61,633 nucleotides of DNA from a virus (taxonomy: Duplodnaviria > Caudoviricetes): IMG/VR virus record IMGVR_UViG_3300037508_000909, positions 1 through 61,633 of that record. The stretch is one strand, 5' to 3'. The position numbers were made by a program, and so were the translations under genes. Shown here one piece after another: positions 1 to 61,633 of the stretch (the stretch's first letter is position 1; each line of letters begins with the position of its first letter). The notes below the pieces were generated by a model. That model had not been told where the DNA came from. It worked only from the letters and a program-made list of their open reading frames with translations, and did not search any database.

Positions 1-24
1 CTCGTCAACTGACGACATAAATAT

Positions 25-369
25 ATGACCAGAATCGAAAAACTACAGGAGCGGTGGGCGAAAGTTGAGTCCGTCGCTGAAGCAAGGAAAACCGCAACCA
101 TCGCCGAGATTGCACAAAAGTACGGAATCTCCGGCGTGACTGTTTCAAACTGGACGCGACTGCACGCGCTCGGTTTTGAAAAGGCTTGTGAGTTGCTCGC
201 GCCGAAAGGTCGGAAAGCTGTTCGCAAAGGGCCGAAAGCGCGTCTCGCTCAGGCAGTTACGCTGCTTAAGAAGCTCGCCGAAACGCACATCGACGCACAA
301 CTCGTCGCGCAGGTAAACGCTTTCGTTGAGGAAGTTACGACAGCGAAACCCGAACCTGCCCTCGCGTAA
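25..369 (+). CDS. Small HTH DNA-binding protein
   Basis: TIAEIAQKYGISGVTVSNW is a helix-turn-helix pattern. Confidence 0.6.
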   Translation: MTRIEKLQERWAKVESVAEARKTATIAEIAQKYGISGVTVSNWTRLHALGFEKACELLAPKGRKAVRKGPKARLAQAVTLLKKLAETHIDAQLVAQVNAFVEEVTTAKPEPALA

Positions 370-376
370 CAAACCT

Positions 377-460
377 TGCGACACCTGCCGCTCGCGGTCA
401 CGGGTAATGCCGATGGCGACGCATAAGAGTGGTGTGACAGGTCGGAGAGTACGGCCACCA
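377..460 (+). ncRNA. Candidate structured RNA leader (possible pseudoknot plus hairpin)
   Basis: TGCG(377-380)/CGCA(420-423) crosses ACACC(381-385)/GGTGT(431-435); hairpin GGTCG-GAGAGTA-CGGCC at 440-456 lies just before ATG 465. Confidence 0.35.
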
Positions 461-464
461 AAAC

Positions 465-860
465 ATGAATACATACATCGGCACCAAAATTATTAACGCC
501 AAGTCAATGACGCTTGGCGAGTACAACGACCTGCGCGGCTGGAAAATGCCACCAGACGAGAGTTCGGCAAAAGAGGGCTATCTCGTCGAATATACGGATG
601 GCGGAACGCCAAACCACTCCGACTTCGATGGCTACATCTCTTGGAGTCCCAAGGAGGTTTTTGAGAGGGCGTATCGGCTAGTGGAGGGGATTACGTTCGG
701 AGCGGCCATCGAAGCCATGAAGCTTGGCAAGCGCGTTGCACGCGCTGGCTGGAACGGCAAGGGGATGCATCTGCAAATTGTGTCGGGAATGATTGTCCTC
801 AGCGGTTGGCTTGCCTCACAGACGGATATGCTCTCCGAAGACTGGCACATCGTGGATTAA
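465..860 (+). CDS. DUF2829 / Tad2-like putative immune-signal sponge with an N-terminal YIGTK...SWSPK domain
   Basis: FGAAIEAMKLGKRVARAGWNGKGM...WLASQTDMLSEDW is the DUF2829 signature. Confidence 0.8.
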   Translation: MNTYIGTKIINAKSMTLGEYNDLRGWKMPPDESSAKEGYLVEYTDGGTPNHSDFDGYISWSPKEVFERAYRLVEGITFGAAIEAMKLGKRVARAGWNGKGMHLQIVSGMIVLSGWLASQTDMLSEDWHIVD

Positions 861-897
861 TTATGGGAGGCTACCCTGTACAAACCATTACAAGACA

Positions 898-1092
898 ATG
901 TACTACGTCAAACGAAACGGACGCGAAGTCGAAGTCGCGTTTAGGGGCAAAAGGAAAGCAGTCGAAGTTATACTCGCAGTCGCAAAATCCGAAGGTGGAG
1001 TCACCGAGTTTGCCGAGTACGCGGGAGGCAAGGGGGCGTGGATTTGCTCGCCGGAAAACCAATACGACATCCGACGCCATGACATTAAATGA
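898..1092 (+). CDS. Hypothetical protein
   Basis: ATG 898 fills the gap between neighbours and overlaps the next start. Confidence 0.5.
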   Translation: MYYVKRNGREVEVAFRGKRKAVEVILAVAKSEGGVTEFAEYAGGKGAWICSPENQYDIRRHDIK

Positions 1093-1414
1093 CCTTGAAG
1101 CTGCCGTCCGGCAGTGGTCTGAGGAGCGCGGCATTTACGAGCATTCGACGAGTCTCGCGCAGTTTATGAAAGCCGTCTCGGAGGTCGGCGAGCTTGCCGA
1201 TGCGCTCATGCGGGCGGGCAAGTCCGATGGCGTTGCAGCGGCGTTCAACCGTGATGCAATCTCCGACGCGATTGGAGACATAACGGTCTGCCTCATCAAT
1301 GTTGCTCACCTTGAGGGCTTTAGCTTGCAGTCTTGCCTTGGTGCCGCATGGGAGCAGATACGCAACCGCAAAGGCAAGATGTTGCCATCAGGCGTTTTCC
1401 AAAAGGAGGCTTAA
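1079..1414 (+). CDS. MazG-like nucleotide pyrophosphohydrolase (copy 1)
   Basis: KAVSEVGELADAL...DAIGDITVCL gives ExxE...DxxD; start placed at ATG 1079. Confidence 0.8.
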   Translation: MTLNDLEAAVRQWSEERGIYEHSTSLAQFMKAVSEVGELADALMRAGKSDGVAAAFNRDAISDAIGDITVCLINVAHLEGFSLQSCLGAAWEQIRNRKGKMLPSGVFQKEA

Positions 1415-1770
1415 TGGTAAGCAGACCACTCAACGAGTTCGACGACTGCGACGACTTTGATGGCACGCAGCACCTGCCGGATGGTATCAACGGTGCGTAC
1501 CATCACAAAGAGTCCGCAAGCGAGAGCCAAGAACAGCCCCATGAGCTTGAGACTGCGCAGAAAATCATGCGCGATGCAGCGAAGTTTGTGTTACATAGCC
1601 AAAACTTGGATGCTGTTGTAACTATCTGCGCCAAAGCATCTAATGGAGAGGCAAGCGTCGCTGTCAACATCGGACAAAAAACATTCGATGCTGATTTGTT
1701 GAAATGCATTGCATCCGAACTGATTAGAGCGACTCAGCAAATCATTGATAAAGAGGAAGAAAGCGAATGA
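1414..1770 (+). CDS. Hypothetical acidic protein
   Basis: TAATG stop/start overlap at 1412-1416, preceded by GGAGG. Confidence 0.6.
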   Translation: MVSRPLNEFDDCDDFDGTQHLPDGINGAYHHKESASESQEQPHELETAQKIMRDAAKFVLHSQNLDAVVTICAKASNGEASVAVNIGQKTFDADLLKCIASELIRATQQIIDKEEESE

Positions 1771-2318
1771 TGTACACGTTCGCTGGGGAACTCCCTCGGC
1801 ATCAGTACGTTTGGGTGGACTCGCGATTCACGCACATCAAACCACAGGGATTCATCCCTGCGGTTTGGTTCGCAATAACATCCACGCCAGCAAGGATGTG
1901 GGGATGCTCGGTGATGCTTGAGAGCGGAGCCATTTACAGGGGGCTTCCGCTGCACGCACTCGCAAGCCGAGAGCGTCCCGTTGATGGGTGGGGGCCACGC
2001 GCATCGCAGGAGTGGGGATGCTACGGCTGGCAGTTCTCGACAATAGCGTACACCTACCTCTGCGGACTCCCGCTCGTCGCTCAGTGCGGCAACCGAAAGT
2101 TTCAAGGCGAGTACGTCTTCACCGCTGCCCCATTCAACGACGGGTTTTCAGACGAGCCGGAGCAGTCGAAAGAATTCGTGTTCGCGGCACTTGACAATGG
2201 GAGATTTACTAGTCAGCCGACGAACCGAGTGGTATTCAGTGAGCGGTCGTTTACGAGCGAAGCAATCAAGTTCCCGTCCGGACTGAAGCGGGCGCGTCAT
2301 AAATACTCTGTCGAATGA
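1767..2318 (+). CDS. Hypothetical phage protein
   Basis: 183-aa ORF with ATGA overlaps at both ends. Confidence 0.7.
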   Translation: MMYTFAGELPRHQYVWVDSRFTHIKPQGFIPAVWFAITSTPARMWGCSVMLESGAIYRGLPLHALASRERPVDGWGPRASQEWGCYGWQFSTIAYTYLCGLPLVAQCGNRKFQGEYVFTAAPFNDGFSDEPEQSKEFVFAALDNGRFTSQPTNRVVFSERSFTSEAIKFPSGLKRARHKYSVE

Positions 2319-2818
2319 GCAAAAAGAAGCCATACCAAGTCGAAGAAACAAACCTGTCTGCGTTAACTCGTTACGCATTCAACCCGCGCACACACACCGA
2401 TTCGCAAATCGACCTCATTGCGGAGTCCATAAAGCGATTCGGCTGGACGGTGCCAATACTCGTTGACGAAAACAACCGGATTGTGGCTGGTCACGGTCGC
2501 GCTCTCGCAGCGAGCCGACTGGGCCTTGAAAAGGTGCCATGCATCCGGCTTTCCGGCCTGTCTGAGGCCGAGATTCGGGCGTACACCATCGCAGACAACC
2601 GACTCGCCCAGCTTTCGGCGTGGGACGACGACGTTCTGTCCTCGGAACTCGATGCGATTCTGGAGGCAGACCCGTCGTTCAAGACGGTCGTCGGATTCAC
2701 AGAGCAGGAGATTGCGGATATGATTGGCTCGCCAGCGGAAGTGCCTGAGCCTAAAGAGGAAAAGCCGAAGAAAGATACGACGATTTGCCCGAAGTGCTTG
2801 CATGAGTTTGTGTTATGA
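2315..2818 (+). CDS. ParB/Srx-like (ParBc) domain protein with C-terminal CPKC
   Basis: NPRTH..QIDLIAESIKRFGWTVPILVD...IVAGHGR...AYTIADNRLA. Confidence 0.85.
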   Translation: MSKKKPYQVEETNLSALTRYAFNPRTHTDSQIDLIAESIKRFGWTVPILVDENNRIVAGHGRALAASRLGLEKVPCIRLSGLSEAEIRAYTIADNRLAQLSAWDDDVLSSELDAILEADPSFKTVVGFTEQEIADMIGSPAEVPEPKEEKPKKDTTICPKCLHEFVL

Positions 2819-3399
2819 AGCTGATTCAAGGAATGATGCCCCCGAATGGATTTCACTTCCCAGAAGGGAAAGTGATTTTAAGGGCTGGTTCCCTTCAAGA
2901 ATTGGTGAGCGTTGTTGAGGCGTATCGCGCTGAAAATGACATTCCATACAAAGACGTTGAGCCGGAGATACATGAGTATTTCTGTAGCCGTTGGCCTAAC
3001 TTTTGTCATTTTTATGACAATGAACAGGCTTTACAGCAGCCATTTGTTTCTCCTGTAGCGCAACCGACGCTTTTGAATGACCTGCAAGCATGGTCGTCGT
3101 CGATAATCAATCAGCAAAATGAACCGCTTGGTGTTGATGCGGGCGTCGCAGAAGCGCGGGCTGAGATTTGCAAGCAGTGCGACCACAATGTGAAGTGGAA
3201 GAGCGGATGCGGAAGCTGCATCAATGCGGTCGAACGAACGACGGCTGCAATCCGCTCCGCGAGGGACACAACGACGAGCAAAAAACTTGGAGCGTGCAAC
3301 GTCATGCGGCACTGCAACCGCACCGCTGTTTGGCTCGACAAAACCGCTTTCCTGAATCCTGCAAGTCCGCTTCCCAAAGCGTGCTGGCTCAACCAATAA
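2815..3399 (+). CDS. Cys-rich protein upstream of portal
   Basis: 194 aa with CKQC, CGSC and further Cys; coupled to neighbours. Confidence 0.7.
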   Translation: MKLIQGMMPPNGFHFPEGKVILRAGSLQELVSVVEAYRAENDIPYKDVEPEIHEYFCSRWPNFCHFYDNEQALQQPFVSPVAQPTLLNDLQAWSSSIINQQNEPLGVDAGVAEARAEICKQCDHNVKWKSGCGSCINAVERTTAAIRSARDTTTSKKLGACNVMRHCNRTAVWLDKTAFLNPASPLPKACWLNQ

Positions 3400-3403
3400 C
3401 GAT

Positions 3404-5821
3404 ATGGCAGACGTAGCAAAACCCTTCGACCCAAGCATTACGGACAAGTTCGCGGACAAAGCACCTCGCATTGAAAACGTCGGGGATAGGCCGCGTGGGC
3501 TGCGTCTTGATGTCAGTGACAAAACGAACGACAGCAACGATACCGTTGACCCAAAGACGCTAAAGGTTCGACGCACGTTCCGCGACGCCGCTCAGGCGTA
3601 TTCGGCTTATAAACGCCTGAAACAGCAGAACTTGGAGCGCAACCGCAAAAACCAGTTGATTCAGAAGAAGTTAAACAACGAAACTCCATACGAGCCGAAG
3701 AAGCTGGAGAGCATGGGCCAAAACTGGCGCAGTAATCGCCCGACCGGATTCCTATCGACGATGGCTGGCCGCGTTCAGGCACCGTTCAAGGCGACGGTGG
3801 AACAGGCTGCTTCCCTGACGTTTGCAAAGTACCCTATCGAGTCGGTTGACTCGGAGCGCAAAACGAAAATCTTCCGCGAAGAGATAACCAAGTGCATTCG
3901 GGCTTGGCGCGGCTTTGATGACCTTGTGGCGCAGGTTGTGCATGAAAACACGGTCTTTGGTTATTGTGCGTTGATTTGGGACGATTTGCGCGACTGGAAG
4001 CCCGACTTCCTCCGGCAGGACTACGTTTTCTTTTCCGTCGAGCAGCCGCAAGTGTCTGATGCGACGCCCATTTTTGCACGCAAGCGTCGGTATCTCATCG
4101 CCGAGTTGTTGCCCGTGCTGGAGGTTCCGGACATTTCGGTGATGGCGGGATGGCACCTCAAAAACCTCATCAAAGCCATCAACAGCGCGACGCCAACAGG
4201 CCGCTCGCTCGATAGCAACGACGACGCCCGCCGCGTCGAAGATTGGATTCGTGAGGGCAGTTACGGGGCTTCCTACGAGTCGGATGCAAAGTACGTTGAC
4301 TTGGGCGAGGTCGTTGTTCGTGAGCCGCATGGGCGCGTCTCTCGCTACCTCGTTGACGACAAAACGGGCGACGAAATCTGCACCCAGCTTGACCGCTACG
4401 CAAAGATGTCGGACGCGCTCGCGCTCTTCTCTGTCGATATCGGGAATGGGAACTTGATGTCTTCTCGCGGCGTTGGGCGCGACCTTTACAACACGCACGT
4501 CGCCATCGACAAGTCGCGCAACCTTGTAGTTGACAACACTTTAGTGCGCTCTTTGCTGCTCCTAAAGAAGGGGCCGCTTGCAAAGCCAAACATTGCTCCT
4601 CTCACGGTTAGCAACCCAATCGCAATAGTTTCAGAAGGTTACGAAGTCATCCCACAGTCGCCTCCTGCCGACATTCAGGACTTCATCATGCTCGACAACT
4701 TCCAATCGAGACTCGCTGAAATCCAGATTGGTACGTTCTTGCCGTCGTCGGCGATGAACCAAGGCGACCCTAAAACGGCTTCGGAAATCAATCGCATCGC
4801 CTCCATCGAAAACCAGATTCGCGAAGGCATCCTGACGCGCTTCTCGCGGCAGTTCTCGCTCGCTGTCGAGCGGATGCAGCGCGGCATCGCCCATCCAGAG
4901 CACATTAAAGCTGCTGCCGACCTCAAACTGAAAGTCGATTTGGCGAGGCAGGTTGACCCGAATGCTGTTTGGGCGAGGCGTGAGGTGGTCGATGCGTTCG
5001 AGCAGTCTTCAATGCAGATGCCTCCGTTCCTTGTGGCGTTTGAGGTGCCGCGTCATCTCGACGAAGATGCGGTCAACTGTTGCTATCAGATGATGGAGCG
5101 CAACCTGCCTCCGTCTGACATTTTGCTCATGGCATTCTCGCCAGCCGCTGAACTGAACCCAGATACGACGGCTCAGGATTTGCAGATTCTCGACCTGATG
5201 ATTACCAAGTACATGGGCAATCCGAACATCGACCAAGACAAGTTGATGAAGCTGGATTGGACGCGCAAGCTGGGCGAGACCATTGCAAACGAAGTCATCC
5301 TTCCGAAAGACTCTGTTGAGGCGATTGCAATCGAAGCGACTCGCCAGCAAATTATTGAGTTGCAATCGATTATCGCTGGTCAGGAAGTCCCGATTTCTCC
5401 TCGCGACAATGATATGGTTCACCTCAACACGATGGCTGCGAAGCTCGCTCCGGTGATTCAAAACATTCCGCCAAACGGACTTCCGCCAGAGGGAATCATG
5501 CCGCTCGTCGCGGCCTTTGGACATTTCGCGCAGCACATTCAAAACGCCGAAGCCAAAGGAGCACCTCGCGAGCAGTTGGAGCCGTTCAAAGAGCTTTACA
5601 AGCTGGCCGCGCAACAGATTCAGCGCGGGCAAAATGTTCCGCCGCCGCCAGATATCGAGCCAGCAGCCGCTCCTCCAAGAGGCGGAGGTGCTCCGCGTCG
5701 CCCAAGCGCAGCAATGCAAGGAGTTGCTGGAGAGGCGTATACAAACCAAAGCGGCCCATCGCAGAATCAAGTCATTTCGGAGATTTCCAATCCGCCAAAA
5801 CCGCAAACATCAGCAGTATAA
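3404..5821 (+). CDS. Portal protein (probable)
   Basis: 805 aa, first gene of head module; KTASEI motif and P/Q-rich C-terminal tail as in P22/T7-type portals. Confidence 0.75.
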   Translation: MADVAKPFDPSITDKFADKAPRIENVGDRPRGLRLDVSDKTNDSNDTVDPKTLKVRRTFRDAAQAYSAYKRLKQQNLERNRKNQLIQKKLNNETPYEPKKLESMGQNWRSNRPTGFLSTMAGRVQAPFKATVEQAASLTFAKYPIESVDSERKTKIFREEITKCIRAWRGFDDLVAQVVHENTVFGYCALIWDDLRDWKPDFLRQDYVFFSVEQPQVSDATPIFARKRRYLIAELLPVLEVPDISVMAGWHLKNLIKAINSATPTGRSLDSNDDARRVEDWIREGSYGASYESDAKYVDLGEVVVREPHGRVSRYLVDDKTGDEICTQLDRYAKMSDALALFSVDIGNGNLMSSRGVGRDLYNTHVAIDKSRNLVVDNTLVRSLLLLKKGPLAKPNIAPLTVSNPIAIVSEGYEVIPQSPPADIQDFIMLDNFQSRLAEIQIGTFLPSSAMNQGDPKTASEINRIASIENQIREGILTRFSRQFSLAVERMQRGIAHPEHIKAAADLKLKVDLARQVDPNAVWARREVVDAFEQSSMQMPPFLVAFEVPRHLDEDAVNCCYQMMERNLPPSDILLMAFSPAAELNPDTTAQDLQILDLMITKYMGNPNIDQDKLMKLDWTRKLGETIANEVILPKDSVEAIAIEATRQQIIELQSIIAGQEVPISPRDNDMVHLNTMAAKLAPVIQNIPPNGLPPEGIMPLVAAFGHFAQHIQNAEAKGAPREQLEPFKELYKLAAQQIQRGQNVPPPPDIEPAAAPPRGGGAPRRPSAAMQGVAGEAYTNQSGPSQNQVISEISNPPKPQTSAV

Positions 5822-5827
5822 ACACAT

Positions 5828-6061
5828 ATGTGGAAACCAGAAGACACAACGCTTTTGCGCGATTACAACGCAAAAGCAAAAGGGAAGCTCGTCGAGTTTC
5901 TTAAATCGCAGTGCCCGCCTGTTTTAGGCACTAACATTGAAGAGGTTGCCTTGGAGGCAAAATACAAACAGGGCTACGAGCGAGCCGTGGACATTATCAT
6001 GGGGCTGCTTAAAGCGCAGGATGAAGACAACGACGGGGGAACCAAACACGCGCAGATGTAA
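5828..6061 (+). CDS. Small protein between portal and scaffold
   Basis: 77-aa ORF in tight operon spacing. Confidence 0.7.
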   Translation: MWKPEDTTLLRDYNAKAKGKLVEFLKSQCPPVLGTNIEEVALEAKYKQGYERAVDIIMGLLKAQDEDNDGGTKHAQM

Positions 6062-6063
6062 TT

Positions 6064-7287
6064 ATGGACGGAGCCGAAGATGATTTTACGGTAGAAAATC
6101 TCGATGCTGAACCAATCAGCGCAGATTTAGATTCGCACATCGACTCGATGCTGGATGCTGCCGAAGCGGCTAATTCCGGCACGTCAGGCGACAACACGTC
6201 GGAAGGAGGACTCGCTGAACAGGCTCAGAAGCTCGCTGAATCTCAGCAGCCAACGCCCCCTCAACAACAACAGCAAACGCCTGACGACGACATCGCTGCA
6301 ATCGCAGAGCCGGAGGGCATGAGCGAGAAGAATCGCTCGAACTGGCAGAGGCTCCGAGAAGCAGCCGCGACGTACAAAAAGCAAGCCGCTGAAGCAGAAC
6401 AGCTTAGGCAGCGCATCGCGGAGCTTGAAAAGGGGCAACCGCAAACGACTGCGCCGGAGGACTATGAGGAACTCAAAAAGTTCAAGGCGACGTTCGACAT
6501 TCAAAATGACCCATCATTCCGGCAGAAGTTCTCTGACCAAATCGACAAGGCATCGCAAGGGATTTACGGGCTGCTCAAGAAGTGGAAAGCGAGCGATGAG
6601 ACAATCACTGCGATTCAAAACGTGGGCGGGCCGAGCAAGGTTCCGTTGTCATGGTGGAAAACCAACGTCATCGACAAGCTGGCTGCTTCCGAAGAGACCT
6701 ATCTCGACGCTCGAAAAATCGAAAACGCGCTGGCGCAACTCGATGACATCGAAGCCGAGATGCAGTCCGAGATTGAAAACGCAAAGCAGAATGCGGATGG
6801 GTGGTACAAAAACAAGATGGAGGAGTTCCAACAGAACTTTAACAAAAACCACGAAGAGGCTTGGAAGCACGTTGACGAACTGACCAAGGACATTCCCGCC
6901 TTCAGATACAAAGAAGTCCCGCAAAATGCTTCTCAAGAAGAGCTTGCGAAAATCAACTCGCACAACGAATACGTTAAGGACTTGGAGGGCAAGTATATGT
7001 CTGCTCTCTACCCGAAGACGGTGAAGGATGCAGCGACGGTTGCAGCAGCGGCGACGCTCTCGCACATTCTGACGCACCAGTTGGAGGTCGAGCAGAAGGA
7101 AAAGGCTTCGTTGCTCGCCGAGTTGAATCAACTTCGCGGGCGGATGGGAGCCGTGAGCGGAGCGGGCCGGATGCCGAAGTCAAACGCATCAACTGTTGTT
7201 GCTCAACCGCAAGTGTCTTCTGCATCGAGGATTAGCATGAATTCACTTGATGCAATCGAGGCAGGGCTGAGTGAAGCAGAGAGATAA
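6064..7287 (+). CDS. Capsid scaffolding protein (probable)
   Basis: Acidic N-terminus and coiled coils; lies between portal and capsid. Confidence 0.65.
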   Translation: MDGAEDDFTVENLDAEPISADLDSHIDSMLDAAEAANSGTSGDNTSEGGLAEQAQKLAESQQPTPPQQQQQTPDDDIAAIAEPEGMSEKNRSNWQRLREAAATYKKQAAEAEQLRQRIAELEKGQPQTTAPEDYEELKKFKATFDIQNDPSFRQKFSDQIDKASQGIYGLLKKWKASDETITAIQNVGGPSKVPLSWWKTNVIDKLAASEETYLDARKIENALAQLDDIEAEMQSEIENAKQNADGWYKNKMEEFQQNFNKNHEEAWKHVDELTKDIPAFRYKEVPQNASQEELAKINSHNEYVKDLEGKYMSALYPKTVKDAATVAAAATLSHILTHQLEVEQKEKASLLAELNQLRGRMGAVSGAGRMPKSNASTVVAQPQVSSASRISMNSLDAIEAGLSEAER

Positions 7288-7295
7288 ATACAACC

Positions 7296-8207
7296 ATGAA
7301 AATAATTCGTACAAAAACAAAAGACATGAAAGAAGGCGAAGAGCCTTCCTTTAACCCATTTGGAACAGATTTTGATGAAGTGCAAATGCCTGAATCAGAA
7401 CAAGAAGCATTGCCTCAGCCTCAAGCCGAATCAGAGCCAGAGCCGGAACCTGAAGTGAAGCCAGAGCCGGAGCCTCAGCCCGTTGAGCGAAAGCGCAAAT
7501 CACTCGCGATGAACGAGTCGAAAACCGAGCGCGGCAACAATCGATTCACGCCGGACTGGGAAGGGCGCGAAATAACGCTGGGCCTTCCTTGGGTGCATGA
7601 AGCGAGCAAGCGCACGCTCATCGCATTGCTGGCTCTTGCTGTTGATTGTGGCAAGGAGCGGTTGCGGATTGATTGGGAGTTCTCGCAGGACACTGTTCAC
7701 GACGCGAAAAACAGCATCTGCGACCGATTCCTCAAGGAAGCTGAAAGCCAGTGGCTCTTCCTGCTCGGCGAGCAATACACGCCCGCTGTTGGGCGAGCGG
7801 GAGTGCTGCGCGGGCTTTTTGTTGAGCGTTCCAAAACATTCTCTGACGATGTTTTAGAGCGTCACGTTTTAAAGCGAATGTTTGCGGCTGGGAAAACCGT
7901 TGTGGGTGCGCTTGTTGGCTCACCTCGCAATGGACTCTTAAAAGCCGATTCAGCCATCCGAGCAGAAATGGCTGATGCTCTTCCGAATCGCGTTGAAGGT
8001 GTAAAATGGACTAGCAGCGACTGTATGCTCATCCATCGCAGTGCGCTTCAGGACATTATAAAGACATTCCCTGCGCGAGCGATTGACAACAAGCCGTTTC
8101 AATTCTTCACGCCTCAACCAGAACTTACTGGTGATGAGGCATTTTGCAGGATGGCGCAAGCTAGTGGGCATATCCCGCACATCGATTTGGCAATCCCAGT
8201 TTTCTAG
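7296..8207 (+). CDS. GT-A (family 2-like) glycosyltransferase-fold protein, apparently degenerate, with EPEPE linker
   Basis: DAKNSICDRFL, VVGAL, CMLIHRSAL and GDEAFCRMA follow phage GT2 motif order; DxD appears replaced. Confidence 0.55.
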   Translation: MKIIRTKTKDMKEGEEPSFNPFGTDFDEVQMPESEQEALPQPQAESEPEPEPEVKPEPEPQPVERKRKSLAMNESKTERGNNRFTPDWEGREITLGLPWVHEASKRTLIALLALAVDCGKERLRIDWEFSQDTVHDAKNSICDRFLKEAESQWLFLLGEQYTPAVGRAGVLRGLFVERSKTFSDDVLERHVLKRMFAAGKTVVGALVGSPRNGLLKADSAIRAEMADALPNRVEGVKWTSSDCMLIHRSALQDIIKTFPARAIDNKPFQFFTPQPELTGDEAFCRMAQASGHIPHIDLAIPVF

Positions 8208-8222
8208 GCTGAGAAGCAAATC

Positions 8223-8259
8223 AACCTCCGCTCCTTTTTGGGGCGGGGGTTATTTTTTT
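8223..8259 (+). terminator. Rho-independent terminator
   Basis: AACCTCCGCTCC-TTTTT-GGGGCGGGGGTT followed by ATTTTTTT. Confidence 0.75.
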
Positions 8260-8281
8260 GTCGATTCATCAAAAAAGCCTA

Positions 8282-8310
8282 TTGACCTCAATCGAGGTTT
8301 GAGCTAGTTC
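8282..8310 (+). promoter_or_regulatory. Putative promoter of the capsid gene
   Basis: TTGACC-17 nt-TAGTTC after an A-tract, just downstream of a terminator. Confidence 0.5.
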
Positions 8311-8317
8311 CAGAAAT

Positions 8318-8500
8318 AGCTCGGCGCACTCCCTCCGAATGGGAGCGACTCGCAGGTGTCAAAATGACCTGCAAATCAGGCCGCAACAACTGCCCAAGCG
8401 TGCCGTGGGCGTGAACCAAACTGCCATCATCGATGGCACCGCTTTGTATCGCGCCATTTTTTTGCGAACGAAGCAAAAAGCTCTAACTCTCTTAAAATCA
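8318..8500 (+). ncRNA. Structured 5' leader of major capsid mRNA (cis-regulatory RNA candidate)
   Basis: Five hairpins (8329-8345, 8352-8372, 8392-8410, 8422-8438, 8459-8479) and a possible closing helix GGCGC/GCGCC. Confidence 0.45.
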
Positions 8501-8501
8501 T

Positions 8502-9707
8502 ATGCCTAACGATTGTATCAATATTGACGTAGCCAACAACTTCGCAGCCAAAGACACCAACCGTATCGTTGGTCAAATTGCGAAGACGCTTGCTCGCAAG
8601 AGCCCATTCATCAACGTGCTCGACGGGGGGACGTTGCCGAATGTTTCTGAAACTGTACGGAGCGTCGTGCAGGAAATGTCGTATCCAAACTCCGTATCGA
8701 ACATCGCTTCGCCGACGTTCACGGATGACATTTCGATGTGCGGCATCGGCGCAACGCCTGATGACGTTGGCTCGACCGAGTATTCGTTCAAGCTTGAAAC
8801 GCTGCGCGGACGCGGCCCCCGCGTTTGCGTAAAGACCGCTCGAACGGCTTTCAAGAACGCCTACCTGCAAGCGCAAATCTCTCTGGAGAAGACGATTCTG
8901 CAAATCATCAATGCGGACATTCGCTTCCAACTCCAGAAGATGTGCGGAATCAAGTACGTCGTCAAAGCTGCTGAAACCTTCGGAAACTGCGTCCGAGGGG
9001 ATATGCAAGCCCTCAACACGACCTATGGCGCGACGACGAATCTCCCAACTGGCGATTTGAACTTCCGCACGCTTTATCGCATCGGCAGTTTCCTTCGTGA
9101 GGAAATGTTGGCAGAGCCGTTCTCCACGGCTGAGGGAGAGTTCTTCCGCGTTATCGCTTCTGCTGATGCAATCGAAAAATTGCGTAATGACGCAGACGTG
9201 AAGGAAGACCTTAACTACCTGTCGGCTGGTTCTTTCAAGCTGGGCGAAGAGTCCATCAAAGGGTATCAATTCCAAGGCTATCGTGGCTTTGCGTTTGGCA
9301 TTGACCAGCAGCCTCTGCGGTTCAATACCATCGATGCGAATGGATATCCGGTGTTCATCAACCCAATTACGAAAGTGTCTGCAACCAATGGCTTTGCAAC
9401 ACGCCGGAACTCTGCGTGGGTTTCTGCTGCGTATGAAGTCGCGTTGCTTATCGGCGGAGACTCGTTTAAGCGTTTGATTCCAGAATCTTACACTGGCGAG
9501 GGCACATTCAAGTGGGCTCCTCAGTTGTTCTCTGGCGAGCTTGAGTGGACGTATTTCCGTGATAACGACTGCAATATGTACGGCGACTTTGGGCAGCACA
9601 TCTACCAGATTCAGCGTGCGTATCAGCCTGTTCGTCCGCAGAACGTAGTGGCAATCGCTTACAAGCGTTGCGGCGAAAACCTCGGTGTGACGACCTGCAC
9701 CATCTAA
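8502..9707 (+). CDS. Major capsid protein (probable)
   Basis: 401 aa, follows scaffold, has its own promoter and downstream terminator; C-terminal PVRPQNVVAI resembles HK97-fold capsid ends. Confidence 0.8.
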   Translation: MPNDCINIDVANNFAAKDTNRIVGQIAKTLARKSPFINVLDGGTLPNVSETVRSVVQEMSYPNSVSNIASPTFTDDISMCGIGATPDDVGSTEYSFKLETLRGRGPRVCVKTARTAFKNAYLQAQISLEKTILQIINADIRFQLQKMCGIKYVVKAAETFGNCVRGDMQALNTTYGATTNLPTGDLNFRTLYRIGSFLREEMLAEPFSTAEGEFFRVIASADAIEKLRNDADVKEDLNYLSAGSFKLGEESIKGYQFQGYRGFAFGIDQQPLRFNTIDANGYPVFINPITKVSATNGFATRRNSAWVSAAYEVALLIGGDSFKRLIPESYTGEGTFKWAPQLFSGELEWTYFRDNDCNMYGDFGQHIYQIQRAYQPVRPQNVVAIAYKRCGENLGVTTCTI

Positions 9708-9709
9708 AG

Positions 9710-9765
9710 TGGTGTGACATGGACGGTTGGCAGAAATGCCAGCCGTCAAGTCACATCATTTTTTT
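9710..9765 (+). terminator. Terminator after capsid gene
   Basis: TGTGAC..GACGGTTGGCA-GAAA-TGCCAGCCGTC..GTCACA followed by T7. Confidence 0.75.
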
Positions 9766-9771
9766 GCTGCC

Positions 9772-12700
9772 ATGCCAATTTACTCAACCGCTCAATTTCG
9801 GCAGTATGTTGTTGATTTGCTTCAACAAGCGACTGGTCTGACAATCCAAATCCCAACCATTCTCGGCACCGCAGAGTACCGTGGGCTCGTCGTCGATTTG
9901 CTGACCGTGCTCGCGCAGGGCGGCGGAGCAAGCGGGAATGCAACGCAACTTCAAGGGCGCAACATCTCTGCGACTGCGCCGACTGCAAATCAACTGCTTG
10001 CGTGGAATGCGACGACAAGCGTTTGGGAGCCAAAGACTGTATCAGGGACTGGCACCGTAACGAGCGTCACTGCTGGCACGGGCCTTACGGGCGGCACGAT
10101 TACATCGTCTGGGACGATTGCGGTGAACTTCGGGACGACGAATGGGACAGTAACGCAAGGAGGAACTGCGGTGCTCAAGGCCGGAGACTCGATGTCTGGC
10201 GCATTGGCAATCGCCACAAACATCAATTCAGCTGCGCTGTCAATAACGCAATCTGGAAATGGATACGCACTTGTTGTCGGTGCTAATCTTCTTTCAATTT
10301 CCCACCATGGACATCTCGGAATTGGATTAACGCCAAATTCATCTCATGCGTTGCGAGTCGATACTGGAGGAATTTTCACTCAAGGGGCACTTACGTTTGG
10401 AGACAATTCAGTTCAGTCAACAGCAGGAATCACATCGCTCACAGGAGACGTAACAACCTCTGGCGTTGGAGCTTCAACAGCAACTGTAGCTCGCATTCAA
10501 AACAGAGCGGTTTCTGCAACTGCGCCAACTTTAGGACAAGTTCTCGCGTGGGATGGGACAGCATGGGCTCCAACTGCAAGCAGCGGTGGAGGGGGAACGG
10601 TGACAAGCGTCACGTTATCCGCTGGAACAACGGGGTTTACAGTAACGAACCCAACCGTAACGACGAGCGGAACGATAACGCTTGCGGGGACGCTGAATGT
10701 TGCGAATGGGGGCACTGGCGCAACGACCGCAGCGGCAGCTTTGACTGCATTGGGCGCAGTCGCGAAAGCTGGCGACACAATGACAGGGAAGCTCACTGTC
10801 GCTGCGACCGACACTGAGGCCAAGCTCAACATCGGTGCGCCCCTCTCTGGAGGAAGTCCGTCAACGCTTGCCTCCGGCGACATTTGGATTTCCAACCAGA
10901 GCCGATTGTCTTGGAGAGCAGGTACATCCACATTCAATGCGGCAGGGCTAACGCAGCAGAATACGTTCAGCCAGCCGCAAGTCATTGGCTCAACGTCAAA
11001 TGCATCTGCTGTACTCTCAGTTTCAAATACGGGAACTCGTGAAGCTGCAACCTTTACTGCTCAAGGCGCGTCCACGGCAGTAAGAATAACGCAAACTGGC
11101 ACAGGAGAAGCATTTAGGGTAGAGGATGAAGCAAACCCAGACGCAACTGCATTTGTTATTTCGGCAAGTGGGCGCGTTGGGATAGGGACAGACCCAGATG
11201 CAACTGTTGGGTTAAAGCTCGATGCGACAGGCATTAAGTTCAGTGACGGCACGGTTCAAACGACCGCAGCAACTGGCGGAGGCAGCGGCACGGTAACAAG
11301 CATCACGGCAGGGACAGGGTTAACTGGCGGGACGATAACGACTTCTGGCACGGTTGCAGCGGACTTCGGGACTACAACTGGCAAAATAACAGAGGGAGGC
11401 ACCACGGTTTTGAAGGCTGGAGACACGATGACTGGTAAGTTGAATACGCCAGCATCCACCACGAGCAATGCCGGATTGAATATTGGCGCGGGTACTGCAC
11501 CGACATCTCCAACGTCAGGGGATATTTATATTGCAGGAGATATTCTTTCGTATCGCGGGACAACCGCAACGCGTTCTGTTGCAGCAACAAACGCAATAAA
11601 TTCGTTTTCTGCTGCACAAGGAATTTCAGCTTCAACATCAGGAGCAGTTCTTGGAGTTACGCAGACAACTGGCTCAGGGGCAGCGATTTCAGCAACGCAA
11701 AATGCAACTGGGACTGGAATCGGCCTGACGGTTGACCTCAACAACACTGCATCAACAGCAGCGGCAGTTCGCATAACAAACTTAGGGACAGGCAATTGTT
11801 TGGTTGTCGAAGATTCGACAACTCCCGATGCGACACCATTCGCCATTTCGGCTTCGGGTAGAGTTGGGATTGGGGTTACTCCCGATGCATCAGCCGCATT
11901 AGTTGTTGATGCTGGCGGGATTAAATTCAGCGACAACAACACGCTCACGACGCTTGTCGCTGGCGGAGACCTATCCGGCACGCTGCCGTCCCCGACTGTT
12001 GTGAGATTACAGGGCAGAGCGGTTGCTGGAACCTTGCCAACTTCTGGACAGGTGCTCGCATGGAATTCTGTCAACGCGCAGTGGCAACCAACGACGCTTG
12101 GAGGCGGCAGCGGAACGGTGACATCGGTCGATGCAAGCGGCGGAACTACTGGCTTGACGTTTAGCGGCGGCCCGATAACTGGAAGCGGCACGCTGACGCT
12201 GGCAGGAACGCTTGCTGTTGCGAATGGGGGCACTGGTCAAACGACCTATTCAAACGGACAACTTTTGATAGGCAATGCCGCTGGTGGATTGAGTAAGGCA
12301 ACCTTGACAGCAGGGTCGAACATCACCATCACGAACGGCAACGGCACGATTACGATTGCGAGCACTGGTGGCGGAAGCGGAATCACGGCACTCACTGGCG
12401 ACGTAACAGCGTCTGGCACTGGCTCCGTAACTGCAACAGTTGCAAAACTTAGAGGCACGCTGCTATCTGCGAATACGCCAATAAACGGTCAGGTTTTGCA
12501 ATACAATGCAACAACCCAAGAATGGCAACCTTCTTCCGCAGCGGCTGGAGCGATAGCGATGGTTGCTTACACGACGGTTGGCATTCAGTACGGAGTGTCG
12601 TTGCCCGCAGGGTACGCATGGGCAGACATTTACGTTTGTTCTGGGGCTGGCGGAGGAGGCGGCGGGATGGACTCAATGAACGGGTCAAATGGAGGCGCAG

Positions 12701-13533
12701 CTTATGGCGGAGGTGGAGGAGGTGCTGGACTTTCTGAGTTCTTGCAAAAAATTCCAATCGATAATGCAACATTTGAGTTTGAAATTGGGGCTGGCGGGGT
12801 TGGCGGCGTAGGTCAATCGACCTACACAGGACAAACTGCAACGGACGGAGGAGACGGTATGCCAACGTACCTGAAGATGAACAGGTATGGTGTCAACAGG
12901 ACTTTAAGTGACTTGGGTAAATATGCAGAACCCGCAGCACTAAACACGACTGGTGCTCAAGGCGGAAACTGGGGCGGAGGTGCAGGTCAATGCAATCTTT
13001 CATTCCCAGCAAGCTGGAGGTCAACTCTAACGCAAGGAGGGAACGGGACTTATGGCGTTGGCAATCCAAGCATTTATACAGGGCAAAACAATGTCGGTCG
13101 CCCGATAAGCGTTTCAGGCTCATCCGGCGCAGGAATCTCGACAACGCCAAATGACGGTGGGGCAATAACAAACATAAAGTTCCCAAATCTTGATTATACC
13201 ACGAACACGCTTTTTGAATACCAAGGGAAAGCGACTTCTGGAGCGCAGGATGCACTTCCATTGCCGACGCTGTCTCTTGGAGACGTGGATTTCAATTCGC
13301 TCAACTTTTTGGGCGGGGCAGGTGGAGCTTCGGGCGATATCAGCCTCAACATTCCACTGCCTTCTCCGATGACTGGATATCGCGCTGGAAACGGCGCAGA
13401 CGGTCATTTTGGCTGCGGAGGCGGAGGCGGAGGGGCGATTGGTGGGACAACTCCAGACACAAGCAATCCGTATTATGGTGGAGATGGTGGAGATGGCGGG
13501 CAAGGTTTCATCATATTCATCTGTTACAATTAA
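9772..13533 (+). CDS. Tail fibre 1 (modular, Gly/Thr-rich, glycine-rich C-terminal domain)
   Basis: Repeated GTVTS, KAGDTMTG, LTGDV, GQVLAW, NGGTG and GRVGIG motifs; start moved to ATG 9772 because 9727 lies inside the terminator. Confidence 0.85.
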   Translation: MPIYSTAQFRQYVVDLLQQATGLTIQIPTILGTAEYRGLVVDLLTVLAQGGGASGNATQLQGRNISATAPTANQLLAWNATTSVWEPKTVSGTGTVTSVTAGTGLTGGTITSSGTIAVNFGTTNGTVTQGGTAVLKAGDSMSGALAIATNINSAALSITQSGNGYALVVGANLLSISHHGHLGIGLTPNSSHALRVDTGGIFTQGALTFGDNSVQSTAGITSLTGDVTTSGVGASTATVARIQNRAVSATAPTLGQVLAWDGTAWAPTASSGGGGTVTSVTLSAGTTGFTVTNPTVTTSGTITLAGTLNVANGGTGATTAAAALTALGAVAKAGDTMTGKLTVAATDTEAKLNIGAPLSGGSPSTLASGDIWISNQSRLSWRAGTSTFNAAGLTQQNTFSQPQVIGSTSNASAVLSVSNTGTREAATFTAQGASTAVRITQTGTGEAFRVEDEANPDATAFVISASGRVGIGTDPDATVGLKLDATGIKFSDGTVQTTAATGGGSGTVTSITAGTGLTGGTITTSGTVAADFGTTTGKITEGGTTVLKAGDTMTGKLNTPASTTSNAGLNIGAGTAPTSPTSGDIYIAGDILSYRGTTATRSVAATNAINSFSAAQGISASTSGAVLGVTQTTGSGAAISATQNATGTGIGLTVDLNNTASTAAAVRITNLGTGNCLVVEDSTTPDATPFAISASGRVGIGVTPDASAALVVDAGGIKFSDNNTLTTLVAGGDLSGTLPSPTVVRLQGRAVAGTLPTSGQVLAWNSVNAQWQPTTLGGGSGTVTSVDASGGTTGLTFSGGPITGSGTLTLAGTLAVANGGTGQTTYSNGQLLIGNAAGGLSKATLTAGSNITITNGNGTITIASTGGGSGITALTGDVTASGTGSVTATVAKLRGTLLSANTPINGQVLQYNATTQEWQPSSAAAGAIAMVAYTTVGIQYGVSLPAGYAWADIYVCSGAGGGGGGMDSMNGSNGGAAYGGGGGGAGLSEFLQKIPIDNATFEFEIGAGGVGGVGQSTYTGQTATDGGDGMPTYLKMNRYGVNRTLSDLGKYAEPAALNTTGAQGGNWGGGAGQCNLSFPASWRSTLTQGGNGTYGVGNPSIYTGQNNVGRPISVSGSSGAGISTTPNDGGAITNIKFPNLDYTTNTLFEYQGKATSGAQDALPLPTLSLGDVDFNSLNFLGGAGGASGDISLNIPLPSPMTGYRAGNGADGHFGCGGGGGGAIGGTTPDTSNPYYGGDGGDGGQGFIIFICYN

Positions 13534-13534
13534 T

Positions 13535-13738
13535 ATGCAAAAAGCCAATTCATGGGCAGTTGTGAGGGTTTCTGACAACACCGTCGCAAACATAATTCGA
13601 TGGAATGGACAAGGCGTTTATCCCGCTCCGGAAGGCATGAAGTTCGTGAATGTTGAAGGAAAAACACTTGCCAAGGGATGGATTCTTCAGGAAGACGGCT
13701 CTTTTATTGAGCCTCCGCAACCCGTTAATGTGCAATGA
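13535..13738 (+). CDS. Small tail-fibre-associated protein
   Basis: WAVV...VANII.W...GW..EDGSF.EP, typical of genes following Gly-rich fibres. Confidence 0.6.
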   Translation: MQKANSWAVVRVSDNTVANIIRWNGQGVYPAPEGMKFVNVEGKTLAKGWILQEDGSFIEPPQPVNVQ

Positions 13739-13992
13739 GTAAGGTTTCACTTTCTGTTGGCGACGGAGAGAAGTTGCCAGTCTCGCGTGGAGCGGGATTG
13801 ACAGAGAAGGGGCGTCGTGCTTACAACCGTGCGACGGGGAGCAACCTCAAGGCTCCGGCACCAAATCCAAAAACCAAGGCAGACAAGGGGCGCAAGAAGT
13901 CGTTCTGCGCCAGAATGAAAGGTGTGGTTCGTAATTCAAAGGGGCCAGCCGAGCGGGCAAGAGCAAGTTTAAGACGTTGGAACTGTAGCTAA
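13735..13992 (+). CDS. Small basic protein, DUF6321-like
   Basis: GLTEKGR...GSNLKAP...RKKSFCARM...SLRRWNC. Confidence 0.7.
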   Translation: MSKVSLSVGDGEKLPVSRGAGLTEKGRRAYNRATGSNLKAPAPNPKTKADKGRKKSFCARMKGVVRNSKGPAERARASLRRWNCS

Positions 13993-13993
13993 T

Positions 13994-14173
13994 ATGAAAT
14001 ACCTCATTGACAGACTGTTAGAGCCTTCGACATGGAGAGGGCTGGTTGCACTGATTACGGTTTTTTCTGCGAAAGCAAGGCCGGAAGCTGCCGAAAGCAT
14101 AGTTACCGCTGGGGCAAGCGTTTACGCAGCCATCCAGATTCTTCGCAAGGAGGGAAATGGAAAAAATCCTTGA
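13994..14173 (+). CDS. Holin-like membrane protein, 59 aa (absent from the ORF track)
   Basis: Translated by hand: MKYLIDRLLEPSTWRGLVALITVF...VYAAIQILRKEGNGKNP; EPSTW motif, two hydrophobic stretches, upstream of endolysin. Confidence 0.65.
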   Translation: MKYLIDRLLEPSTWRGLVALITVFSAKARPEAAESIVTAGASVYAAIQILRKEGNGKNP

Positions 14174-14360
14174 AAGTCTGATTGCTCAAGGCCCGATTGC
14201 AGCCGTTCTTGGTGGGGGCATATGGTGGCTCGCCGCTCGGCTGAAAGAATCTGAGGGGAAAGCAGATAAGCGCATTGACGCTGTCGAAGCGAGGGCTGAG
14301 GCTTGCGAGAAAGACAGGGAGAGACTTTGGCAACGTGTTGCGGAACTCGCTGAACGGTAA
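14157..14360 (+). CDS. Small membrane plus coiled-coil protein (lysis cassette)
   Basis: One TM segment followed by a coiled coil; TAATG coupling to endolysin. Confidence 0.6.
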   Translation: MEKILESLIAQGPIAAVLGGGIWWLAARLKESEGKADKRIDAVEARAEACEKDRERLWQRVAELAER

Positions 14361-14824
14361 TGGACGAACGCTCTGAGAAGAATCTCGCGAAGCTGCACCC
14401 AAAAGTGCAACAACGCTTTCGCGACTTTTTGATTGAGGCTCAATCGATTGCGGCGGAACTCGGCGTCGAGTATCGAGCCATTTCCAGCTTGCGAACATTT
14501 GCCGAGCAGGACGCTCTATACGCTCAAGGACGCACCAACAAAAGCCTTCCGAGGGTCACCAACGCCAAGGCGGGTCAGAGCTACCACAATTATGGCCTAG
14601 CCATCGACTGTGGCGTTTTTCGCGGGAAAACGTATCTCGACGGAGTTGAACCGAAAACCGCTGACATCGTGCATCGTCGAGTTGGCGCGATTGCTGAGAA
14701 GCACGGATTGACGTGGGGAGGAACTTTCAAGGGGCTGTACGATGCCCCGCATTTCGAGTTTTCAAAAGGATTGCCAATCGCGACGCTGCTTGAGCGTCAC
14801 AACAAAAATCAGGAGTTGTTATGA
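14360..14824 (+). CDS. Endolysin, M15 family L-Ala-D-Glu peptidase-like
   Basis: RTFAEQDALYAQGRT...SYHNYGLAID...WGG...DAPHFE. Confidence 0.92.
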   Translation: MDERSEKNLAKLHPKVQQRFRDFLIEAQSIAAELGVEYRAISSLRTFAEQDALYAQGRTNKSLPRVTNAKAGQSYHNYGLAIDCGVFRGKTYLDGVEPKTADIVHRRVGAIAEKHGLTWGGTFKGLYDAPHFEFSKGLPIATLLERHNKNQELL

Positions 14825-17508
14825 GTTGTGAATCAGATGTTTGCAGACAGGATATTCCATATCCCATTGTGTCTCAGGAGAGTGTTGCGAGCATCCTCGG
14901 CAACCTGACCTCCGCGCTTTACGGAACCATCACAAAAACCGTTGTCGATGGGCGTGTTGTTTGGTCAACGTGTGATGTAAACCAACAGGCGACCGTGTTT
15001 GGAATACCTCGCAATGCGGGCGAGGGATTGATGTGTTACTTTTTGCGAGCGTTCCAAGACTCTCGCGTTATTGCAGTTCCAGCTGCAACTTCTGCAAGTC
15101 AGGTTTTGGTTTCTCAACAAGCTGGCTCGCAAACGCTTGTATGGCGGGGATATGCATCAGAAGCGTCTCCAAATACTATTGTAAGTCGCGATAGCCAAGG
15201 CAGTTCGCAATTCTACAATGTAGGTTTATCTGGAAATCTATATGTATCCGGCACGATAACTTGTGAAAACACACTTTACGTTAGCCCGCTTGGAATTGGA
15301 TTTGCAAACGGAACAATACAGACGGTTGCCGGAATAACGTCGCTGACTGGCGATGTTACAGCAACTCCAGCTTCAAACGGCTCTGCCTCTGCAACGGTTG
15401 CGAGGATTCGTGGAATTAATGTTTCCGCGACCGTTCCAGTGAATGGACAGGTTTTGAAGTACAATGGAACCCAATGGGCACCATCCGCCGACACTGACGC
15501 AGGCATTACCGCACTGACCGGAGATGTCATTGCAAGTGGCTCTGGTTCAGTTGTAGCAACGCTTGCAAACACTGGCGTTGTGGCTGCAAGCTACGGTTCA
15601 GCCAGTTCCGTTCCGGCTTTTAGCGTTGACGCAAAAGGCCGAATCACATCCGCATCGAATCAAACGATAACGCCAGCAGCGATTGGCGCGATGCCAGTAT
15701 TCAGCACATTGGGCATTGCGCTTGGCGGGACGGGAGCGACAACTCAGCAAGCTGCGCTTAACGCATTGGCAGGAGCAGTAACATCGGGTCAATACCTTCG
15801 CGGAACTGGGGCAAACGTAGTTCTTTCGGCAATCCAAGCCGGAGATGTGCCCACTCTGAATCAAAACACGACTGGAACAGCATCGAACGTAACTGGCGTG
15901 GTAGCCGTTGCCAATGGCGGAACAGGAGCGACGACACTCACAGGCATAATAAAGGGCAACGGAACAGGAGCTTTCACAGCAGCAGTCGCCGGAACTGATT
16001 ATCTTGCTGCCGGAACAGCGGTTTTAAAAACTGGGGACACAATGTCCGGAGCGTTGACCGTTTCAACAACGGGAACAGGTACTTCATTGACGGTTTCCAA
16101 TGCTGCGACAGCAACGTCTGATTGCGTTGTAATAACCAATCAGGGGACTGGCAGGTCATTAATAGTAAATGACGTATCTGGCGATGCGACACCTTTTGTG
16201 ATTGACGCATCCGGTCGCGTTGGGATTGGCGTTGCGACAAGCACTTTTGCTTTAGATGTTTGCAATAGAACTGGACAAACAACTGACGGGGTTGTAAGAT
16301 TTTCTATTGATAATTCAGGAACAAGAACAACCGTACTGAATATTTTCAACAATGGACTCATTGAAGCATACACAACATTCATTTCGGGTGGACTTTTAGT
16401 TGTAGGCTCACAAGGTATATTTTTTAACCAAGATGCAAGCACTCAAACAAAAGCAGGTATAACATCTTTGTCTGGCGATGTTACGGCATCCGCTGGCGAC
16501 GCTACAGCAAGCGTTGTGAGGATTCAGGGCAGGTCGGTGGCATCAACTGCGCCAACAACCGGACAAATTCTGGCATGGAATGGCACAGCATGGACACCAA
16601 CGACAGTAGGTGGGACTGGGACAGTCACCAGTATAACGGCTGGGTCGGGATTAAGCGGAGGCACAATCACCAGCAGCGGAACTATTTCAGCAAATTTTGG
16701 GACGAGTGCCGGAACGATAACGCAGGGGGGTACAACCGTTTTAAAAACTGGGGACACAATGTCCGGAGCGTTGACCATTTCAACGAATGGAACTGGCTCG
16801 TCGCTGACCATATCCAACGCGACGACCGCAACATCCGATTGCGTTGTTATAACAAATCAAGGAACTGGAAAATCATTAATAGTAAATGACGTAGCCGGAG
16901 ATATCACGCCATTTATAATACACGCAGCCGGAGAGGTTGCGATTGGAACAACGGACACTCCAGCGGCTGTTTTGTCTATAAAGCAAACTACGCTTCCAAC
17001 AATTAAAATATTGTCTGGAACTGGCGCAAATGGAGACTTAATTAAATATCAGCATAACACAACCACTCTGAGAGATTTCTCGATTACAGCAGCTTCAGAG
17101 TTGAATTGCTATTCTATATTTGCAAATGGTGGTATTCAGTCGAATTTGGAGCTTGCAATTGTTGATGGCATTACGATAGGCCCAACAGATATAAATTTTT
17201 CTTCACTATCTCAGGCAAACGCTGGCGTTATATCAAAGGGATATTACGAAACGACATCCTCTCAAGCGACTGTAACCATTAACGCTGGGACTCAAAAAAC
17301 ATACTCGATTACTGTTACAAATGCCGCATTGCAGGACTTTGCGCTTGCATCGCTAAGTGTTTCGGCTGGGAATACAGACGCGACTGCCTTGCAAATAACG
17401 GCTCACGTTCACACCGCAAACACTGTGATTGTTGTAATACGAAACTCAACAGCTTCAAACGTAACATTAACTACACCAACGATAAAAGTAAGGGTCTGGA
17501 AATCTTAA
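14821..17508 (+). CDS. Tail fibre 2
   Basis: Shares repeat modules with fibre 1; distinct N- and C-termini. Confidence 0.85.
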   Translation: MSCESDVCRQDIPYPIVSQESVASILGNLTSALYGTITKTVVDGRVVWSTCDVNQQATVFGIPRNAGEGLMCYFLRAFQDSRVIAVPAATSASQVLVSQQAGSQTLVWRGYASEASPNTIVSRDSQGSSQFYNVGLSGNLYVSGTITCENTLYVSPLGIGFANGTIQTVAGITSLTGDVTATPASNGSASATVARIRGINVSATVPVNGQVLKYNGTQWAPSADTDAGITALTGDVIASGSGSVVATLANTGVVAASYGSASSVPAFSVDAKGRITSASNQTITPAAIGAMPVFSTLGIALGGTGATTQQAALNALAGAVTSGQYLRGTGANVVLSAIQAGDVPTLNQNTTGTASNVTGVVAVANGGTGATTLTGIIKGNGTGAFTAAVAGTDYLAAGTAVLKTGDTMSGALTVSTTGTGTSLTVSNAATATSDCVVITNQGTGRSLIVNDVSGDATPFVIDASGRVGIGVATSTFALDVCNRTGQTTDGVVRFSIDNSGTRTTVLNIFNNGLIEAYTTFISGGLLVVGSQGIFFNQDASTQTKAGITSLSGDVTASAGDATASVVRIQGRSVASTAPTTGQILAWNGTAWTPTTVGGTGTVTSITAGSGLSGGTITSSGTISANFGTSAGTITQGGTTVLKTGDTMSGALTISTNGTGSSLTISNATTATSDCVVITNQGTGKSLIVNDVAGDITPFIIHAAGEVAIGTTDTPAAVLSIKQTTLPTIKILSGTGANGDLIKYQHNTTTLRDFSITAASELNCYSIFANGGIQSNLELAIVDGITIGPTDINFSSLSQANAGVISKGYYETTSSQATVTINAGTQKTYSITVTNAALQDFALASLSVSAGNTDATALQITAHVHTANTVIVVIRNSTASNVTLTTPTIKVRVWKS

Positions 17509-17519
17509 AAGCAAAAAAT

Positions 17520-17876
17520 ATGAAACAGAACGAAATGGCTATGGGTGCTGCTCCGGCAGCAGGGATGGATTCGGGAATGGGCGCAGCAATGCCTCCAGCA
17601 GGAGCAGGGATGCCCCCAGAAGGGGCTGGAATGGGCGCGGAAGGTGGGGAGACCATCGAAATCCCAAAAGCGATGTTCATGGCGATTTACGACGTTATCA
17701 AGAACCTCTCTTCGGGCCTCAGCGAGTTCGCAACAATGCTCGAAGGTCAAGCTGCCGCTCCGGAGATGGAGGATGAGGGAGGAGAGAAGGAAATGGAAAT
17801 GGAGGACAAGGGAGGGCGCAAAAAGGCTGACGAAGAGTTTTTGGCATCCATAGCTGAAGAAGGCAGCTACAAGTAA
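17520..17876 (+). CDS. Met/Gly/Glu-rich hypothetical protein
   Basis: 118-aa ORF with A-rich start and tight spacing. Confidence 0.65.
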   Translation: MKQNEMAMGAAPAAGMDSGMGAAMPPAGAGMPPEGAGMGAEGGETIEIPKAMFMAIYDVIKNLSSGLSEFATMLEGQAAAPEMEDEGGEKEMEMEDKGGRKKADEEFLASIAEEGSYK

Positions 17877-17878
17877 CC

Positions 17879-20800
17879 ATGTTTGTCTCAGAGATTTACG
17901 ACGAGATTTCTGAGATTCTGGCGACGACCGACAGCAACCGGATTTACCGGAAGCTGTCGCAAGCCGTTCAGGGTCTTATGGATTCCGGTCACTACCACCA
18001 CCTGATTTCGCAGGTGGACGTATGCACCGGATGGGATGGGATGAGCGTCACGCTCCCGCGTGGAATCGAAGTCCCTCTCGCTGTAAACACTGACGGCTCG
18101 CCGCTTTACTTTCGCAGCAGGTTATTTCAGTACCATATCAACAAAGGCGGGATGTACTCGCCCGTTTCGTGGGCGTGGGACGACCGTGGGTTTGTTCCCG
18201 TTGTCATGGACATCCTCCAGCCTTCGCAACTCATTGCGATTGCAGAGCACGAAAGTGATGTCGGGGTTCGGCTGCGCGTCATCGGATATGACGGGAACAA
18301 TCGTGCTCTTAGGACGCAAACAGAAGCAGGAGAGGGCGTTGACGGGCTTTACGTTACGGCTCATGCCATATCCGACTTCCCGCTTGGGCTGATTCAGCCG
18401 GACAGCGTCAACATTCTGTTGCGGTCGGCAAAGACAAAGCCGCTTTACGAGTTTACAGCACAGTCCGGCTCGCACAACTTTGTTGCTGGTACACTCGCAA
18501 AAATTACGTTTGTAACGACTACGCCAAAGCCGTTGAGCAACAACGGTAACTACTACATCGGAACGCCTTCCGCCAGCACGGTAACACTGCATCAATCCCA
18601 ACTGGATGCCGAGAATGGCATCAACGGAATTCAAATCACCGACCTTCGCAACAACCTCAACGCGAACGTGCTTGGAGACTTTGAAAATACACGCTCAGTG
18701 CAGGTTTCGACTGCATTGTATCTTCCAGCGGCGACAGCATTTGGAAGCATCTTTCCGAAAATCCAAACAGGCACGGAAGTGCGGTTTGAAAAGATATCGA
18801 ACCTTGAGCTTCCGGCTCCCCTTGCAACGGAAACGGTATACTTTGCGCGAATCCTCGATGACGCTTACAACATTGTTGTTTACAAAACATCTTCGGACGC
18901 ATCTAACGACATCAATCGCATACTGTTAAGCGGAAGCAAAAACAACAGCACAATCGTTGTTCGCAATCCGATTGCCCCAGAAACAACGCTGGAATTCACG
19001 CTCGACGCCCCATTTTCGACTGGCGATTTGGTTCAAGCGTACTCTGCTGGAGGCTCGCTCCCAGAGCCGTTATTGAGCGGTCAGAACTACTACGCAAGAA
19101 GGATTGACGGAAAAAACGTCACGCTGCATGAATCTTACGAGGCTTCCTTGTCGGGTGAAAAGCCAATCGTATTTACCACTACGGGCAGTGGGCAGAATAG
19201 CGTTGCGAAACTCATTCCGGCGCAATCCAGCGCGGGTAAAGTTTCAAACATATCCGCCAGCGGCATAAGCATAAATCCAGCGACTGGGCAAGGCGCAGAG
19301 ATAACCGCTGTTGTCACTGGGCCAGTGACATTTGCATCAATTGTTTCAGGTGGAGGTGGTTATACAAACGTCCCTGCCGTGAAGTTTGACGACATTGGAG
19401 GTATCGGGTACACGGGAGCACCAATCGTTCAAATCGAATCGCCAAACGACCCTACTGGAACTCAAGCGACCGCTGAGGCCGTAATGAAGACAGACCCAGC
19501 CACTGGTCTGCAATATGTTGGATTTGTAAAGGTTACAAATGGTGGGACGAAATACTCAGCGACATCGTTGCCAACAGTTAAATTCATTGGGAATGCCACG
19601 TTCCATGCGCGTGCAAGGGCAGTTGTGCAAGGCCAGTCTGTGACCCGAATCGACCTGTATGGTTATGGGACGGGAGCCGCTGCGATTGCCTCAGTAAACA
19701 CTGTTCTTGAGTCCAGACCCGTCAATGCAATCACTTTAACGTCAGGAGGCTCTGGCTATCGATACACGCCAAGAATTGAAATTGAGCAATCAGCCTCCCC
19801 AAGATATATCTTTGCTGCCTCGCCAACTGCTGGCGGGAACATTTTAAACTTTAGGGCTGTTTTGCGCGAAAGCAGTGCAAATGTAGAGCTAATTGCATCG
19901 TCGATTTCTTATGTAAGCTCTGAAACAACTAGCTCGCTGGCTCAGAAGGTTGTAAATGCAATAAACAACAACACTGTAACATCAGGCTTTACAGCACAAA
20001 CTGTATCATTTGGGCCTTACTCTGGTGTATCGGTAAGCAATGTATCTGGAAAAGTAATTCAAACATTTGATGTTGTTTACAGCAATGCCACGACTGCCCC
20101 GAAAGCTGCAAATGTTGGGTGCGTAGCGGAGATGCCAATAACAATACAAGCCCCACCATCTGTTGATTCAATTAAAGTTACAGGCAACATTGGCTCAGGT
20201 GGCGTCGTAAGTGGTATAAATACCACTCCAGAAGGATTTAACGTCTCAAAATTAAAAGTTGGGATGGGCGTTTCTGGAACTGGCATAGCTGCAAATGCAA
20301 CTATATCCGCTATCAATTCACCAAATTTTACAATAACTCCAGCACCAACGGCTGGAACTAATATTGAAATAACAATATCGCTTGGAATAATATCATCGCT
20401 TCTCGCAAGCGGCAATACAACCGACCTTTTAGGAAATGTAAATCTATATTTCAAAGCAAGCGACTCAACAAACGTCCTAGCCACTTTAATATCGGCAGGA
20501 ATAACTGCATTTTCCGCCTCAACTGGATACTATGCAAGCGCGACTGATAATAAGATTTTTATACTTAACGCTCAGAATGCCCCAATAACATCGCTTGTAT
20601 TAACCGCTTCGCCAGCGTTAACTTACGATACTATATTCCCAAGTTCGTTTGCCTACGCAAAATGCTCAATAACAACAAACTTTATTTCAGAATATGAAAT
20701 AACAAATGCTGGCTCCGGCTATACAAACGCACCAGCATTGCTTGTTGCCGGAACGACCGGAAGCGGAGCGAGCGCAAGCGCAGTTGTGGATTCTGCGACT

Positions 20801-23023
20801 GGGAAAATAACTGCCGTCGATGTCATAACTCAGGGGACTGGGTACACTACCATTCCAGCCGTTGCAGTCAGTCCATCAACTGGAATGTTCGTTCAGTTCT
20901 CTTCAACCGGAACGCTTCCAAGTCCACTCATTCAAGGAGTCACATATCGCGCTGAAACCCCATTTGATTCCAGCGGAACCTTTACGGTAAAAAATATTGA
21001 CTTCAGCGATGTCAATATAACTTCTTCTGCAACAGGCGAATTTAACGTAGTCATATCGAGAACATTTGGCATTGGATTCACAAATAACTGGATAGGAGAC
21101 TTTTCTTGGGTTCGTCAAGGGATGACAACGTATTTTGACACTGACTACTCGTTCCCAAAAACGCTTGTAACTGACGCAAACACTTCGCCGGATGCAGGGC
21201 AAATAAACTCGTCAACTCAATTTTTCACAAGAAAGCTCTCTGATAGCAAGATAGCTGTCTATTCGTCACTTGCAGACGCAAACAATCCGCCAACAACCGT
21301 AAACACGTCAAATTCCTCAGTTGCGCCATCGGTTAGCAGCTTGCAGTTTTTGCTCAACGCCCAAACCTCACCGATTAAATTTAAAGTTGGTCAAGGAGTT
21401 TCTGTGCTTTCAGTAGGAAAGCCAGTTGGGTCTACGACGTTTATGAGTGGCTCTGTAGTTAGCTACACAGAGTCGGGAGGGACAAGAACGCTTGTTGTCA
21501 ATGTTACAAAAGTGTCCGGCGATACAACCACTTACAACAGTTGGCAAATCACGTCGGATTTTGCATACGGGTTGATTCGACCTCAAGACTTAGGGTACGG
21601 CCCGCTTTATTTTGCAGTGAAGGGGACGGCTCAAGCTGTTGTTTTTGGCGGAAACAGATTGACTCCAGAATCGATAAACTATCTCGCTCAAGACCAGATA
21701 GTTAAATTTAGGGCTGGCTCCGGCTCACAACTTCCGGCGGGCATTTCTCCAACGCTGAATTATAAAATCAAAATCAACGAAAACGACGTTGATGTATACA
21801 CAACTCAAGGCTCTCCTGTTCAAATAACTGGCTTTCAACTTGGAGTGATGGAAATGGTTATTGCTGAAACCTTTTCCATCGCTCCAACTGAACTAATTGA
21901 GTGCGAGGACTATCTCTTCTCGGATGGAAGCGGAGTGGCACTCACACCACTGGATTCAACGTATGAGCTTCCATATACTCCATCCCCAGAATCGAATTAC
22001 AGGCTTTCACGGGCTGGCAAAAACCAATTTAAACTGAAGCGTTCATCGATATCTTCGCTTGCAATTATTTACGGAGGCACAGGTTACACGTCAAACCCAT
22101 CAGTCAACATTGTCAGCGAAATGGGTTCAGGGGCGACAGCACTAGCGACCGTGAGCGGCCCAATAAACAGAATCGACATTACCAATGGTGGGCAAAATTA
22201 TAGCGGAATAATTCCACCGATAGTAACAATTACTGGCGGAAGCGGCACAGGTGCAACTGCAACAGCAGAAGTTTACGCTGGTGCAGTCACGGGTATTACC
22301 ATCACCTCCGGAGGTTCCGGATACACGCTCCCGCTGACGGTTACCATTACGCCAGCGTCGGGTCAATCTGGGTCTGGAGCCACAGCAGTGGCTTTTTTAA
22401 ACGGCTCTGTGACTTCACTGACGTTGACGAATTCCGGCTCTGGATATGTACAAGAGCCGACCATCGTGTTCTCTGGCGGAGGAGGCGTTGGCGCGGCTGC
22501 TAGAGCCGATTTTGGCGGGTTCTTAAAATGGTTTTCAACAGGAACAAGTCCAGACCTTGACTTTTTTGTTTCGAGTCAAGAAAAACCAATTCTTGTCAAA
22601 AATATCGAGCACATCGAAAAGCCGAAAACGTCCGGATTCATTTCGTTGTACGCGGCAGACTTCGGCAGGTCGAATGACCTAACGCTCATCGGTCAATATC
22701 ATCCGACCGAAACCAACCCGAAGTATCGACGCATCCGGCTTGGCAAAAAGTGCGCTTGGGCGCGAATCCTTTACCAGCCGAAAGCACCAAGGTTCGAGTC
22801 TCCGCTTGATTACATTCCGGTCGAAAATGCTCGCGCAGTCATTGCCGCTGTTCATGCGGTAGACCTTGAGGATAAGGACTTTCTCGACCAAGCGCAACGC
22901 TACTGGCAGTTGGCGACGACGTATCTTCGAGCGCAAAGCGAAAGCCTCGATGGTCACGCAATGCAAACGCCTCAAATTAACAACATTACGTTTGGCGACG
23001 GGACTGACCCTGTCATGTTCTAA
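17879..23023 (+). CDS. Large virion protein, probably a head-tail adaptor/tail tubular protein with a long repeat insertion
   Basis: 1714 aa; about 10 GGSGY-type beta repeats between non-repetitive termini; precedes nozzle-like gene. Confidence 0.65.
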   Translation: MFVSEIYDEISEILATTDSNRIYRKLSQAVQGLMDSGHYHHLISQVDVCTGWDGMSVTLPRGIEVPLAVNTDGSPLYFRSRLFQYHINKGGMYSPVSWAWDDRGFVPVVMDILQPSQLIAIAEHESDVGVRLRVIGYDGNNRALRTQTEAGEGVDGLYVTAHAISDFPLGLIQPDSVNILLRSAKTKPLYEFTAQSGSHNFVAGTLAKITFVTTTPKPLSNNGNYYIGTPSASTVTLHQSQLDAENGINGIQITDLRNNLNANVLGDFENTRSVQVSTALYLPAATAFGSIFPKIQTGTEVRFEKISNLELPAPLATETVYFARILDDAYNIVVYKTSSDASNDINRILLSGSKNNSTIVVRNPIAPETTLEFTLDAPFSTGDLVQAYSAGGSLPEPLLSGQNYYARRIDGKNVTLHESYEASLSGEKPIVFTTTGSGQNSVAKLIPAQSSAGKVSNISASGISINPATGQGAEITAVVTGPVTFASIVSGGGGYTNVPAVKFDDIGGIGYTGAPIVQIESPNDPTGTQATAEAVMKTDPATGLQYVGFVKVTNGGTKYSATSLPTVKFIGNATFHARARAVVQGQSVTRIDLYGYGTGAAAIASVNTVLESRPVNAITLTSGGSGYRYTPRIEIEQSASPRYIFAASPTAGGNILNFRAVLRESSANVELIASSISYVSSETTSSLAQKVVNAINNNTVTSGFTAQTVSFGPYSGVSVSNVSGKVIQTFDVVYSNATTAPKAANVGCVAEMPITIQAPPSVDSIKVTGNIGSGGVVSGINTTPEGFNVSKLKVGMGVSGTGIAANATISAINSPNFTITPAPTAGTNIEITISLGIISSLLASGNTTDLLGNVNLYFKASDSTNVLATLISAGITAFSASTGYYASATDNKIFILNAQNAPITSLVLTASPALTYDTIFPSSFAYAKCSITTNFISEYEITNAGSGYTNAPALLVAGTTGSGASASAVVDSATGKITAVDVITQGTGYTTIPAVAVSPSTGMFVQFSSTGTLPSPLIQGVTYRAETPFDSSGTFTVKNIDFSDVNITSSATGEFNVVISRTFGIGFTNNWIGDFSWVRQGMTTYFDTDYSFPKTLVTDANTSPDAGQINSSTQFFTRKLSDSKIAVYSSLADANNPPTTVNTSNSSVAPSVSSLQFLLNAQTSPIKFKVGQGVSVLSVGKPVGSTTFMSGSVVSYTESGGTRTLVVNVTKVSGDTTTYNSWQITSDFAYGLIRPQDLGYGPLYFAVKGTAQAVVFGGNRLTPESINYLAQDQIVKFRAGSGSQLPAGISPTLNYKIKINENDVDVYTTQGSPVQITGFQLGVMEMVIAETFSIAPTELIECEDYLFSDGSGVALTPLDSTYELPYTPSPESNYRLSRAGKNQFKLKRSSISSLAIIYGGTGYTSNPSVNIVSEMGSGATALATVSGPINRIDITNGGQNYSGIIPPIVTITGGSGTGATATAEVYAGAVTGITITSGGSGYTLPLTVTITPASGQSGSGATAVAFLNGSVTSLTLTNSGSGYVQEPTIVFSGGGGVGAAARADFGGFLKWFSTGTSPDLDFFVSSQEKPILVKNIEHIEKPKTSGFISLYAADFGRSNDLTLIGQYHPTETNPKYRRIRLGKKCAWARILYQPKAPRFESPLDYIPVENARAVIAAVHAVDLEDKDFLDQAQRYWQLATTYLRAQSESLDGHAMQTPQINNITFGDGTDPVMF

Positions 23024-25146
23024 TGAAGAGTCCGCAAATCACTTCGGGGCGCGTTCAGAAAGCCAGCGCGGGCTGGATTCATGGAGTCAACTCCGTTCGC
23101 AACCCGTGGGCCTTACCGGAAGACCAAATCAAGTGGGCGCAGAACTGCACCATTCGTGGTGGCATAGGTCAGACGCGCAATGGATTCCGGATGAAGCTCT
23201 CGTTGCCCAAAGGGAATTTTCAAGGCGGAATTGTTTTTTCTGCGAACAAGCAGAACGAGGCTGCGACAACGATTGAAACGGCTGAAGGGCAACTGATTTT
23301 CAAGCCTCAAAGCATTTTCACGCCCAGCGGCGAATCTTCACAAGAGTATGAAATACCGTATCTTGTGTTTGCTGTTGATGGCATAGTTTACTACGCGCCA
23401 TTCCCTTTGACGCAACCAGCCGATTGGGCGGAGTACAGGTTGACTAATATTCGGCTCAACGCCGACGTAAAAAAAGTCAACTTTGTCATCGCGACGCAAT
23501 CCGCAATCGTTTCGAGCGGGGACGTAACCGTTACCCCATCGCATCGGCTGGTTATTGTGCAGGATGGCGTTTCGCAGCCGTGCTACTGGGACGGCTCGAA
23601 TAAAACAGGCAACGTCGCAACCAAAATGCCCGTTGGGTACTGGATGGCTTATTCGGGAAGTCGCCTCTGGCTTGCAAGCGGCAACATCATCTCAGCAAGC
23701 GATTTAGGCGACCCGCTTTCGTGGGAGGAGCGTAAGTCTGGCACGGGTCGCGGGGATTTCTCCGTCCCGCGTCCGGTCACTGCAATGGTTGATTACATCG
23801 GCCAAAACACCGAGTCTCGACTCTATGTGTTCACCGACCGAGCGACCTATTCGCTCGCATCCGGAATTCTCGACAGAACGCTTTGGCCTCAAACGGCAAA
23901 CTTCCAAACGACTCTGTATCCGAACATTGGATGCGTCGCTGGAAAGTCAATTGCATTTCAAGCCGGAATGATGTGGTGGTTCTCGCAAGGCGGACTTGTT
24001 TCTGTCGATGTTGCTGCCGCTTCATACCTCTCATCGCAAGTACTTTACAAAGACATCGAAATGGCGAAAGCCAAGCGATTGATGGCTCCAGACTTGTCGG
24101 GCATTTGTTGCGCTGCCTTTGAAAACTACCTGCTAACCTCGATTCCCTATGCCGAGCCGCTGAACTCTGCGACGATGGTTTTGGACTACGCGGCAGCGTC
24201 TGAATGGAACCAGAGCCGCTCGCCCGCGTGGGCTGGCGTTTGGACGGGGATTCGTCCGATTGAGTGGCTCAACGCTTACATCGGCAACGAGCCAAAGTTG
24301 TTTGCGCTGTCGGTCGATTACGCTCCCACGGGAGACCAGTCGTTCAATCACGTTTGGGAGGCTTTCCGTCCGGAGCGGTACGATACGTTTTTGGAAATTC
24401 GGCCAAGCGGAACAGTCGCAGAGCGTCAACAGCGGATTTACTGTCAGGTCGAAACCGCACTCATGGGCGACGGGATGGATTTGAAGCAACTCGTTTACGG
24501 AGAGGTAGATTGCTCTCAGATTTCCGGAACTGTTGACGTAAAAATCTCATACAGAGGCACAAAGGGGGCATACAACGAAATCCTGACCCAGCGCATCTTG
24601 GCTGCAACAAATGTCGCCGAGTACAAAAACTCACCGGACTACGCCAAAGTCAAAGACTTCGGGCTTTTGCAAACGCAGAGCCGTCGATTGATAACGCGAA
24701 ACATCGAAGGCGACGCACGCATAACTTCTTGTGAATCAAAGGATACGCAAAACGTGGACAAGGCGTTTTCCTACCTGATTGAATGGTGTGGTGCGCTCGG
24801 AGTTGAAGGTGTGCGAATGTTCCAAGACCCGTGGGCCGAACGCTCGGTCGGAGGCACAAAAATCATTGAAACCAAGTACTGCGTTGTCGGCGAGAATGGG
24901 CAGAGTGCGCTCATCGACATTCCAACCGCAACTCAAGCTCCGATTGCGCGACAGTGGCTTTCTTCGCAAACCAGAACCTACACGGATGTTTGCCCGAATG
25001 GCGGGCCAAAAATAACTGTAACAGCAACAGCCTCTGCGACTTCTATTGTTTCGCAAGCTGATGCAGACCAGATTGCCAGCGACAAAGCGATACGCGAAGC
25101 GACGGTTGCCGCGAAACAACAACGTCTCTCACGTCCTTGCCCGTAA
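23023..25146 (+). CDS. Tail nozzle / tubular protein B-like (predicted beta-propeller)
   Basis: 707 aa, beta-rich (MAYSGSRLWLA..ISASD, LYVFT); position typical of podovirus tails. Confidence 0.65.
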   Translation: MKSPQITSGRVQKASAGWIHGVNSVRNPWALPEDQIKWAQNCTIRGGIGQTRNGFRMKLSLPKGNFQGGIVFSANKQNEAATTIETAEGQLIFKPQSIFTPSGESSQEYEIPYLVFAVDGIVYYAPFPLTQPADWAEYRLTNIRLNADVKKVNFVIATQSAIVSSGDVTVTPSHRLVIVQDGVSQPCYWDGSNKTGNVATKMPVGYWMAYSGSRLWLASGNIISASDLGDPLSWEERKSGTGRGDFSVPRPVTAMVDYIGQNTESRLYVFTDRATYSLASGILDRTLWPQTANFQTTLYPNIGCVAGKSIAFQAGMMWWFSQGGLVSVDVAAASYLSSQVLYKDIEMAKAKRLMAPDLSGICCAAFENYLLTSIPYAEPLNSATMVLDYAAASEWNQSRSPAWAGVWTGIRPIEWLNAYIGNEPKLFALSVDYAPTGDQSFNHVWEAFRPERYDTFLEIRPSGTVAERQQRIYCQVETALMGDGMDLKQLVYGEVDCSQISGTVDVKISYRGTKGAYNEILTQRILAATNVAEYKNSPDYAKVKDFGLLQTQSRRLITRNIEGDARITSCESKDTQNVDKAFSYLIEWCGALGVEGVRMFQDPWAERSVGGTKIIETKYCVVGENGQSALIDIPTATQAPIARQWLSSQTRTYTDVCPNGGPKITVTATASATSIVSQADADQIASDKAIREATVAAKQQRLSRPCP

Positions 25147-25147
25147 T

Positions 25148-25390
25148 ATGCCATCAATCGACGACGCAACAAAAAAAATCGAGTCATACCCAAACTTGTT
25201 TATATCACCGTTTGGAAACGATGGCTCGATTCAACTGTATTCGTCGATTCCTTTTGGTAATCAAAACAACACAGAATGCTTGCCTTGTGTTGTTTGCGGG
25301 ACATCCGAGAACCGATTCGCAGAAATAAATGATGCTGCACTCGAAGCTGCATCGACAGACAAAAATGGCGTGGTTATAACCTTCTCCTAA
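25148..25390 (+). CDS. Hypothetical protein (CLPCVVC)
   Basis: ATG 2 nt after the previous stop; TAATG coupling downstream. Confidence 0.6.
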   Translation: MPSIDDATKKIESYPNLFISPFGNDGSIQLYSSIPFGNQNNTECLPCVVCGTSENRFAEINDAALEAASTDKNGVVITFS

Positions 25391-25776
25391 TGCGAGAAAA
25401 CATCACATACCGCTTGACTCCGGCAGGGACTCAGCAATTTGCTGAGTTGCAAGCATTTGCGGAGTCTTTTGGTCACAAAATACATCCGCATCCGAACATC
25501 TCGACGTTTGCTCATTATCGCGGGCAGCGACTGTTTGGATACAGCGACCACGTCTTCATGCCGACGTGCTATCCAGCTTGGCATCCGGAGTTTACGAAGC
25601 CGCGAGACATCATTGACGTGATGGCGCACTGGAAAGCTCACTGCGAGTTGTCTGGCAAAATGGGATGCCTTGCCGTGCCGCTCGACAACGATGATGGCAA
25701 AGGAAACTTCAGCGAAGAGGTAATGCAAACAATTGGTTTGCAGAGATTAAAACGAGAACTTTACTTGCCGATTTAA
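25390..25776 (+). CDS. Hypothetical protein, possibly GNAT-like virion assembly protein
   Basis: 128 aa between tail and internal-protein genes, where podoviruses often carry an acetyltransferase-fold gene. Confidence 0.55.
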   Translation: MRENITYRLTPAGTQQFAELQAFAESFGHKIHPHPNISTFAHYRGQRLFGYSDHVFMPTCYPAWHPEFTKPRDIIDVMAHWKAHCELSGKMGCLAVPLDNDDGKGNFSEEVMQTIGLQRLKRELYLPI

Positions 25777-25777
25777 T

Positions 25778-26806
25778 ATGGGTGGCTCACCAGCAACGAT
25801 TCCAGCAAAACCGGATTTCTCAGTTGATGCTTTAAAAGTTCAGCTTGAAGGAGAGCAGGGTCGTTCCCGTTTGGCTCAAGAGATGAAGCAGCTTGGGTAT
25901 GCTGCAAACGCCCCTCTGGAGAATTTTACACCGGATGTTTGGGGGCCGGATGGCTTGCAAACACAGGCAGCGCAAATTGCTGCAATCAATGCATTTAAAT
26001 CCAAGAAAAACGAGCAAGAAGCAAATCCGGCTGCGGCAGCGATTCGGGAGCGGCTTCCGAAAATGATTGAGGAGGACTTGTCTGAGGACGCATGGAAAAA
26101 GAGAATGCAGTCGTGGGCGAAAGATGCTGGCATCACGCTCGGCGTTAAAACAGGTCTGGGAGATAGCACTGTCGCCCGCAGCGCACTGTTCGATGCAGCG
26201 ACTGAGGAAGGTGACCGTATTCGCAAAGAGCGTAAAGCAGAAGCCGCGCAGTTTCTCGCTTCAAATCCCCTTCAAAATGTTGGTCTCGACGCAGGGTCAC
26301 TTTTAAGCGCAAACCAATCGGCATTGCAAAATGCCATGACGCAGCGGAATAGCTTTCGCGATGCAATGTTTGGCAGAGTCGGACAGGCCAATCAAGCGAC
26401 CAGTGACTGGCTGAACAAAATGGGAGACACAATGTCACGCGCATCAGATTCTTACAAGCAAAGCTGGGACAACTACGCGCAAGGTATGGCGAAAGCGGCA
26501 GAGCAAAAAGCTGCCGCACGCAGCAAAATGATAGGAACAGTGGCTCAAATCGGCGGGACTGCGCTTGGCTCAATGGTGGGGATGCCGATGCTTGGTTCCG
26601 TCGTCGGAGGGCTTGTTGGGGCTGCTGCTGGAGGCAGTGGCACTGGCGGAGCAGAGCTTATGAATGCGATGGGCGCAACTCGCGGAGGAGGCGGCGGAGA
26701 AGGCGGAGGAGGCGGAAGATACGGTGGACTCGCGGATGATTTTTCTTCGTTAAAACAAAAATTCAGCGGTGAAAAACCGTGGTTTCCTTGGAGCCAAAAA
26801 TCTTAA
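25778..26806 (+). CDS. Internal virion (ejection) protein
   Basis: Ala/Gln helical, with a Gly-rich hydrophobic C-terminal segment. Confidence 0.6.
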   Translation: MGGSPATIPAKPDFSVDALKVQLEGEQGRSRLAQEMKQLGYAANAPLENFTPDVWGPDGLQTQAAQIAAINAFKSKKNEQEANPAAAAIRERLPKMIEEDLSEDAWKKRMQSWAKDAGITLGVKTGLGDSTVARSALFDAATEEGDRIRKERKAEAAQFLASNPLQNVGLDAGSLLSANQSALQNAMTQRNSFRDAMFGRVGQANQATSDWLNKMGDTMSRASDSYKQSWDNYAQGMAKAAEQKAAARSKMIGTVAQIGGTALGSMVGMPMLGSVVGGLVGAAAGGSGTGGAELMNAMGATRGGGGGEGGGGGRYGGLADDFSSLKQKFSGEKPWFPWSQKS

Positions 26807-26818
26807 CAACAACAACAT

Positions 26819-27244
26819 ATGGGTTCATCATCGTTCCAAATGCCAGCACCGGATTACACGCCGATTACCAAGATGTACGAGCAACAGGCGCAGTTGCAGC
26901 GTGAAGCCGCTGCAAAGGCGGACGCAGCGCAAAAGAAGGCAATGGTGGACGCGCAGGATAACGCTGCTCAACAGGCTCAAACGCAAGCAAATTACGCCGC
27001 CCAACAAGCCCTTGGTCGTCAAGCGGCAGCGCAGGAGGCAAAAGACGCTGCTGCGAAAGAAACGATGAACAAAAGCATGGCGGGCATGGGTTCTGCAATC
27101 GCTGGCTCAGGCTACGACCCAGCCAAGATGGAAGAGGCATTAAAGGTCGCACAACCATTTGCTCTTCCAGCGGTTGCTGATTTGATTGCGAGGCAAAACG
27201 AGCCTCAAAAAGAACGTAAACTCCTCAACCAACTCACTGCGTAA
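26819..27244 (+). CDS. Small Ala/Gln-rich internal virion protein
   Basis: MGSS start, coiled coil, operon position. Confidence 0.6.
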   Translation: MGSSSFQMPAPDYTPITKMYEQQAQLQREAAAKADAAQKKAMVDAQDNAAQQAQTQANYAAQQALGRQAAAQEAKDAAAKETMNKSMAGMGSAIAGSGYDPAKMEEALKVAQPFALPAVADLIARQNEPQKERKLLNQLTA

Positions 27245-27693
27245 TGGGAGGCTCAAGACCAGATATGTCTGCGGCAAAAGCTGCTGCAAAAGCTGCTTCG
27301 GAAGAAGCGCAACGAGGTTTTCGTGCCAGCCAACAACAGGCATCGTATGACGCTGCTTTGAGGCGTGCTCAAAATAAACGGGCGGAAGCAGAACAGCAAA
27401 TGACTGCTCCGCTGCAAATGATTCAACCACCGCAGCCAATGCAGCCTCCGGCTCCAACGCAGCCAGCGCAAGCACCTCAATCGCAATCGGCTCAAGTTCG
27501 GTCTGCTGCAAATCCAATGCCTCAAGGAGCTTACGGTTCAGCCCAGCAAGCGAAGATGGCTGCGCTCGGCACTGGGGCGGGAGCAGCGGCCATGAGTCCG
27601 GTCAACACTGCAAGGCCAGCAATGGCAATGGCACCACAGTTGAATTCATTTAACGCGCCAGAAGTAAACAATTTAAAATTCGGAGGAGCATAA
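27244..27693 (+). CDS. Small internal virion protein (paralog of next gene)
   Basis: QQAKMAALGTGAGAA...LNSFNAP..NLKFGGA. Confidence 0.6.
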   Translation: MGGSRPDMSAAKAAAKAASEEAQRGFRASQQQASYDAALRRAQNKRAEAEQQMTAPLQMIQPPQPMQPPAPTQPAQAPQSQSAQVRSAANPMPQGAYGSAQQAKMAALGTGAGAAAMSPVNTARPAMAMAPQLNSFNAPEVNNLKFGGA

Positions 27694-27694
27694 T

Positions 27695-28174
27695 ATGAGT
27701 TGGGTAGGTGACGCACTTGGAAGAAATAAAGGCAAAAAGCAAGCAGCAAAAGCAAAAGCTGCATTAGCTGCTGCAACAAAGAAGTTTACAGAAGAAGCGG
27801 CTGCGATGAAGAAGCAGACCGACCAAATCCAAAGCTATGCGTATCAGAAAGATGCATTAGCTCGTCGCGAGCAGAAGAAAGCACAGGCCGATGCAGAAGC
27901 GCAGCGAGTTGCCAGCGAGATGTCAAAGGCTGCATCTCCGGCTCAGGCTATTCAACGCGAAAACGAGGAGGCCGCGTCTGTTAATACACCGACTCCAAAT
28001 GTTGCTCCGCCCGCTGAAACCCCGCAACAGGCAAAAATCGCTGCACTTGGCGGAGGTGCTGGCGCGGCATCGGCTCCGGCTATTATGGCAAAAAAAGAAG
28101 AGGCGAAGCCCGCGCCGACTCTGAACGCCTTCACAATGCCATCCACCAAAAACGTACAATTCGGAGGCTCTTAA
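27695..28174 (+). CDS. Small internal virion protein (paralog of previous gene)
   Basis: QQAKIAALGGGAGAA...LNAFTMP..NVQFGGS. Confidence 0.6.
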   Translation: MSWVGDALGRNKGKKQAAKAKAALAAATKKFTEEAAAMKKQTDQIQSYAYQKDALARREQKKAQADAEAQRVASEMSKAASPAQAIQRENEEAASVNTPTPNVAPPAETPQQAKIAALGGGAGAASAPAIMAKKEEAKPAPTLNAFTMPSTKNVQFGGS

Positions 28175-28175
28175 T

Positions 28176-30119
28176 ATGTTGCAAGGCGTTGCTGCTCCTC
28201 AAATTGCGATAGTCACAACTCCAGTTCTATCCGCTCGCCCACAATTCAATTTTGGGCAGAGCAGTTTAGTTTTCACGCCGACCAAGGCTTACGAGTCGAG
28301 CAACAAGCAGCCCGACAATGACCTTGGCGACCTCGCAAAGGCTTTGAGGCAACAACAAAAGGACGAGCAGGAGCGCAAGCAGCAAGAGTATCGCGACGCG
28401 CAGCTAAAACTCGCGGAGAAGAAGCAGGATGAGTCGGAACGCCACAACCGCATGATGGAGCGCATTCGGGCCGCTTCCGATGGCATTGAGGACGTTGGCG
28501 GGGGCAGGGAGTTTGGCGAGGCGAACGATACTGAAGCGATGAGGGCTTTGGGTGTCGATAAGGAGCTTCCACCACTCAGCTTAAGAGACACTGCATTCGA
28601 GTTAGGCGATGTTCCAGTTAAGGCCGAAAGCGCGTCTCCCGAACAAAAAAAGCAAAGCACAAATGCTGAGATTTTAAGCAGCAACGCACCTATTAGCTCG
28701 ATTTCACCAAATGCCAGCCAAGAACCGTCGTATCTAGCTGACGTGGAGCTTGGTTGGCCGGAGGATGTTGGCGAACCACAGTATGAGCCTGAAAAGGACA
28801 AGCCAGCACTTGCTGGCCCCCCTAGCCTAGGGCAAGCCTTAATAAAGGCTCCAATTCAAGAATCAAAAGCAACAGTTGGCAATCAAGCCTTAACGCTTCA
28901 AAAGAGCGCAACGCCAAAAACTCAAAACGCAAGTCCGTTCGGCGATGTAAAACTTGAGCTTGGTGGCCCCTTAAATCAAGTATCAGCGACATTCGCAGAT
29001 ACTCAGAAAAAAGATGCGCCAAATGAAAGTGTCGCTCCTCTCCCAAGCAATGCTACTGATGAAGCTAGAATCGGTAAAGCATTGCCAACCATTGCTTTAA
29101 AAGCGGGAGAGGTTCCGTACAGCAGATTCAAAAACTACGAGGTAGCGAAGCAGTATTTAGAGGCAGTCAAGCGCGGAACGCCTGAAGTGACAGCAATGAC
29201 ACCAAAGGCAACAAGAGACTCAAAGGGGAGAGTCATCGGGTATGAAATTGAATGGAAGAGCAATGAGGAAGCCCTAAGAAAACAAGAAGAAAAACTCGCT
29301 GACGCACTGGCGAAAAAGGAAAAATTGACAGCAGACCAAGCAGCAGCAAGGTCAAAGCTCTTGCTGTCCGAGGGGCGAGCGGTTAACGCTCAAGACTCCA
29401 TTCGGAACTACACAAAGCCCAACGGATTTCGAGAAGCCGTTCAGCGATTCATCCCTGCCTATAACAACGCGACTGAAGCCGACAAGAAAAAACTCGCAAA
29501 CGTAGGTCTTTCAGATATCGATTTGATTGACAACTACGCACGGGCAATGGGTGGTGGAAAGATAACTGAAGGTCAAGCGCATTTAATATCTCAGGCGAAG
29601 ACGCTTAAAGAAAAAATGCAGGTTCTTTACGGACAGAATTTTGGAAAGGGCGAGCAACTTTCTCAAGCGCAAAGAGATACGATGCTTGAAAATATGCTTG
29701 AGGCGCATAACTCGCAAGCCCGCAACGCAAACAATATTTTAAAGCGTGTCAGGGAGCGACTGATAGTTAATGGCGTTAAGGATGAACTTTTCTTGCCCGA
29801 AACGTATACAGACAACTTAATCACAAAAACCAAAGCGCGGTCTGAACTCACTCGGCTGAAAGATGCCGTAAAAAGTTTAAGGATGGATGCAGAAAAAGTT
29901 GCTGGCAACAAGCTATTGTCTCAAGAGGAAAGAAACAAGAAGATAGTAAAAATTGGGAAAATGTTTGAGAAGTATAAATCAGAAATTGACCACTTGAGTG
30001 AAAGGCTTGATGACGAAGAATATAGCGGAACTGAGATTTTAGGTCTTGAGGATTTTGAAAAAGCCAAAGGCGGGTTTATTGCTGGAGATAGAATGGTCGC
30101 TGAAGCAGAAAAAGAGTAA
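28176..30119 (+). CDS. Internal virion protein (probable)
   Basis: 647 aa, charged and helical; precedes the giant protein. Confidence 0.6.
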   Translation: MLQGVAAPQIAIVTTPVLSARPQFNFGQSSLVFTPTKAYESSNKQPDNDLGDLAKALRQQQKDEQERKQQEYRDAQLKLAEKKQDESERHNRMMERIRAASDGIEDVGGGREFGEANDTEAMRALGVDKELPPLSLRDTAFELGDVPVKAESASPEQKKQSTNAEILSSNAPISSISPNASQEPSYLADVELGWPEDVGEPQYEPEKDKPALAGPPSLGQALIKAPIQESKATVGNQALTLQKSATPKTQNASPFGDVKLELGGPLNQVSATFADTQKKDAPNESVAPLPSNATDEARIGKALPTIALKAGEVPYSRFKNYEVAKQYLEAVKRGTPEVTAMTPKATRDSKGRVIGYEIEWKSNEEALRKQEEKLADALAKKEKLTADQAAARSKLLLSEGRAVNAQDSIRNYTKPNGFREAVQRFIPAYNNATEADKKKLANVGLSDIDLIDNYARAMGGGKITEGQAHLISQAKTLKEKMQVLYGQNFGKGEQLSQAQRDTMLENMLEAHNSQARNANNILKRVRERLIVNGVKDELFLPETYTDNLITKTKARSELTRLKDAVKSLRMDAEKVAGNKLLSQEERNKKIVKIGKMFEKYKSEIDHLSERLDDEEYSGTEILGLEDFEKAKGGFIAGDRMVAEAEKE

Positions 30120-30121
30120 AT

Positions 30122-33100
30122 ATGAATACAGGTTCCGATACGGGTGAAGATGTAGCGCAAGAGGAAAGCGATGCCATTTTAAAAAGAATTCGAGAAGAAG
30201 CGGACAAAATTACAGGTGCCACAAAAGATGAACCCGCCCCATTCGGTACGCCGGATACTTCGTATTCCGGCACTGGCGCGGATTTTGGAGCTACTGTTGC
30301 TCCGGCCCCTGCGCTCATGCCCGAAAAAAAATCGGAAGCCGAACAAGAGGTTGAGAGCACGCTGAACCGGATTCGTGAAGGCGCGAAAGAAATTGAAGCT
30401 AAGGAGCCGCAGCAAAAAGAAAAGGAAAGCAAGCCAAATTTAAGCTACATCGAACAAATCATCGGCACTGGCTATCAAAATTTAACGCCAGAGATGAAAC
30501 GCATCCTCAGCGAGGAGCGAGACCCTGAGAACCTTAAGGAACTCAGCGAGAAGATGCCCGCTTACGAAATGTCGGACGAGCAGTACAGCTTGCTTTTCGA
30601 GCGAGACAGAAGTAACAGCTGGAAAGATTTAAAAAAGGTTGCCCCTGAGTTTGTTAAAGCAATCCCCGAAGTCATCGCTCATTCCGCAAAAGAATTCGGG
30701 AAGTGGGGCGGAGGATTTTTGCGTGGAATGATGGGCATAGCAGGAGGCGTACAAGCCCAACAACTGCCAAGCGGAGCAGTTGTTTTCAGCCGAAGCGAAG
30801 ACACAAAAACCGCTCAAGCTGACAGAGAAGCTGGATTGAAAGCATTGGCCGCTCCGGCTCAAGCCATTGCCAATACAGCATATGGACTTGGAGCGACACT
30901 TGGTAAAAATTTAGCACTTGGCAACTATTATTTTGATTTGGTTGGGGAAACGATTGGTGTCAAGGACAAGTCCGAAAGCAAGGATAATTTTATAGCGAGA
31001 AAGAAGCTGCAATCGTCGCTTGCAAAAAGCGACATTGAGTCCCCGTCTGCAATCGAGAAGGCATTAAAAAGCGATTTTGCAAAAACAATAGCAGAGTCTG
31101 CACTTAAGCTCAACTTACCTTCAGCCAGCGAGTTGCTTGCATCGGACGTTACAAATCAGTTCAACGGAGATTTGCAAAAAGCGAGAGCTTACCGTGAAGC
31201 TGAAATTAAAAAAGCTGCAAGCGAAATCACAACGGATGTCAGCGACCAAGCGGCTGCTGCATATGACCCAGAAATGGCTGGTGCTGCTGGGTGGATTGTG
31301 CCGTATGGGAATGAATTTTCGGCAGTGATGGGTGGACTTGGCACTGTAAGCTCGTCTATCAAGGCATTTGCGAAAGCCAAGCAAGGTCGATTGACTGCCG
31401 ATGAAGCGAATGCGTTGGCGCGTGCAGAGCAAGCAAAGCTAAAGGTCGAAGCCCTTCAAAAACAGGCAGATGCATCAAAGGTTGGCCCAATAGGCAAAGC
31501 GTCAGAAAAGGTTGCAAATAAGATAGATGCAGCAGTCAAATACTTTGACGAAACATTGCAAAGGCTTCCGGAGAGCGTCCGGCCCTATATCGGCAAAGCT
31601 CTTGGCGCAGGAACCGTTGGAGGTCTAGCCGCATGGGCTGCGACAGACGAAGGCGTGGCTCCAAAACTGGCAGCTTCAATCGCACTACTTGCCGCGCCCA
31701 GAGTTATTTCGGATGCGTCGAAAGCCAGAGCTTTAGCTGGTGGAGGGATTCGTGGGACTTTTCAGGCAATGTCGAACCTTCCGGAAATGTCTGCCCAGAC
31801 AAAACTTATGATGGCTGGCATCAATCCGAAGCTGGCGGATTGGACGGTTCAGCGCGGAGCCGAGTTCGCCAAACGTGGGGTTCATGCCGCAACGCTCGCG
31901 ACTGCGCTCGGTCTCGCGAAAGACGAAACTCCAGCGCAGCTTGGGCGCGGAGTTGCTGAGGCGATTCTGATGGGCGAGGCTTACAATCTTGTGCATGGTG
32001 GTCTCAGCAAGGGGGCTAAAGCACTTACTGGTCAAGGCATTGCAACTCGCGATAGAACACTGGAGCAGTACAATCGCGAGCGGAACCAACAAATAAAAAC
32101 GCTCAATGCCATGAGCGAAGATTCGCGCAAGACTACGGAAAATTTAGTTTCATTTGACCGAGTTGTTGAGCAGGCGGAGGGATTTTTAAATGCCGAACAA
32201 GAGCGAGCCGCTACTCTTGAAGCTGCCCCAGAGCAAACAGAAGAAATCAAATCTGCACTAAAGGAATCACAGGCAAGACTTGCGATGCTCGCTGCGCGAC
32301 TCGAAGGGCTAAAGCGTGCCGACGCAGAAACGCGAATGGCTTATGAGCACGAAGTGCTCAACACAATTACGAACGCAGATGTTTTGATAAACGGAGCATT
32401 GACTCCGCAGAAAAACACAAAAATCGAAGTCCTGACGACGGAGCAAATAAAAAACAAACTGAAGGCTTTAAACCCAAGCCTTTCAGAAAGTGACATCGAC
32501 ACCATAGCCGAGCAACAGGGAGTGAGCTTTGGCTCCAGCGGATTGACTCAGGCTGCTGATGGCACTGCAATTGGAAAGCCTCAAGGGAACATCATATTTG
32601 ACTTGTTTAAAGGCTCGGTTGTGATTAACGCCGATGCCGTTGCTCGTCGCTTATCAAGTGGGGCGATGGCAGGGGAATCAATTTTAGATGCACTTGGGCA
32701 TGAAATTGGTCACGCGCTCGATAAAACTGCTGAATATCAAAATCTTACCGAGCAGATTCGCACTGAACTGTTTGGCAGGAAAATAACAGCACCTGACGGA
32801 AGGACAATTCACGCCGAAGAAGGACTTTACAAGCCGTCAGACTTGCTGGCGATGATGGCTCGTTATTTTGACCCGAAGGGCGAAAAAAGCGATGAGCAGA
32901 TAATCAACGAGCAGCGCAGCTTGGGGTTGCGCGACAAAAATGGCAATTTAAAGATTGAAGATGCCATTGAATATATGCAGTCCGAAATCATTGCTGATAT
33001 GGTCGGGCTGTCGTCAAACGACGTTGCGCTTCGTGAGGCTGGAGCAACAGAAATCGTTTTGGATTGGGTTAAAACGAAAACGAAAAACAAACTTGTCAAC

Positions 33101-36100
33101 AAGGTTTTAGACTCACTGAGCGGAGAATCACCGCAAGTTGTTGGCACTGGCATTGGCACTGGCGTTAAGTTTTTGCCTGAACAGCTAAAACGCAACAAGC
33201 TCGCTTTAAAGACTTTAGCAGATTTAGATGGATGGCTTACTCAGGTTCAAAACAAGCCGAAAAGGACGTTGACGAAATCTGAGGTGATGGCGAACAGGGC
33301 ACTGTTTAACCACTACTACAAAGACTCTGGAGCCGTTCGCACCACAATGGTAGCGGACATTGTCGATGGCAACGGGAATGTCGTTGAGCGCGTTCTGTTG
33401 CCGGATTCTGCGAAAACGAGCGAGTGGCAGATGAGCGTGGATGAAAATGGAAATACCGCTCCTGTAAAGGTTAGTGGATTCGGGGAGTTGCCTGTTGAGT
33501 TGTCCGGCAAGAGCATTCCCGATAACGGGAGAATGATTGTGCGCTCCGACGTGGTTGTTGACGCAAACGGCAAGCCAGTTGAGGTCAAGAACGTGCGAGA
33601 CATTTTGTTGCAACGCTCGCAGTTGATTCGGGCCGCGCTAGAAAATGCTCCTGACGCGCAATCCGCCGATGCGATGCGTGCGAGGTCAAAAGACGGGCTG
33701 ATGTTTCGTGGTCGGCTCACTCCGGCGCAGCGCAAAAACATCGAAAACCTTCCAGAACTCATCGTCCCATATTCCATTAAGCTCAAGCTATTTGCGCTTA
33801 ATGACGCAATGGCGAAAAATGACGGCACTCGGATGCTCGCTGAGTACGCCGCAAGGCTTTCCGACAGCGGCAGATACGTTGACTTCTCTCCCACCATCAT
33901 TGATTTCGTGCCGATTGGATTCCAGTTCTCGAAGGCTGGAAACTTCTTGGTCACAACTGTTTCAGTGAGCGGGCTGAACAGGAAGTTCGACCTGATGATG
34001 AAGCAGATGCCGTCGAGATTCTCCCTGTGGAACTACGACAAAGACTCGTTTATGGACGAGTTCACAAACAAGTATCTCGCGAATTTAGCTGCCGGAAGAA
34101 ACGGGGAAATAGGACTAAGTGAAGACCCGCAAACGGCTCTGAATAAAAAGAACATCTTCAACGACTTAGTAAACGCTTTTGACGCGAACACGGAAGATGC
34201 AAATCCAGATAGAACTGAGTTGCAGCCGACTGGCTTGACGAAAGAGGAAAAGAAGGAGTGGAAGCAAAGCGACCCGAACACGGTCATTCGCTCGCGGCGT
34301 TTGGATTCATTGACGGACGTTATCGAATCGAATCAAACCAAGATGCCGTTCGATTACGGCAAGTTGAAAATCAATTTTCTGCCGGAGCAACAAAACGTCG
34401 GAGAGCGACCAGAGGTTTTGCGCGTCGAGGACGAGCGCATCACGGATGCGACTTATATCCGACCGGATGGTTCGATTTCGTTGGGCGCAACGCACTTGGA
34501 GGCGAACCCAGACGCTTCAAAAGACCCAGAGGAGCGCAACAGCGACCGCTACGGGTTTATGACGAGCACGGGCCGCGTGATTGGCCGAGCCGAGGCTTAC
34601 GACATCGCAGCCGAGAACGGGCAACTCATTGCGGAATCGCCGACGCTCGAATTACGTTCAGATAACGTAGACCTCGCTTCCGAACGCAATGGGCCTGATG
34701 TCAACTTTTTGCCGAGTGGCGAGTCGGAGCTTCCCAGCGCAGAGGAACGAGCAAGCGTGCGTCGCGCTGCGCCAAAATATTCGTTGGAGACGAAGCGTCA
34801 AAACCTACTTGGTGAAGGGGAATCGAACGAAGTCATAATCCGCGACGAGTTTGGAGATGACGTTGGACGAGCCGTTTACCGCATCAACTCGAAAAATCCG
34901 AATCGGGCCGAAGTCATCAGTACGGTTGTATATCCGCATCAGCGAAATAAGGGCTTTGGTTCGTTGCTGTACGCCGAGTTGGCGTCGGCAGCAGCAGCGG
35001 ATGGCGCAACAACTCTATACAGTGACGCAGTCAGCCCAATGGCTCTGCGTCGCAGGAAATCGCTCTTCAAGACGGACGTTCTCGGAGAGATGTCTGTTGG
35101 CGGGAGAAAAGCATTTGAGGCTGAGAGCTTTATAGGCAAGCCTCCAGAAAATCTCGACCGGATTGTCGCGAGCAATGGAGTTGCGACGAGCGCAGGGATT
35201 CAGTATCTGCCTGACATCATTGGCAAGCACTGGTCTGCCAATGATTTTGAAGAACCTGATGTTCGTAAGTATGGCGGGACATCGTTCGGATTAGTTTGGG
35301 GCTGGGGATTTTATTCCTCAACAATGGAGAATATTCCAGAGTCGTATCAGCTGACCCAATCGCAGAAAATTAATGCAATTCAAGACCCAAAAACCGAGCT
35401 ATATTCAATTGTAAAAATACAAAGAGGCGGAGCGGAAACCATATTGGCAAAGGGCTTAAACAAAGAGGATGCCGAAGAGATTACGCAAAACCTCAAGGAG
35501 AAAAGTGGATACTTTTACAAGTTTAAGGTAAAAAACGAGGAATTGTACATGGATGCCAATAAGGGCGTGTATGAGCAAACACCAGAAATTCAAGGCGCAC
35601 TAGAAAAAATTATTAATTTATTGGCTAAAAATGATGAGCTTATAGACGGAATGGGAAGGCCGATATCTGCCAAGCAGTTTAAAGATAACGCAATTGAAAA
35701 CACAAGGCTTATTTATACTGTTTTAGCCGCAAATGAATATACCACCAAAGACATCGTAAGGCGTGAATTTAGCAATATTGCAAACGGGCGAGCTTCAAAA
35801 TTATTTAAACTTTCTCAAATTGAAAAAGCGTCGAGACTTATTGTTGAACAAGAGCAAATGAGCAGCCATGAATACGCTTCGCGACTGCTTAATACTCTTG
35901 GAATTGAAGGTATAAAATACAACACCCCGCCTAGAGGTCTTTTAAATATATATCAAAGGAAAAAAGAGCTTCCAGTAGAACAGCCAACTCGCGGATTCAA
36001 TTATGTAACCTTTGCGCCAGAGACACTTACGCTCGAAGGCAAAGAGCAGTCATTTAACATTCGCGAAGCCCTTGGCGAAAAGGGATATCAGGCCGGACTG

Positions 36101-39100
36101 AACTTTTTGCCATCGACGGAAAACACTGAAGAGAGGCGTTTTGAAAAAACGCAGGACGCTTTGGCTGGCGTGCCGCGCAGGGCTAGGCCGGAGCAGATTC
36201 TCAAAGCGTTGACAGCGAGCGGTATATCCGAACAGGAGATAAAGCTGCGCGGCATCAACAGTGCGATGGAAGGCGCAATGGACGCAAATGGGTATGTGTC
36301 TCGCGACGAGCTTTTGAATGCGATGCAGGTTGAGCGTCAGAGGGAATTGGATAATGCCTATGCTGTAAAGGTTTACGAATCTTCAGACGCTCCGGCATTT
36401 CAGGCCAGCGTGCAGGATTCAAATGGGGAGCAGGTAATCGTCCGGATTGAGGACAGTAACAATGCGTCTGTCATCAAATCGGTTGAGCCGGATTCGCTCG
36501 AAACCACTGCGAGCGTGAATATTACACGCACAAAAGATGGCAAGTTCATCGTGCTTGATGAGAGCAACAAGCCGTTGCTTTTGAAGCGCAACGATTTGCG
36601 GTTCGACGGCCAACAGAATGCCTTTGAATTCGCGTCGGAAGAAGAAGCGCGTCGTGCAGTCGCAACGCTGGAGAACGCACGGGCTGACGCGCCCGTGGAG
36701 CCGTCTGAACGTGCTGTTGGAGTCCCAGAATTCAAGGTGGCAGTCAACGCTGCAATCCGCGATGGCAACAAGGCAGTCGAGTGGTCGTCCACTCAGTCTC
36801 CGGACGCGATTGACGCTTACGTCGGGCAGTGGGGCGGGAAAGCGGAGCGCACTGCCGAGGGATGGCGCGTCGAGTTGCCGGAGGGATTGCTTCGCGACGC
36901 AGAGCAGTTTGGCACGGTGCAGTTTTTGCCTGAGCGGTCTGTTGCTGTCGTTCCAGAGCGATTCTTCGGCTCGGAAACAGACAACAGGCTGGACGTAACG
37001 ACTGGCCGGATTCGCAGGTACGCTGGCAGTCCAAACTGGGTTCAAAAATTCAACGTCACCGAGTACGTCGCCGGAGGCAAATTCTTCGATAGCGTTACAG
37101 GAGAAGACCTTACAAATCGACCTGTTGCATCGACTGGGATTTCAGTCAGTGGTGGCAAGCCAAAAATGACAGCGATTGACGACGCTCCCCCAGCCACTGC
37201 AAACCTCGGCAACGTGCGTCGCAGCAACCTGTTCAAGCAAAGTGCTGGCTGGCAATGGGTTTCAGAAAATCCTCCGAAAACTGAAACGCTTATCTCTCTG
37301 GAAGGTAGCGGGTTATTTAAAGACAGGTCTGACAAACACGCCTACGCGCTCGATTTGACTTTTGAAAATGGAGCCGTGTTGCAGTCGTACCCAGCGAAGC
37401 CGAACGAGCCTCGACTGCGTCCAACTGGCAACGGGGATGTTGTTTTTGGGCCGGAAGTGGGTCGCATCAAAACGAGCGGAGGCAAAGAGCATCCGGTGTA
37501 CGGATGGGCGCGAGTTGTTGCTCCAGAACGCACTGGAGTGCAGTTCCTCCCCGAAGATGCAAGGCGCAGGGACGAGGAGTACCGCAAAGCCGTTGACGCA
37601 AATGACACTGAAACGGCTGGACAATTGGTAGAGGAGGCCGCGAAGGCTGCTGGGTACACAATCAAAGCGTATCACGGGACGCGCAACAAAGATTTCACTA
37701 TCTTCAAAACAGGTGATTTAGGGCATCATTTCGGGCTTTCGCTTGACCAAGTTTTTGGGCCTTACGGTAGGTTTAGCGACACGCAACGCAATCAAGTTAG
37801 GTTGGTTGAGGCTTATCTAAATATTCAAAACCCGCTTGAACTTACAGATAGGGGTTACTGGAGTGGGCCGTTGACCGTTCGAGAAGTAAACGAAAAAACA
37901 GGCTCAAATCTTTCTGAAGAAGGTTCAACTGCAGGGGATATTCAGGCAGCTATTAAGCGTGCTGGTTATGATGGCGTAGTTTACGAAAACCTCCACGAAG
38001 GCGAAGAGGGAGGCACGGCGATGATTGCCTTCAATCCCAACCAGATTAAATCCGCCGAGCCCGTAACTCGCGATGCTGACGGCAACGTCATCCCCTTGTC
38101 GCAGCGGTTTAATCCTGAGCAAGCAGGGATTCAGTTCCTTCCAAGCGTAACAACCGACGTAAGCGACTCGGAAACAAAGCAATACAAGATTATTCTTGGA
38201 ACAAAAGCTGGCGAGTATGGGTTCAGCCTCTCGCGATTGTCGAACCTGTATAAAAACAACGAGGCGTTTGCTTTTAACCAACAAGCAATCACTTTAGGAA
38301 AAGAAGCAGAAAAGGCTCGTAAGGAACTGGTTACAGCGCAAAATAAACTGCAAAAAGCGAACACATCAAGCGATTCCACAACGATTGAAAAGCTATCCGG
38401 CGAGGTTGATTCGCTTCAAAAGGAATTCGATACCGCGAATCAAAACCTACAAAAAGCCATAAGCGAACGCTCTACTACTCTCTTGCAAAATATTGCGAAT
38501 GAGAAAGATGCGGATAAGCTCGCTACGTTGGAAAATGAATATCAAGACCTTCAGGGCTTTGTTCAAACGGCTGAAATGCCGATATTTAGCTCAACAAAAA
38601 ATGTTGTTGGCAAAAAATTGGTTGAAAAGGCTGAGTCAAAGTTTGAGTCCGACTTCCAACGAATCACAATCGCTCCACCGTTTACTCTGCCTTCAAAAAG
38701 TGGACTCGTTGACCAAGATGCCATCGCGGATGGCGTTCAGAGAAAAATCTTTAACTCTGGCAGCTTTAGGAACTTGCTGATTGATTTCTTTGGAGAAGAT
38801 ATTGGCGGAAGGCTGCAAATTGTTAATAACGGGCACGGAACATGGCTTGGTGGTCGCGAGCGAAATGTAGAGCTAGTCTTGCCGAAAGATGTTGTACGCA
38901 CTCCGGAACTAGACGCTAAACTCAAATTATTTGTCTCTGCAATGGGATTCGGAATGGCTCAAGATGCTGCAATCCTTTACAGACCAAGACTTGGCAACGA
39001 AGAGAAAACGGACAATGAAAGTACTCAGTATTATGTTTATTCCAAAACGCCGATGACCAAGGCGAAGGCGAATAAAATAATGCAAAAGGCCGAGGGCTTA

Positions 39101-41224
39101 AAAATTGAATCGCCAGACGGAAGCGTCGAATACGTTGACTGGACGCTATTATCGACAGGGAATGGTTTCAGGCTCATGTATTGGGGGGAAAACCAAGAGG
39201 GATTTGAGGCTAAACTTGAGGAACTAAGAAAATTAATTGGCCCAGACGCAGTAATTGAAGAAAGTCCAGTAGAATCAGAACTTTATGACACCCAAACAGA
39301 ATTCGCACAATCCGGAGAAAAAACCGTCGAGAAAAGTTTATCCGCGCCTGTCGGAGGACAGTCCCTTTTTGCGAGAATTATCGATTCGGTTTTCAAGCCC
39401 TATGCAAAAATCGTTACAGCAGCAGGATACGAATTCCAATACGGGGACTGGCAAAAACGATTTGGACTCTCTGACCAAACAGTAGCTGCAATTCGCGATG
39501 AATTGTATCCAAAAAATGGGAACCAAATATCTGTAAGGAAGCTATTTAAAAACCCCGAACAGCTTGGGGTTGCTCCCGAAATCACCAAAGATGGGAAGGA
39601 GATTGCCTTAGACGAAAACGGCAACCCGAAATACAAGCTGACCGTCAACGAAATGATTCAGAAGCTGCAAGGACGCACGCAACAAGCGGGTGTCATTGCA
39701 GAGGATGACTTTTCTGAAAGGGCAAAAAAGATTCTTTCGCAAGCCATTGCAGATGAAGTGGATGGTCAAGTCGAGCGTGCAACGCTTGGACAAGGTGCTG
39801 CGATTAAAGCTGTTGGGTGGTACAACGAAGTGATTCGGCGGATGAGGCAGATTTACGCCTATCCTGAAATCGAAGAGCTTGGGGAGATGGACAAGTTCCG
39901 ATTCCTTGACCCAAATGCAGCCGAATACGACCCGATAAAATCGTTGGTATTTGATATCGTTCTGGGCGCGACATCGCAGGGCAACAACGTGTTTGAAAAC
40001 GCAAAGATGGCAGTCCGCATCATGCTCATGTACATGAACGGAAGCACTTTGAGAGAAGCTACAAAAAAACTCAGCGGCAGCTTTGGCGACAAAACCGTTG
40101 CGATTGAGGACAATATAAATAAAGCGGAGTTTTTATTGAATAGTATTGGCCCAGAGCAACTTGGGAAGCTGTTCAACGAAGTCAAGACCATCAGCGAGTG
40201 GGAAGATTTGTTAAAAAATGACTTGAGGTTGCAATGGAAGGGCAAGCCACTTGAATTTGCAGGACTTGCAAAAGGTCAAAAAGCTACTGGCTTTTTTGTG
40301 TTCGGCCCGAAGATTGGGAGCTTCATAAACAATCTGCACGGCAACTATGACACTTTGACGGCAGACCTCTGGTTCTCGAGGACGTGGAATCGACTTCTTG
40401 GGAAGTCATTTAAGTACGACCCGCTACTGGCGGAGCGACAGTTCAGAGTGTTTAGCGACACTCTGGAAGAGCTTTGGAACAGTGGTCAGTTCACCGCTGC
40501 CCGTGAACAGTTGAAGCTCGACATTCAGGAAGCGGAAAAAAATCTGAGGGAAGCAGAGGAGTCCGGCAGTGACAAAAGAGCCTTGAAAAAGGCAGCAAAT
40601 CAACTGTCAACACTAAAGGCTCGGTTTGAGGCAATGCCAAGTCTCGAAACTCAAGCAGATTATGATGCATTAACAAGCGACCTAGGCTCAATGATAGCCG
40701 CTGCTGCAAAACTCTTCAAAAACTACAAAGAAGGTGGTTTTAAAGTAAAAAGCAATTTGAATTACGCGGCAAAGAACTTGTCTGAAAACCTCACAACTCC
40801 AATCGCAGCACCCATTTCCGCAAATCAGCGAATTTTCCAGACAGAAGTTGTTCGCGAAGCGCAAAGGTTGTTGAGAAAGAAGGGTTTAGATTTGACGATT
40901 GCAGACATACAGGCTTCCTTGTGGTTCAACGAGAAGGAGTTGTATGCAATTTACGGGGCAGCGCGTGGTGGTGCGAAGCAAGCTGACTACTCGCACGGGG
41001 CAACCGGAGCGTTGTTCGCAATGGCAGCGGGTTCGCTTTACGAAGTGAATCGCAAAAATGACAGTGGGAAGCCGCAACCATTCCGACTCTTGAGCGAAGC
41101 CGAGGAAAAGAAGTTGACTGGAGTCGAAGCCCCGAATCGAAATCTGAAAATGACGGTTGAGGAACTTCGAGAAAAACTTGGCCTTGGGAAAGAAGAGGAG
41201 GCGGACGAGGAAGATGAAGAGTAG
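30122..41224 (+). CDS. Giant polyvalent/ejection protein (zincin-like HExxH, GNAT, two ART-like modules, C-terminal HhH-like domain)
   Basis: 3700 aa; HEIGH near 32700; VYPHQRNKGFGSLLY (GNAT motif A); AYHGT...GYDGVVY...QIKS; KHWS...GWGFYSS...GIEGIKY. Confidence 0.8.
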   Translation: MNTGSDTGEDVAQEESDAILKRIREEADKITGATKDEPAPFGTPDTSYSGTGADFGATVAPAPALMPEKKSEAEQEVESTLNRIREGAKEIEAKEPQQKEKESKPNLSYIEQIIGTGYQNLTPEMKRILSEERDPENLKELSEKMPAYEMSDEQYSLLFERDRSNSWKDLKKVAPEFVKAIPEVIAHSAKEFGKWGGGFLRGMMGIAGGVQAQQLPSGAVVFSRSEDTKTAQADREAGLKALAAPAQAIANTAYGLGATLGKNLALGNYYFDLVGETIGVKDKSESKDNFIARKKLQSSLAKSDIESPSAIEKALKSDFAKTIAESALKLNLPSASELLASDVTNQFNGDLQKARAYREAEIKKAASEITTDVSDQAAAAYDPEMAGAAGWIVPYGNEFSAVMGGLGTVSSSIKAFAKAKQGRLTADEANALARAEQAKLKVEALQKQADASKVGPIGKASEKVANKIDAAVKYFDETLQRLPESVRPYIGKALGAGTVGGLAAWAATDEGVAPKLAASIALLAAPRVISDASKARALAGGGIRGTFQAMSNLPEMSAQTKLMMAGINPKLADWTVQRGAEFAKRGVHAATLATALGLAKDETPAQLGRGVAEAILMGEAYNLVHGGLSKGAKALTGQGIATRDRTLEQYNRERNQQIKTLNAMSEDSRKTTENLVSFDRVVEQAEGFLNAEQERAATLEAAPEQTEEIKSALKESQARLAMLAARLEGLKRADAETRMAYEHEVLNTITNADVLINGALTPQKNTKIEVLTTEQIKNKLKALNPSLSESDIDTIAEQQGVSFGSSGLTQAADGTAIGKPQGNIIFDLFKGSVVINADAVARRLSSGAMAGESILDALGHEIGHALDKTAEYQNLTEQIRTELFGRKITAPDGRTIHAEEGLYKPSDLLAMMARYFDPKGEKSDEQIINEQRSLGLRDKNGNLKIEDAIEYMQSEIIADMVGLSSNDVALREAGATEIVLDWVKTKTKNKLVNKVLDSLSGESPQVVGTGIGTGVKFLPEQLKRNKLALKTLADLDGWLTQVQNKPKRTLTKSEVMANRALFNHYYKDSGAVRTTMVADIVDGNGNVVERVLLPDSAKTSEWQMSVDENGNTAPVKVSGFGELPVELSGKSIPDNGRMIVRSDVVVDANGKPVEVKNVRDILLQRSQLIRAALENAPDAQSADAMRARSKDGLMFRGRLTPAQRKNIENLPELIVPYSIKLKLFALNDAMAKNDGTRMLAEYAARLSDSGRYVDFSPTIIDFVPIGFQFSKAGNFLVTTVSVSGLNRKFDLMMKQMPSRFSLWNYDKDSFMDEFTNKYLANLAAGRNGEIGLSEDPQTALNKKNIFNDLVNAFDANTEDANPDRTELQPTGLTKEEKKEWKQSDPNTVIRSRRLDSLTDVIESNQTKMPFDYGKLKINFLPEQQNVGERPEVLRVEDERITDATYIRPDGSISLGATHLEANPDASKDPEERNSDRYGFMTSTGRVIGRAEAYDIAAENGQLIAESPTLELRSDNVDLASERNGPDVNFLPSGESELPSAEERASVRRAAPKYSLETKRQNLLGEGESNEVIIRDEFGDDVGRAVYRINSKNPNRAEVISTVVYPHQRNKGFGSLLYAELASAAAADGATTLYSDAVSPMALRRRKSLFKTDVLGEMSVGGRKAFEAESFIGKPPENLDRIVASNGVATSAGIQYLPDIIGKHWSANDFEEPDVRKYGGTSFGLVWGWGFYSSTMENIPESYQLTQSQKINAIQDPKTELYSIVKIQRGGAETILAKGLNKEDAEEITQNLKEKSGYFYKFKVKNEELYMDANKGVYEQTPEIQGALEKIINLLAKNDELIDGMGRPISAKQFKDNAIENTRLIYTVLAANEYTTKDIVRREFSNIANGRASKLFKLSQIEKASRLIVEQEQMSSHEYASRLLNTLGIEGIKYNTPPRGLLNIYQRKKELPVEQPTRGFNYVTFAPETLTLEGKEQSFNIREALGEKGYQAGLNFLPSTENTEERRFEKTQDALAGVPRRARPEQILKALTASGISEQEIKLRGINSAMEGAMDANGYVSRDELLNAMQVERQRELDNAYAVKVYESSDAPAFQASVQDSNGEQVIVRIEDSNNASVIKSVEPDSLETTASVNITRTKDGKFIVLDESNKPLLLKRNDLRFDGQQNAFEFASEEEARRAVATLENARADAPVEPSERAVGVPEFKVAVNAAIRDGNKAVEWSSTQSPDAIDAYVGQWGGKAERTAEGWRVELPEGLLRDAEQFGTVQFLPERSVAVVPERFFGSETDNRLDVTTGRIRRYAGSPNWVQKFNVTEYVAGGKFFDSVTGEDLTNRPVASTGISVSGGKPKMTAIDDAPPATANLGNVRRSNLFKQSAGWQWVSENPPKTETLISLEGSGLFKDRSDKHAYALDLTFENGAVLQSYPAKPNEPRLRPTGNGDVVFGPEVGRIKTSGGKEHPVYGWARVVAPERTGVQFLPEDARRRDEEYRKAVDANDTETAGQLVEEAAKAAGYTIKAYHGTRNKDFTIFKTGDLGHHFGLSLDQVFGPYGRFSDTQRNQVRLVEAYLNIQNPLELTDRGYWSGPLTVREVNEKTGSNLSEEGSTAGDIQAAIKRAGYDGVVYENLHEGEEGGTAMIAFNPNQIKSAEPVTRDADGNVIPLSQRFNPEQAGIQFLPSVTTDVSDSETKQYKIILGTKAGEYGFSLSRLSNLYKNNEAFAFNQQAITLGKEAEKARKELVTAQNKLQKANTSSDSTTIEKLSGEVDSLQKEFDTANQNLQKAISERSTTLLQNIANEKDADKLATLENEYQDLQGFVQTAEMPIFSSTKNVVGKKLVEKAESKFESDFQRITIAPPFTLPSKSGLVDQDAIADGVQRKIFNSGSFRNLLIDFFGEDIGGRLQIVNNGHGTWLGGRERNVELVLPKDVVRTPELDAKLKLFVSAMGFGMAQDAAILYRPRLGNEEKTDNESTQYYVYSKTPMTKAKANKIMQKAEGLKIESPDGSVEYVDWTLLSTGNGFRLMYWGENQEGFEAKLEELRKLIGPDAVIEESPVESELYDTQTEFAQSGEKTVEKSLSAPVGGQSLFARIIDSVFKPYAKIVTAAGYEFQYGDWQKRFGLSDQTVAAIRDELYPKNGNQISVRKLFKNPEQLGVAPEITKDGKEIALDENGNPKYKLTVNEMIQKLQGRTQQAGVIAEDDFSERAKKILSQAIADEVDGQVERATLGQGAAIKAVGWYNEVIRRMRQIYAYPEIEELGEMDKFRFLDPNAAEYDPIKSLVFDIVLGATSQGNNVFENAKMAVRIMLMYMNGSTLREATKKLSGSFGDKTVAIEDNINKAEFLLNSIGPEQLGKLFNEVKTISEWEDLLKNDLRLQWKGKPLEFAGLAKGQKATGFFVFGPKIGSFINNLHGNYDTLTADLWFSRTWNRLLGKSFKYDPLLAERQFRVFSDTLEELWNSGQFTAAREQLKLDIQEAEKNLREAEESGSDKRALKKAANQLSTLKARFEAMPSLETQADYDALTSDLGSMIAAAAKLFKNYKEGGFKVKSNLNYAAKNLSENLTTPIAAPISANQRIFQTEVVREAQRLLRKKGLDLTIADIQASLWFNEKELYAIYGAARGGAKQADYSHGATGALFAMAAGSLYEVNRKNDSGKPQPFRLLSEAEEKKLTGVEAPNRNLKMTVEELREKLGLGKEEEADEEDEE

Positions 41225-41765
41225 CCGATGGTTGGTCGCAAAAGTGTCAGACGTGCCTGAGATTCAGGTGCGTCTGCTCGCGAGCGGACTGGAGATTTTG
41301 ATTCCCGACCGCTCCGTTGGCACCGATGTGTTTTGTGCAGCGGTCGCAGCCAAGTTGTTGCAAATCAGCGCGAACCCGCCGAAAGGCAGTCGCTCTATCG
41401 CGCAGTGCATTGAGCTTTTTGGCGTGAGTGTGTGCGATATGGAAAGATTTGAGCATGAAGACGTTGCAAGCCACAATCTATCTCGTCACGGCTCAAAGTT
41501 TTGGACAGAACTGCACTTGTTTTCGATACGACGCCCGCCCGCGTTGCTTGCTTACCAATGGTTTGACCACTGGAAAAACTCGCTGCCGTTTGGTGAGTGT
41601 CCTTGCAAAGAGCACTTTGACAAATACATACAACAAAACCCGCCAGACTTTGAATCACTTTTTCAGTGGGGTGTTGATTTTCACAATGCGGTCAATCGTC
41701 GCATTTTAAAGCCGCAAGTAACTATTGAGGAGGCAGTTGAGCTATGGACAAGCCGCGTGTTGTGA
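41214..41765 (+). CDS. Erv1/ALR-family FAD sulfhydryl oxidase-like protein
   Basis: FWTELH...LPFGECPCKEHF...NPP...LFQWGVDFHNAVNRRILKP matches the Erv pattern W..LH / C..H / W....HN.VN. Confidence 0.7.
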   Translation: MKSSRWLVAKVSDVPEIQVRLLASGLEILIPDRSVGTDVFCAAVAAKLLQISANPPKGSRSIAQCIELFGVSVCDMERFEHEDVASHNLSRHGSKFWTELHLFSIRRPPALLAYQWFDHWKNSLPFGECPCKEHFDKYIQQNPPDFESLFQWGVDFHNAVNRRILKPQVTIEEAVELWTSRVL

Positions 41766-41959
41766 GCCATCCGGCATTTCCAGTGCGTGGGGACAACCGA
41801 TTCAACGTCCGACCGAATTCAGGGATGTCCATGCGCGATGTCGTTTTTCTATCGCTCCTGTCCGGATGTGCGACTCGACAAACGCCAACCGAAATCGACA
41901 TTGAAAAATGCTGGCAACTCGCAAATAAAGCACTTGAACTCAGGGAGAAATACAAATGA
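41744..41959 (+). CDS. Small hypothetical protein
   Basis: HPAFP...GMSMRD...CWQLANKAL, a common small phage family pattern. Confidence 0.6.
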   Translation: MDKPRVVSHPAFPVRGDNRFNVRPNSGMSMRDVVFLSLLSGCATRQTPTEIDIEKCWQLANKALELREKYK

Positions 41960-42153
41960 AAAACAACTTAGCTCGGCACGCTTTAAAAATCGAAACGCAG
42001 CACACGCTGGTTGATTACGGAGTACCAAAGAGCAAGCGTAAGTCGTTGAACGGCAGAATCGGAGGCTTGTCGAAGCGCGGCAAGCAGTGCGACTGCAAAG
42101 ACAAATCGTGCCCGAAGTGCGCTGATGACAAAAAAGATTGCGCGTGCGAGTAG
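41956..42153 (+). CDS. Small basic protein with Cys-rich (metallothionein-like) C-terminus
   Basis: CDCKDKSCPKCADDKKDCACE. Confidence 0.55.
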   Translation: MKNNLARHALKIETQHTLVDYGVPKSKRKSLNGRIGGLSKRGKQCDCKDKSCPKCADDKKDCACE

Positions 42154-42205
42154 CTTGTTGAAAGGCATTTACGTCAAGCCATTCAACTTTGCAGAAAAAA
42201 AAGAT

Positions 42206-42241
42206 TTGAACTGAAAAACAAGGCGTGGCAGTTGTTTTGCA
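42206..42241 (+). promoter_or_regulatory. Putative promoter giving a leaderless mRNA for the recombination/replication operon
   Basis: A-tract then TTGAAC-17-CAGTTG; predicted +1 falls on ATG 42241. Confidence 0.4.
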
Positions 42242-42432
42242 TGGCAAGCAACTCCATATATAAAATCCGGTCTGGCGAATATTTGATTACGCCAGAGGCA
42301 CTTGAGCCGCGAAATAAGCGGCACAACGATTACGGCTGGGCAGTGGTCGGAGCCGTGTTTATCATCGCAACGGCGACCGCAATCTACCTGCGTCATTCAT
42401 TCGACGCATTAGTGCAGGAGGTGGGCCTGTGA
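42241..42432 (+). CDS. Small membrane protein
   Basis: TM segment WAVVGAVFIIATATAIYL; GTGA coupling to next gene. Confidence 0.55.
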   Translation: MASNSIYKIRSGEYLITPEALEPRNKRHNDYGWAVVGAVFIIATATAIYLRHSFDALVQEVGL

Positions 42433-43481
42433 GCACTCTCTCCGCCAGTGAACTGGCATACAACTTCCCAGTCGTTGATGCGGCTGGGGCGAAAGCGACG
42501 GCTCTGTTTATCGCTTGGGCCAAGAACTTTGACTCAATCCTCGCGGAGCACGACGTGCTCGCTGTCGAGAGCGAGTTTCAGTTCCCACTACTCAATCCTG
42601 AGACGGGAGCCGCGTCGAAGACCTTCGTCGAGGCTGGCAAAATTGACGGTATTCTAAGGTGTAAAGAGACTGGCAAAATCAAAGTGCTGGAGCACAAAAC
42701 GACCAGCGACTCACTTGGGAGCGACAGCAATTATTGGCTCAGGCTGACGATGGACACTCAGGTTAGCAAATACCTGCTTTCCGCTCGCGCTTCAGGATAC
42801 GATTGCAACTCAGTCATTTACGACGTTGTCCGCAAGCCTCAGTACGACCTCAAACAAATCCCGATAACTGACGCGGATGGCGTCGTCATCGTTCTGGGGC
42901 CGGATGGCGAGCGCGTCCGGACGAAAGACGGCAAGCGATTCCGACAGACTGGCGACTCAGAGTTAGGCTATGTCGTACAAACGCGCCAAGAGACAATCCA
43001 CGAACTGCATCAGCGCACGCTGGATGCGCTGAATGCGGAGCCGAGTAAGTACTTGTATGTGCGTGAGATTGCGCGTCAGGACGACGAAATCCTTGAGTAC
43101 ATGGCAGATGCGTGGTGTACGTCGAAACAGATTCTGTATTTCCGCCAAAAAAATCTTTGGCCGAGAAATCCGGCAGCTTGCCTCGCATTCGGAACCTGCG
43201 AGTATTTCGACCTCTGCGCGGGCAAAGTCGGAGTTGATGGTGTCAACTTCAAGGCTCTGTCCGCATCGCCCCACAATGAATTGGAAATGGAAGTCCCTGA
43301 AGGGCAGTCGCTCCTCACGAACTCGCGCATATCCGCGCTCCGGAAATGCAGCCGCTACCATGACTTGCGGTACGAACAAAATGTCCGGTCGCTTCGCGTG
43401 GAAGACGAAGCACTCCGGCTCGGAACAATCTTCCATCAGTTAGCCGAACAATACATAAAGCAATGGATATCAAGAGCTTAA
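42429..43481 (+). CDS. PD-(D/E)XK exonuclease, Cas4/AddB-like, circularly permuted
   Basis: AVE...GKIDG...LEHKTT...QVSKY; Cys triad CLAFGTCEYFDLC. Confidence 0.85.
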   Translation: MSTLSASELAYNFPVVDAAGAKATALFIAWAKNFDSILAEHDVLAVESEFQFPLLNPETGAASKTFVEAGKIDGILRCKETGKIKVLEHKTTSDSLGSDSNYWLRLTMDTQVSKYLLSARASGYDCNSVIYDVVRKPQYDLKQIPITDADGVVIVLGPDGERVRTKDGKRFRQTGDSELGYVVQTRQETIHELHQRTLDALNAEPSKYLYVREIARQDDEILEYMADAWCTSKQILYFRQKNLWPRNPAACLAFGTCEYFDLCAGKVGVDGVNFKALSASPHNELEMEVPEGQSLLTNSRISALRKCSRYHDLRYEQNVRSLRVEDEALRLGTIFHQLAEQYIKQWISRA

Positions 43482-44320
43482 TCACAAACAAAAACGCCGA
43501 CCTGCCTCCGAGAATCTTTCTCTTTGGGCAAGAGGGTATTGGGAAGACAACATTCGGGGCTGGTGCTCCGAACCCGCTATTCATCTGCGCCGAGGACGGG
43601 TTGATGGGGCTGGAGGACAGCATCGACCGAGTCACTCCGACTGGGTTTGCTCAACTCCTCAAAGTCATCGAAAGCCTTGAGGTAGACCAGCTAGGATACA
43701 AATCAATCGTGCTCGACACTGTTGACTGGCTGGAACGCCAAATCCACAAGTTTGTTTGCACTCGCGACAATGAGCAAAACATTGAGGCTTATGGATATGG
43801 AAAGGGCTACAAGGTTGCGGAGTTGGAACTAAATCGTCTACTCAACGGGCTTACTGCTCTGCGTCAGAAGGGCTTGTGCATCATCCTGCTTGGGCACGCT
43901 CAAATCAGGACGTGCGCTCCTCCGGACGCTGAACCGTTTGACCGTTGGGAGCCGAAGGGACACAAGACCTTCGTCGGAATGATTAAGGAGTGGGCGGACG
44001 TTTGCCTGTTCGCGACTCGCGACCTGTTCCGGAGCAAGGTCAATGGGGTTGACCGGACGCTCGATGGCGGGCGCGTCGTCAAGACCAATTGGTCGCCCGC
44101 GTTCGACGCCAAAAACCGCTTGATGCTCAAAGATATCTTGGAGCTTTCTTGGGCAGCGTTTGAGGCAGACCTTGCCTCGTCAAAACTGCGCCGGACATTC
44201 CAGTCCCTGCTCGCAAAAACAACCAAGCTCTCGCCCGAAGAACGGGCAACGTGGGAAAAAGTGAATCCGCTCGCTTTGTCCGACGACAAACTAAAAGCGG
44301 GAATCGAAAAGCTCAAGTAA
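43463..44320 (+). CDS. Sak4-like AAA_24 ATPase (ssDNA annealing recombinase)
   Basis: GQEGIGKTT, SIVLDTVDWLE, GYGKGY, EWADV, AKNR. Confidence 0.85.
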   Translation: MDIKSLITNKNADLPPRIFLFGQEGIGKTTFGAGAPNPLFICAEDGLMGLEDSIDRVTPTGFAQLLKVIESLEVDQLGYKSIVLDTVDWLERQIHKFVCTRDNEQNIEAYGYGKGYKVAELELNRLLNGLTALRQKGLCIILLGHAQIRTCAPPDAEPFDRWEPKGHKTFVGMIKEWADVCLFATRDLFRSKVNGVDRTLDGGRVVKTNWSPAFDAKNRLMLKDILELSWAAFEADLASSKLRRTFQSLLAKTTKLSPEERATWEKVNPLALSDDKLKAGIEKLK

Positions 44321-44326
44321 CACAGT

Positions 44327-44878
44327 ATGAAATACATAGATGAGGCCGGAACTTATACGGCATTGGTGGTCAAACCGAAGTTGGGATGGTTTGATGTCAG
44401 CGAGAAAAAGGGCACTCCATATCTGCGCTTGCCGTTGCAAGTGATTGATGAAGAGTGCAATGGGAATCAGGTGAACCACTACATTGTGGCTGAGTTTTAC
44501 CTGACGGAGAAAACTCTGGAGCGCGTGGTGGACACATTCCGAAACGCATTTGGTGTGTCGGCGGATTTCCTCAAGCGGTTGCAGGAGGGAGATGACACCA
44601 TCATCGTCGGTCACGAATGCTCCATCGTCGTTGAACTAGAAAGCTACAACGGCAAAGAGTACGCAAAAGTGAAGTGGCTCAACAACATCAACGGGCAACC
44701 CAAGGTTTCCTCGGACGAGTTGACGAACCTAATCGCATCGCTCTCGAAGAAAGCGGTCGCATTGACTCAGGCGAAAGCGGCTCAGGCTCAGGCGGAAAGC
44801 CGTCCACGGGCTGAAGCTGCTCGGCCCAAGGCACCTGCAAAACAGGTGAGCGACGACGACGACGACATCCCGTTCTAA
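44327..44878 (+). CDS. ssb: Single-stranded DNA-binding protein (DUF669-like)
   Basis: C-terminal DDDDDIPF; follows Sak4-like gene. Confidence 0.8.
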   Translation: MKYIDEAGTYTALVVKPKLGWFDVSEKKGTPYLRLPLQVIDEECNGNQVNHYIVAEFYLTEKTLERVVDTFRNAFGVSADFLKRLQEGDDTIIVGHECSIVVELESYNGKEYAKVKWLNNINGQPKVSSDELTNLIASLSKKAVALTQAKAAQAQAESRPRAEAARPKAPAKQVSDDDDDIPF

Positions 44879-44882
44879 GCCG

Positions 44883-45290
44883 TTGCAAACAATCGAGTTC
44901 ACCTTGCCTGTGCAGCCGTTGTCCACCCAGTTTGGTGGGCGACGGCTCACCGTCGTCAAGGGTCGCATCAAATTTTTTAAGCAGCAGAAGGTGCAGAGTT
45001 GGTCTCAAGCGATTGAGTGGCATTCGCTTCCCTACCGACCGAAAGAGCCGCTCACGGGGCCGCTCGCGCTCAAGCTGGTATTTGTGTTGGCGCGACCAAA
45101 GCGAATGAGGAAAGGAGAGCGAGAGTATTGTCCGGCGCGGCCCGACTGCGACAATCTTACCAAAGGGCTACAGGATGCGTTGCGAGGCTTCTGGGCGGAT
45201 GACGCTCAGGTTTGCGAGTTGCGCGTCTCAAAATGGTACGCGGCATCCGGCGAGTTTCCGTGTATCGAAGTGAAACTCAGACAATTATGA
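44883..45290 (+). CDS. rusA: RusA-family Holliday junction resolvase
   Basis: RPDCDNLTKGLQDAL...WADDAQV. Confidence 0.9.
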   Translation: MQTIEFTLPVQPLSTQFGGRRLTVVKGRIKFFKQQKVQSWSQAIEWHSLPYRPKEPLTGPLALKLVFVLARPKRMRKGEREYCPARPDCDNLTKGLQDALRGFWADDAQVCELRVSKWYAASGEFPCIEVKLRQL

Positions 45291-46138
45291 CTTTTTATAT
45301 GTTCCACATCGCGGATTTTTACTCTGCGACAAGGCACTTAACTTTCGACGAGCGAGCAATATATCGCGAGCTTCTGGACATTTACTACGATTCCGAAAAG
45401 CCCTTGACGCTTGATTTGGATAAACTTGCGAGACTTGTTTGCTGCCGGACTCCGGAGTCAAAGGCCGCGCTCCAAGGCATCCTCGACGAGTTCTTTGATG
45501 CGACGCCGGACGGCTATCGCTCGTCCAGAGCCGACGAGGAAATCGCTCGCTACTACGAAAAGCGAGACAGTCTCAAGGCCCGCGCCGAAAAGCGGTGGCA
45601 GAAGCCAGCGAAAGCCGCTGAACCAGCCACTCGAATCAACGGCAATGCTACGGCAGTGCCACTGCATTCCAACGGCACTCCCGATGCGGTGCAGCCGGAT
45701 GCTGTTGAAGAGCCAGTGGACTGCTCGGCAATGCAATTACAATTACAAGTACAATTAAGAAGAGAAGAACCCCCCTTACCCCCCTCACGGGGGGGCAGGA
45801 AGGATTCAGTCGGCCCGTTGTCATCGTGGAGTGATTTGCCAGCAGGATTTGACTCGGAAGAGTTTCGCGCTCAATGGCTTGAGTTCTTGAGCTATCGCAA
45901 GGAAATGCGTAAGCCATTGCGCTCAAAGTCCTCTGAGTCAATGATTTGGAAGGCAATGGAGCGGCATGGACTTGAGAAGTCACTCGCTGCCATCCGGCGG
46001 ACGATTGCGATGGGCTGGCAGGGCATTTTTTTCGAGGATGCGACCAAACCCCTACCCGCCGCATCCGGAGCCTCCCAGCGGGCTGCTAGAGCCTCCCGCG
46101 AGCACGTTGAAACCCATTACGAACTGCCCGAACTGTGA
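45287..46138 (+). CDS. Replication initiator, DUF1376/YdaU family
   Basis: FHIADFYSATRHLTFDERAIYRELLDIYY...RADEEI; PPLPP linker; C-terminal W..FL.YRKE..K...GWQGIF. Confidence 0.85.
   Translation: MTFYMFHIADFYSATRHLTFDERAIYRELLDIYYDSEKPLTLDLDKLARLVCCRTPESKAALQGILDEFFDATPDGYRSSRADEEIARYYEKRDSLKARAEKRWQKPAKAAEPATRINGNATAVPLHSNGTPDAVQPDAVEEPVDCSAMQLQLQVQLRREEPPLPPSRGGRKDSVGPLSSWSDLPAGFDSEEFRAQWLEFLSYRKEMRKPLRSKSSESMIWKAMERHGLEKSLAAIRRTIAMGWQGIFFEDATKPLPAASGASQRAARASREHVETHYELPEL
45639..45796. repeat. Iteron-like repeats / probable replication origin
   Basis: Tandem 11-mers ACGGCAATGCT, ACGGCAGTGCC, ACTGCATTCCA, ACGGCACTCCC; TCGGCAATGCA at 45725; (CAATTA)x4 with one variant at 45734-45757; C6/G6 hairpin. 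Confidence 0.55.
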
Positions 46139-46797
46139 GCAACGTCGAACAGGTCATCGCGAGCATGGTCGCGAGCATTGGCAGGTCGCGCTCTCAAGAG
46201 CACATTGACGAGCAGTTAACCGAAGAGCGCGAGGCAGTTATGAAGGAAGGCAAGCGGCTATTTGCCGCTGCTGAAGTCCCCTTGAGGCATAGCGAGCGGT
46301 CGGAACTTGATGGAGATGAGTGGCTTACCAAGTTTGACAACTTGAAGCGGATGCTCAACCGAGGAATGCTCGTCGTTGTGTCCGGCCCACGGGGGAGCGG
46401 TAAGACGCAACTCGCAGTCGAGTTGATACGAGCGTGCTGCATCGCGCAAAAGCCTCAGTCTGCGCTATATGCGACAGCAATGGACTTCTACCTCGACCTC
46501 AAGAGCACCTTTTCCCCCAATGCCCGCGAAACCGAGAGGGATGTCTGCCGAAGGTTCTGCGCCCCAAGGCTTTTGGTCATCGACGAAGCTCACGAACGCG
46601 CTGAAAGCGAGTGGTTTGGAAGGCTTTTGTATCATGTTGTGGACAAAAGATATGCATCACTCAAGGATACCTTGTTTGTTACAAATCAAACAAAAACGGA
46701 GTTTGCTGATGCGCTCGGAGCCTCGTCGAAGTCACGAATCCTCGAAACAGGTGGGTTTTTGACGCTCGAACAGCGCAATTACCGCAACGCCAAGTAG
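46135..46797 (+). CDS. DnaC/IstB-like helicase loader ATPase
   Basis: GPRGSGKT, LLVIDE, VVDKRY, VTNQ; follows the initiator. Confidence 0.88.
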   Translation: MSNVEQVIASMVASIGRSRSQEHIDEQLTEEREAVMKEGKRLFAAAEVPLRHSERSELDGDEWLTKFDNLKRMLNRGMLVVVSGPRGSGKTQLAVELIRACCIAQKPQSALYATAMDFYLDLKSTFSPNARETERDVCRRFCAPRLLVIDEAHERAESEWFGRLLYHVVDKRYASLKDTLFVTNQTKTEFADALGASSKSRILETGGFLTLEQRNYRNAK

Positions 46798-46810
46798 CGT
46801 AAAATCAGAG

Positions 46811-46922
46811 AGTTGTGTTTTATGACACAACTTCCTGATAAAAAATGTTTTTTTTGTGGGAGGCATGGGGCATAGTCGTTTTCAGCGGAAGCATCCGCGA
46901 CAACAACCAACCAATCAAAAAA
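46811..46922 (+). promoter_or_regulatory. Cassette leader repeat R1
   Basis: Perfect palindrome AGTTGTGT-N6-ACACAACT, A-tract, CATAGTC, hairpin GCGGA/TCCGC, A/C-rich leader. Confidence 0.8.
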
Positions 46923-47444
46923 ATGAGCAAGCACTATCAATACAAGCACGGGGTTGATACCCACGGTCGCCCCCTCGGCATATCCAGCATCTGGACTGCA
47001 AAATCATTCTCCGGCAGAGAGGTTTACCTCTGGGCAAACCGATGCGGAGAGGGAGAGGAGGATACCTTTGAAGCGGCAGTGCGGGAGGCGGAAGGGGCGT
47101 TGACACCTCCTATCGAGGTTGCCAACAACGGGCAAGGGGGCGACCAGCGCATTATCATCTGGAAGAATCCAGTGACTGGCGTGAGGCACGCGGAAACGAA
47201 CGGAGACAACTTCTGGGAGGAGCAAGACTTGGAGGGATTCCTCCTCCTCCTCGCTGAGTGTGGCATCATCGAATCCGGAGTCCGCGTCGTCCATACCGAC
47301 GACGAGTACAACGAGCACCTCGGCACGGTACTCCAGATTGATGGCGACCTCGCCCGCATCGTTTTCGACGACGGTCAGGAGGGCTGGGAGCGGCTCGATT
47401 CGCTCTACGCCGCAACGGCAAAGGATGTTATTCGGTTCGCTTAA
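46923..47444 (+). CDS. Hypothetical protein, C-terminal SH3/KOW-like
   Basis: ATG after R1; GVRVVH...GTVLQIDGDLARIVFDDG. Confidence 0.65.
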   Translation: MSKHYQYKHGVDTHGRPLGISSIWTAKSFSGREVYLWANRCGEGEEDTFEAAVREAEGALTPPIEVANNGQGGDQRIIIWKNPVTGVRHAETNGDNFWEEQDLEGFLLLLAECGIIESGVRVVHTDDEYNEHLGTVLQIDGDLARIVFDDGQEGWERLDSLYAATAKDVIRFA

Positions 47445-47448
47445 CCAA

Positions 47449-47489
47449 AACAAAGCCCCCCTCACGGGGGGCGCAACCTACCAAAAACT
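47449..47489 (+). repeat. Type-B leader hairpin repeat, copy 1
   Basis: GCCCCCC-TCAC-GGGGGGC-GCAACCTACCAAAAA. Confidence 0.75.
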
Positions 47490-47966
47490 GTGACTGCAAT
47501 ATTTGACATTCAGGGGCGGGAATACCGTCCCACCGCTGCCGACCTTACCGAGGGCTGGGAAGCCCCCGCTGGATTGCCCTTGGCCATCCGAGCCGAGGTC
47601 GAGCCTGACCTAGACCGCATCATTGGTGCGGTCATTCGACCGCTCCTCGCCCCCAACTGGCTAGGGAGGTTTGAGTCCGTGGATGGACTCGTTTTAGTCG
47701 CCTGTGTTGGCGACTCAGGTCGCACTCGCCATGCGTGGGTGCCCCTCAGCCCCCGCATCCTCGCTGCGTGCGGAGAGCAGCTTGCCCTCCTTGCCTCGGC
47801 TGAGGCATACGCCACAAAAAAAGCGGCGGCGGAAGAAACACCTGCAACTCCCGTCTCTCGCCCTCCCGCAAGCGCGTATTCCGCGCCGACGGGCGACCCG
47901 TTGCGCGATGCGTCCACTTGGGCGCAGGAGGCATATCTCGCGGGAGATTCCATTTGCGGAGACTAG
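47490..47966 (+). CDS. Hypothetical protein
   Basis: GTG start directly after a type-B repeat. Confidence 0.6.
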   Translation: MTAIFDIQGREYRPTAADLTEGWEAPAGLPLAIRAEVEPDLDRIIGAVIRPLLAPNWLGRFESVDGLVLVACVGDSGRTRHAWVPLSPRILAACGEQLALLASAEAYATKKAAAEETPATPVSRPPASAYSAPTGDPLRDASTWAQEAYLAGDSICGD

Positions 47967-47987
47967 TACTCAAATCAAAAACACACC

Positions 47988-48323
47988 GTGAAACTTCAAA
48001 ATCTTACACCACACCACATTACGTTGTTTGGCGAAAACGGAGCGGTAAACATTCCGCCGAGCGGACAGGTCGCTCGTCTAGCCGTAACCCGCGAGACGCT
48101 CGCGCCCATTGTCATCGACGGAGTTGTCCTCCCCGTCTCTCGCCCCACGTTTGGAGAAATCGTCGGGCTACCCGAACCTGAAGCCGGAGTCCTTTATGTT
48201 GTATCCGCACTTGTTGCGGAACAGGCAAAACGACAGGACGTTGTGTCGGTTGGCGAATTGCTTCGAGATGAAGCAGGTCGCGTCATCGGTGGGAGCGGAC
48301 TTTGCGCTTACACAAGCATTTGA
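47988..48323 (+). CDS. Conserved viral 'NLTPH' family protein, function unknown
   Basis: NLTPH...PPSG.VAR...GLPEPE.GV.YVVS.LV...RDE.GR.IG. Confidence 0.7.
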   Translation: MKLQNLTPHHITLFGENGAVNIPPSGQVARLAVTRETLAPIVIDGVVLPVSRPTFGEIVGLPEPEAGVLYVVSALVAEQAKRQDVVSVGELLRDEAGRVIGGSGLCAYTSI

Positions 48324-48334
48324 AAACAAAACAC

Positions 48335-48631
48335 ATGAATACACAAAACATTGAAAGAAAGCTGCTTATCGACAGCAGAAATGGAGTGTACATTCCGTAT
48401 CAGTTTGCAAAGCGTTTCATCGCAGACTCTTGGAATGTATCGAAAGAGGACGAGCAGATTTTGCTCGACGGGCCGGACAACGAAAACTACTGGGAAGCAT
48501 GGTGTTATGTGCTCGACAGCGCGTACTACTGCGACGAGTTGGGAATAAAATGGTTCTTGGTACAGGACGATGGCGACTTGTTCGCTGTTGCGGAAAACGC
48601 TGAGGATGAAGACGATGAATGCGACGATTGA
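48335..48631 (+). CDS. Acidic hypothetical protein
   Basis: GVYIP..F...GPDNENYWEAW...QDDGDLF. Confidence 0.65.
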   Translation: MNTQNIERKLLIDSRNGVYIPYQFAKRFIADSWNVSKEDEQILLDGPDNENYWEAWCYVLDSAYYCDELGIKWFLVQDDGDLFAVAENAEDEDDECDD

Positions 48632-49181
48632 AGAAACCAACAAGGGGCTGCTGCGAGCTTGGCAGCATCCGAGTCGAGGGTACTACTGGTCGCTCGCAGA
48701 GCTTGGAGGATGGGCTGAGGGCGAGGTGCAAGCCCTCAAAGCTGGTCGCAACGCTCCGCTCCGCGACATAGAGCGGTTCCCGACCGTGCAAGCCGCGAGC
48801 TTCTTTACTGCTCTTAGGCAGCTAAGTGCAAGGCTGGTAGGCACTAAAGAGTTGTATCACTACATCGATATCGTTGAGCCGGATGGAACCGTATCCGGCG
48901 TGCATACCTGTAAGTACTTTGGAAATGAAGAGTTTACGATTCGCATATGGGCGCGGAACGACGACGACTTGAAAGACGAGCACTACTTTTTGGCGCAACA
49001 CACTCTGCGAGACGTGCTTAAGTGCAAATACAACGCTAAAACGCGCAGCATTAACGTGTTGCAACACTCGATACCCGTGCGAAACGATGTCGAGTGGATT
49101 GACGAGACAGTCGAACTGCGCGACGTGAGCTTTTATATGGCTGGCGCAAGTGGCTGCATCCAAGCGTATTACCCGCTATGA
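48615..49181 (+). CDS. Hypothetical protein
   Basis: ORF whose stop is the TGA in TATGA of repeat R2. Confidence 0.6.
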   Translation: MNATIEETNKGLLRAWQHPSRGYYWSLAELGGWAEGEVQALKAGRNAPLRDIERFPTVQAASFFTALRQLSARLVGTKELYHYIDIVEPDGTVSGVHTCKYFGNEEFTIRIWARNDDDLKDEHYFLAQHTLRDVLKCKYNAKTRSINVLQHSIPVRNDVEWIDETVELRDVSFYMAGASGCIQAYYPL

Positions 49182-49284
49182 CACAACTTCCTGAGAAAAA
49201 TACTTTTCTTAGCGGGAGCGTTGTGGGAGAGTCATCTCAAGCGGGAGCCATCCCGTGAGAAGCAAAACCAAACCTACCAAAAAA
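49177..49284 (+). promoter_or_regulatory. Cassette leader repeat R2
   Basis: TATGACACAACTTCCTGAGAAAAA...AAGCGGGA/TCCCGT hairpin...AAAAAAATG. Confidence 0.8.
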
Positions 49285-49617
49285 ATGAACACATCACATA
49301 AACACTTAACTGACCTCATCAGGGGCATCCTCGCCAACGCATGGCACTCCCAAATCAACCTCTGCCTTACGGAAGAGGGGTATGACTGGATTCCGAAGGG
49401 CAATCGTTGGGAAACCCAGCACCTTTGCCTCGTTGACCAAGACGGTCTGTTGTCGGCATGGCAATCGGACGAGGAGCCGGATGCGGAAGGTCTCGCGGAA
49501 TGGGTGCAGGACAATGTCCGCGAGTGGATTCGCGGGGCAATCTCAACCGAAATTCAAGAGCATGAGCCGAGCGATGAACGCATCGCATTCCTTAACAGGC
49601 TGCTCGAAAACATCTAA
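49285..49617 (+). CDS. Hypothetical protein
   Basis: ATG after R2. Confidence 0.65.
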   Translation: MNTSHKHLTDLIRGILANAWHSQINLCLTEEGYDWIPKGNRWETQHLCLVDQDGLLSAWQSDEEPDAEGLAEWVQDNVREWIRGAISTEIQEHEPSDERIAFLNRLLENI

Positions 49618-49619
49618 TC

Positions 49620-49658
49620 AAACAAGCCCCCCTTGCGGGGGCGCAACTTACTAAAAAA
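49620..49658 (+). repeat. Type-B leader hairpin repeat, copy 2
   Basis: GCCCCCCTTGCGGGGGCGCAACTTACTAAAAAA. Confidence 0.75.
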
Positions 49659-50378
49659 ATGGAAATTACACTTCAAGAGAAGGTTGCTACCTTCAAACAA
49701 AAAGTCGAACAAACCTTCGATAACATTCAGAAGTTCAACGCTTTAATAGAGCACAAAGAACTTTACTGGTGGTGGGACGTATCTCAACGGACGTTCTGCC
49801 TCGCGAGGAAAAATGGAGTCACAACCATCCGGAAAATCAAACGCGAGTGGTTCCTCGTTGAGGACTTCGCATTCTGGTTCTCCAAATCGAAGCCCCCGAA
49901 AGAGCGGAGGGCAGCAATCCCGCTGCTCAAGTCCGATGGGGGCCGAGCAGCCGATGGATTCCGCGACGAGAAAAACGACTGCGTCGTCCGAGCGACGGCC
50001 TTTGCGAGCGGAGCAAGCTACGCCGAAGCTCACGCATTCTGGAGCGGTCTTGGTCGCAAAGCCGGAAAGGGAGTTAGCATTTTCTTCAACATCAAGGCAC
50101 TGAATAAGTGGTTGAGCCTTCGAGGCTTGCAACTCAACAGAGTTGTCAAACAAAAGAAGGTTAAGTCCGAGCGACTATCGATAAGGTATTCAATCGCTGA
50201 GAATTGCACTGTGAGGGCATTCCTCAAAAACTACGCGACGGGCACCTATTTTTGCCAAACGCGAGACCATGCATTTACCGTCAAAGACGGAGTCATTTAC
50301 GACAACTATGTTTGGTCGGATTTGCGTAGAATCGTATACGCATGGCGCGTAGACGCTTTGGACGCCACGACAAAGTAA
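49659..50378 (+). CDS. Protein with C-terminal DCVVRA...H...D domain (possible papain-like thiol enzyme)
   Basis: NDCVVRA...DHAFTVKDGVIYD. Confidence 0.6.
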   Translation: MEITLQEKVATFKQKVEQTFDNIQKFNALIEHKELYWWWDVSQRTFCLARKNGVTTIRKIKREWFLVEDFAFWFSKSKPPKERRAAIPLLKSDGGRAADGFRDEKNDCVVRATAFASGASYAEAHAFWSGLGRKAGKGVSIFFNIKALNKWLSLRGLQLNRVVKQKKVKSERLSIRYSIAENCTVRAFLKNYATGTYFCQTRDHAFTVKDGVIYDNYVWSDLRRIVYAWRVDALDATTK

Positions 50379-50397
50379 CCCCCACACACACCCAACA

Positions 50398-50754
50398 ATG
50401 AACACACTCAAAAACACACTCGCTCTTCGCAGTGCAATCAAACGCCGGAACGCGCTAAACGCCTCGCTGAGGCACCTCATCGACTCCGGCAGTGTGGAGG
50501 CAGCGCACTACTACCTAGAGGGGGCTTACTGGAGGTTTTTGGATTCCTTGGACTACTACTTTGTCAGCAATGATTTAAAGAGCGGAGACTGGGGGGTTTA
50601 CGGTCATCCGGCTTACGTCAAACTCTACGCACGGCTCAAAAACTGGTGGGCCGGATGGGACGCGGAAATACGGAAGGCTGGCCTTTCCAACGATTTTTCG
50701 CTATTGAGCGAGCGGTATTACATCTTCGGGCAACAGGCAAAGAGTTGCGCGTAA
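50398..50754 (+). CDS. Hypothetical protein
   Basis: 118 aa with A/C-rich leader. Confidence 0.6.
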   Translation: MNTLKNTLALRSAIKRRNALNASLRHLIDSGSVEAAHYYLEGAYWRFLDSLDYYFVSNDLKSGDWGVYGHPAYVKLYARLKNWWAGWDAEIRKAGLSNDFSLLSERYYIFGQQAKSCA

Positions 50755-50759
50755 ACCCC

Positions 50760-50833
50760 TTGGGGCCAGCATGGTGTGCAGGGAGACCCTGCAACGGTGG
50801 TTACATTTTCCACCAGTGAAACACTGGCTCCAA
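50760..50833 (+). ncRNA. Candidate small structured RNA (three-way junction)
   Basis: TTGGGGCCAG/CTGGCTCCAA closing stem, with TGCAGGG/CCCTGCA and GGTGG/CCACC inner hairpins. Confidence 0.5.
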
Positions 50834-50858
50834 CCTCACAAACAACTGAAACAAAATG

Positions 50859-50990
50859 ACTTGTTGGCTATGACACAAGTTCCTGAGAAAAATACTTTTC
50901 TTTTGAGTGGGACTAGCCGATACCTCTTTTAAGCGGACGCTGTTGTCCGCGAGAAACTGCCCCCTTCGGGGGGCGCAACCAAACCAAAAA
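50859..50990 (+). promoter_or_regulatory. Cassette leader repeat R3 with embedded type-B hairpin (copy 3)
   Basis: ACTTGTTG-N6-ACACAAGT; GCCGATAC; GCGGAC/GTCCGC; GCCCCCTTCGGGGGGCGCAACC. Confidence 0.8.
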
Positions 50991-51554
50991 ATGAGCAAAA
51001 AATTGTACGGCTACAGCATAGCGAACGCGGGCGAGGAACCCGCATGGTTTACCACAAAGAAAGCGGCATTGGAGTTTGCGCTCCAGTGCGGCTGGGACAA
51101 CGTCCAATTGGAAACCGCTGACGCGGATGATGTTGACCCCAGCGACATTTTGGACAGGCCGAGTCCGACCAAGGCCGAGGAACTCGATGCACTCCAAGAG
51201 TTTATCGACTCTTACCACGATGACAGCTACCTAAAGGGCTGGCTGAGTCAGGTTTACGCCGAGGTGGAGCGCAACATCCGCTCGGACATTTACCCGACGG
51301 TTTCGCTCGCCGAGACCGACGCGGAGTGCCGGAGGCGATTGGCCGACTGCGACGCTGTCATCGAGCAGCGTAAAGTCAACGCGCAGAGGATTATCGACGC
51401 TGACCGTGTAGTCGCGCAACGGCAACACGCTGCGATAATCGCTGAGGCTGAAAGAGTTGCAGCGAAGCTGCGCGACGAGGCTGCGCGGAAACGCGCTGAA
51501 GTCCGCAACACGCTCCACGGTCTCCGGAGCCTGTTGGATTCGTTGGAGGAGTAG
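50991..51554 (+). CDS. Hypothetical coiled-coil protein
   Basis: ATG after R3. Confidence 0.65.
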   Translation: MSKKLYGYSIANAGEEPAWFTTKKAALEFALQCGWDNVQLETADADDVDPSDILDRPSPTKAEELDALQEFIDSYHDDSYLKGWLSQVYAEVERNIRSDIYPTVSLAETDAECRRRLADCDAVIEQRKVNAQRIIDADRVVAQRQHAAIIAEAERVAAKLRDEAARKRAEVRNTLHGLRSLLDSLEE

Positions 51555-51613
51555 GGGCACACCCATTGCGCCTCATGCAAATCGCGTGAGGCGCAAATAA
51601 CTGAAAAACAAAG

Positions 51614-51731
51614 CATTGCGTCGTATGACACAACTTCCTGAGAAAAAAACTTTTCTTTTGAGCGGAGTTGACCGATATTCCTTTTAAGCGGGAGCTATCC
51701 CGTGAGAAGCAAAACCAAACCACTAAAAAAA
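51614..51731 (+). promoter_or_regulatory. Cassette leader repeat R4
   Basis: TTGCGT-N6-ACACAA; ACCGATATTC; GCGGGA/TCCCGT. Confidence 0.8.
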
Positions 51732-52127
51732 ATGAACAAAGTAAAAATCACGGCAGCGAATATTGAAGTCTTGGAAGGTGAGTTGTATCGCGTTCTGGGT
51801 GAAGACGAAGAGCTTTTCGTCTTCGACGTTGAAATCGGCGCAGTCATCAACGGTCGTCGGTTTGTCCTGCGCGATTATGTGCAGAAGGGGGCGCGGTTCG
51901 CGGAGTACGACGCGGATGCGGATTGCGGCGGGTTTTATTACGTCAATCACGACGCAAAGGCTGCTGCCATCCGGTTCGCCGAGCGCATCGTCCGGCGGGG
52001 GGTAATCGACCTCGACCGTTGGGACGAGGTTGAGGAGTCGGCTCCTCTTGAGGCACGACTGGCAGCGTATGCAGCCGAGGAGGCCAACGAGCGGGCGGGA
52101 TTCGGAGGTTGGGGACTGGGCTGGTAA
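51732..52127 (+). CDS. Hypothetical acidic protein
   Basis: ATG after R4. Confidence 0.65.
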   Translation: MNKVKITAANIEVLEGELYRVLGEDEELFVFDVEIGAVINGRRFVLRDYVQKGARFAEYDADADCGGFYYVNHDAKAAAIRFAERIVRRGVIDLDRWDEVEESAPLEARLAAYAAEEANERAGFGGWGLGW

Positions 52128-52144
52128 CATCATCAAAAATCATC

Positions 52145-52183
52145 AACAGCCCCCCTCGCGGGGGGCGCAACCTACCAAAAAAA
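52145..52183 (+). repeat. Type-B leader hairpin repeat, copy 4
   Basis: GCCCCCC-TCGC-GGGGGGC-GCAACCTACCAAAAAAA. Confidence 0.75.
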
Positions 52184-52804
52184 ATGAGCAAAACAGCATA
52201 CGAAAAAGCAGCAACGGGCGAGTGGGTGGATTCTGCCGACCTCGCGAAATTAGTCCGGAACGCACTCAAGAAAGCCTTCAGGGGCATCAAATTCTCCGTC
52301 CGCTCCAAAGGCTGCGGAATCAGCGTCCGGTGGCAGGACGGCCCTCCTGCGGAGGAGGTGCGGTGGATTGCCGACGACTATCGCACGGCGGGGTTTGATG
52401 GCAGCATCGACCTTGCGTACAGCTACAGTTTATGGCTCTACGCGGACGGGAGCGCGTCGGTCGCGCACTCCGAGGGTACTGTCGGCTCAAACGGGTACGC
52501 TCCGGAAATCATCGGCTCCTCGCTCCGCGCTGACGGGGTTCTCTGCACGCAGGTCTCGCGAGTTTACATATCATGCTATCGCGACCTCAGCCGTGCTGCT
52601 TACGAGCGCGGATACGAGCGAGCCGTGAACCGTTACGACCTCCCGCCGCACTCAATCGAATACCGCGAGAGCGGATTCGTCTGCCAGCCGGACGTTTGGG
52701 TCGAGTCGCACCGCACTTGGCTTTCGTGCATCTTCCTGCGCGAGTCCGAGAAAGCCGCTGATGAGCAGTGGTTTGCAGCCAACAGGAGGCTGGTTGAGGC
52801 TTAA
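52184..52804 (+). CDS. LPD29-like (large polyvalent protein-associated domain) standalone protein
   Basis: AKLVRNALKKAFRGIKFSVRS...ISVRWQDGP...FDGSID. Confidence 0.7.
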   Translation: MSKTAYEKAATGEWVDSADLAKLVRNALKKAFRGIKFSVRSKGCGISVRWQDGPPAEEVRWIADDYRTAGFDGSIDLAYSYSLWLYADGSASVAHSEGTVGSNGYAPEIIGSSLRADGVLCTQVSRVYISCYRDLSRAAYERGYERAVNRYDLPPHSIEYRESGFVCQPDVWVESHRTWLSCIFLRESEKAADEQWFAANRRLVEA

Positions 52805-52899
52805 AAGCAAAACCCCCCCGCCCGACCTCATTCGGGCGAGGGGGCAGTTAGTCCCCAAACAATGAAAGCCGGACTCTAACGGTTTATGACACAGGCGCA

Positions 52900-53154
52900 A
52901 TGGAAAAAACTTTTAAAAACGGGGCAAAGGTGATTGAAGTCCTCAAAAATGGCTACGCTCTGGGCACAATCAGCGTAAGTGAGGGAAAGACAAAGGTTTA
53001 CCACGCGCACATTTACGGCACGGGAAACACGCACACTCGATTTGAGTCCGAGGACGATGCAAAAAACTTTCTCCTGCAATCCATTGAGCAGAAGCGAGTT
53101 GCGAGATATGACACAACTTCGCGTGAAAAAAACTTTTCTTCTTGGGGCGGGTAG
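52900..53154 (+). CDS. Hypothetical protein whose 3' end runs into R5
   Basis: 84-aa ORF preceded by a truncated TATGACACA core at 52885. Confidence 0.5.
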   Translation: MEKTFKNGAKVIEVLKNGYALGTISVSEGKTKVYHAHIYGTGNTHTRFESEDDAKNFLLQSIEQKRVARYDTTSREKNFSSWGG

Positions 53155-53209
53155 CCGATATTCCTAGCAAGCGGGCAGTGCCCCGCGAAAACACTAACCT
53201 ACCAAAAAA
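53097..53209 (+). promoter_or_regulatory. Cassette leader repeat R5
   Basis: AGTTGCGA-N6-ACACAACT; GCCGATATTC; GCGGG/CCCGC. Confidence 0.8.
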
Positions 53210-54226
53210 ATGAACAATCCCATCCAAGCAGCATTCAAGCAGGTCAATGTCCGCGACCTGCAATTCGTCTCACTGGTCACGACCATTGAGACCGGAATCC
53301 TCGGCGAGACCGAGCAGGTCAGCCACATCATTGATGACGAGGCATATGAGCGGTTTGAGGCCCACGGTTTTTACAACCCGTGGGGCACTGGCTTCGTTAA
53401 CGACCGCACGCATTGCGACTGTTGCGGGCACCGAGTCACCTACGTTTGCGTCGTCGGTGCGCCCAACAACCGCTTCTTTGGCGTGGGTCGCGATTGTTTT
53501 ACCGCGCTCGGTTATGACGCGCAGTCAGTCGAATCCGCGTCCATCGAAGTTGTCCGCCGGAGCAAGCGGCAACGGGAAAACGCTGCTCGCGAACGGAAAA
53601 TCGCTGAGATTGCCCAGCAAAACGCTGGGTTCGCTGAGGCATACGCTGCCGCTCGCAAAACGACGGGCATCGCGGGAGACATCGCCGACAAAATCGCTCG
53701 GTACGGCAACCCCTCCGAGAAACAGGTCGCGTTCCTCATACGCTGGCACGCAGAGAGGCTTACCGCTCTGGAGCGCGTAAAATCCTCGCCGCTGGCCGCT
53801 GGCAAGGCATCAGTGCAGGGCACAGTTGCCTCCGCTAAATTCCGCCGCGTTAAGGCGTTCTACGGGGGCGGAGACGAGGCAAAACTCGCGCTGGTTGTCG
53901 CTCTGGAAAGCGGCCACAAAGTGTATGTAAAAGTCGCGCTCGGATGCCCGTTTGATGTTACTGAGGGGATTTTCCCTGCCGACTTGCCCGTCCCCTCGTT
54001 GGTCGGTGCGCCCGTGAGCTTTACGGCTACGCTTGAGCCGTCCACGGACGACCCGACATTCCTATTCGCAAAACGCGCTGCGAAGTTGGAGGTCAACGGT
54101 TTAGCGGTCACAAAACCGAAATTCTCGGACAGGGGGGTTGTCGGGCAGTGGGCCGATGAGGCAAATCGAGTCCACGACGAAGAGGTCGCCCGTCGATTGG
54201 AGGCGCAGGAAGTATCTGTCGGGTAG
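53210..54226 (+). CDS. Zn-finger protein, possibly with an OB-like C-terminal part
   Basis: CDCCGH...VGRDC; SEKQ motif. Confidence 0.7.
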   Translation: MNNPIQAAFKQVNVRDLQFVSLVTTIETGILGETEQVSHIIDDEAYERFEAHGFYNPWGTGFVNDRTHCDCCGHRVTYVCVVGAPNNRFFGVGRDCFTALGYDAQSVESASIEVVRRSKRQRENAARERKIAEIAQQNAGFAEAYAAARKTTGIAGDIADKIARYGNPSEKQVAFLIRWHAERLTALERVKSSPLAAGKASVQGTVASAKFRRVKAFYGGGDEAKLALVVALESGHKVYVKVALGCPFDVTEGIFPADLPVPSLVGAPVSFTATLEPSTDDPTFLFAKRAAKLEVNGLAVTKPKFSDRGVVGQWADEANRVHDEEVARRLEAQEVSVG

Positions 54227-54261
54227 CGTGTTGCGGGGCGGGGGACAACTCCCTCGCCCCG

Positions 54262-54366
54262 TATGACACAACTTCCTGAGAAAAAAACTTTAAAACTCAG
54301 GAGAGTTGACCGATATTCATATCAAGCGGACGCAGTTGTCCGCGAAACCAAAACCTACCTAAAAAA
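54262..54366 (+). promoter_or_regulatory. Cassette leader repeat R6
   Basis: TATGACACAACTTCCTGAG...ACCGATATTC...GCGGAC/GTCCGC; preceded by a GC hairpin at 54233-54262. Confidence 0.8.
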
Positions 54367-55170
54367 ATGAGCACCAATAGCACCAATAATAATCGGGCAA
54401 CGCACTACGGCACCTGCCAACTTTGTGGGTCGTTGCAAAAAGCGAACAGAAAAACGAATCGTTTGGCCGACCACGGCTACACGTTGGCCTATGGCTTCCA
54501 AGCGGGAACTTGCAGAGGCTCAAGCAGACTCCCCTTCGAGGTTTGCAAAGCCTTCGCGGAGGAAGTTTTGGCCCTATGCAAAAAGCAGGTTGCCGAGTTT
54601 GTGGAAACCCCTCGGCCTGAGAGCACGGCTAAAAACCGCTGGGACAAATGCCCCAAAATCACTGCATGGCAACTGGCTCGGAGTCAGCAAGCTGGGCGTA
54701 AAAACTACATTTTTTGGGCGGAGCCTCGGCTTGCAAACTGGGCACCCAGCGCACAGAAAACAGTTAGGGAGGTTGAGGCAGTCGAGGCATCGGCTAAGGC
54801 AACCCGCACTGGTATCCGTGCTCTCTCTGGGGCAGTGAAACTCGCGAAACGCGACCTATCCAAGTTTGGGGAGCATTTCCAGAAGGTCTTGGAAAAGACT
54901 ATCAATGGGCATTTGTACGATGAACAACAAGCCTTTTGGCGCGTAGCGATTGCCGCAAAAAATTACGACTTGGACGGAAGGCTTCCGGTTTGGCCGAAAG
55001 AGTCGGAAATCGTTGACATCCCGTACTTTACATCGAACTCCGTTGCCAAGCTCGCGAGAATTGCTCGCAATAGCGGCAATGCCGAGTTGATTGCCGGAGC
55101 AGAAAGGCTCGAAAAACTCTCCGAGGTTTACGAGGGAGCGAGAAAAGCATACGCAGCCGCAAAGGCATAA
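54367..55170 (+). CDS. Zn-binding phage protein
   Basis: GTCQLCG...LADHGY...GTCRGS. Confidence 0.7.
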   Translation: MSTNSTNNNRATHYGTCQLCGSLQKANRKTNRLADHGYTLAYGFQAGTCRGSSRLPFEVCKAFAEEVLALCKKQVAEFVETPRPESTAKNRWDKCPKITAWQLARSQQAGRKNYIFWAEPRLANWAPSAQKTVREVEAVEASAKATRTGIRALSGAVKLAKRDLSKFGEHFQKVLEKTINGHLYDEQQAFWRVAIAAKNYDLDGRLPVWPKESEIVDIPYFTSNSVAKLARIARNSGNAELIAGAERLEKLSEVYEGARKAYAAAKA

Positions 55171-55208
55171 GCAGCAGAGGGCGAGGGGGATAGCAACCCC
55201 TCGCTCCG

Positions 55209-55312
55209 TATGACACAAGTTTCCCAACAAAAATACTTTTCTTTCGGCCAACTTTGGCCGATATTCATATCAAGCGGGCGCGGTCGCCCGCGAAACTCAA
55301 CTACTCAAAAAA
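55209..55312 (+). promoter_or_regulatory. Cassette leader repeat R7
   Basis: TATGACACAAGT...GCCGATATTC...GCGGGCG/CGCCCGC; preceded by a GC hairpin at 55181-55204. Confidence 0.8.
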
Positions 55313-56122
55313 ATGTACACACTCGAACAACTCAGCAACAGTCAGGTAGTCGGATTCTGGTCAAGGCCCGCCGCGAGCCTCGCGGAAGTTAACCCCGACG
55401 CATACAACGCCGCGCTCGCGGACGCTCCCCGCGTCGAAGGCATCGGCTTCTGCTCTCACTGCGGGCGGGACATCGCCCATAACGTCATCATCCGCGATTT
55501 TCGCGGAAAGCTGCAGGTCATCGGCGAGACCTGCGCCGAGAAGGTTGGTATCTCGCCCGCTGAGATTGAGGCAGCGAAGGAGGAGCGCAGGGAGGCTGCT
55601 GAGGCCGCTCGTTGGGCACGCCAACAGGCCGAGGCTGACAGCAGCGTGTTCACTTCGGGAAAATACGCGGGGCAAAAAATCGCAGACGTGCTCGCGTCCG
55701 ACGAGCGGTATTGCCTCTGGTTCGAGACCAACTTTGGCGGGCAGCGCAGCGCAAACGGCATCGCCGCTAAAACAATCGCAAACCTCCTCGCTCCGGCTCG
55801 CGCTGAGGCCGCTGCTGAGGCCGCTGCACGCGCCGAGCAGCACGCTGAGTTGCTCGCTGAGTTGCGCTCAGTGCGGGTTTTGGTGACTCAGGTTGAGCAA
55901 AATGGTCGCTGGTATCCGCTCGCAAACCCCTATCATCGTGACTCTAAAAGCTGCGCCGAACTGGCAAACGCCATCGAGCGCGGGTGCGCCCCCGCCGGAT
56001 GGGTTGTCGAGGCAGCAGCCAAAGACCTCGCCAAGGCCGCTGGGATTGGCCGTGCTCGCAAGGCCAAGGACGCATTCATCGCCGCGTTTTATGCGCGGCT
56101 CCCTAGCTTCATCAATGGATAA
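55313..56122 (+). CDS. Zn-finger plus DUF3820/ExoX C-terminal-like domain protein
   Basis: CSHCGR...GETC; FTSGKYAGQKIADV...YCLW. Confidence 0.7.
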   Translation: MYTLEQLSNSQVVGFWSRPAASLAEVNPDAYNAALADAPRVEGIGFCSHCGRDIAHNVIIRDFRGKLQVIGETCAEKVGISPAEIEAAKEERREAAEAARWARQQAEADSSVFTSGKYAGQKIADVLASDERYCLWFETNFGGQRSANGIAAKTIANLLAPARAEAAAEAAARAEQHAELLAELRSVRVLVTQVEQNGRWYPLANPYHRDSKSCAELANAIERGCAPAGWVVEAAAKDLAKAAGIGRARKAKDAFIAAFYARLPSFING

Positions 56123-56474
56123 AACGCCCATCATCAACAAAATATGGGCCAACAACCCGTCGCTGTCCGACCTCGCCCAAAAGGCGGGGTCTGGCTGCGG
56201 TGCAGCGTTGGCAGCACTGGCAAAAAGCGCAACCATCCGAGGGGGGAGCTACCTCTCGCCGGAGGAGTGGCGCGTAGTCTCCGAGTGGCAGGGCGAGCAG
56301 CCCATGCGAGCGGTCGCAATCGCAACCGTCCGCGCACTCCACAACCTCGTCATTGCAGGGGCAGGGACGAGGGAGCAACAGGACGCTGCTCTCGACCTTG
56401 CGGAGTCACTGCTCAACGATATGGCCCGAAAACAAACAGAACAGCCCCAAAACGGCGACGAAGAAACAAAGTAG
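56115..56474 (+). CDS. Hypothetical protein
   Basis: ATG overlaps the previous stop region. Confidence 0.55.
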   Translation: MDKTPIINKIWANNPSLSDLAQKAGSGCGAALAALAKSATIRGGSYLSPEEWRVVSEWQGEQPMRAVAIATVRALHNLVIAGAGTREQQDAALDLAESLLNDMARKQTEQPQNGDEETK

Positions 56475-56475
56475 T

Positions 56476-56937
56476 ATGAATACAGCGGACACATATAAAA
56501 AACAGGACGACGAGGGCAACGAACTTGTTGTCGAAAAAGGCAAAGTGAAGCTCCGGTTAGCAAGCGAGAATTTTGCTCGCAACCTTGGCACGATTGTTGG
56601 CTCAACGCTTCACGTCGAGCGGGACTCGTTTCGACACCTCCACCACAAGAGCAACTCGTATGGGTTCAACTACAACCTGCTCAAGTTGCCGTTGTTCCGG
56701 AATGTCGTTGTAAAGGTCAATGGCTCAGACTTTTACAAGGTTCCGAAAGAAACCATCATCGAAAAGGGGAAAATCATGTTCTTCAAGAAAACAAAAGCGG
56801 GCAGTTTCGAGGTGCAGATTTTCTTTAACCGCAACGACTTAGAGCGGTTCAAGTGCGACCAATCACAACTGGACGACGATGAGGCGAGTGAGGCATTCAT
56901 CGCGGAACTTATAAAGCATTCGGACAAAGCAGTATAA
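56476..56937 (+). CDS. Hypothetical basic protein
   Basis: ATG 1 nt after the previous stop. Confidence 0.6.
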   Translation: MNTADTYKKQDDEGNELVVEKGKVKLRLASENFARNLGTIVGSTLHVERDSFRHLHHKSNSYGFNYNLLKLPLFRNVVVKVNGSDFYKVPKETIIEKGKIMFFKKTKAGSFEVQIFFNRNDLERFKCDQSQLDDDEASEAFIAELIKHSDKAV

Positions 56938-56960
56938 CATTAACAATCAAATAAAAACCA

Positions 56961-57218
56961 ATGATTAAACATAACGAATTACCCCACGGGGATGTTGACC
57001 ACCCCGAACACTACAACCTCCACCCAAGTGGAATTGAATGTATCGATGTGGCTGAGGGGTTTAACTTTAACCTTGGGAACGTCATTAAATACGTTTGGCG
57101 GGCAGGTCTTAAAGGTGACACTGTTATCGACTTACGCAAAGCGAGGTGTTATTTGCAACGCGAAATCGACCGTCTTGAAATGGTTAAGGTTCAGGGAGAA
57201 AGGAAGGACTCGAAATGA
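56961..57218 (+). CDS. DUF3310 family protein (T7 gp1.7-like nucleotide kinase-related)
   Basis: VDHPEHY...IECID...FNLGNVIKYVWRAG.K...DLRKA..YL. Confidence 0.85.
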   Translation: MIKHNELPHGDVDHPEHYNLHPSGIECIDVAEGFNFNLGNVIKYVWRAGLKGDTVIDLRKARCYLQREIDRLEMVKVQGERKDSK

Positions 57219-57484
57219 GCGGACGATTTGCTTGCAAGGTATGCGGTCAATTCCATGAGCCGCATTGTATGTCGTCGCCTATCAATCCTCCGCTGGCGCA
57301 TGGATTTATCACATTGCCGATTGATTGGAAGAGGGAACGCATTTCGATGGCGCGTGCGGCGATGCAGGGGATTGTCCACGATTTTCCGGTGAAGCAAACA
57401 GGAGGGCCAGAGATAGTTGCAATGATTGCACTCCAAGTCGCCGACGCGCTGATTGCCGAGCTTAAGAAGGAGGTGCAGGCATGA
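57215..57484 (+). CDS. Hypothetical protein
   Basis: ARAAMQGI...IALQVADALIAELK; ATGA overlaps. Confidence 0.65.
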   Translation: MSGRFACKVCGQFHEPHCMSSPINPPLAHGFITLPIDWKRERISMARAAMQGIVHDFPVKQTGGPEIVAMIALQVADALIAELKKEVQA

Positions 57485-57798
57485 GCATTGAAGAAATCGA
57501 GCAACAGGTCGTCGCGTGGGCTGATGCGCGGGGCATACTTATGCATTCCGACTCCAAAGCGCAGACATTGAAGGCGGTTAGCGAAATGGGCGAGCTGGCC
57601 GATGCCATCATCAAGGGTGACTGCGATGATGCTGTAGACGCGATTGGCGATGTGATAGTTTGTCTCACAAACCTGTGCGCCATGAACGGCTGGAACCTGC
57701 ATTACTGCTATGCGAGGGCATGGAACACAATCAAACACCGAACAGGCAAGATGTCCGCGAGCGGGGCGTTCGTGAAAGATGAGGAGGTGCAGCCGTGA
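57481..57798 (+). CDS. MazG-like nucleotide pyrophosphohydrolase (copy 2)
   Basis: WADARGI...KAVSEMGELADA...DAIGDVIVCL...RTGKM. Confidence 0.85.
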   Translation: MSIEEIEQQVVAWADARGILMHSDSKAQTLKAVSEMGELADAIIKGDCDDAVDAIGDVIVCLTNLCAMNGWNLHYCYARAWNTIKHRTGKMSASGAFVKDEEVQP

Positions 57799-58121
57799 GC
57801 GAGGTTTGGACGCACCTTATTCGGCCCATGTCGGGTTGTACCGCAGCAACTCCACCTCCTCACACGCGGGTGGTGGATGTGAGCGACAGCAAAAACAAAG
57901 GGGGCGCAGCCGTGAGCAAAAAATACACAATCGAATTCACCGAAGACTTCTATGTGGGAGAGAACGAAGATTCTGATTTTTGGGAGAACTGGGGAGAGGT
58001 GGGTGATGGGAGAAACGAAAAGGAAAGCATAAAGGTTATGAAAGAGATGCGCGAAGACCTTGAGAGGTTTGGTTTCCGTTTTCGTCTTGTCGAAACAACA
58101 TGTGAGGAGGTGCAGCCGTGA
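57795..58121 (+). CDS. Hypothetical protein (possible internal start GTG 57912)
   Basis: Bounded by junction repeats, with an in-frame internal variant. Confidence 0.55.
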   Translation: MSEVWTHLIRPMSGCTAATPPPHTRVVDVSDSKNKGGAAVSKKYTIEFTEDFYVGENEDSDFWENWGEVGDGRNEKESIKVMKEMREDLERFGFRFRLVETTCEEVQP

Positions 58122-58405
58122 CCGACGAGCAAATCAACCGCGCTATTGCCGAAGCGTGTGGGTGGAACAACAAGCCAGTTGTGCGCACAAATGGCAAAGG
58201 CAGTGTTTGGGTTACTGAGTGGCCAGACTACTGCTCCGACCTCAACGCGATGCACGAGGCGGAGAAGGTGCTGACCTTTGATGAGTGGGATATTTATTGC
58301 GTACATTTAGGTGACACTCAGCCATCCTGTGCAAAAGCCAACGCCCGTCAACGCGCAGAGGCGTTTCTGCGCACATTGGGTAAGTGGGAGGAGGTGCAGC
58401 CGTGA
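58118..58405 (+). CDS. Small phage protein (NinX/ABA-sandwich-like)
   Basis: MTDEQINRAIAEACGW...PDYCSDLNAM...ARQRAEAFL. Confidence 0.65.
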   Translation: MTDEQINRAIAEACGWNNKPVVRTNGKGSVWVTEWPDYCSDLNAMHEAEKVLTFDEWDIYCVHLGDTQPSCAKANARQRAEAFLRTLGKWEEVQP

Positions 58406-58656
58406 GTTTTGACCCTCGATGGCTCGACAGATGGCTCGCAGATGTGCCGGAAGACACCGATGGGCCGGAGTGCGTGAAGTGCGGCGACCTCATGGAGTGG
58501 CAAGCTGACCACGACGAGTTTGGCCCATGCGGAGACTGGAAGTGCGTATCAAGAGACTGCGCCCCACACCTTTACCAAAATGAAAACGAGCAAGAAACAA
58601 AACAAAAAAACGGTTCAGATTGCGAAAGCAGCCAACCGGATTCTGGAAAACATTGA
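58402..58656 (+). CDS. Small Zn-ribbon protein
   Basis: CVKCG...C..WKC...C; GTG start inside the junction repeat. Confidence 0.55.
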   Translation: MSFDPRWLDRWLADVPEDTDGPECVKCGDLMEWQADHDEFGPCGDWKCVSRDCAPHLYQNENEQETKQKNGSDCESSQPDSGKH

Positions 58657-58753
58657 GTTTTATATGACTCAAGAAGAGATAGACCATGTAAAGTCATTAT
58701 TCGCAGAGGAATATGCAATCATCAAACTTGAAATCGAATGTGCTATGCGTTGA
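58580..58753 (+). CDS. Small hypothetical protein
   Basis: A-rich ATG 58580; overlaps the previous ORF. Confidence 0.35.
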   Translation: MKTSKKQNKKTVQIAKAANRILENIEFYMTQEEIDHVKSLFAEEYAIIKLEIECAMR

Positions 58754-59114
58754 ACCCGTTTGGGGGCAACGGCATGGAGAGAAGCATGGCAACTGGACAA
58801 GGCAGTCATCGCACATCAAGTGCCGCGCAGATGCCGTTGGCGCAATGGTTTACGTCTTTGGTGACGAAAGGATTCTGGCGCATTGCATTGAAGATGCGTG
58901 CGTTACGCTTCAGGAGCAGAAACTTGAATCGCTCAAGAAGGAACTGAAAGCATTCCAGTGGGAGTTAAATGAGCTTGATATTGCGATGGCAGAAATCGAA
59001 GACGAGATAGAGAATAAGCAGCTAGAAATAAGCAAATTGCAAAAAGAAATAGCGCAGCAAATCAGTTTGCATAAGTCACCCCCAGTTGACCCGAACCAGA
59101 TTCCGCTGTTGTAA
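58713..59114 (+). CDS. Coiled-coil hypothetical protein (start uncertain)
   Basis: Heptad-rich C-terminus ending DPNQIPLL. Confidence 0.55.
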   Translation: MQSSNLKSNVLCVEPVWGQRHGEKHGNWTRQSSHIKCRADAVGAMVYVFGDERILAHCIEDACVTLQEQKLESLKKELKAFQWELNELDIAMAEIEDEIENKQLEISKLQKEIAQQISLHKSPPVDPNQIPLL

Positions 59115-59124
59115 ACAAAAAAAC

Positions 59125-59159
59125 TTGTCATAAAAAAATCAAACGATAGAACACGAATA
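59125..59159 (+). promoter_or_regulatory. Putative promoter for a leaderless mRNA
   Basis: A-tract then TTGTCA-16-TAGAAC; predicted +1 coincides with ATG 59159. Confidence 0.5.
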
Positions 59160-59443
59160 TGGACACATTGTTCCTTGACGAGGTAGAAGTCCGATACCTC
59201 CCATCAACGGCAAAAAGAGCGGATAGGGTCAAGCTCGCATATATCAATCGCGGCAAGACACTTACAATGCATTTCGAGGGGACGAAGGTGGAAAACCCTG
59301 ACCATGAGGCAATTGAGTTTCTCAACCAGCACGAAGTGCCTGTTGAGTTCGCAATCTCACGGGATGGGTCGCGCCCAACATCTCTCGGAATCAAAGCAGA
59401 ACACAGAAAGCAGCTTTGTAAGCTGTTCAAAATCAAAAGATAA
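59159..59443 (+). CDS. Hypothetical protein
   Basis: 94 aa; TAATG coupling. Confidence 0.65.
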   Translation: MDTLFLDEVEVRYLPSTAKRADRVKLAYINRGKTLTMHFEGTKVENPDHEAIEFLNQHEVPVEFAISRDGSRPTSLGIKAEHRKQLCKLFKIKR

Positions 59444-59865
59444 TGGAAGAACAAGATACACTAATAACGGAAGCATCGCAGCCTGAAGCGTTTGCAAGTA
59501 AGCCCCACGAAAGTAAGCTCGACATCCTCGATAAAGTGTTCGCATCGAACACTCGTCGCAAGATTCGGTACTTTCTCATCGTTGGCGATTTCACCGAGGA
59601 GAAGAAGACCATCATTGTCCACATCGACTCCGGCGCATGGATTAGTCTGGAAAACTCGTTCGATGAGGCAGTTGAGCGAATCGACGAGAAGCCAGAGAAC
59701 GACGCACCGCTCTTGAGCGCAATCCTCACGACGCGAATGATGGCGATTGAGAATGCCATCATTAAGGAGCAACAGAAAGCAGCAGATTCGAGCGAGCCAT
59801 CGTGCGATGTTCAATCCTCATGCTCTGCTGATGCTTCATGCGATGTAGATTCGCAGCCTGAGTAA
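59443..59865 (+). CDS. Acidic hypothetical protein
   Basis: 140-aa ORF. Confidence 0.6.
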   Translation: MEEQDTLITEASQPEAFASKPHESKLDILDKVFASNTRRKIRYFLIVGDFTEEKKTIIVHIDSGAWISLENSFDEAVERIDEKPENDAPLLSAILTTRMMAIENAIIKEQQKAADSSEPSCDVQSSCSADASCDVDSQPE

Positions 59866-59993
59866 AAGACCCACAGGGGGGATTATACAAGGGGGGATGA
59901 GCCTGAAATGTCAAGCTCATTCCCCTGAGTATACATAGATTGCACAAGACAAGTGACTTACGACATTCGCAAAACTAATCGCAACCGACTAAC

Positions 59994-60566
59994 GTGGGCC
60001 GATTGACTAACAGACTCCACGAAAGATTCGCTTGGGGCATTGCTGAAGGGCTAGACCAGCAAGCTGCATATCTACGCGTGCAGCCTCACGTCAAAGCGAC
60101 AACTGCCCGCGTCAACGGATGCAAACTTGCAAAGCGAATTGAGATTCGCGAACGCATTCAGCAAATACGCGAGGAGGTCAACTGTCGGTCGCTCATGGCA
60201 ATCGACGAGAAGCGCGACCTGCTCCGGCAAATGGCTGAGGGAAGCGTACCTACCAAAATCGTCCGGAAGGGCGATGGCACGGTTGAGGCGACCTTCGACC
60301 GACTCGCCGCGCTCCTCGCCGACGCCAAGCTCGCTGGCGAATTCGCGCCGGAGAAGCTCCAAGTCGAGAACGAGAAACTCAACCTCACCTTTGAACTCTA
60401 CGGTCGCAACAGTCGCCCGCCGAAGGAGTGGCTCGAAGCGGAAATCGTTGAGCCAAAGGTCATTTCGGGAAGCGCAAAGGCACCGATGGACTTGTCCATG
60501 TACAAGGTCGAGCCGCGCTCCGGAACGCCGAGCCTGACCGAGGTGATGGCGACGCCAAAAACTTAA
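59994..60566 (+). CDS. terS: Terminase small subunit
   Basis: HERFAWGIAEG.DQ..AY...A..NG.KL....EI..RI is a TerS N-terminal HTH pattern; upstream of TerL. Confidence 0.75.
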   Translation: MGRLTNRLHERFAWGIAEGLDQQAAYLRVQPHVKATTARVNGCKLAKRIEIRERIQQIREEVNCRSLMAIDEKRDLLRQMAEGSVPTKIVRKGDGTVEATFDRLAALLADAKLAGEFAPEKLQVENEKLNLTFELYGRNSRPPKEWLEAEIVEPKVISGSAKAPMDLSMYKVEPRSGTPSLTEVMATPKT

Positions 60567-60642
60567 GGGATTGTAGCTCAGAGGTTAGAGCGTGCGACTC
60601 ATAATCGCTTGGTCGCGGGTTCGATTCCCGCCAATCCCACCA
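60567..60642 (+). tRNA. tRNA with CAU anticodon, most likely tRNA-Ile2 (lysidine-modified, reads AUA)
   Basis: Cloverleaf GGGATTG/CAATCCC, D arm GCTC/GAGC, GCGA-CTCATAA-TCGC, T loop TTCGATT, encoded CCA; anticodon arm resembles bacterial Ile2 tRNAs and lacks fMet features. Confidence 0.92.
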
Positions 60643-60647
60643 ACTTT

Positions 60648-60866
60648 ATGGAAATCAACCTGATAGCAAAATACACTGGTATTCAAGCTCCTGCCGGACT
60701 TGCAGTGCTCGCCCCCAAAACGCTGCCGCGCTCCGGCCCCACAGGGACGATGGGTTCAGCGCAGCCTCCCGACAAAATCATCCCCGCCGGAGCGGGCATC
60801 TACGGGCCGGACGGCAAGCTGCCATCCATCCAAGGCACTGGACTTGAGTTTCTTGCATATGCATAA
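60648..60866 (+). CDS. Small hypothetical protein
   Basis: ATG 6 nt after the tRNA. Confidence 0.55.
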   Translation: MEINLIAKYTGIQAPAGLAVLAPKTLPRSGPTGTMGSAQPPDKIIPAGAGIYGPDGKLPSIQGTGLEFLAYA

Positions 60867-60867
60867 A

Positions 60868-61128
60868 ATGACTCGCGAAGAGATTGAACGGCTTTGCAAA
60901 GACGCGGAAGTCGAGTTGTTGCTCGCGGACGGACTCGACGGGGCATTCGTTGGCTGGCTCGACGGAGACCCAATCATCGGCCCGCCCCCTCGCGCAGTGT
61001 ACAGTAAGCTGCTTTGCATCGAGTGCCTTGTCGAGCGAGGCATGGACTGGGACGAAGCCGTTGAGTATCTGGAATTCAACACGTTCCAAGCCTACGTTGG
61101 GCCACAAACCCCGCTGTTCCTCAATTGA
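60868..61128 (+). CDS. Conserved small phage protein
   Basis: ADGLDGAFVG...AVYS...GMDWDEAVEYLEFN...YVGPQTP. Confidence 0.7.
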   Translation: MTREEIERLCKDAEVELLLADGLDGAFVGWLDGDPIIGPPPRAVYSKLLCIECLVERGMDWDEAVEYLEFNTFQAYVGPQTPLFLN

Positions 61129-61633
61129 TAACGCCCGTCCAACGCGCACTGGCCGCTGCCGAACGCATCCGTGCTGCTGCTGAGGCCGATGAGGAGTCCG
61201 GCATCCTTCACGCTGCCGGAATCATCCTGCAGAACTTCTCGACGCTCCGAGGACAAAGGAGACTGACGCTTGAACAAGCCGAAGACGTTGTGCGGCAGTA
61301 CGTTATGGCACTGCTCAACAACGACCAGTTTGAGGCTGCTGCCACAATCCTTTGGGGTTCAAGCGCATACGACTGGACTCCGCTCTCATCTCGCGAGACT
61401 TGGCGTTGCCTGTTTGAGCACGACAAGCTCCTCATTCAGGGGGCGGGAGCGATGGGCAAATCGTATGGGGCCGGAGCATGGTTTTACCTCGACTGGTATC
61501 GAGACCCTGCGTGGACAGCAATCAAGGTCGTCTCGCTGACGCGGGAGCACGCGGAGCGCAACATATTCGCGTCCATCCGCAACTTTCACCGGAGCGCGTT
61601 GGTGCGCCCGCTGACCGAGGTTGCGGACGACCT
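61125..61633 (+). CDS. terL: Terminase large subunit, N-terminal ATPase part (truncated by window end; absent from the ORF track)
   Basis: Open frame from TTG 61125 translated by hand: ...LLIQGAGAMGKSYG (Walker A)...IKVVSLTREHA. Confidence 0.8.
   Translation, partial: MITPVQRALAAAERIRAAAEADEESGILHAAGIILQNFSTLRGQRRLTLEQAEDVVRQYVMALLNNDQFEAAATILWGSSAYDWTPLSSRETWRCLFEHDKLLIQGAGAMGKSYGAGAWFYLDWYRDPAWTAIKVVSLTREHAERNIFASIRNFHRSALVRPLTEVADD

Follow-up and report, generated by a model that had tools for sequence, protein, structure and literature searches.

The window analysed here is a 61,633-bp virus record from IMG/VR, 98% complete, in which PHROG matches of phage replication and virion type are present. 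A giant ORF of 3,700 aa sits on the plus strand, immediately 3' of conserved late/structural genes. The gene g23023 lies upstream of the giant gene in 25 of 27 loci and g25778 in 26 of 27, and both have virion-type PHROG matches. It is this gene order that suggests packaging of the giant protein into the virion. The structural genes of the phage are mostly unrecognisable, and no capsid, portal or terminase was recognised among its ORFs. An LPD29 domain is encoded by another ORF of the same phage, outside the giant gene. The features of the giant ORF are as follows.

30122..41224, plus strand: giant ORF (P0001), 3,700 aa, from the ORF list and its translation; GNAT and ART-PolyVal by Pfam
30122..34372, plus strand: N-terminal core (M0 and M1), aa 1-1417, colinear and first in all relatives
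32414..33130, plus strand: zincin-like region, aa 765 to ~1003, with HEIGH and an invariant Glu further downstream
32699..32713, plus strand: HEIGH (H860, E861, H864), aa 860-864, invariant in 13/13 and 21/21 sequences
32984..32986, plus strand: E955, unchanged throughout alignments A1, A2 and A3, a candidate for the third metal ligand
33167..33181, plus strand: motif 1, KFLPE, aa 1016-1020 (VKFLPE, aa 1015-1020, from nt 33164), within the core between the zincin-like region and M1
33167..34372, plus strand: M1, aa 1016-1417, with WYL/Sm-like-barrel resemblance in its C-terminal part
34373..34387, plus strand: motif 2, NFLPE, aa 1418-1422 (INFLPE from aa 1417, nt 34370), at the core end, the best conserved site
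34373..34702, plus strand: M2, aa 1418-1527, y16D-like candidate (T4)
34703..34717, plus strand: motif 3, NFLPS (VNFLPS from aa 1527, nt 34700)
34703..35200, plus strand: M3, GNAT acetyltransferase (PF00583)
35201..35215, plus strand: motif 4, QYLPD (IQYLPD from aa 1693, nt 35198)
35201..36100, plus strand: M4, aa 1694-1993, AT-rich module, mosaic allele, no family match
36101..36115, plus strand: motif 5, NFLPS (LNFLPS from aa 1993, nt 36098)
36101..36919, plus strand: M5, no Pfam or PHROG match
36920..36934, plus strand: motif 6, QFLPE (VQFLPE from aa 2266, nt 36917), Pro invariant in alignment A1
36920..37540, plus strand: M6, 'VAVVPERF' module, widespread within giant proteins
37541..37555, plus strand: motif 7, QFLPE (VQFLPE from aa 2473, nt 37538), Pro invariant in alignment A1
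37541..38131, plus strand: M7, ADP-ribosyltransferase (ART-PolyVal, PF18760)
38132..38146, plus strand: motif 8, QFLPS (IQFLPS from aa 2670, nt 38129), top matrix score among the eight
38132..41221, plus strand: M8, C-terminal module of 1,030 aa, no Pfam or PHROG match

Two of the cargo modules have a clear family assignment. M3, taken alone, matches Acetyltransf_1 (PF00583, E 3.8e-6; 27.6 bits, above the cut-off of 20.7), and M7 matches ART-PolyVal (PF18760, E 1.4e-16) and phrog_21376 (E 7.6e-13). Both agree with the preliminary description, which had named a GNAT and, as the second of two ART-like modules, the domain that is now M7. The first ART-like module it had proposed, M4, is not supported: it has neither a Pfam nor a PHROG match, and an hhalign comparison of M4 (4 sequences) with 11 ART modules gave a probability of 2.7% over 27 columns, which leaves at most a very distant relation. 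The AT-richness noted earlier for this segment (35220-36090) is real, with a GC content of 0.406 against 0.540 and 0.557 in its neighbours. M2 gave no match in a Pfam scan; an Atlas feature score of 0.83 to PF26092 clusters, a family precomputed for the relative P0004, is a lead only. Of 195 family proteins, 32 contain M6, not always at the same position. This module matches nothing in Pfam, PHROGs or the Atlas, and was not found as a stand-alone form of 113-363 aa. At least six modules alternate at the C-terminus; M8, one of them, is common to P0009, P0013, L018, L026 and others.

At least two unrelated enzymatic domains in one ORF, encoded by a phage and including the signature family PF18760, place the giant protein, which comes from an uncultured tailed phage and is probably virion-borne, among the polyvalent proteins. 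The kinship that had been proposed with this class is thus borne out: a giant multi-effector polypeptide with GNAT, ART-PolyVal and an HExxH domain, with PBECR5 in its relatives, resembles the polyvalent proteins described for phages and conjugative elements in PMC5512222. Unlike them, it has no Pfam match to MPTase-PolyVal, and its core and most of its modules lie outside the described families.

The giant protein contains eight copies of a short motif, and every [FY]LP tripeptide in it (8/8) lies within [NQK][FY]LP[ESD]. All eight x(N/Q)FLP-type motifs of the preliminary description were found inside this one ORF, within 1-3 nt of the places first given. In 2,000 shuffles of the protein the mean was 0.03 motif and the maximum 1. 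Scanning the window in six frames added a single match, in a minus-strand frame interrupted by stops, and a position matrix run at a permissive threshold detects no copy in the other 69 plus-strand ORFs (15,920 residues). This confinement argues against a general head-maturation consensus common to capsid proteins. Positions -4 and -3 hold small residues, and the stretch of 20 residues downstream is hydrophilic (KD about -1.0; overall value -0.56; 187 windows). The Leu is encoded by TTG, CTG, CTC or CTT and the Pro by all four CCN codons, while the longest exact word in common among the eight copies is 13 nt. The synonymous codon differences point to selection at the peptide level.

A profile built from aa 765-1440 gathers a family of relatives of the giant protein, from metagenomes only, that comprises 581 cluster representatives. 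The family-wide consensus of the motif is [GAS][DGQ][ITV][RQN][FY][MLS]P[AES], and the form found in the window, [ILV][NQK][FY]LP[ESD], is a clade spelling of its [ITV][RQN][FY][MLS]P part. The F and P are almost invariant even though the protein cores are just 26-35% identical. At least one copy is present in all 23 retained IMG/VR giant proteins, and in a count of strict copies 20 of 23 relatives have 4-9, against 0.6-1.3 expected. Conservation differs from site to site. For motif 2 the Pro is invariant (21/21 sequences) and the Asn is kept in at least 90%, and motif 1 is weakly conserved, with EFSPE, NLPPE, TLTPD or no motif at the homologous site. In AF2 models motif 2 lies at an order-to-disorder boundary.

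The N-terminal core of ~1,420 aa always comes first in these relatives, with BLAST HSPs spanning aa ~120-1440 in every full-length one, and is followed by 2-10 shuffled modules (GNAT, ART-PolyVal, PBECR5 (PF18814), DUF7178 and many of no recognised family). Spelling of the motif is mostly uniform inside one protein and differs among clades. In 40 of 56 comparisons the motif preceding M6 is spelled as most motifs of the same host protein are, against 25.1 +/- 3.0 by permutation, and none of 2,000 shuffles reached 40. This suggests a single common reader of the motifs; shared ancestry or gene conversion remain compatible with the match.

The proposed position of the motifs at module edges is supported by alignment ends. 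Internal BLAST alignment ends fall within 5 aa of a motif in 266 of 1,396 cases (28.6 +/- 5.3 by chance), and, at the level of whole modules, a motif is no more than 10 aa away from 82 of 104 starts and from 112 of 126 ends. Homologs also show the gain, loss and reordering of modules at the motifs that had been anticipated. For example, P0003, which is 88% identical, lacks M7 with a gap running exactly from motif to motif, and in P0004 and P0005 a different module occupies the M7 slot. The replacement in P0005 retains the first ~35 residues of the ART module and its '...SERF' tail. M4 is 62% identical to its P0003 counterpart, against 94-100% for the adjoining modules, and by-eye reading of the alignment places the onset of divergence ~45 aa past its motif. 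Of the recombination joint that had been suggested, the swapping of modules at motifs stands, and a joint acting at the DNA level appears weakened, judging from the differing synonymous codons, the exact words of at most 13 nt and some breaks within modules.

The HExxH motif previously noted upstream is HEIGH, and it is conserved in relatives together with the downstream Glu. HExxH or HExxxH is kept at this site in 114 of 118 representatives; the remaining four have HExxE (three) or YExxxH (one). At a matrix threshold of 11, these four have three motifs (P0106), one (P0140) or none (P0122 and P0139), and at the laxer threshold of 8 the counts for P0106 and P0140 are four and two. The assignment to zincins is a tentative one, drawn from this short signature. 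In the AF2 model of aa 765-1045 (pLDDT 70, pTM 0.70), HEIGH lies within helix 90-102 and E955, which may serve as the third metal ligand, on helix 181-200. No Pfam peptidase family, MPTase-PolyVal included, matches the giant protein at E <= 1, Foldseek gave no match, and a PDB profile search returned nothing relevant. VIA gave weak Z scores (3.2-4.7, and 3.9-4.3 in another run) to Certhrax, to the N-terminal domains of EF and LF, to the LF catalytic domain and to YbeY, and hhalign against the classical polyvalent protein P0035 aligned the HExxH helices with a probability of only 0.9%. For M1, VIA gave Z 7.4-8.0 to PafBC, BrxR and CapW over model residues 393-649; in view of these middling Z scores, the barrel resemblance is a lead only.

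Processing of polyvalent proteins by zincin-like peptidases was proposed by Iyer, Burroughs, Anand, de Souza and Aravind in 2017 (PMC5512222), in an article whose main text names no cleavage or junction motif. No description of the junction motif was found in the published literature. We give about an even chance to the reading that the motifs serve for processing, most likely by the protein's own zincin-like domain. The giant protein, a core with the putative zincin-like HExxH...E domain followed by seven cargo modules (y16D-like?, GNAT, two unknowns, 'VAVVPERF', ART and a large unknown), would be synthesised late, packaged into the virion and delivered into the cell along with the DNA. Cuts at the motifs would then free the enzymes to work as separate early effectors. 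The S1' pocket of zincins accommodates a large hydrophobic side chain, and by analogy the cut would fall directly ahead of the invariant F/Y. The Pro two residues past this aromatic is a possible hindrance to some proteases.

Cleavage by a different enzyme, be it a head-maturation protease of the phage or a protease of the host encountered once the protein is injected, is unlikely. It would accord with the Pfam, VIA, Foldseek and hhalign results, which do not establish a zincin fold of the core, and a prohead protease could hide among structural genes that are mostly unrecognisable. Prohead proteases act before ejection at short consensus sequences, which are found in many of the head proteins of a given phage. 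In systems of the T4 gp21 and phiKZ/SPN3US type, packaged and ejected proteins are described as cut, among them ejection proteins of giant phages (PMC5694885, PMC10052503). Here, unlike in those systems, the motif is limited to one protein and absent from every other phage ORF, candidate capsid and scaffold genes included, and no prohead protease was recognised in the phage. Moreover, the clade-specific spelling is easier to reconcile with a reader encoded by the phage than with a conserved enzyme of the host, and the HExxH...E signature would need a different role. It is also possible, if somewhat improbable, that the motif stays uncut as a docking peptide read repeatedly by one partner, such as the core domains, a chaperone, the portal or the inside of the capsid, and that it helps a beads-on-a-string protein to be packed, kept in order or threaded through the tail. 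The motif is indeed a short conserved island within flexible linkers, with a spelling mostly uniform per protein. AF2 shows motif 1 as an island of pLDDT ~82 flanked by disordered stretches (pLDDT below 50) and, in the domain-only model, as a two-residue strand beside the zincin-like domain. A precedent is the virion RNA polymerase of N4, a packaged and injected protein of ~3,500 aa with a zincin-like domain, which is reported as packaged unprocessed (PMC5512222); the giant protein is similar in size and in its putative zincin-like domain, would be comparable in packaging and injection, and shows no RNAP domain or sequence similarity to it. However, no partner was identified, one tag per protein should suffice for packaging, so that a tag at each junction is hard to explain, and GNAT, ART and nucleases may be easier to imagine working when free.

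The motif could instead be a passive junction without a reader, a linker or a cap at domain ends that is passed on together with the modules and persists because recombination between junctions builds new architectures. The architectures are strongly mosaic; P0003 lacks exactly one motif-to-motif unit, whose flanking motifs have the 8-nt word CAGTTCCT in common, and M4 looks like a foreign allele set between motifs by its base composition and divergence. The codon differences, the short exact words, the near invariance of F and P across such divergent cores and the exchange points inside modules nevertheless make this quite doubtful. Internal translation starts, with the Met codon of the RFMP spelling initiating separate module proteins, are very improbable. 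Although ATG stands at motif position +1 in 75 of 97 copies among the IMG/VR giant proteins, SD-like words precede it in 17 of 75 cases against 336 of 1,466 at other internal Met codons (both 23%). Leu takes this position in the giant ORF of the window, with CTC and CTT among its codons, Ser does so in many family copies, and the F and P on either side are conserved at the amino-acid level.

Processing at the motifs would have parallels in other systems. In MARTX toxins, one polypeptide carries several effector domains that a built-in cysteine protease frees after delivery, as outlined in PMC3153235. The likeness is one of logic only, several effector domains per polypeptide with a candidate built-in protease, and holds if the giant protein is indeed cleaved. 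Unlike in MARTX, this candidate is metallopeptidase-like rather than a cysteine protease, the target would be a bacterium and the vehicle a phage; no module has a Pfam match to a MARTX-type cysteine protease domain (CPD) or other sign of homology. RNA virus polyproteins likewise have one short peptide repeated at each of their junctions, and it varies in step with the protease of the lineage. The giant protein differs from these in coming from a DNA phage and in carrying effectors instead of replicase or capsid parts, and its processing would be the shared element.

A more specific version of the processing model, which we regard as a long shot, is that polyvalent phage proteins are effector polyproteins that process themselves according to a 'cleavage code' specific to each lineage, in which a zincin-like domain would cut in cis just before the invariant aromatic residue after injection and yield short-lived effectors. 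In this same doubtful version, the code would be I-(R/Q/N)-(F/Y)-(M/L)-P in this marine family and a related one, D-I-R-(Y/F)-S, in classical polyvalent proteins of the gut or Firmicutes type. If true, every released enzyme would start with F or Y, which are destabilising residues under the bacterial N-end rule, and the injected effectors would thereby have a built-in short lifetime.

The giant protein (P0001; nine modules, M0 to M8, of which M0 and M1 form the core, aa 1-1417) contains eight [FY]LP tripeptides, and all eight lie within the peptide [NQK][FY]LP[ESD], each after I, V or L. The positions claimed in the preliminary description are those recovered by a pattern scan:

30122..41224, plus strand: giant ORF, 3,700 residues
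aa 1016, 1418, 1528, 1694, 1994, 2267, 2474 and 2671 of its product, plus strand: motifs 1-8, pattern scan

Shuffled versions of the protein contain a mean of 0.03 motifs and at most 1 (2,000 shuffles), and a position matrix derived from family members, applied at a lax threshold, matches none of the window's 69 further plus-strand ORFs (15,920 residues). The eight copies use different synonymous codons for the motif leucine (TTG, CTG, CTC, CTT) and proline (CCT, CCG, CCA, CCC), and the longest exact word common to them is 13 nt. This indicates that the peptide, not a DNA repeat, is conserved; a recombination joint acting as a DNA-level site, as had been suggested, is therefore unsupported.

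The original observation of the motif is confirmed and extends to a large uncultured family. A size-limited search (2,035-6,475 aa) returned 40 relatives. Of 1.84 billion cluster representatives, a profile of aa 765-1440 retrieved 581 at E <= 0.001; the count falls to 396 at E <= 1e-10 and to 169 at E <= 1e-30. The 27 related IMG/VR loci come from an alignment-based scan; a single-protein locus scan gave no relatives. Of 23 relatives, close and distant, 20 have four to nine strict motif copies, where 0.6-1.3 are expected, and at least one copy occurs in all 23 IMG/VR giant proteins left after removal of four duplicates. The latter (L002, L010, L023 and L028, duplicates or fragments of L003, L007, L016 and L018) were also excluded from module clustering, reference-module mapping and the internal-initiation test, and P0002, identical to the query, was excluded throughout. 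The consensus from 87 distinct windows is [GAS][DGQ][ITV][RQN][FY][MLS]P[AES], most of its information residing in F/Y and P, the position that separates them and the one ahead of them. Its spelling differs among relatives:

(N/Q/K)(F/Y)LP: the window phage and its three closest relatives
RF(M/S)P: most other relatives
(S/N/A/R)FMP: P0019 and P0020
AMPD: P0022 and P0023
QYRP: P0024

Across 28 proteins, compared at positions -1 and +1 (P0025-P0041 excluded), the motif preceding M6 (the 'VAVVPERF' module) follows the majority spelling of the host protein's other motifs 40 times out of 56. Permuted hosts give 25.1 +/- 3.0, and 40 was reached in 0 of 2,000 permutations. This agreement is consistent with the motifs of each lineage co-evolving with a single reader. 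Shared descent or gene conversion could also give this permutation result.

The distant classical polyvalent proteins P0025-P0041 carry a related junction peptide, (D/N/P)-D-I-R-(Y/F)-S, which recurs behind ART '...PLSERF' tails and behind certain non-ART modules. Copies number nine in P0029 (1.5 expected, shuffle maximum 8) and six in P0041 (0.7 expected, shuffle maximum 4); most of the others have just 1-4 copies against about 1 expected. By eye, P0028 and P0030 seem to have different short peptides at their junctions ('..SGIT..' and '..(T/S)SI..').

The N-terminal core (aa ~120-1440 of the giant protein) is colinear across relatives and is followed by a set of modules, between two and ten in number, whose order varies, with at least six alternative C-terminal modules. 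The preliminary description had placed the motifs at module edges, and the borders bear this out. Within 5 aa of a strict motif lie 266 of 1,396 internal BLAST alignment ends (23 proteins), compared with 28.6 +/- 5.3 (maximum 43) in 200 trials of random placement. When 19 reference modules are mapped onto 46 proteins, a motif lies no more than 10 aa away for 82 of the 104 module starts and for 112 of the 126 ends; the motif matrix was trained on the mapped proteins themselves, and the module limits were set independently of it. This mapping replaced single-linkage clustering of motif-cut segments, which fused unrelated modules via uncut segments.

Gain or loss of modules at the motifs, the comparison of homologues proposed at the outset, is also observed. 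The clearest single case is P0003, which is 94-100% identical to the giant protein in M1, M2, M3, M5, M6 and M8 and 89% identical in M0, and from which M7, the ART-PolyVal module, is missing precisely from motif to motif. In P0004 and P0005 a different 181-aa module occupies the M7 slot. M4, a module of no assigned family, is 62% identical to its P0003 equivalent whereas its neighbours are 94-100% identical; its GC content of 0.406, against 0.540 and 0.557 for the neighbours, agrees with the AT-richness remarked on earlier. By these sequence comparisons M4 is a mosaic allele. Some exchange points lie away from the motif: divergence of M4 starts about 45 residues in (by eye), and the P0005 replacement module keeps the first helix and the '...SERF' tail of the ART module. 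Compared with window 37541-38131, the replacement modules of P0004 (aa 2548-2728) and P0005 (aa 992-1172) both keep this N-terminal helix (E..Y..AV...D...A..L.EEAAKAAG) and a C-terminal '..PSERF' tail. Since helix and tail are kept around another core, they may be a common frame holding different cores. A further module of about 540 aa and no assigned family ('K540'; P0008 aa 1470-2005 and homologues), whose conserved stretches include DAPFRKDW and GGEGMKGFYD, follows the core in most relatives and is missing from the giant protein.

Positions -4 and -3 of the motif are mostly G, A, S or D, and the 20 residues after it are more hydrophilic than whole proteins (KD about -1.0 vs -0.56; 187 windows). 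Two AlphaFold models describe its setting in the core. In the model of aa 765-1440 (21 sequences, pLDDT 73), motif 2, at the end of the core, is located where confident structure turns to disorder, and motif 1 is flanked by two stretches of pLDDT < 50. In that of aa 765-1045 (pLDDT 70, pTM 0.70), motif 1 is a local peak of pLDDT (~82) that includes a strand of two residues.

The core also includes a putative metal-site domain (aa 765-~1003). Its HEIGH sequence (aa 860-864) and E955 are retained without exception in a set of 13 diverse full-length proteins and in 21 core segments, and HExxH or HExxxH is present in 114 of the 118 representatives covering those columns, the remaining four having HExxE (three) or YExxxH (one). 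One clade has HExxGH, a spacing also used by DPP III peptidases. Pfam finds no peptidase family in the giant protein, Foldseek no match to either AlphaFold model at E <= 0.001, and a PDB sequence search with the zincin profile nothing relevant. VIA reaches Z 3.2-4.7 at most, to anthrax-LF-type domains and YbeY, and hhalign aligns the HExxH helix to that of a classical polyvalent protein with a probability of 0.9%. As evidence beyond the signature is thin, 'zincin-like' is a reasoned label, not established membership, for this candidate reader in cis. When the zincin-like region (aa 765-1004) was folded, without controls, together with 45 residues that include motif 8, the complex prediction scored 0.00 against a mark of 0.32, a result that weighs neither for nor against binding.

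At each junction the motif lies in a linker, and selection acts on it as a peptide; it is confined to the giant protein, varies by lineage and always goes with the conserved metal-site domain. These properties argue for the motifs being processing sites of a self-cleaving effector polyprotein in which the cutter would be the zincin-like domain acting in cis, a joint proposal that we consider about evenly poised between right and wrong. It is unlikely that the motif is a docking peptide that stays uncut. Cutting by a protease other than the cis domain is rather more doubtful, and the lack of the motif in all other ORFs of the window speaks against a consensus shared with head maturation. A passive junction that eases recombination seems distinctly improbable. 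Of the interpretation first offered, module borders and module exchange are shown, cleavage is a proposal and the DNA-level joint is unsupported. Internal translation initiation at a motif Met is hardly credible, SD-like words being found for 23%, equal to other internal Met codons.

Polyvalent proteins are thought to act first among phage proteins in the infected cell. To our knowledge, how one chain of a dozen unrelated enzymes is activated has so far been a matter of proposal, with no site specified. That proposal gains a concrete, mutable target from the conserved junction peptide, which lies next to a conserved metal-site domain. In the features compared, the giant protein agrees with polyvalent proteins, being phage-encoded with several effector domains and signature families; it does not match the profile of the described MPTase family. 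Processing of polyvalent proteins was proposed by Iyer et al., with no site named in the accessible part of that paper (PMC5512222). In MARTX toxins (PMC3153235), a built-in cysteine protease frees the effectors; the giant protein is likened to them in its proposed working, cleavage here being a proposal, and is not a member of the MARTX family. It is also reminiscent of viral polyproteins. If the motif is cleaved, the system would be a phage counterpart of both. The junction motif, its clade-specific forms and its role in marking off modules are not described in the literature searched, including the text of PMC5512222, PMC9503650 and PMC12014285; supplementary files such as the alignments of Iyer et al. 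could bear on this. The motif supplies a practical rule for dividing hundreds of unannotated giant metagenomic proteins into modules, many of which lie outside known families and are candidate anti-defence or host-takeover enzymes.

Pfam recognises two parts of the giant protein only, GNAT (aa 1571-1634) and ART-PolyVal (aa 2511-2646). PHROGs, searched with the whole protein and with separate modules, adds nothing beyond the ART match and two weak matches. Neither Pfam nor comparison with ART modules supports the 'ART-like' label given to M4 in the preliminary description. M6 has no usable match in Atlas, and a search bounded by shared words and by length (113-363 aa) turned up no stand-alone M6 in 248 word-sharing candidates. 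Cultured phages gave no match by megablast with the giant ORF or by tblastn with aa 801-1417 or M6. A clearly membrane-inserting N-terminus was considered and dropped, with just two 19-residue windows reaching KD 1.2 (aa 511-529 and 2934-2952). The C-terminal part of M1 (aa ~1157-1413) matches PafBC, BrxR, CapW and DriD in VIA with a middling score (Z 6.3-8.0; rmsd 2.1-3.2 over 85-94 residues). This resemblance to WYL/Sm-like barrels, seen in a model, is a lead only. In defence regulators, WYL/Sm-like domains serve as binding modules for ssDNA or other ligands.

The window, a whole virus record of 61,633 bp, is rated 98% complete. The giant ORF starts 3 bases past the stop of the preceding gene and is the last in a run of large late genes that includes the following, the first two with virion-type PHROG matches:

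1,714-aa late protein: tail or virion structural PHROG matches
23023-25143: 707-aa late gene, 'internal virion protein' PHROG match (E 2e-7)
25778-26803: 342-aa late gene

The 707-aa gene lies 5' of the giant gene in 25 of the 27 related loci and the 342-aa gene in 26. Most of the large late genes (3404-13530, 25778-30116) have no Pfam or PHROG match, these searches of the window genes recognise no capsid, portal or terminase, and PDB sequence searches with two genes upstream of the giant gene gave nothing relevant. On the 3' side are recombination and replication genes: exonuclease, Sak4-like, SSB, primosomal protein and DnaC-like loader. A 231-aa ORF (52109-52801) matches LPD29 (E 4e-16), a family defined on large polyvalent proteins; the phage thus encodes one polyvalent-type module as a gene of its own as well. 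Elsewhere, a 131-aa ORF (465-857) has a Tad2-like (Thoeris anti-defence 2) domain (E 1.9e-15), an ORF at 2315-2815 a ParB_N domain (E 3.5e-7), and the Peptidase_M15_4/VanY-type ORF at 14360-14821 (E 2.7e-16) is probably the endolysin.

Follow-up and report, generated by a model that had tools for sequence, protein, structure and literature searches.

The 61,633-nucleotide window analysed here, the whole 61.6-kb stretch recovered from an uncultivated lake-water phage, carries between 46.8 and 55.3 kb a family of repeated leaders, in seven full copies (105–125 nt, roughly 110 nt) and one stub, and the 3' end of each full leader is the start codon of the gene downstream. We think that these leaders are mobile expression-signal modules and that recombination between them shuffles the gene cassettes they precede (probability about 0.72). 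The leaders are mosaics of one another, and related genomes differ from the window by exchanges, insertions and deletions with junctions in the leaders. A sequence-only reading of this DNA had proposed such shuffling by recombination at the repeats, and it is borne out by the incongruent blocks and by the repeat-bounded exchange and indels among relatives; the outcome it had named as its refutation, congruent blocks and no repeat-bounded indels in relatives, was found in neither of its parts.

The leader family

The copies, with the genes that they precede, are as follows.

46821..46925, + strand, R1, begins at the 10-mer and ends with the ATG of gene 46923-47444
49177..49287, + strand, R2, left end of exchanged cassette A
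50869..50993, + strand, R3, a composite in which a short GC-hairpin leader follows the long leader without a gap; precedes gene 50991-51554
51624..51734, + strand, R4, precedes gene 51732-52127
52885..52902, + strand, leader stub, a one-mismatch 10-mer just upstream of the ATG of ORF 52900-53154
53107..53212, + strand, R5, precedes gene 53210-54226
54262..54369, + strand, R6, precedes gene 54367-55170
55209..55315, + strand, R7, precedes gene 55313-56122; its 5' block is longer by a 1-nt insertion

All eight lie within 8.5 kb, and the leaders recur every 0.75–2.4 kb in direct orientation. A 24-mer from the 5' end has six matches at three or fewer mismatches where none is expected, and the 8-mer ATGACACA has eight, on the + strand only, against 1.74 expected (eight was reached in 0 of 100 shuffles). 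The 10-mer TATGACACAA is exact at seven places, with one-mismatch sites at the stub and at 58663; the surroundings of the latter are not leader-like. The stub is also found in both relatives discussed below, one 94–97% identical to the window and one diverged. Two overlaps pointed out earlier are correct: R2 supplies the stop codon of the gene upstream (TGA 49179-49181, within the R2 10-mer, ends ORF 48570-49181), and the last 48 nt of ORF 52900-53154 are inside R5. The span originally given for the repeats, 49177-55312, corresponds to R2 through R7; R1 falls outside it.

Anatomy of the leaders and the promoter question

Each leader opens with the invariant 10-mer and an A-run/T-run block, continues through a variable middle and a hairpin of 5–7 bp (hairpin 2), and closes with a G-poor tail that ends A6-8ATG. 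In 19 leaders, those of the window and of six related metagenome contigs that carry the same leaders and form our comparison set, the 10-mer lies about 63–64 nt from the hairpin. All 12 distinct versions of hairpin 2 fold, with 5–7 pairs, no non-canonical pairs and compensatory changes: pair 5 is A-T in four versions and G-C in eight, pair 6 is A-T in two, C-G in seven and unpaired in three, and pair 1 is G-C in seven and G-T in five, the G-T pairs being consistent with folding of the + strand. The hairpin's own halves outscore swapped halves in 20000 of 20000 permutations. Hairpin 1, a long inverted repeat that surrounds the A/T block, varies from strong to weak among the copies, and exchanging its arms between copies does not weaken the folding significantly (428/5000). 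The A6-8ATG start context is found at nine genes, every one within 46.9–55.3 kb; G makes up only 10 of 225 bases at positions -15 to -1 of this region's genes, and the A/C-rich, G-depleted translation start region of the leaders has no Shine-Dalgarno sequence. Smaller structured elements accompany the leaders; the GC-rich hairpins among them look like terminators, yet have no T-run on the + strand.

47456..47478, + strand, short leader type, with CGCAAC after a C-run/G-run hairpin, between genes within a cassette
49627, 50960 and 52150, further copies of the short leader type
54235..54260, + strand, GC-rich hairpin directly upstream of R6 (read from the sequence)
51568-51594 (upstream of R4), 52812-52845 (stub) and about 55179-55207 (R7), similar GC hairpins

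The likeliest role of the invariant 10-mer and the A-run/T-run block is that of promoter elements or of an activator site. The hairpin would probably lie at the mRNA's 5' end or close to it, and the tail would serve as the translation start region. A sigma-70 consensus scan flagged only one of the seven leaders (R7). Promoter-like sites in the leader region are not in excess (4, against 4.4 in shuffles), and the leaders have an A-run and two alternative hexamer pairs that fit about equally well. The weak match to the sigma-70 consensus would also be expected if the leaders were promoterless RNA modules in one long transcript, with processing or stabilising hairpins and a translation start region in common. 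In that case the 10-mer would be an RNA or protein recognition site, and recombination at the leaders would still occur as a by-product. The + strand orientation indicated by the G-T pairs of hairpin 2 fits such modules, as do the pairing in several copies of bases 8-20 and 36-48, which would be absent from transcripts that begin within the leader, and the position of the stub's 10-mer, which at only 15 nt from the start codon is too near to be that gene's -35 element. On the other hand, the GC hairpins that immediately precede R4, the stub, R6 and R7 resemble unit boundaries, the long hairpin shows no significant covariation, and conservation sets in abruptly at the 10-mer, as expected of a DNA site. 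In addition, an Rfam covariance-model scan of 41000-61633 gave only a tRNA and its antisense echo, with nothing else above E = 0.5. We consider promoterless RNA modules unlikely, though they deserve serious attention.

Exchange of cassettes among relatives

The clearest case is a three-gene cassette that the window has in common with a diverged relative, contig Ga0129333_10001782.

49177..50878, + strand, cassette A, three genes (49285-49617, 49659-50378 and 50398-50754) with R2 before them and, after them, a structured spacer and R3 as far as its base 10

From R2 base 1 to R3 base 10 the two differ at 2 of 1702 sites, and the next difference beyond this segment is at leader position 11; the leader 10-mer bounds the exchange at both ends. 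Protein identity is 99.6–100% within cassette A, against 50–92% in the flanks. The same contig retains an extra cassette of its own directly upstream (homologues 45% and 39% identical, with leaders on both sides), and the unit made up of R5 and gene 53210-54226 is missing from it. In the 94–97% identical relative, the 5' half of R3 (positions 11-56) has been replaced; positions 1-62 are only 73% identical to their orthologue, against 96.7% in the 61 nt upstream and 92.6% in the hairpin region. That relative also lacks the unit 51560-52141 (R4 and its gene) and has one extra gene. In another contig an extra gene of 140 aa is joined within the A/C-rich start-codon tail of R1. The slot that separates the R3-type leader from the short hairpin leader before gene 50991 is present in three states: empty in the window, occupied by an 82-aa gene in one relative and by an unrelated 66-aa gene in another. 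Of the eight structural differences, six have a junction within a long leader at one end or both; the junctions of the other two are beside a short GC hairpin, outside the long leaders. A single array has junctions of three classes, in the 5' block, in the hairpin neighbourhood and in the start-codon leader. The cassette genes are sporadic (present in 0 of 24 and 4 of 24 complete relatives), those of the window are mostly without named families, and none of seven relative-specific cassette genes matches PHROGs or Pfam.

Because 30–110 nt recur in direct orientation, and in co-infecting relatives as well, recombination between leaders would rearrange the cassettes. Homologous or short-homology recombination would delete, duplicate, insert or swap whole cassettes and yield chimeric leaders, and every product would retain its expression signals. 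The acting recombinase may be the host's own or a set encoded 1.5 kb upstream of the leader region.

42429..45290, + strand, recombination module
42429-43481, + strand, exonuclease
43463-44320, + strand, Sak4-like annealing protein
44327-44878, + strand, SSB
44883-45290, + strand, RusA-like resolvase

The position of several junctions at the 10-mer could instead mean that this sequence is the target of a nicking or cutting enzyme, from the phage or the host, and that cassettes move from 10-mer to 10-mer, possibly as circles. Discontinuities do cluster at its 3' edge: the right end of the exchanged cassette and, in R3, the left end of the replaced stretch both fall within leader positions 1-10, the leader of one relative is without exactly these 10 nt, and stubs retain only 9–10 nt of the 10-mer. 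However, none of the 69 window ORFs scanned (all against PHROGs, 22 of them also against Pfam) matched an integrase, transposase, HUH or homing-endonuclease family, the A/C-rich tail and the surroundings of GC hairpins hold further junctions, and the leaders share a 5' block of about 35 nt, so two junctions in its first 10 nt are not unlikely (about 0.08). We therefore consider it doubtful that the 10-mer is a dedicated recombination site beyond mere homology, with cassettes maybe packaged as circles by an enzyme so far unrecognised; if true, this would be a phage-borne gene-capture system, analogous to the integron, that carries its own expression leader. Circular intermediates may also arise by recombination between leaders; the assembled contigs of four runs, where rare forms would not show, include neither circles nor alternative junctions.

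Ga0129333_10001782 is a single metagenome contig, and the only one that spans both cassette A junctions. An assembly chimera of two co-occurring strains, fused at the repeats, could in principle have produced its near-identical cassette, and contigs of the four runs do break at R4 and R6, which have an exact 28–31-mer in common, so the leaders evidently disturb assembly. Against this, the leader types have only the 10-mer in common at the right junction, and 17 nt at the left, lengths which we take to be below the usual assembly word lengths, and the remaining six structural differences are independent of these junctions. An artefact of this kind is quite improbable.

Mosaicism among the leaders

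The six blocks that were said to be shared by pairs of leaders (R2+R4, R3+R6, R4+R6, R6+R7, R3+R4 and R3+R5) are all present exactly as described, and the nearest neighbour of a leader shifts from block to block. For R6 it is R4 in the middle block (0.71), R7 in the next, where the two are identical (1.00), and R3 in the hairpin (0.95); for R4 it is R6 in the middle block and R2 in the hairpin (0.94) and tail (0.78). The seven window copies have 268 incompatible pairs among 496 pairs of informative sites. In a pairwise-homoplasy test with permuted site order, these copies gave 2/5000, 18/5000 and 1165/5000 with windows of 5, 10 and 15 sites, respectively, and all 19 leaders gave 0/5000, 0/5000 and 117/5000. 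The best of 105 parent-parent-child triplets tried reached 6/100000 and 10/100000, or about 0.006 and 0.01 after multiplication by 105. The incongruence claimed by the sequence-only reading is therefore beyond chance in both kinds of test. Hairpin pairing and block-wise functional constraint also align neighbouring sites, so site-order and triplet statistics can be inflated by hairpin covariation and are by themselves no proof of recombination.

Functional sub-elements and compensatory hairpin changes can imitate a mosaic signal, and leaders that had diverged by point mutation, without recombining, might have such blocks in common through constraint or convergence. This is very improbable, as blocks of 16–36 nt are identical or one base apart in copies that are strongly different elsewhere, and it is contradicted by the replacement in R3 (73% identity between flanks of 93–97%) and by the cassette with two differences in 1702 nt in a background of 50–92%; it would revive only if the contigs were chimeric.

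Relationship to other repeated elements

Integrons require the IntI recombinase, and their cassettes are mostly promoterless, with attC 3' of the gene. The leader region resembles them in that small, largely unknown accessory genes form an array between structured, imperfect inverted repeats, and in the gain, loss and reordering of cassettes; but the leaders are expression elements that lie 5' of each gene and end at its start codon, the cassettes supply their own expression signals, and no tyrosine recombinase family was found among the scanned ORFs, so that an integron or attC-type array is hardly credible. Of the earlier proposal of integron-like exchange without an integrase, the missing integrase stands for the 69 ORFs scanned, and "integron-like" holds as an analogy only. 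A MITE or transposon-like repeat was also rejected, as the eight copies have neither terminal inverted repeats nor flanking duplications and run from the 10-mer at the 5' end to an A-run and ATG at the 3' end. Nor do we favour N4-type hairpin promoters served by a virion RNA polymerase, since the 3700-aa ORF shows no polymerase at the sequence level: it has no PHROG or PDB sequence matches, and Pfam finds ART-PolyVal and a GNAT domain in it.

The closest described phenomenon is that of the PeSLs, promoter-early stem-loop regulatory cassettes of T4-type phages (Arbiol et al. 2010, PMC2839356; Comeau et al. 2014, PMC4122927), so the idea of shuffling is right and not new in kind. In the excerpts of these papers on which we draw, PeSLs are motifs of about 100 bp, made up of a promoter (early, strong, sigma-70-like, with AT-rich DNA upstream) and a stem-loop, that lie upstream of ORFans and mediate the same kinds of indels (PMC2839356); their promoter activity, terminator activity and mini-circles, the products of recombination between adjacent motifs, were shown experimentally, and homologous recombination between the motifs is the mechanism proposed (PMC2839356, PMC4122927). 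As far as those excerpts go, both families are intergenic repeats of about 100 bp concentrated in a variable region, where most copies immediately precede genes that lack known homologues, both have stem-loops with G-T pairs in or around a promoter-like part, both run up to the ribosome-binding region and start codon of the gene that follows, and in both the indels and replacements of close relatives map to the motifs (for the leaders, six of eight differences). PeSLs differ, on the same partial account, in having consensus sigma-70 hexamers and a Shine-Dalgarno sequence, where the leaders have weak or ambiguous hexamers and no Shine-Dalgarno, and in that their activities are known from experiment, where any such activity of the leaders would be a prediction from sequence. 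The sequences are unrelated, and the leader phage is not T4-like: it is about 62 kb, has all its genes on one strand and encodes a Sak4-type recombinase and a 3700-aa polyvalent protein, with no T4-like genes among the window's PHROG matches and no DNA matches to the window in the GenBank phage collection. The leaders thus appear to be PeSL-like in their working and not homologous members of that family.

Excerpts of two reports on haloarchaeal viruses describe comparable elements, a TATA-like box with an inverted repeat in the tailed virus HGTV-1, for which a role in regulation and shuffling was suggested (PMC3950731), and intergenic repeats that carry promoters in halovirus HF2 (PMC8707807). 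These, so far as described there, likewise place a promoter-like part and an inverted repeat before many ORFs, but they belong to archaeal hosts, have the archaeal type of promoter and are unrelated to the leaders in sequence. Short conserved boundary or linker sequences at the gene junctions of lambdoid phages, and the start-associated repeats of some mycobacteriophages, have been proposed to guide modular exchange or expression; they are much shorter than the leaders or do not have their composite anatomy of hairpin plus leader.

The leaders would extend PeSL-type "mobile regulatory cassettes" from the T4-type coliphages to an unrelated, abundant and uncultivated lineage of freshwater phages, and cassette A, three genes with 2 differences in 1702 nt in two phages that are 50–92% identical in the genes around it, with the same 10-mer on both sides, is an unusually clean natural example. 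They break short-read assemblies, and they mark the sites at which these phages trade accessory genes, which may have roles in host takeover or anti-defence.

Genome context of the leader array

The 61,633 bp record is estimated to be 98% complete, has no end repeats that we could find, and carries all of its long ORFs on the + strand. Its main features and the positions of its leader repeats are as follows.

Features of the genome and positions of the leader repeats
Up to ~30 kb, + strand: structural and lysis genes (PHROG/Pfam matches)
30122-41224, + strand: 3700-aa ORF; Pfam matches to ART-PolyVal ADP-ribosyltransferase (residues 2511-2646) and GNAT (1571-1634)
42429-43481, + strand: exonuclease (PHROG/Pfam), recombination and replication module
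43463-44320, + strand: Sak4-like protein (PHROG/Pfam), same module
44327-44878, + strand: SSB (PHROG/Pfam), same module
44883-45290, + strand: RusA-like protein (PHROG/Pfam), same module
Loader end at 46797, + strand: primosomal protein, then DnaC-like loader (PHROG/Pfam)
46821, 49177, 50869, 51624, 53107, 54262, 55209: starts of the full leaders R1 to R7, in that order
52885: stub, a truncated copy with nothing beyond the first 9-10 leader bases
46822, 49178, 50870, 51625, 52886, 53108, 54263, 55210: ATG of the leader 10-mer in the eight copies
47456, 49627, 50960, 52150: short leaders, a second repeat family (C-run/G-run hairpin with 4-nt loop, CGCAAC, A/C-rich tail)

The 3700-aa ORF has no PHROG match and no PDB sequence match, and an RNA polymerase is not recognisable in it; its product is probably a polyvalent protein that is injected. 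The region from 46.9 to 56.1 kb holds about 15 small genes, none with a named function in the PHROG/Pfam scan, and the only domain matches there are to LPD29 (52184-52804) and to a few PHROGs that themselves lack an assigned function. Relatives of the capsid-like protein (8502-9707) number in the hundreds, with identities of about 66-70%, and lie on contigs that measure about 60-65 kb, so the phage is a member of a large uncultivated family. Near-verbatim copies of the stretch are present in 20 lake-water runs dated 2020-2024. A 70% identical capsid gene lies on one Verrucomicrobiota (Chthoniobacter) MAG contig, which is insufficient evidence for assigning a host or promoter type. A tRNA-Met gene (60567-60642, + strand; Rfam, 73 bits) lies beside a small terminase-like gene, and a minus-strand tRNA-Pro called by ARAGORN at 5620-5711, within ORF 3404-5821, is probably false.

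Anatomy of the leaders

The copy number of the leaders, near-copies of a sequence of about 110 nt that ends at a start codon, is far above chance. Across the 19 aligned leaders of the window and of six related contigs, the anatomy has four parts. The first part is the invariant 10-mer TATGACACAA, followed by a conserved stretch in which three bases separate an A-run from a T-run; the conserved sequence begins sharply at the 10-mer, and no sequence is shared 5' of it. The second part comprises a variable middle, about 15 nt long, and a moderately conserved CCGATATTC-type block, and the third is a hairpin (hairpin 2) between AAGCGG and CCG(C/T)GA, which in nearly all copies lies 63-64 nt from the 10-mer. 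The fourth is an A/C-rich, G-poor tail that ends in A6-8ATG. This start context is found at nine genes, all within 46.9-55.3 kb, and a Shine-Dalgarno-like tetramer precedes only 11 of the 59 phage genes. A separate repeat of Shine-Dalgarno type is present at 57460-58120, where GAGGAGGTGCAG plus GC or CC directly precedes the start codon at three consecutive gene junctions among small genes that include a MazG-like gene.

The support for hairpin 2 is good. Each of its 12 distinct versions folds, with 5-7 pairs and no non-canonical pair at any position; pairs 5 and 6 alternate between A-T and G-C or C-G, and the closing pair is G-C in seven versions and G-T in five. When halves were exchanged between versions, the cognate stability was reached in 0 of 20000 permutations. 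The G-T pairs indicate folding of the + strand, and thus of RNA or + strand DNA. The longer inverted repeat that flanks the A-run/T-run block reaches -14 to -19 kcal/mol in some copies and -3 to -5 in others, and its cognate arms have no significant advantage over swapped ones (428/5000); we treat it as a common, non-obligatory feature of the leaders. These analyses are based on single-sequence folds and anchored counts; RNAalifold returned no structure on the MAFFT leader alignment, because the hairpin columns are misaligned there. GC-rich hairpins that lack a T-run lie immediately 5' of R4, the stub, R6 and R7. The short leaders sit between genes within cassettes, 5' of the second gene, and occur in relatives as well (L093, L114, L125, L127, L128); their sites score as terminators on the minus strand because an A-run precedes them. 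Two indel junctions adjoin such sites.

The ATG at leader positions 2-4 opens a frame of 15-60 codons in 8/8 copies, which begins MTQ and then L or V in the full copies R2-R6; R3, R4 and R5 encode similar peptides of 19-20 residues, and the terminal TGA of the R6 frame overlaps the ATG of the downstream gene. One-base indels in R7 and in the leaders of two relatives break the frame, so a conserved peptide is unlikely, and this ATG, which has no A-rich start context before it, is read as incidental.

Mosaicism among the leaders

The sequence-only reading had described the leaders as mosaics of one another, and every shared block that it listed, as well as both overlaps of leaders with upstream ORFs, is present exactly as described. 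The blocks are incongruent: the nearest neighbour of a leader varies block by block, and 268 of 496 pairs of informative sites among the window leaders conflict with one common tree. A pairwise-homoplasy test gave 2/5000, 18/5000 and 1165/5000 with neighbourhoods of 5, 10 and 15 sites, and the best two of 105 triplet tests gave 6 and 10 in 100000, although hairpin covariation and block-wise constraint possibly inflate the site-order and triplet statistics, so the stronger case rests on the relatives. The cassette genes 53210, 54367 and 55313 are not detectably paralogous by BLASTP (E 9.9 and 1.3).

Cassette exchange among relatives

Comparison with related contigs revealed eight structural differences (D1-D8), and the cleanest case of shuffling at the leaders is D1, in the diverged relative Ga0129333_10001782. 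Proteins to the left of the D1 segment are 92% (DnaC-like), 73%, 61%, 60% and 50% identical to those of the window and those to its right 70%, 66%, 58%, 67% and 64%, whereas the three genes of cassette A (window 49177-50878) between them are 100%, 99.6% and 100% identical. The DNA of this segment differs at 2 of 1702 sites; left of 49177 the two sequences do not align, and on the right the match continues up to a first mismatch at position 11 of the leader that follows. The first base of R2 and the tenth base of R3 therefore delimit the shared segment, so that both cuts are at the 10-mer. Immediately 5' of it the relative retains a cassette of its own (D2), a 1226 nt unit with leader starts at both ends and no counterpart in the window. 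This unit consists of a leader, three genes, of which two match cassette A genes at 45% and 39% identity, and a diverged copy of the structured spacer.

The corresponding spacer of cassette A (50755-50868, after gene 50398-50754) resembles a branched, structured RNA whose outer stem of 10 bp has two hairpins inside. A second copy, 78% identical, lies behind a diverged homologue in a relative (L126:1886-1972) and retains 21/21 predicted pairs, four of them through two-sided changes. Taken by itself, the folding energy is unremarkable (z = -1.2), and there is no match to Rfam or to a tRNA.

It is unlikely that D1 is an assembly chimera. The leaders do interrupt assemblies: R4 and R6 have an exact 28-31-mer in common (51624-51651, 54262-54289), and contigs of four public lake-water runs, identical to the window over 46000-57500, stop at these two leaders, which therefore split up short-read assemblies of the phage. 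No alternative joints were seen in those contigs over 46000-57500, where contigs cannot show rare forms such as circles or rearranged arrays. The D1 junctions are moreover spanned by one contig and no second; however, the two leader types at these junctions diverge after just 17 shared nt on the left and 10 on the right, less than the word lengths that assemblers usually use.

In the close relative SXGQ01251546.1, most of whose genes are 94-99% identical to the window, the R3 ortholog has an upstream flank that is 96.7% identical and a hairpin region that is 92.6% identical, with just 73% identity at positions 1-62, and the replaced part is similar to R6 and R4 (D3); the orthologs of R5, R6 and R7 differ from the window leaders at 2, 2 and 9 positions, respectively. 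A slot that follows the R3-type leader and precedes the short hairpin leader of gene 50991 (D4 and D8) is empty in the window and holds an 82-aa gene in SXGQ01251546.1 and an unrelated 66-aa gene in Ga0129333_10001782. Window 51560-52141 (R4 and its gene) is missing from SXGQ01251546.1 (D5), with junctions outside the long leaders, just past a stop codon and about 10 nt 5' of a short GC hairpin. In SXGQ01471174.1 the R1 leader is separated from gene 46923 by an extra 140-aa gene (D6), joined within the A/C-rich tail of about 17 nt plus start codon that long and short leaders have in common. Ga0129333_10001782 lacks R5 and gene 53210, and its single leader there is without the 10-mer (D7). At least one junction falls inside a long leader in six of the eight differences, and the remaining two differences border on a short GC hairpin leader. 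Repeat-bounded indels are thus present among the relatives, and the proposed shuffling of cassettes at the leaders is supported.

Distribution of the leaders

Window 46800-56200 had no megablast match among GenBank phages. In IMG/VR, two leader-motif scans gave 0 matches beyond the window's own record, and protein-based searches with the DnaC-like protein and gene 49659-50378 yielded no locus. The 5' 24-mer, with up to three mismatches, was found in 0/25 relatives with 66-87% capsid identity, and self-comparison of the equivalent regions of four such relatives gave 0 direct repeat pairs vs 21 in the window; the leader family is therefore confined to a sublineage. In JGI metagenome contigs a scan picked up 40 loci, of which 12, on six contigs, match the window; the remaining 28 are chance matches in AT-rich DNA, none with the hairpin motif. 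The cassette genes are accessory: among 24 complete relatives gene 53210 is present in none and gene 49659 is detected, weakly, in four, and 0/7 of the relative-specific cassette genes have a PHROG or Pfam match.

Possible functions of the leaders

The leaders most likely serve as expression cassettes, and two putative promoter readings fit their sequence about equally. In one, ATGACA within the 10-mer would be a near-consensus first hexamer, and the T-run would supply a weak second one 16-17 nt further downstream; a sigma-70 consensus scan, whose consensus may not be that of the host, returned this promoter for R7 only. In the other, the two hexamers would be the T-run, a weak first one, and the GATATT-type block, with the A-run as upstream element, so that transcripts would start at the AAGCGG hairpin, with hairpin 2 as a stabilising hairpin at the 5' terminus and the 10-mer as an upstream factor site. 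Possibly the leaders are instead purely RNA-level modules within a longer transcript.

Whatever their role in expression, direct repeats of 30-110 nt are recombination substrates. Phage Sak4-family single-strand-annealing recombinases are described as acting with their own SSB, and the family has been linked to phage mosaicism and to recombination between sequences that are short or diverged (PMC5928155, PMC5499656, PMC8093625). The Sak4/SSB module of this phage lies 1.5 kb upstream of the leaders and may be involved in their recombination. In the boldest reading the invariant 10-mer may itself be a dedicated recombination site.

Relationship to known elements

The defining features of integrons, to which the sequence-only reading had likened the array, of MITEs and of N4-type promoters are not found in the window. 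The closest described system is the PeSL (promoter-early stem-loop) cassette of T4-type phages. PeSLs are motifs of about 100 bp with an early promoter and a stem-loop, which often lies between or over the promoter boxes and includes G-T pairs; they end in a ribosome-binding site and start codon, lie 5' of ORFans in hyperplastic regions, mediate indels and replacements and form mini-circles (PMC2839356, PMC4122927). The window leaders differ in that they have neither homologous sequence nor a T4-type phage as carrier, and the sigma-70 promoter was flagged in R7 alone, by a consensus that may not be the host's. By analogy, then, the leaders appear to work like PeSLs and not to be members by descent. 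Similar promoter-like repeats are reported from the haloarchaeal viruses HGTV-1 and HF2. Judged by title and abstract, the papers on PeSLs in phages that a full-text search since 2014 returned deal with T4-like or jumbo phages and one cyanophage, and include one review of haloarchaeal viruses and one review on an unrelated subject; neither there nor in two further literature searches did we find such elements described from a phage of this family. The leaders extend an already known kind of element to a new phage lineage, and the cleanest result is a natural cassette exchange cut at an identical 10-mer at both ends.
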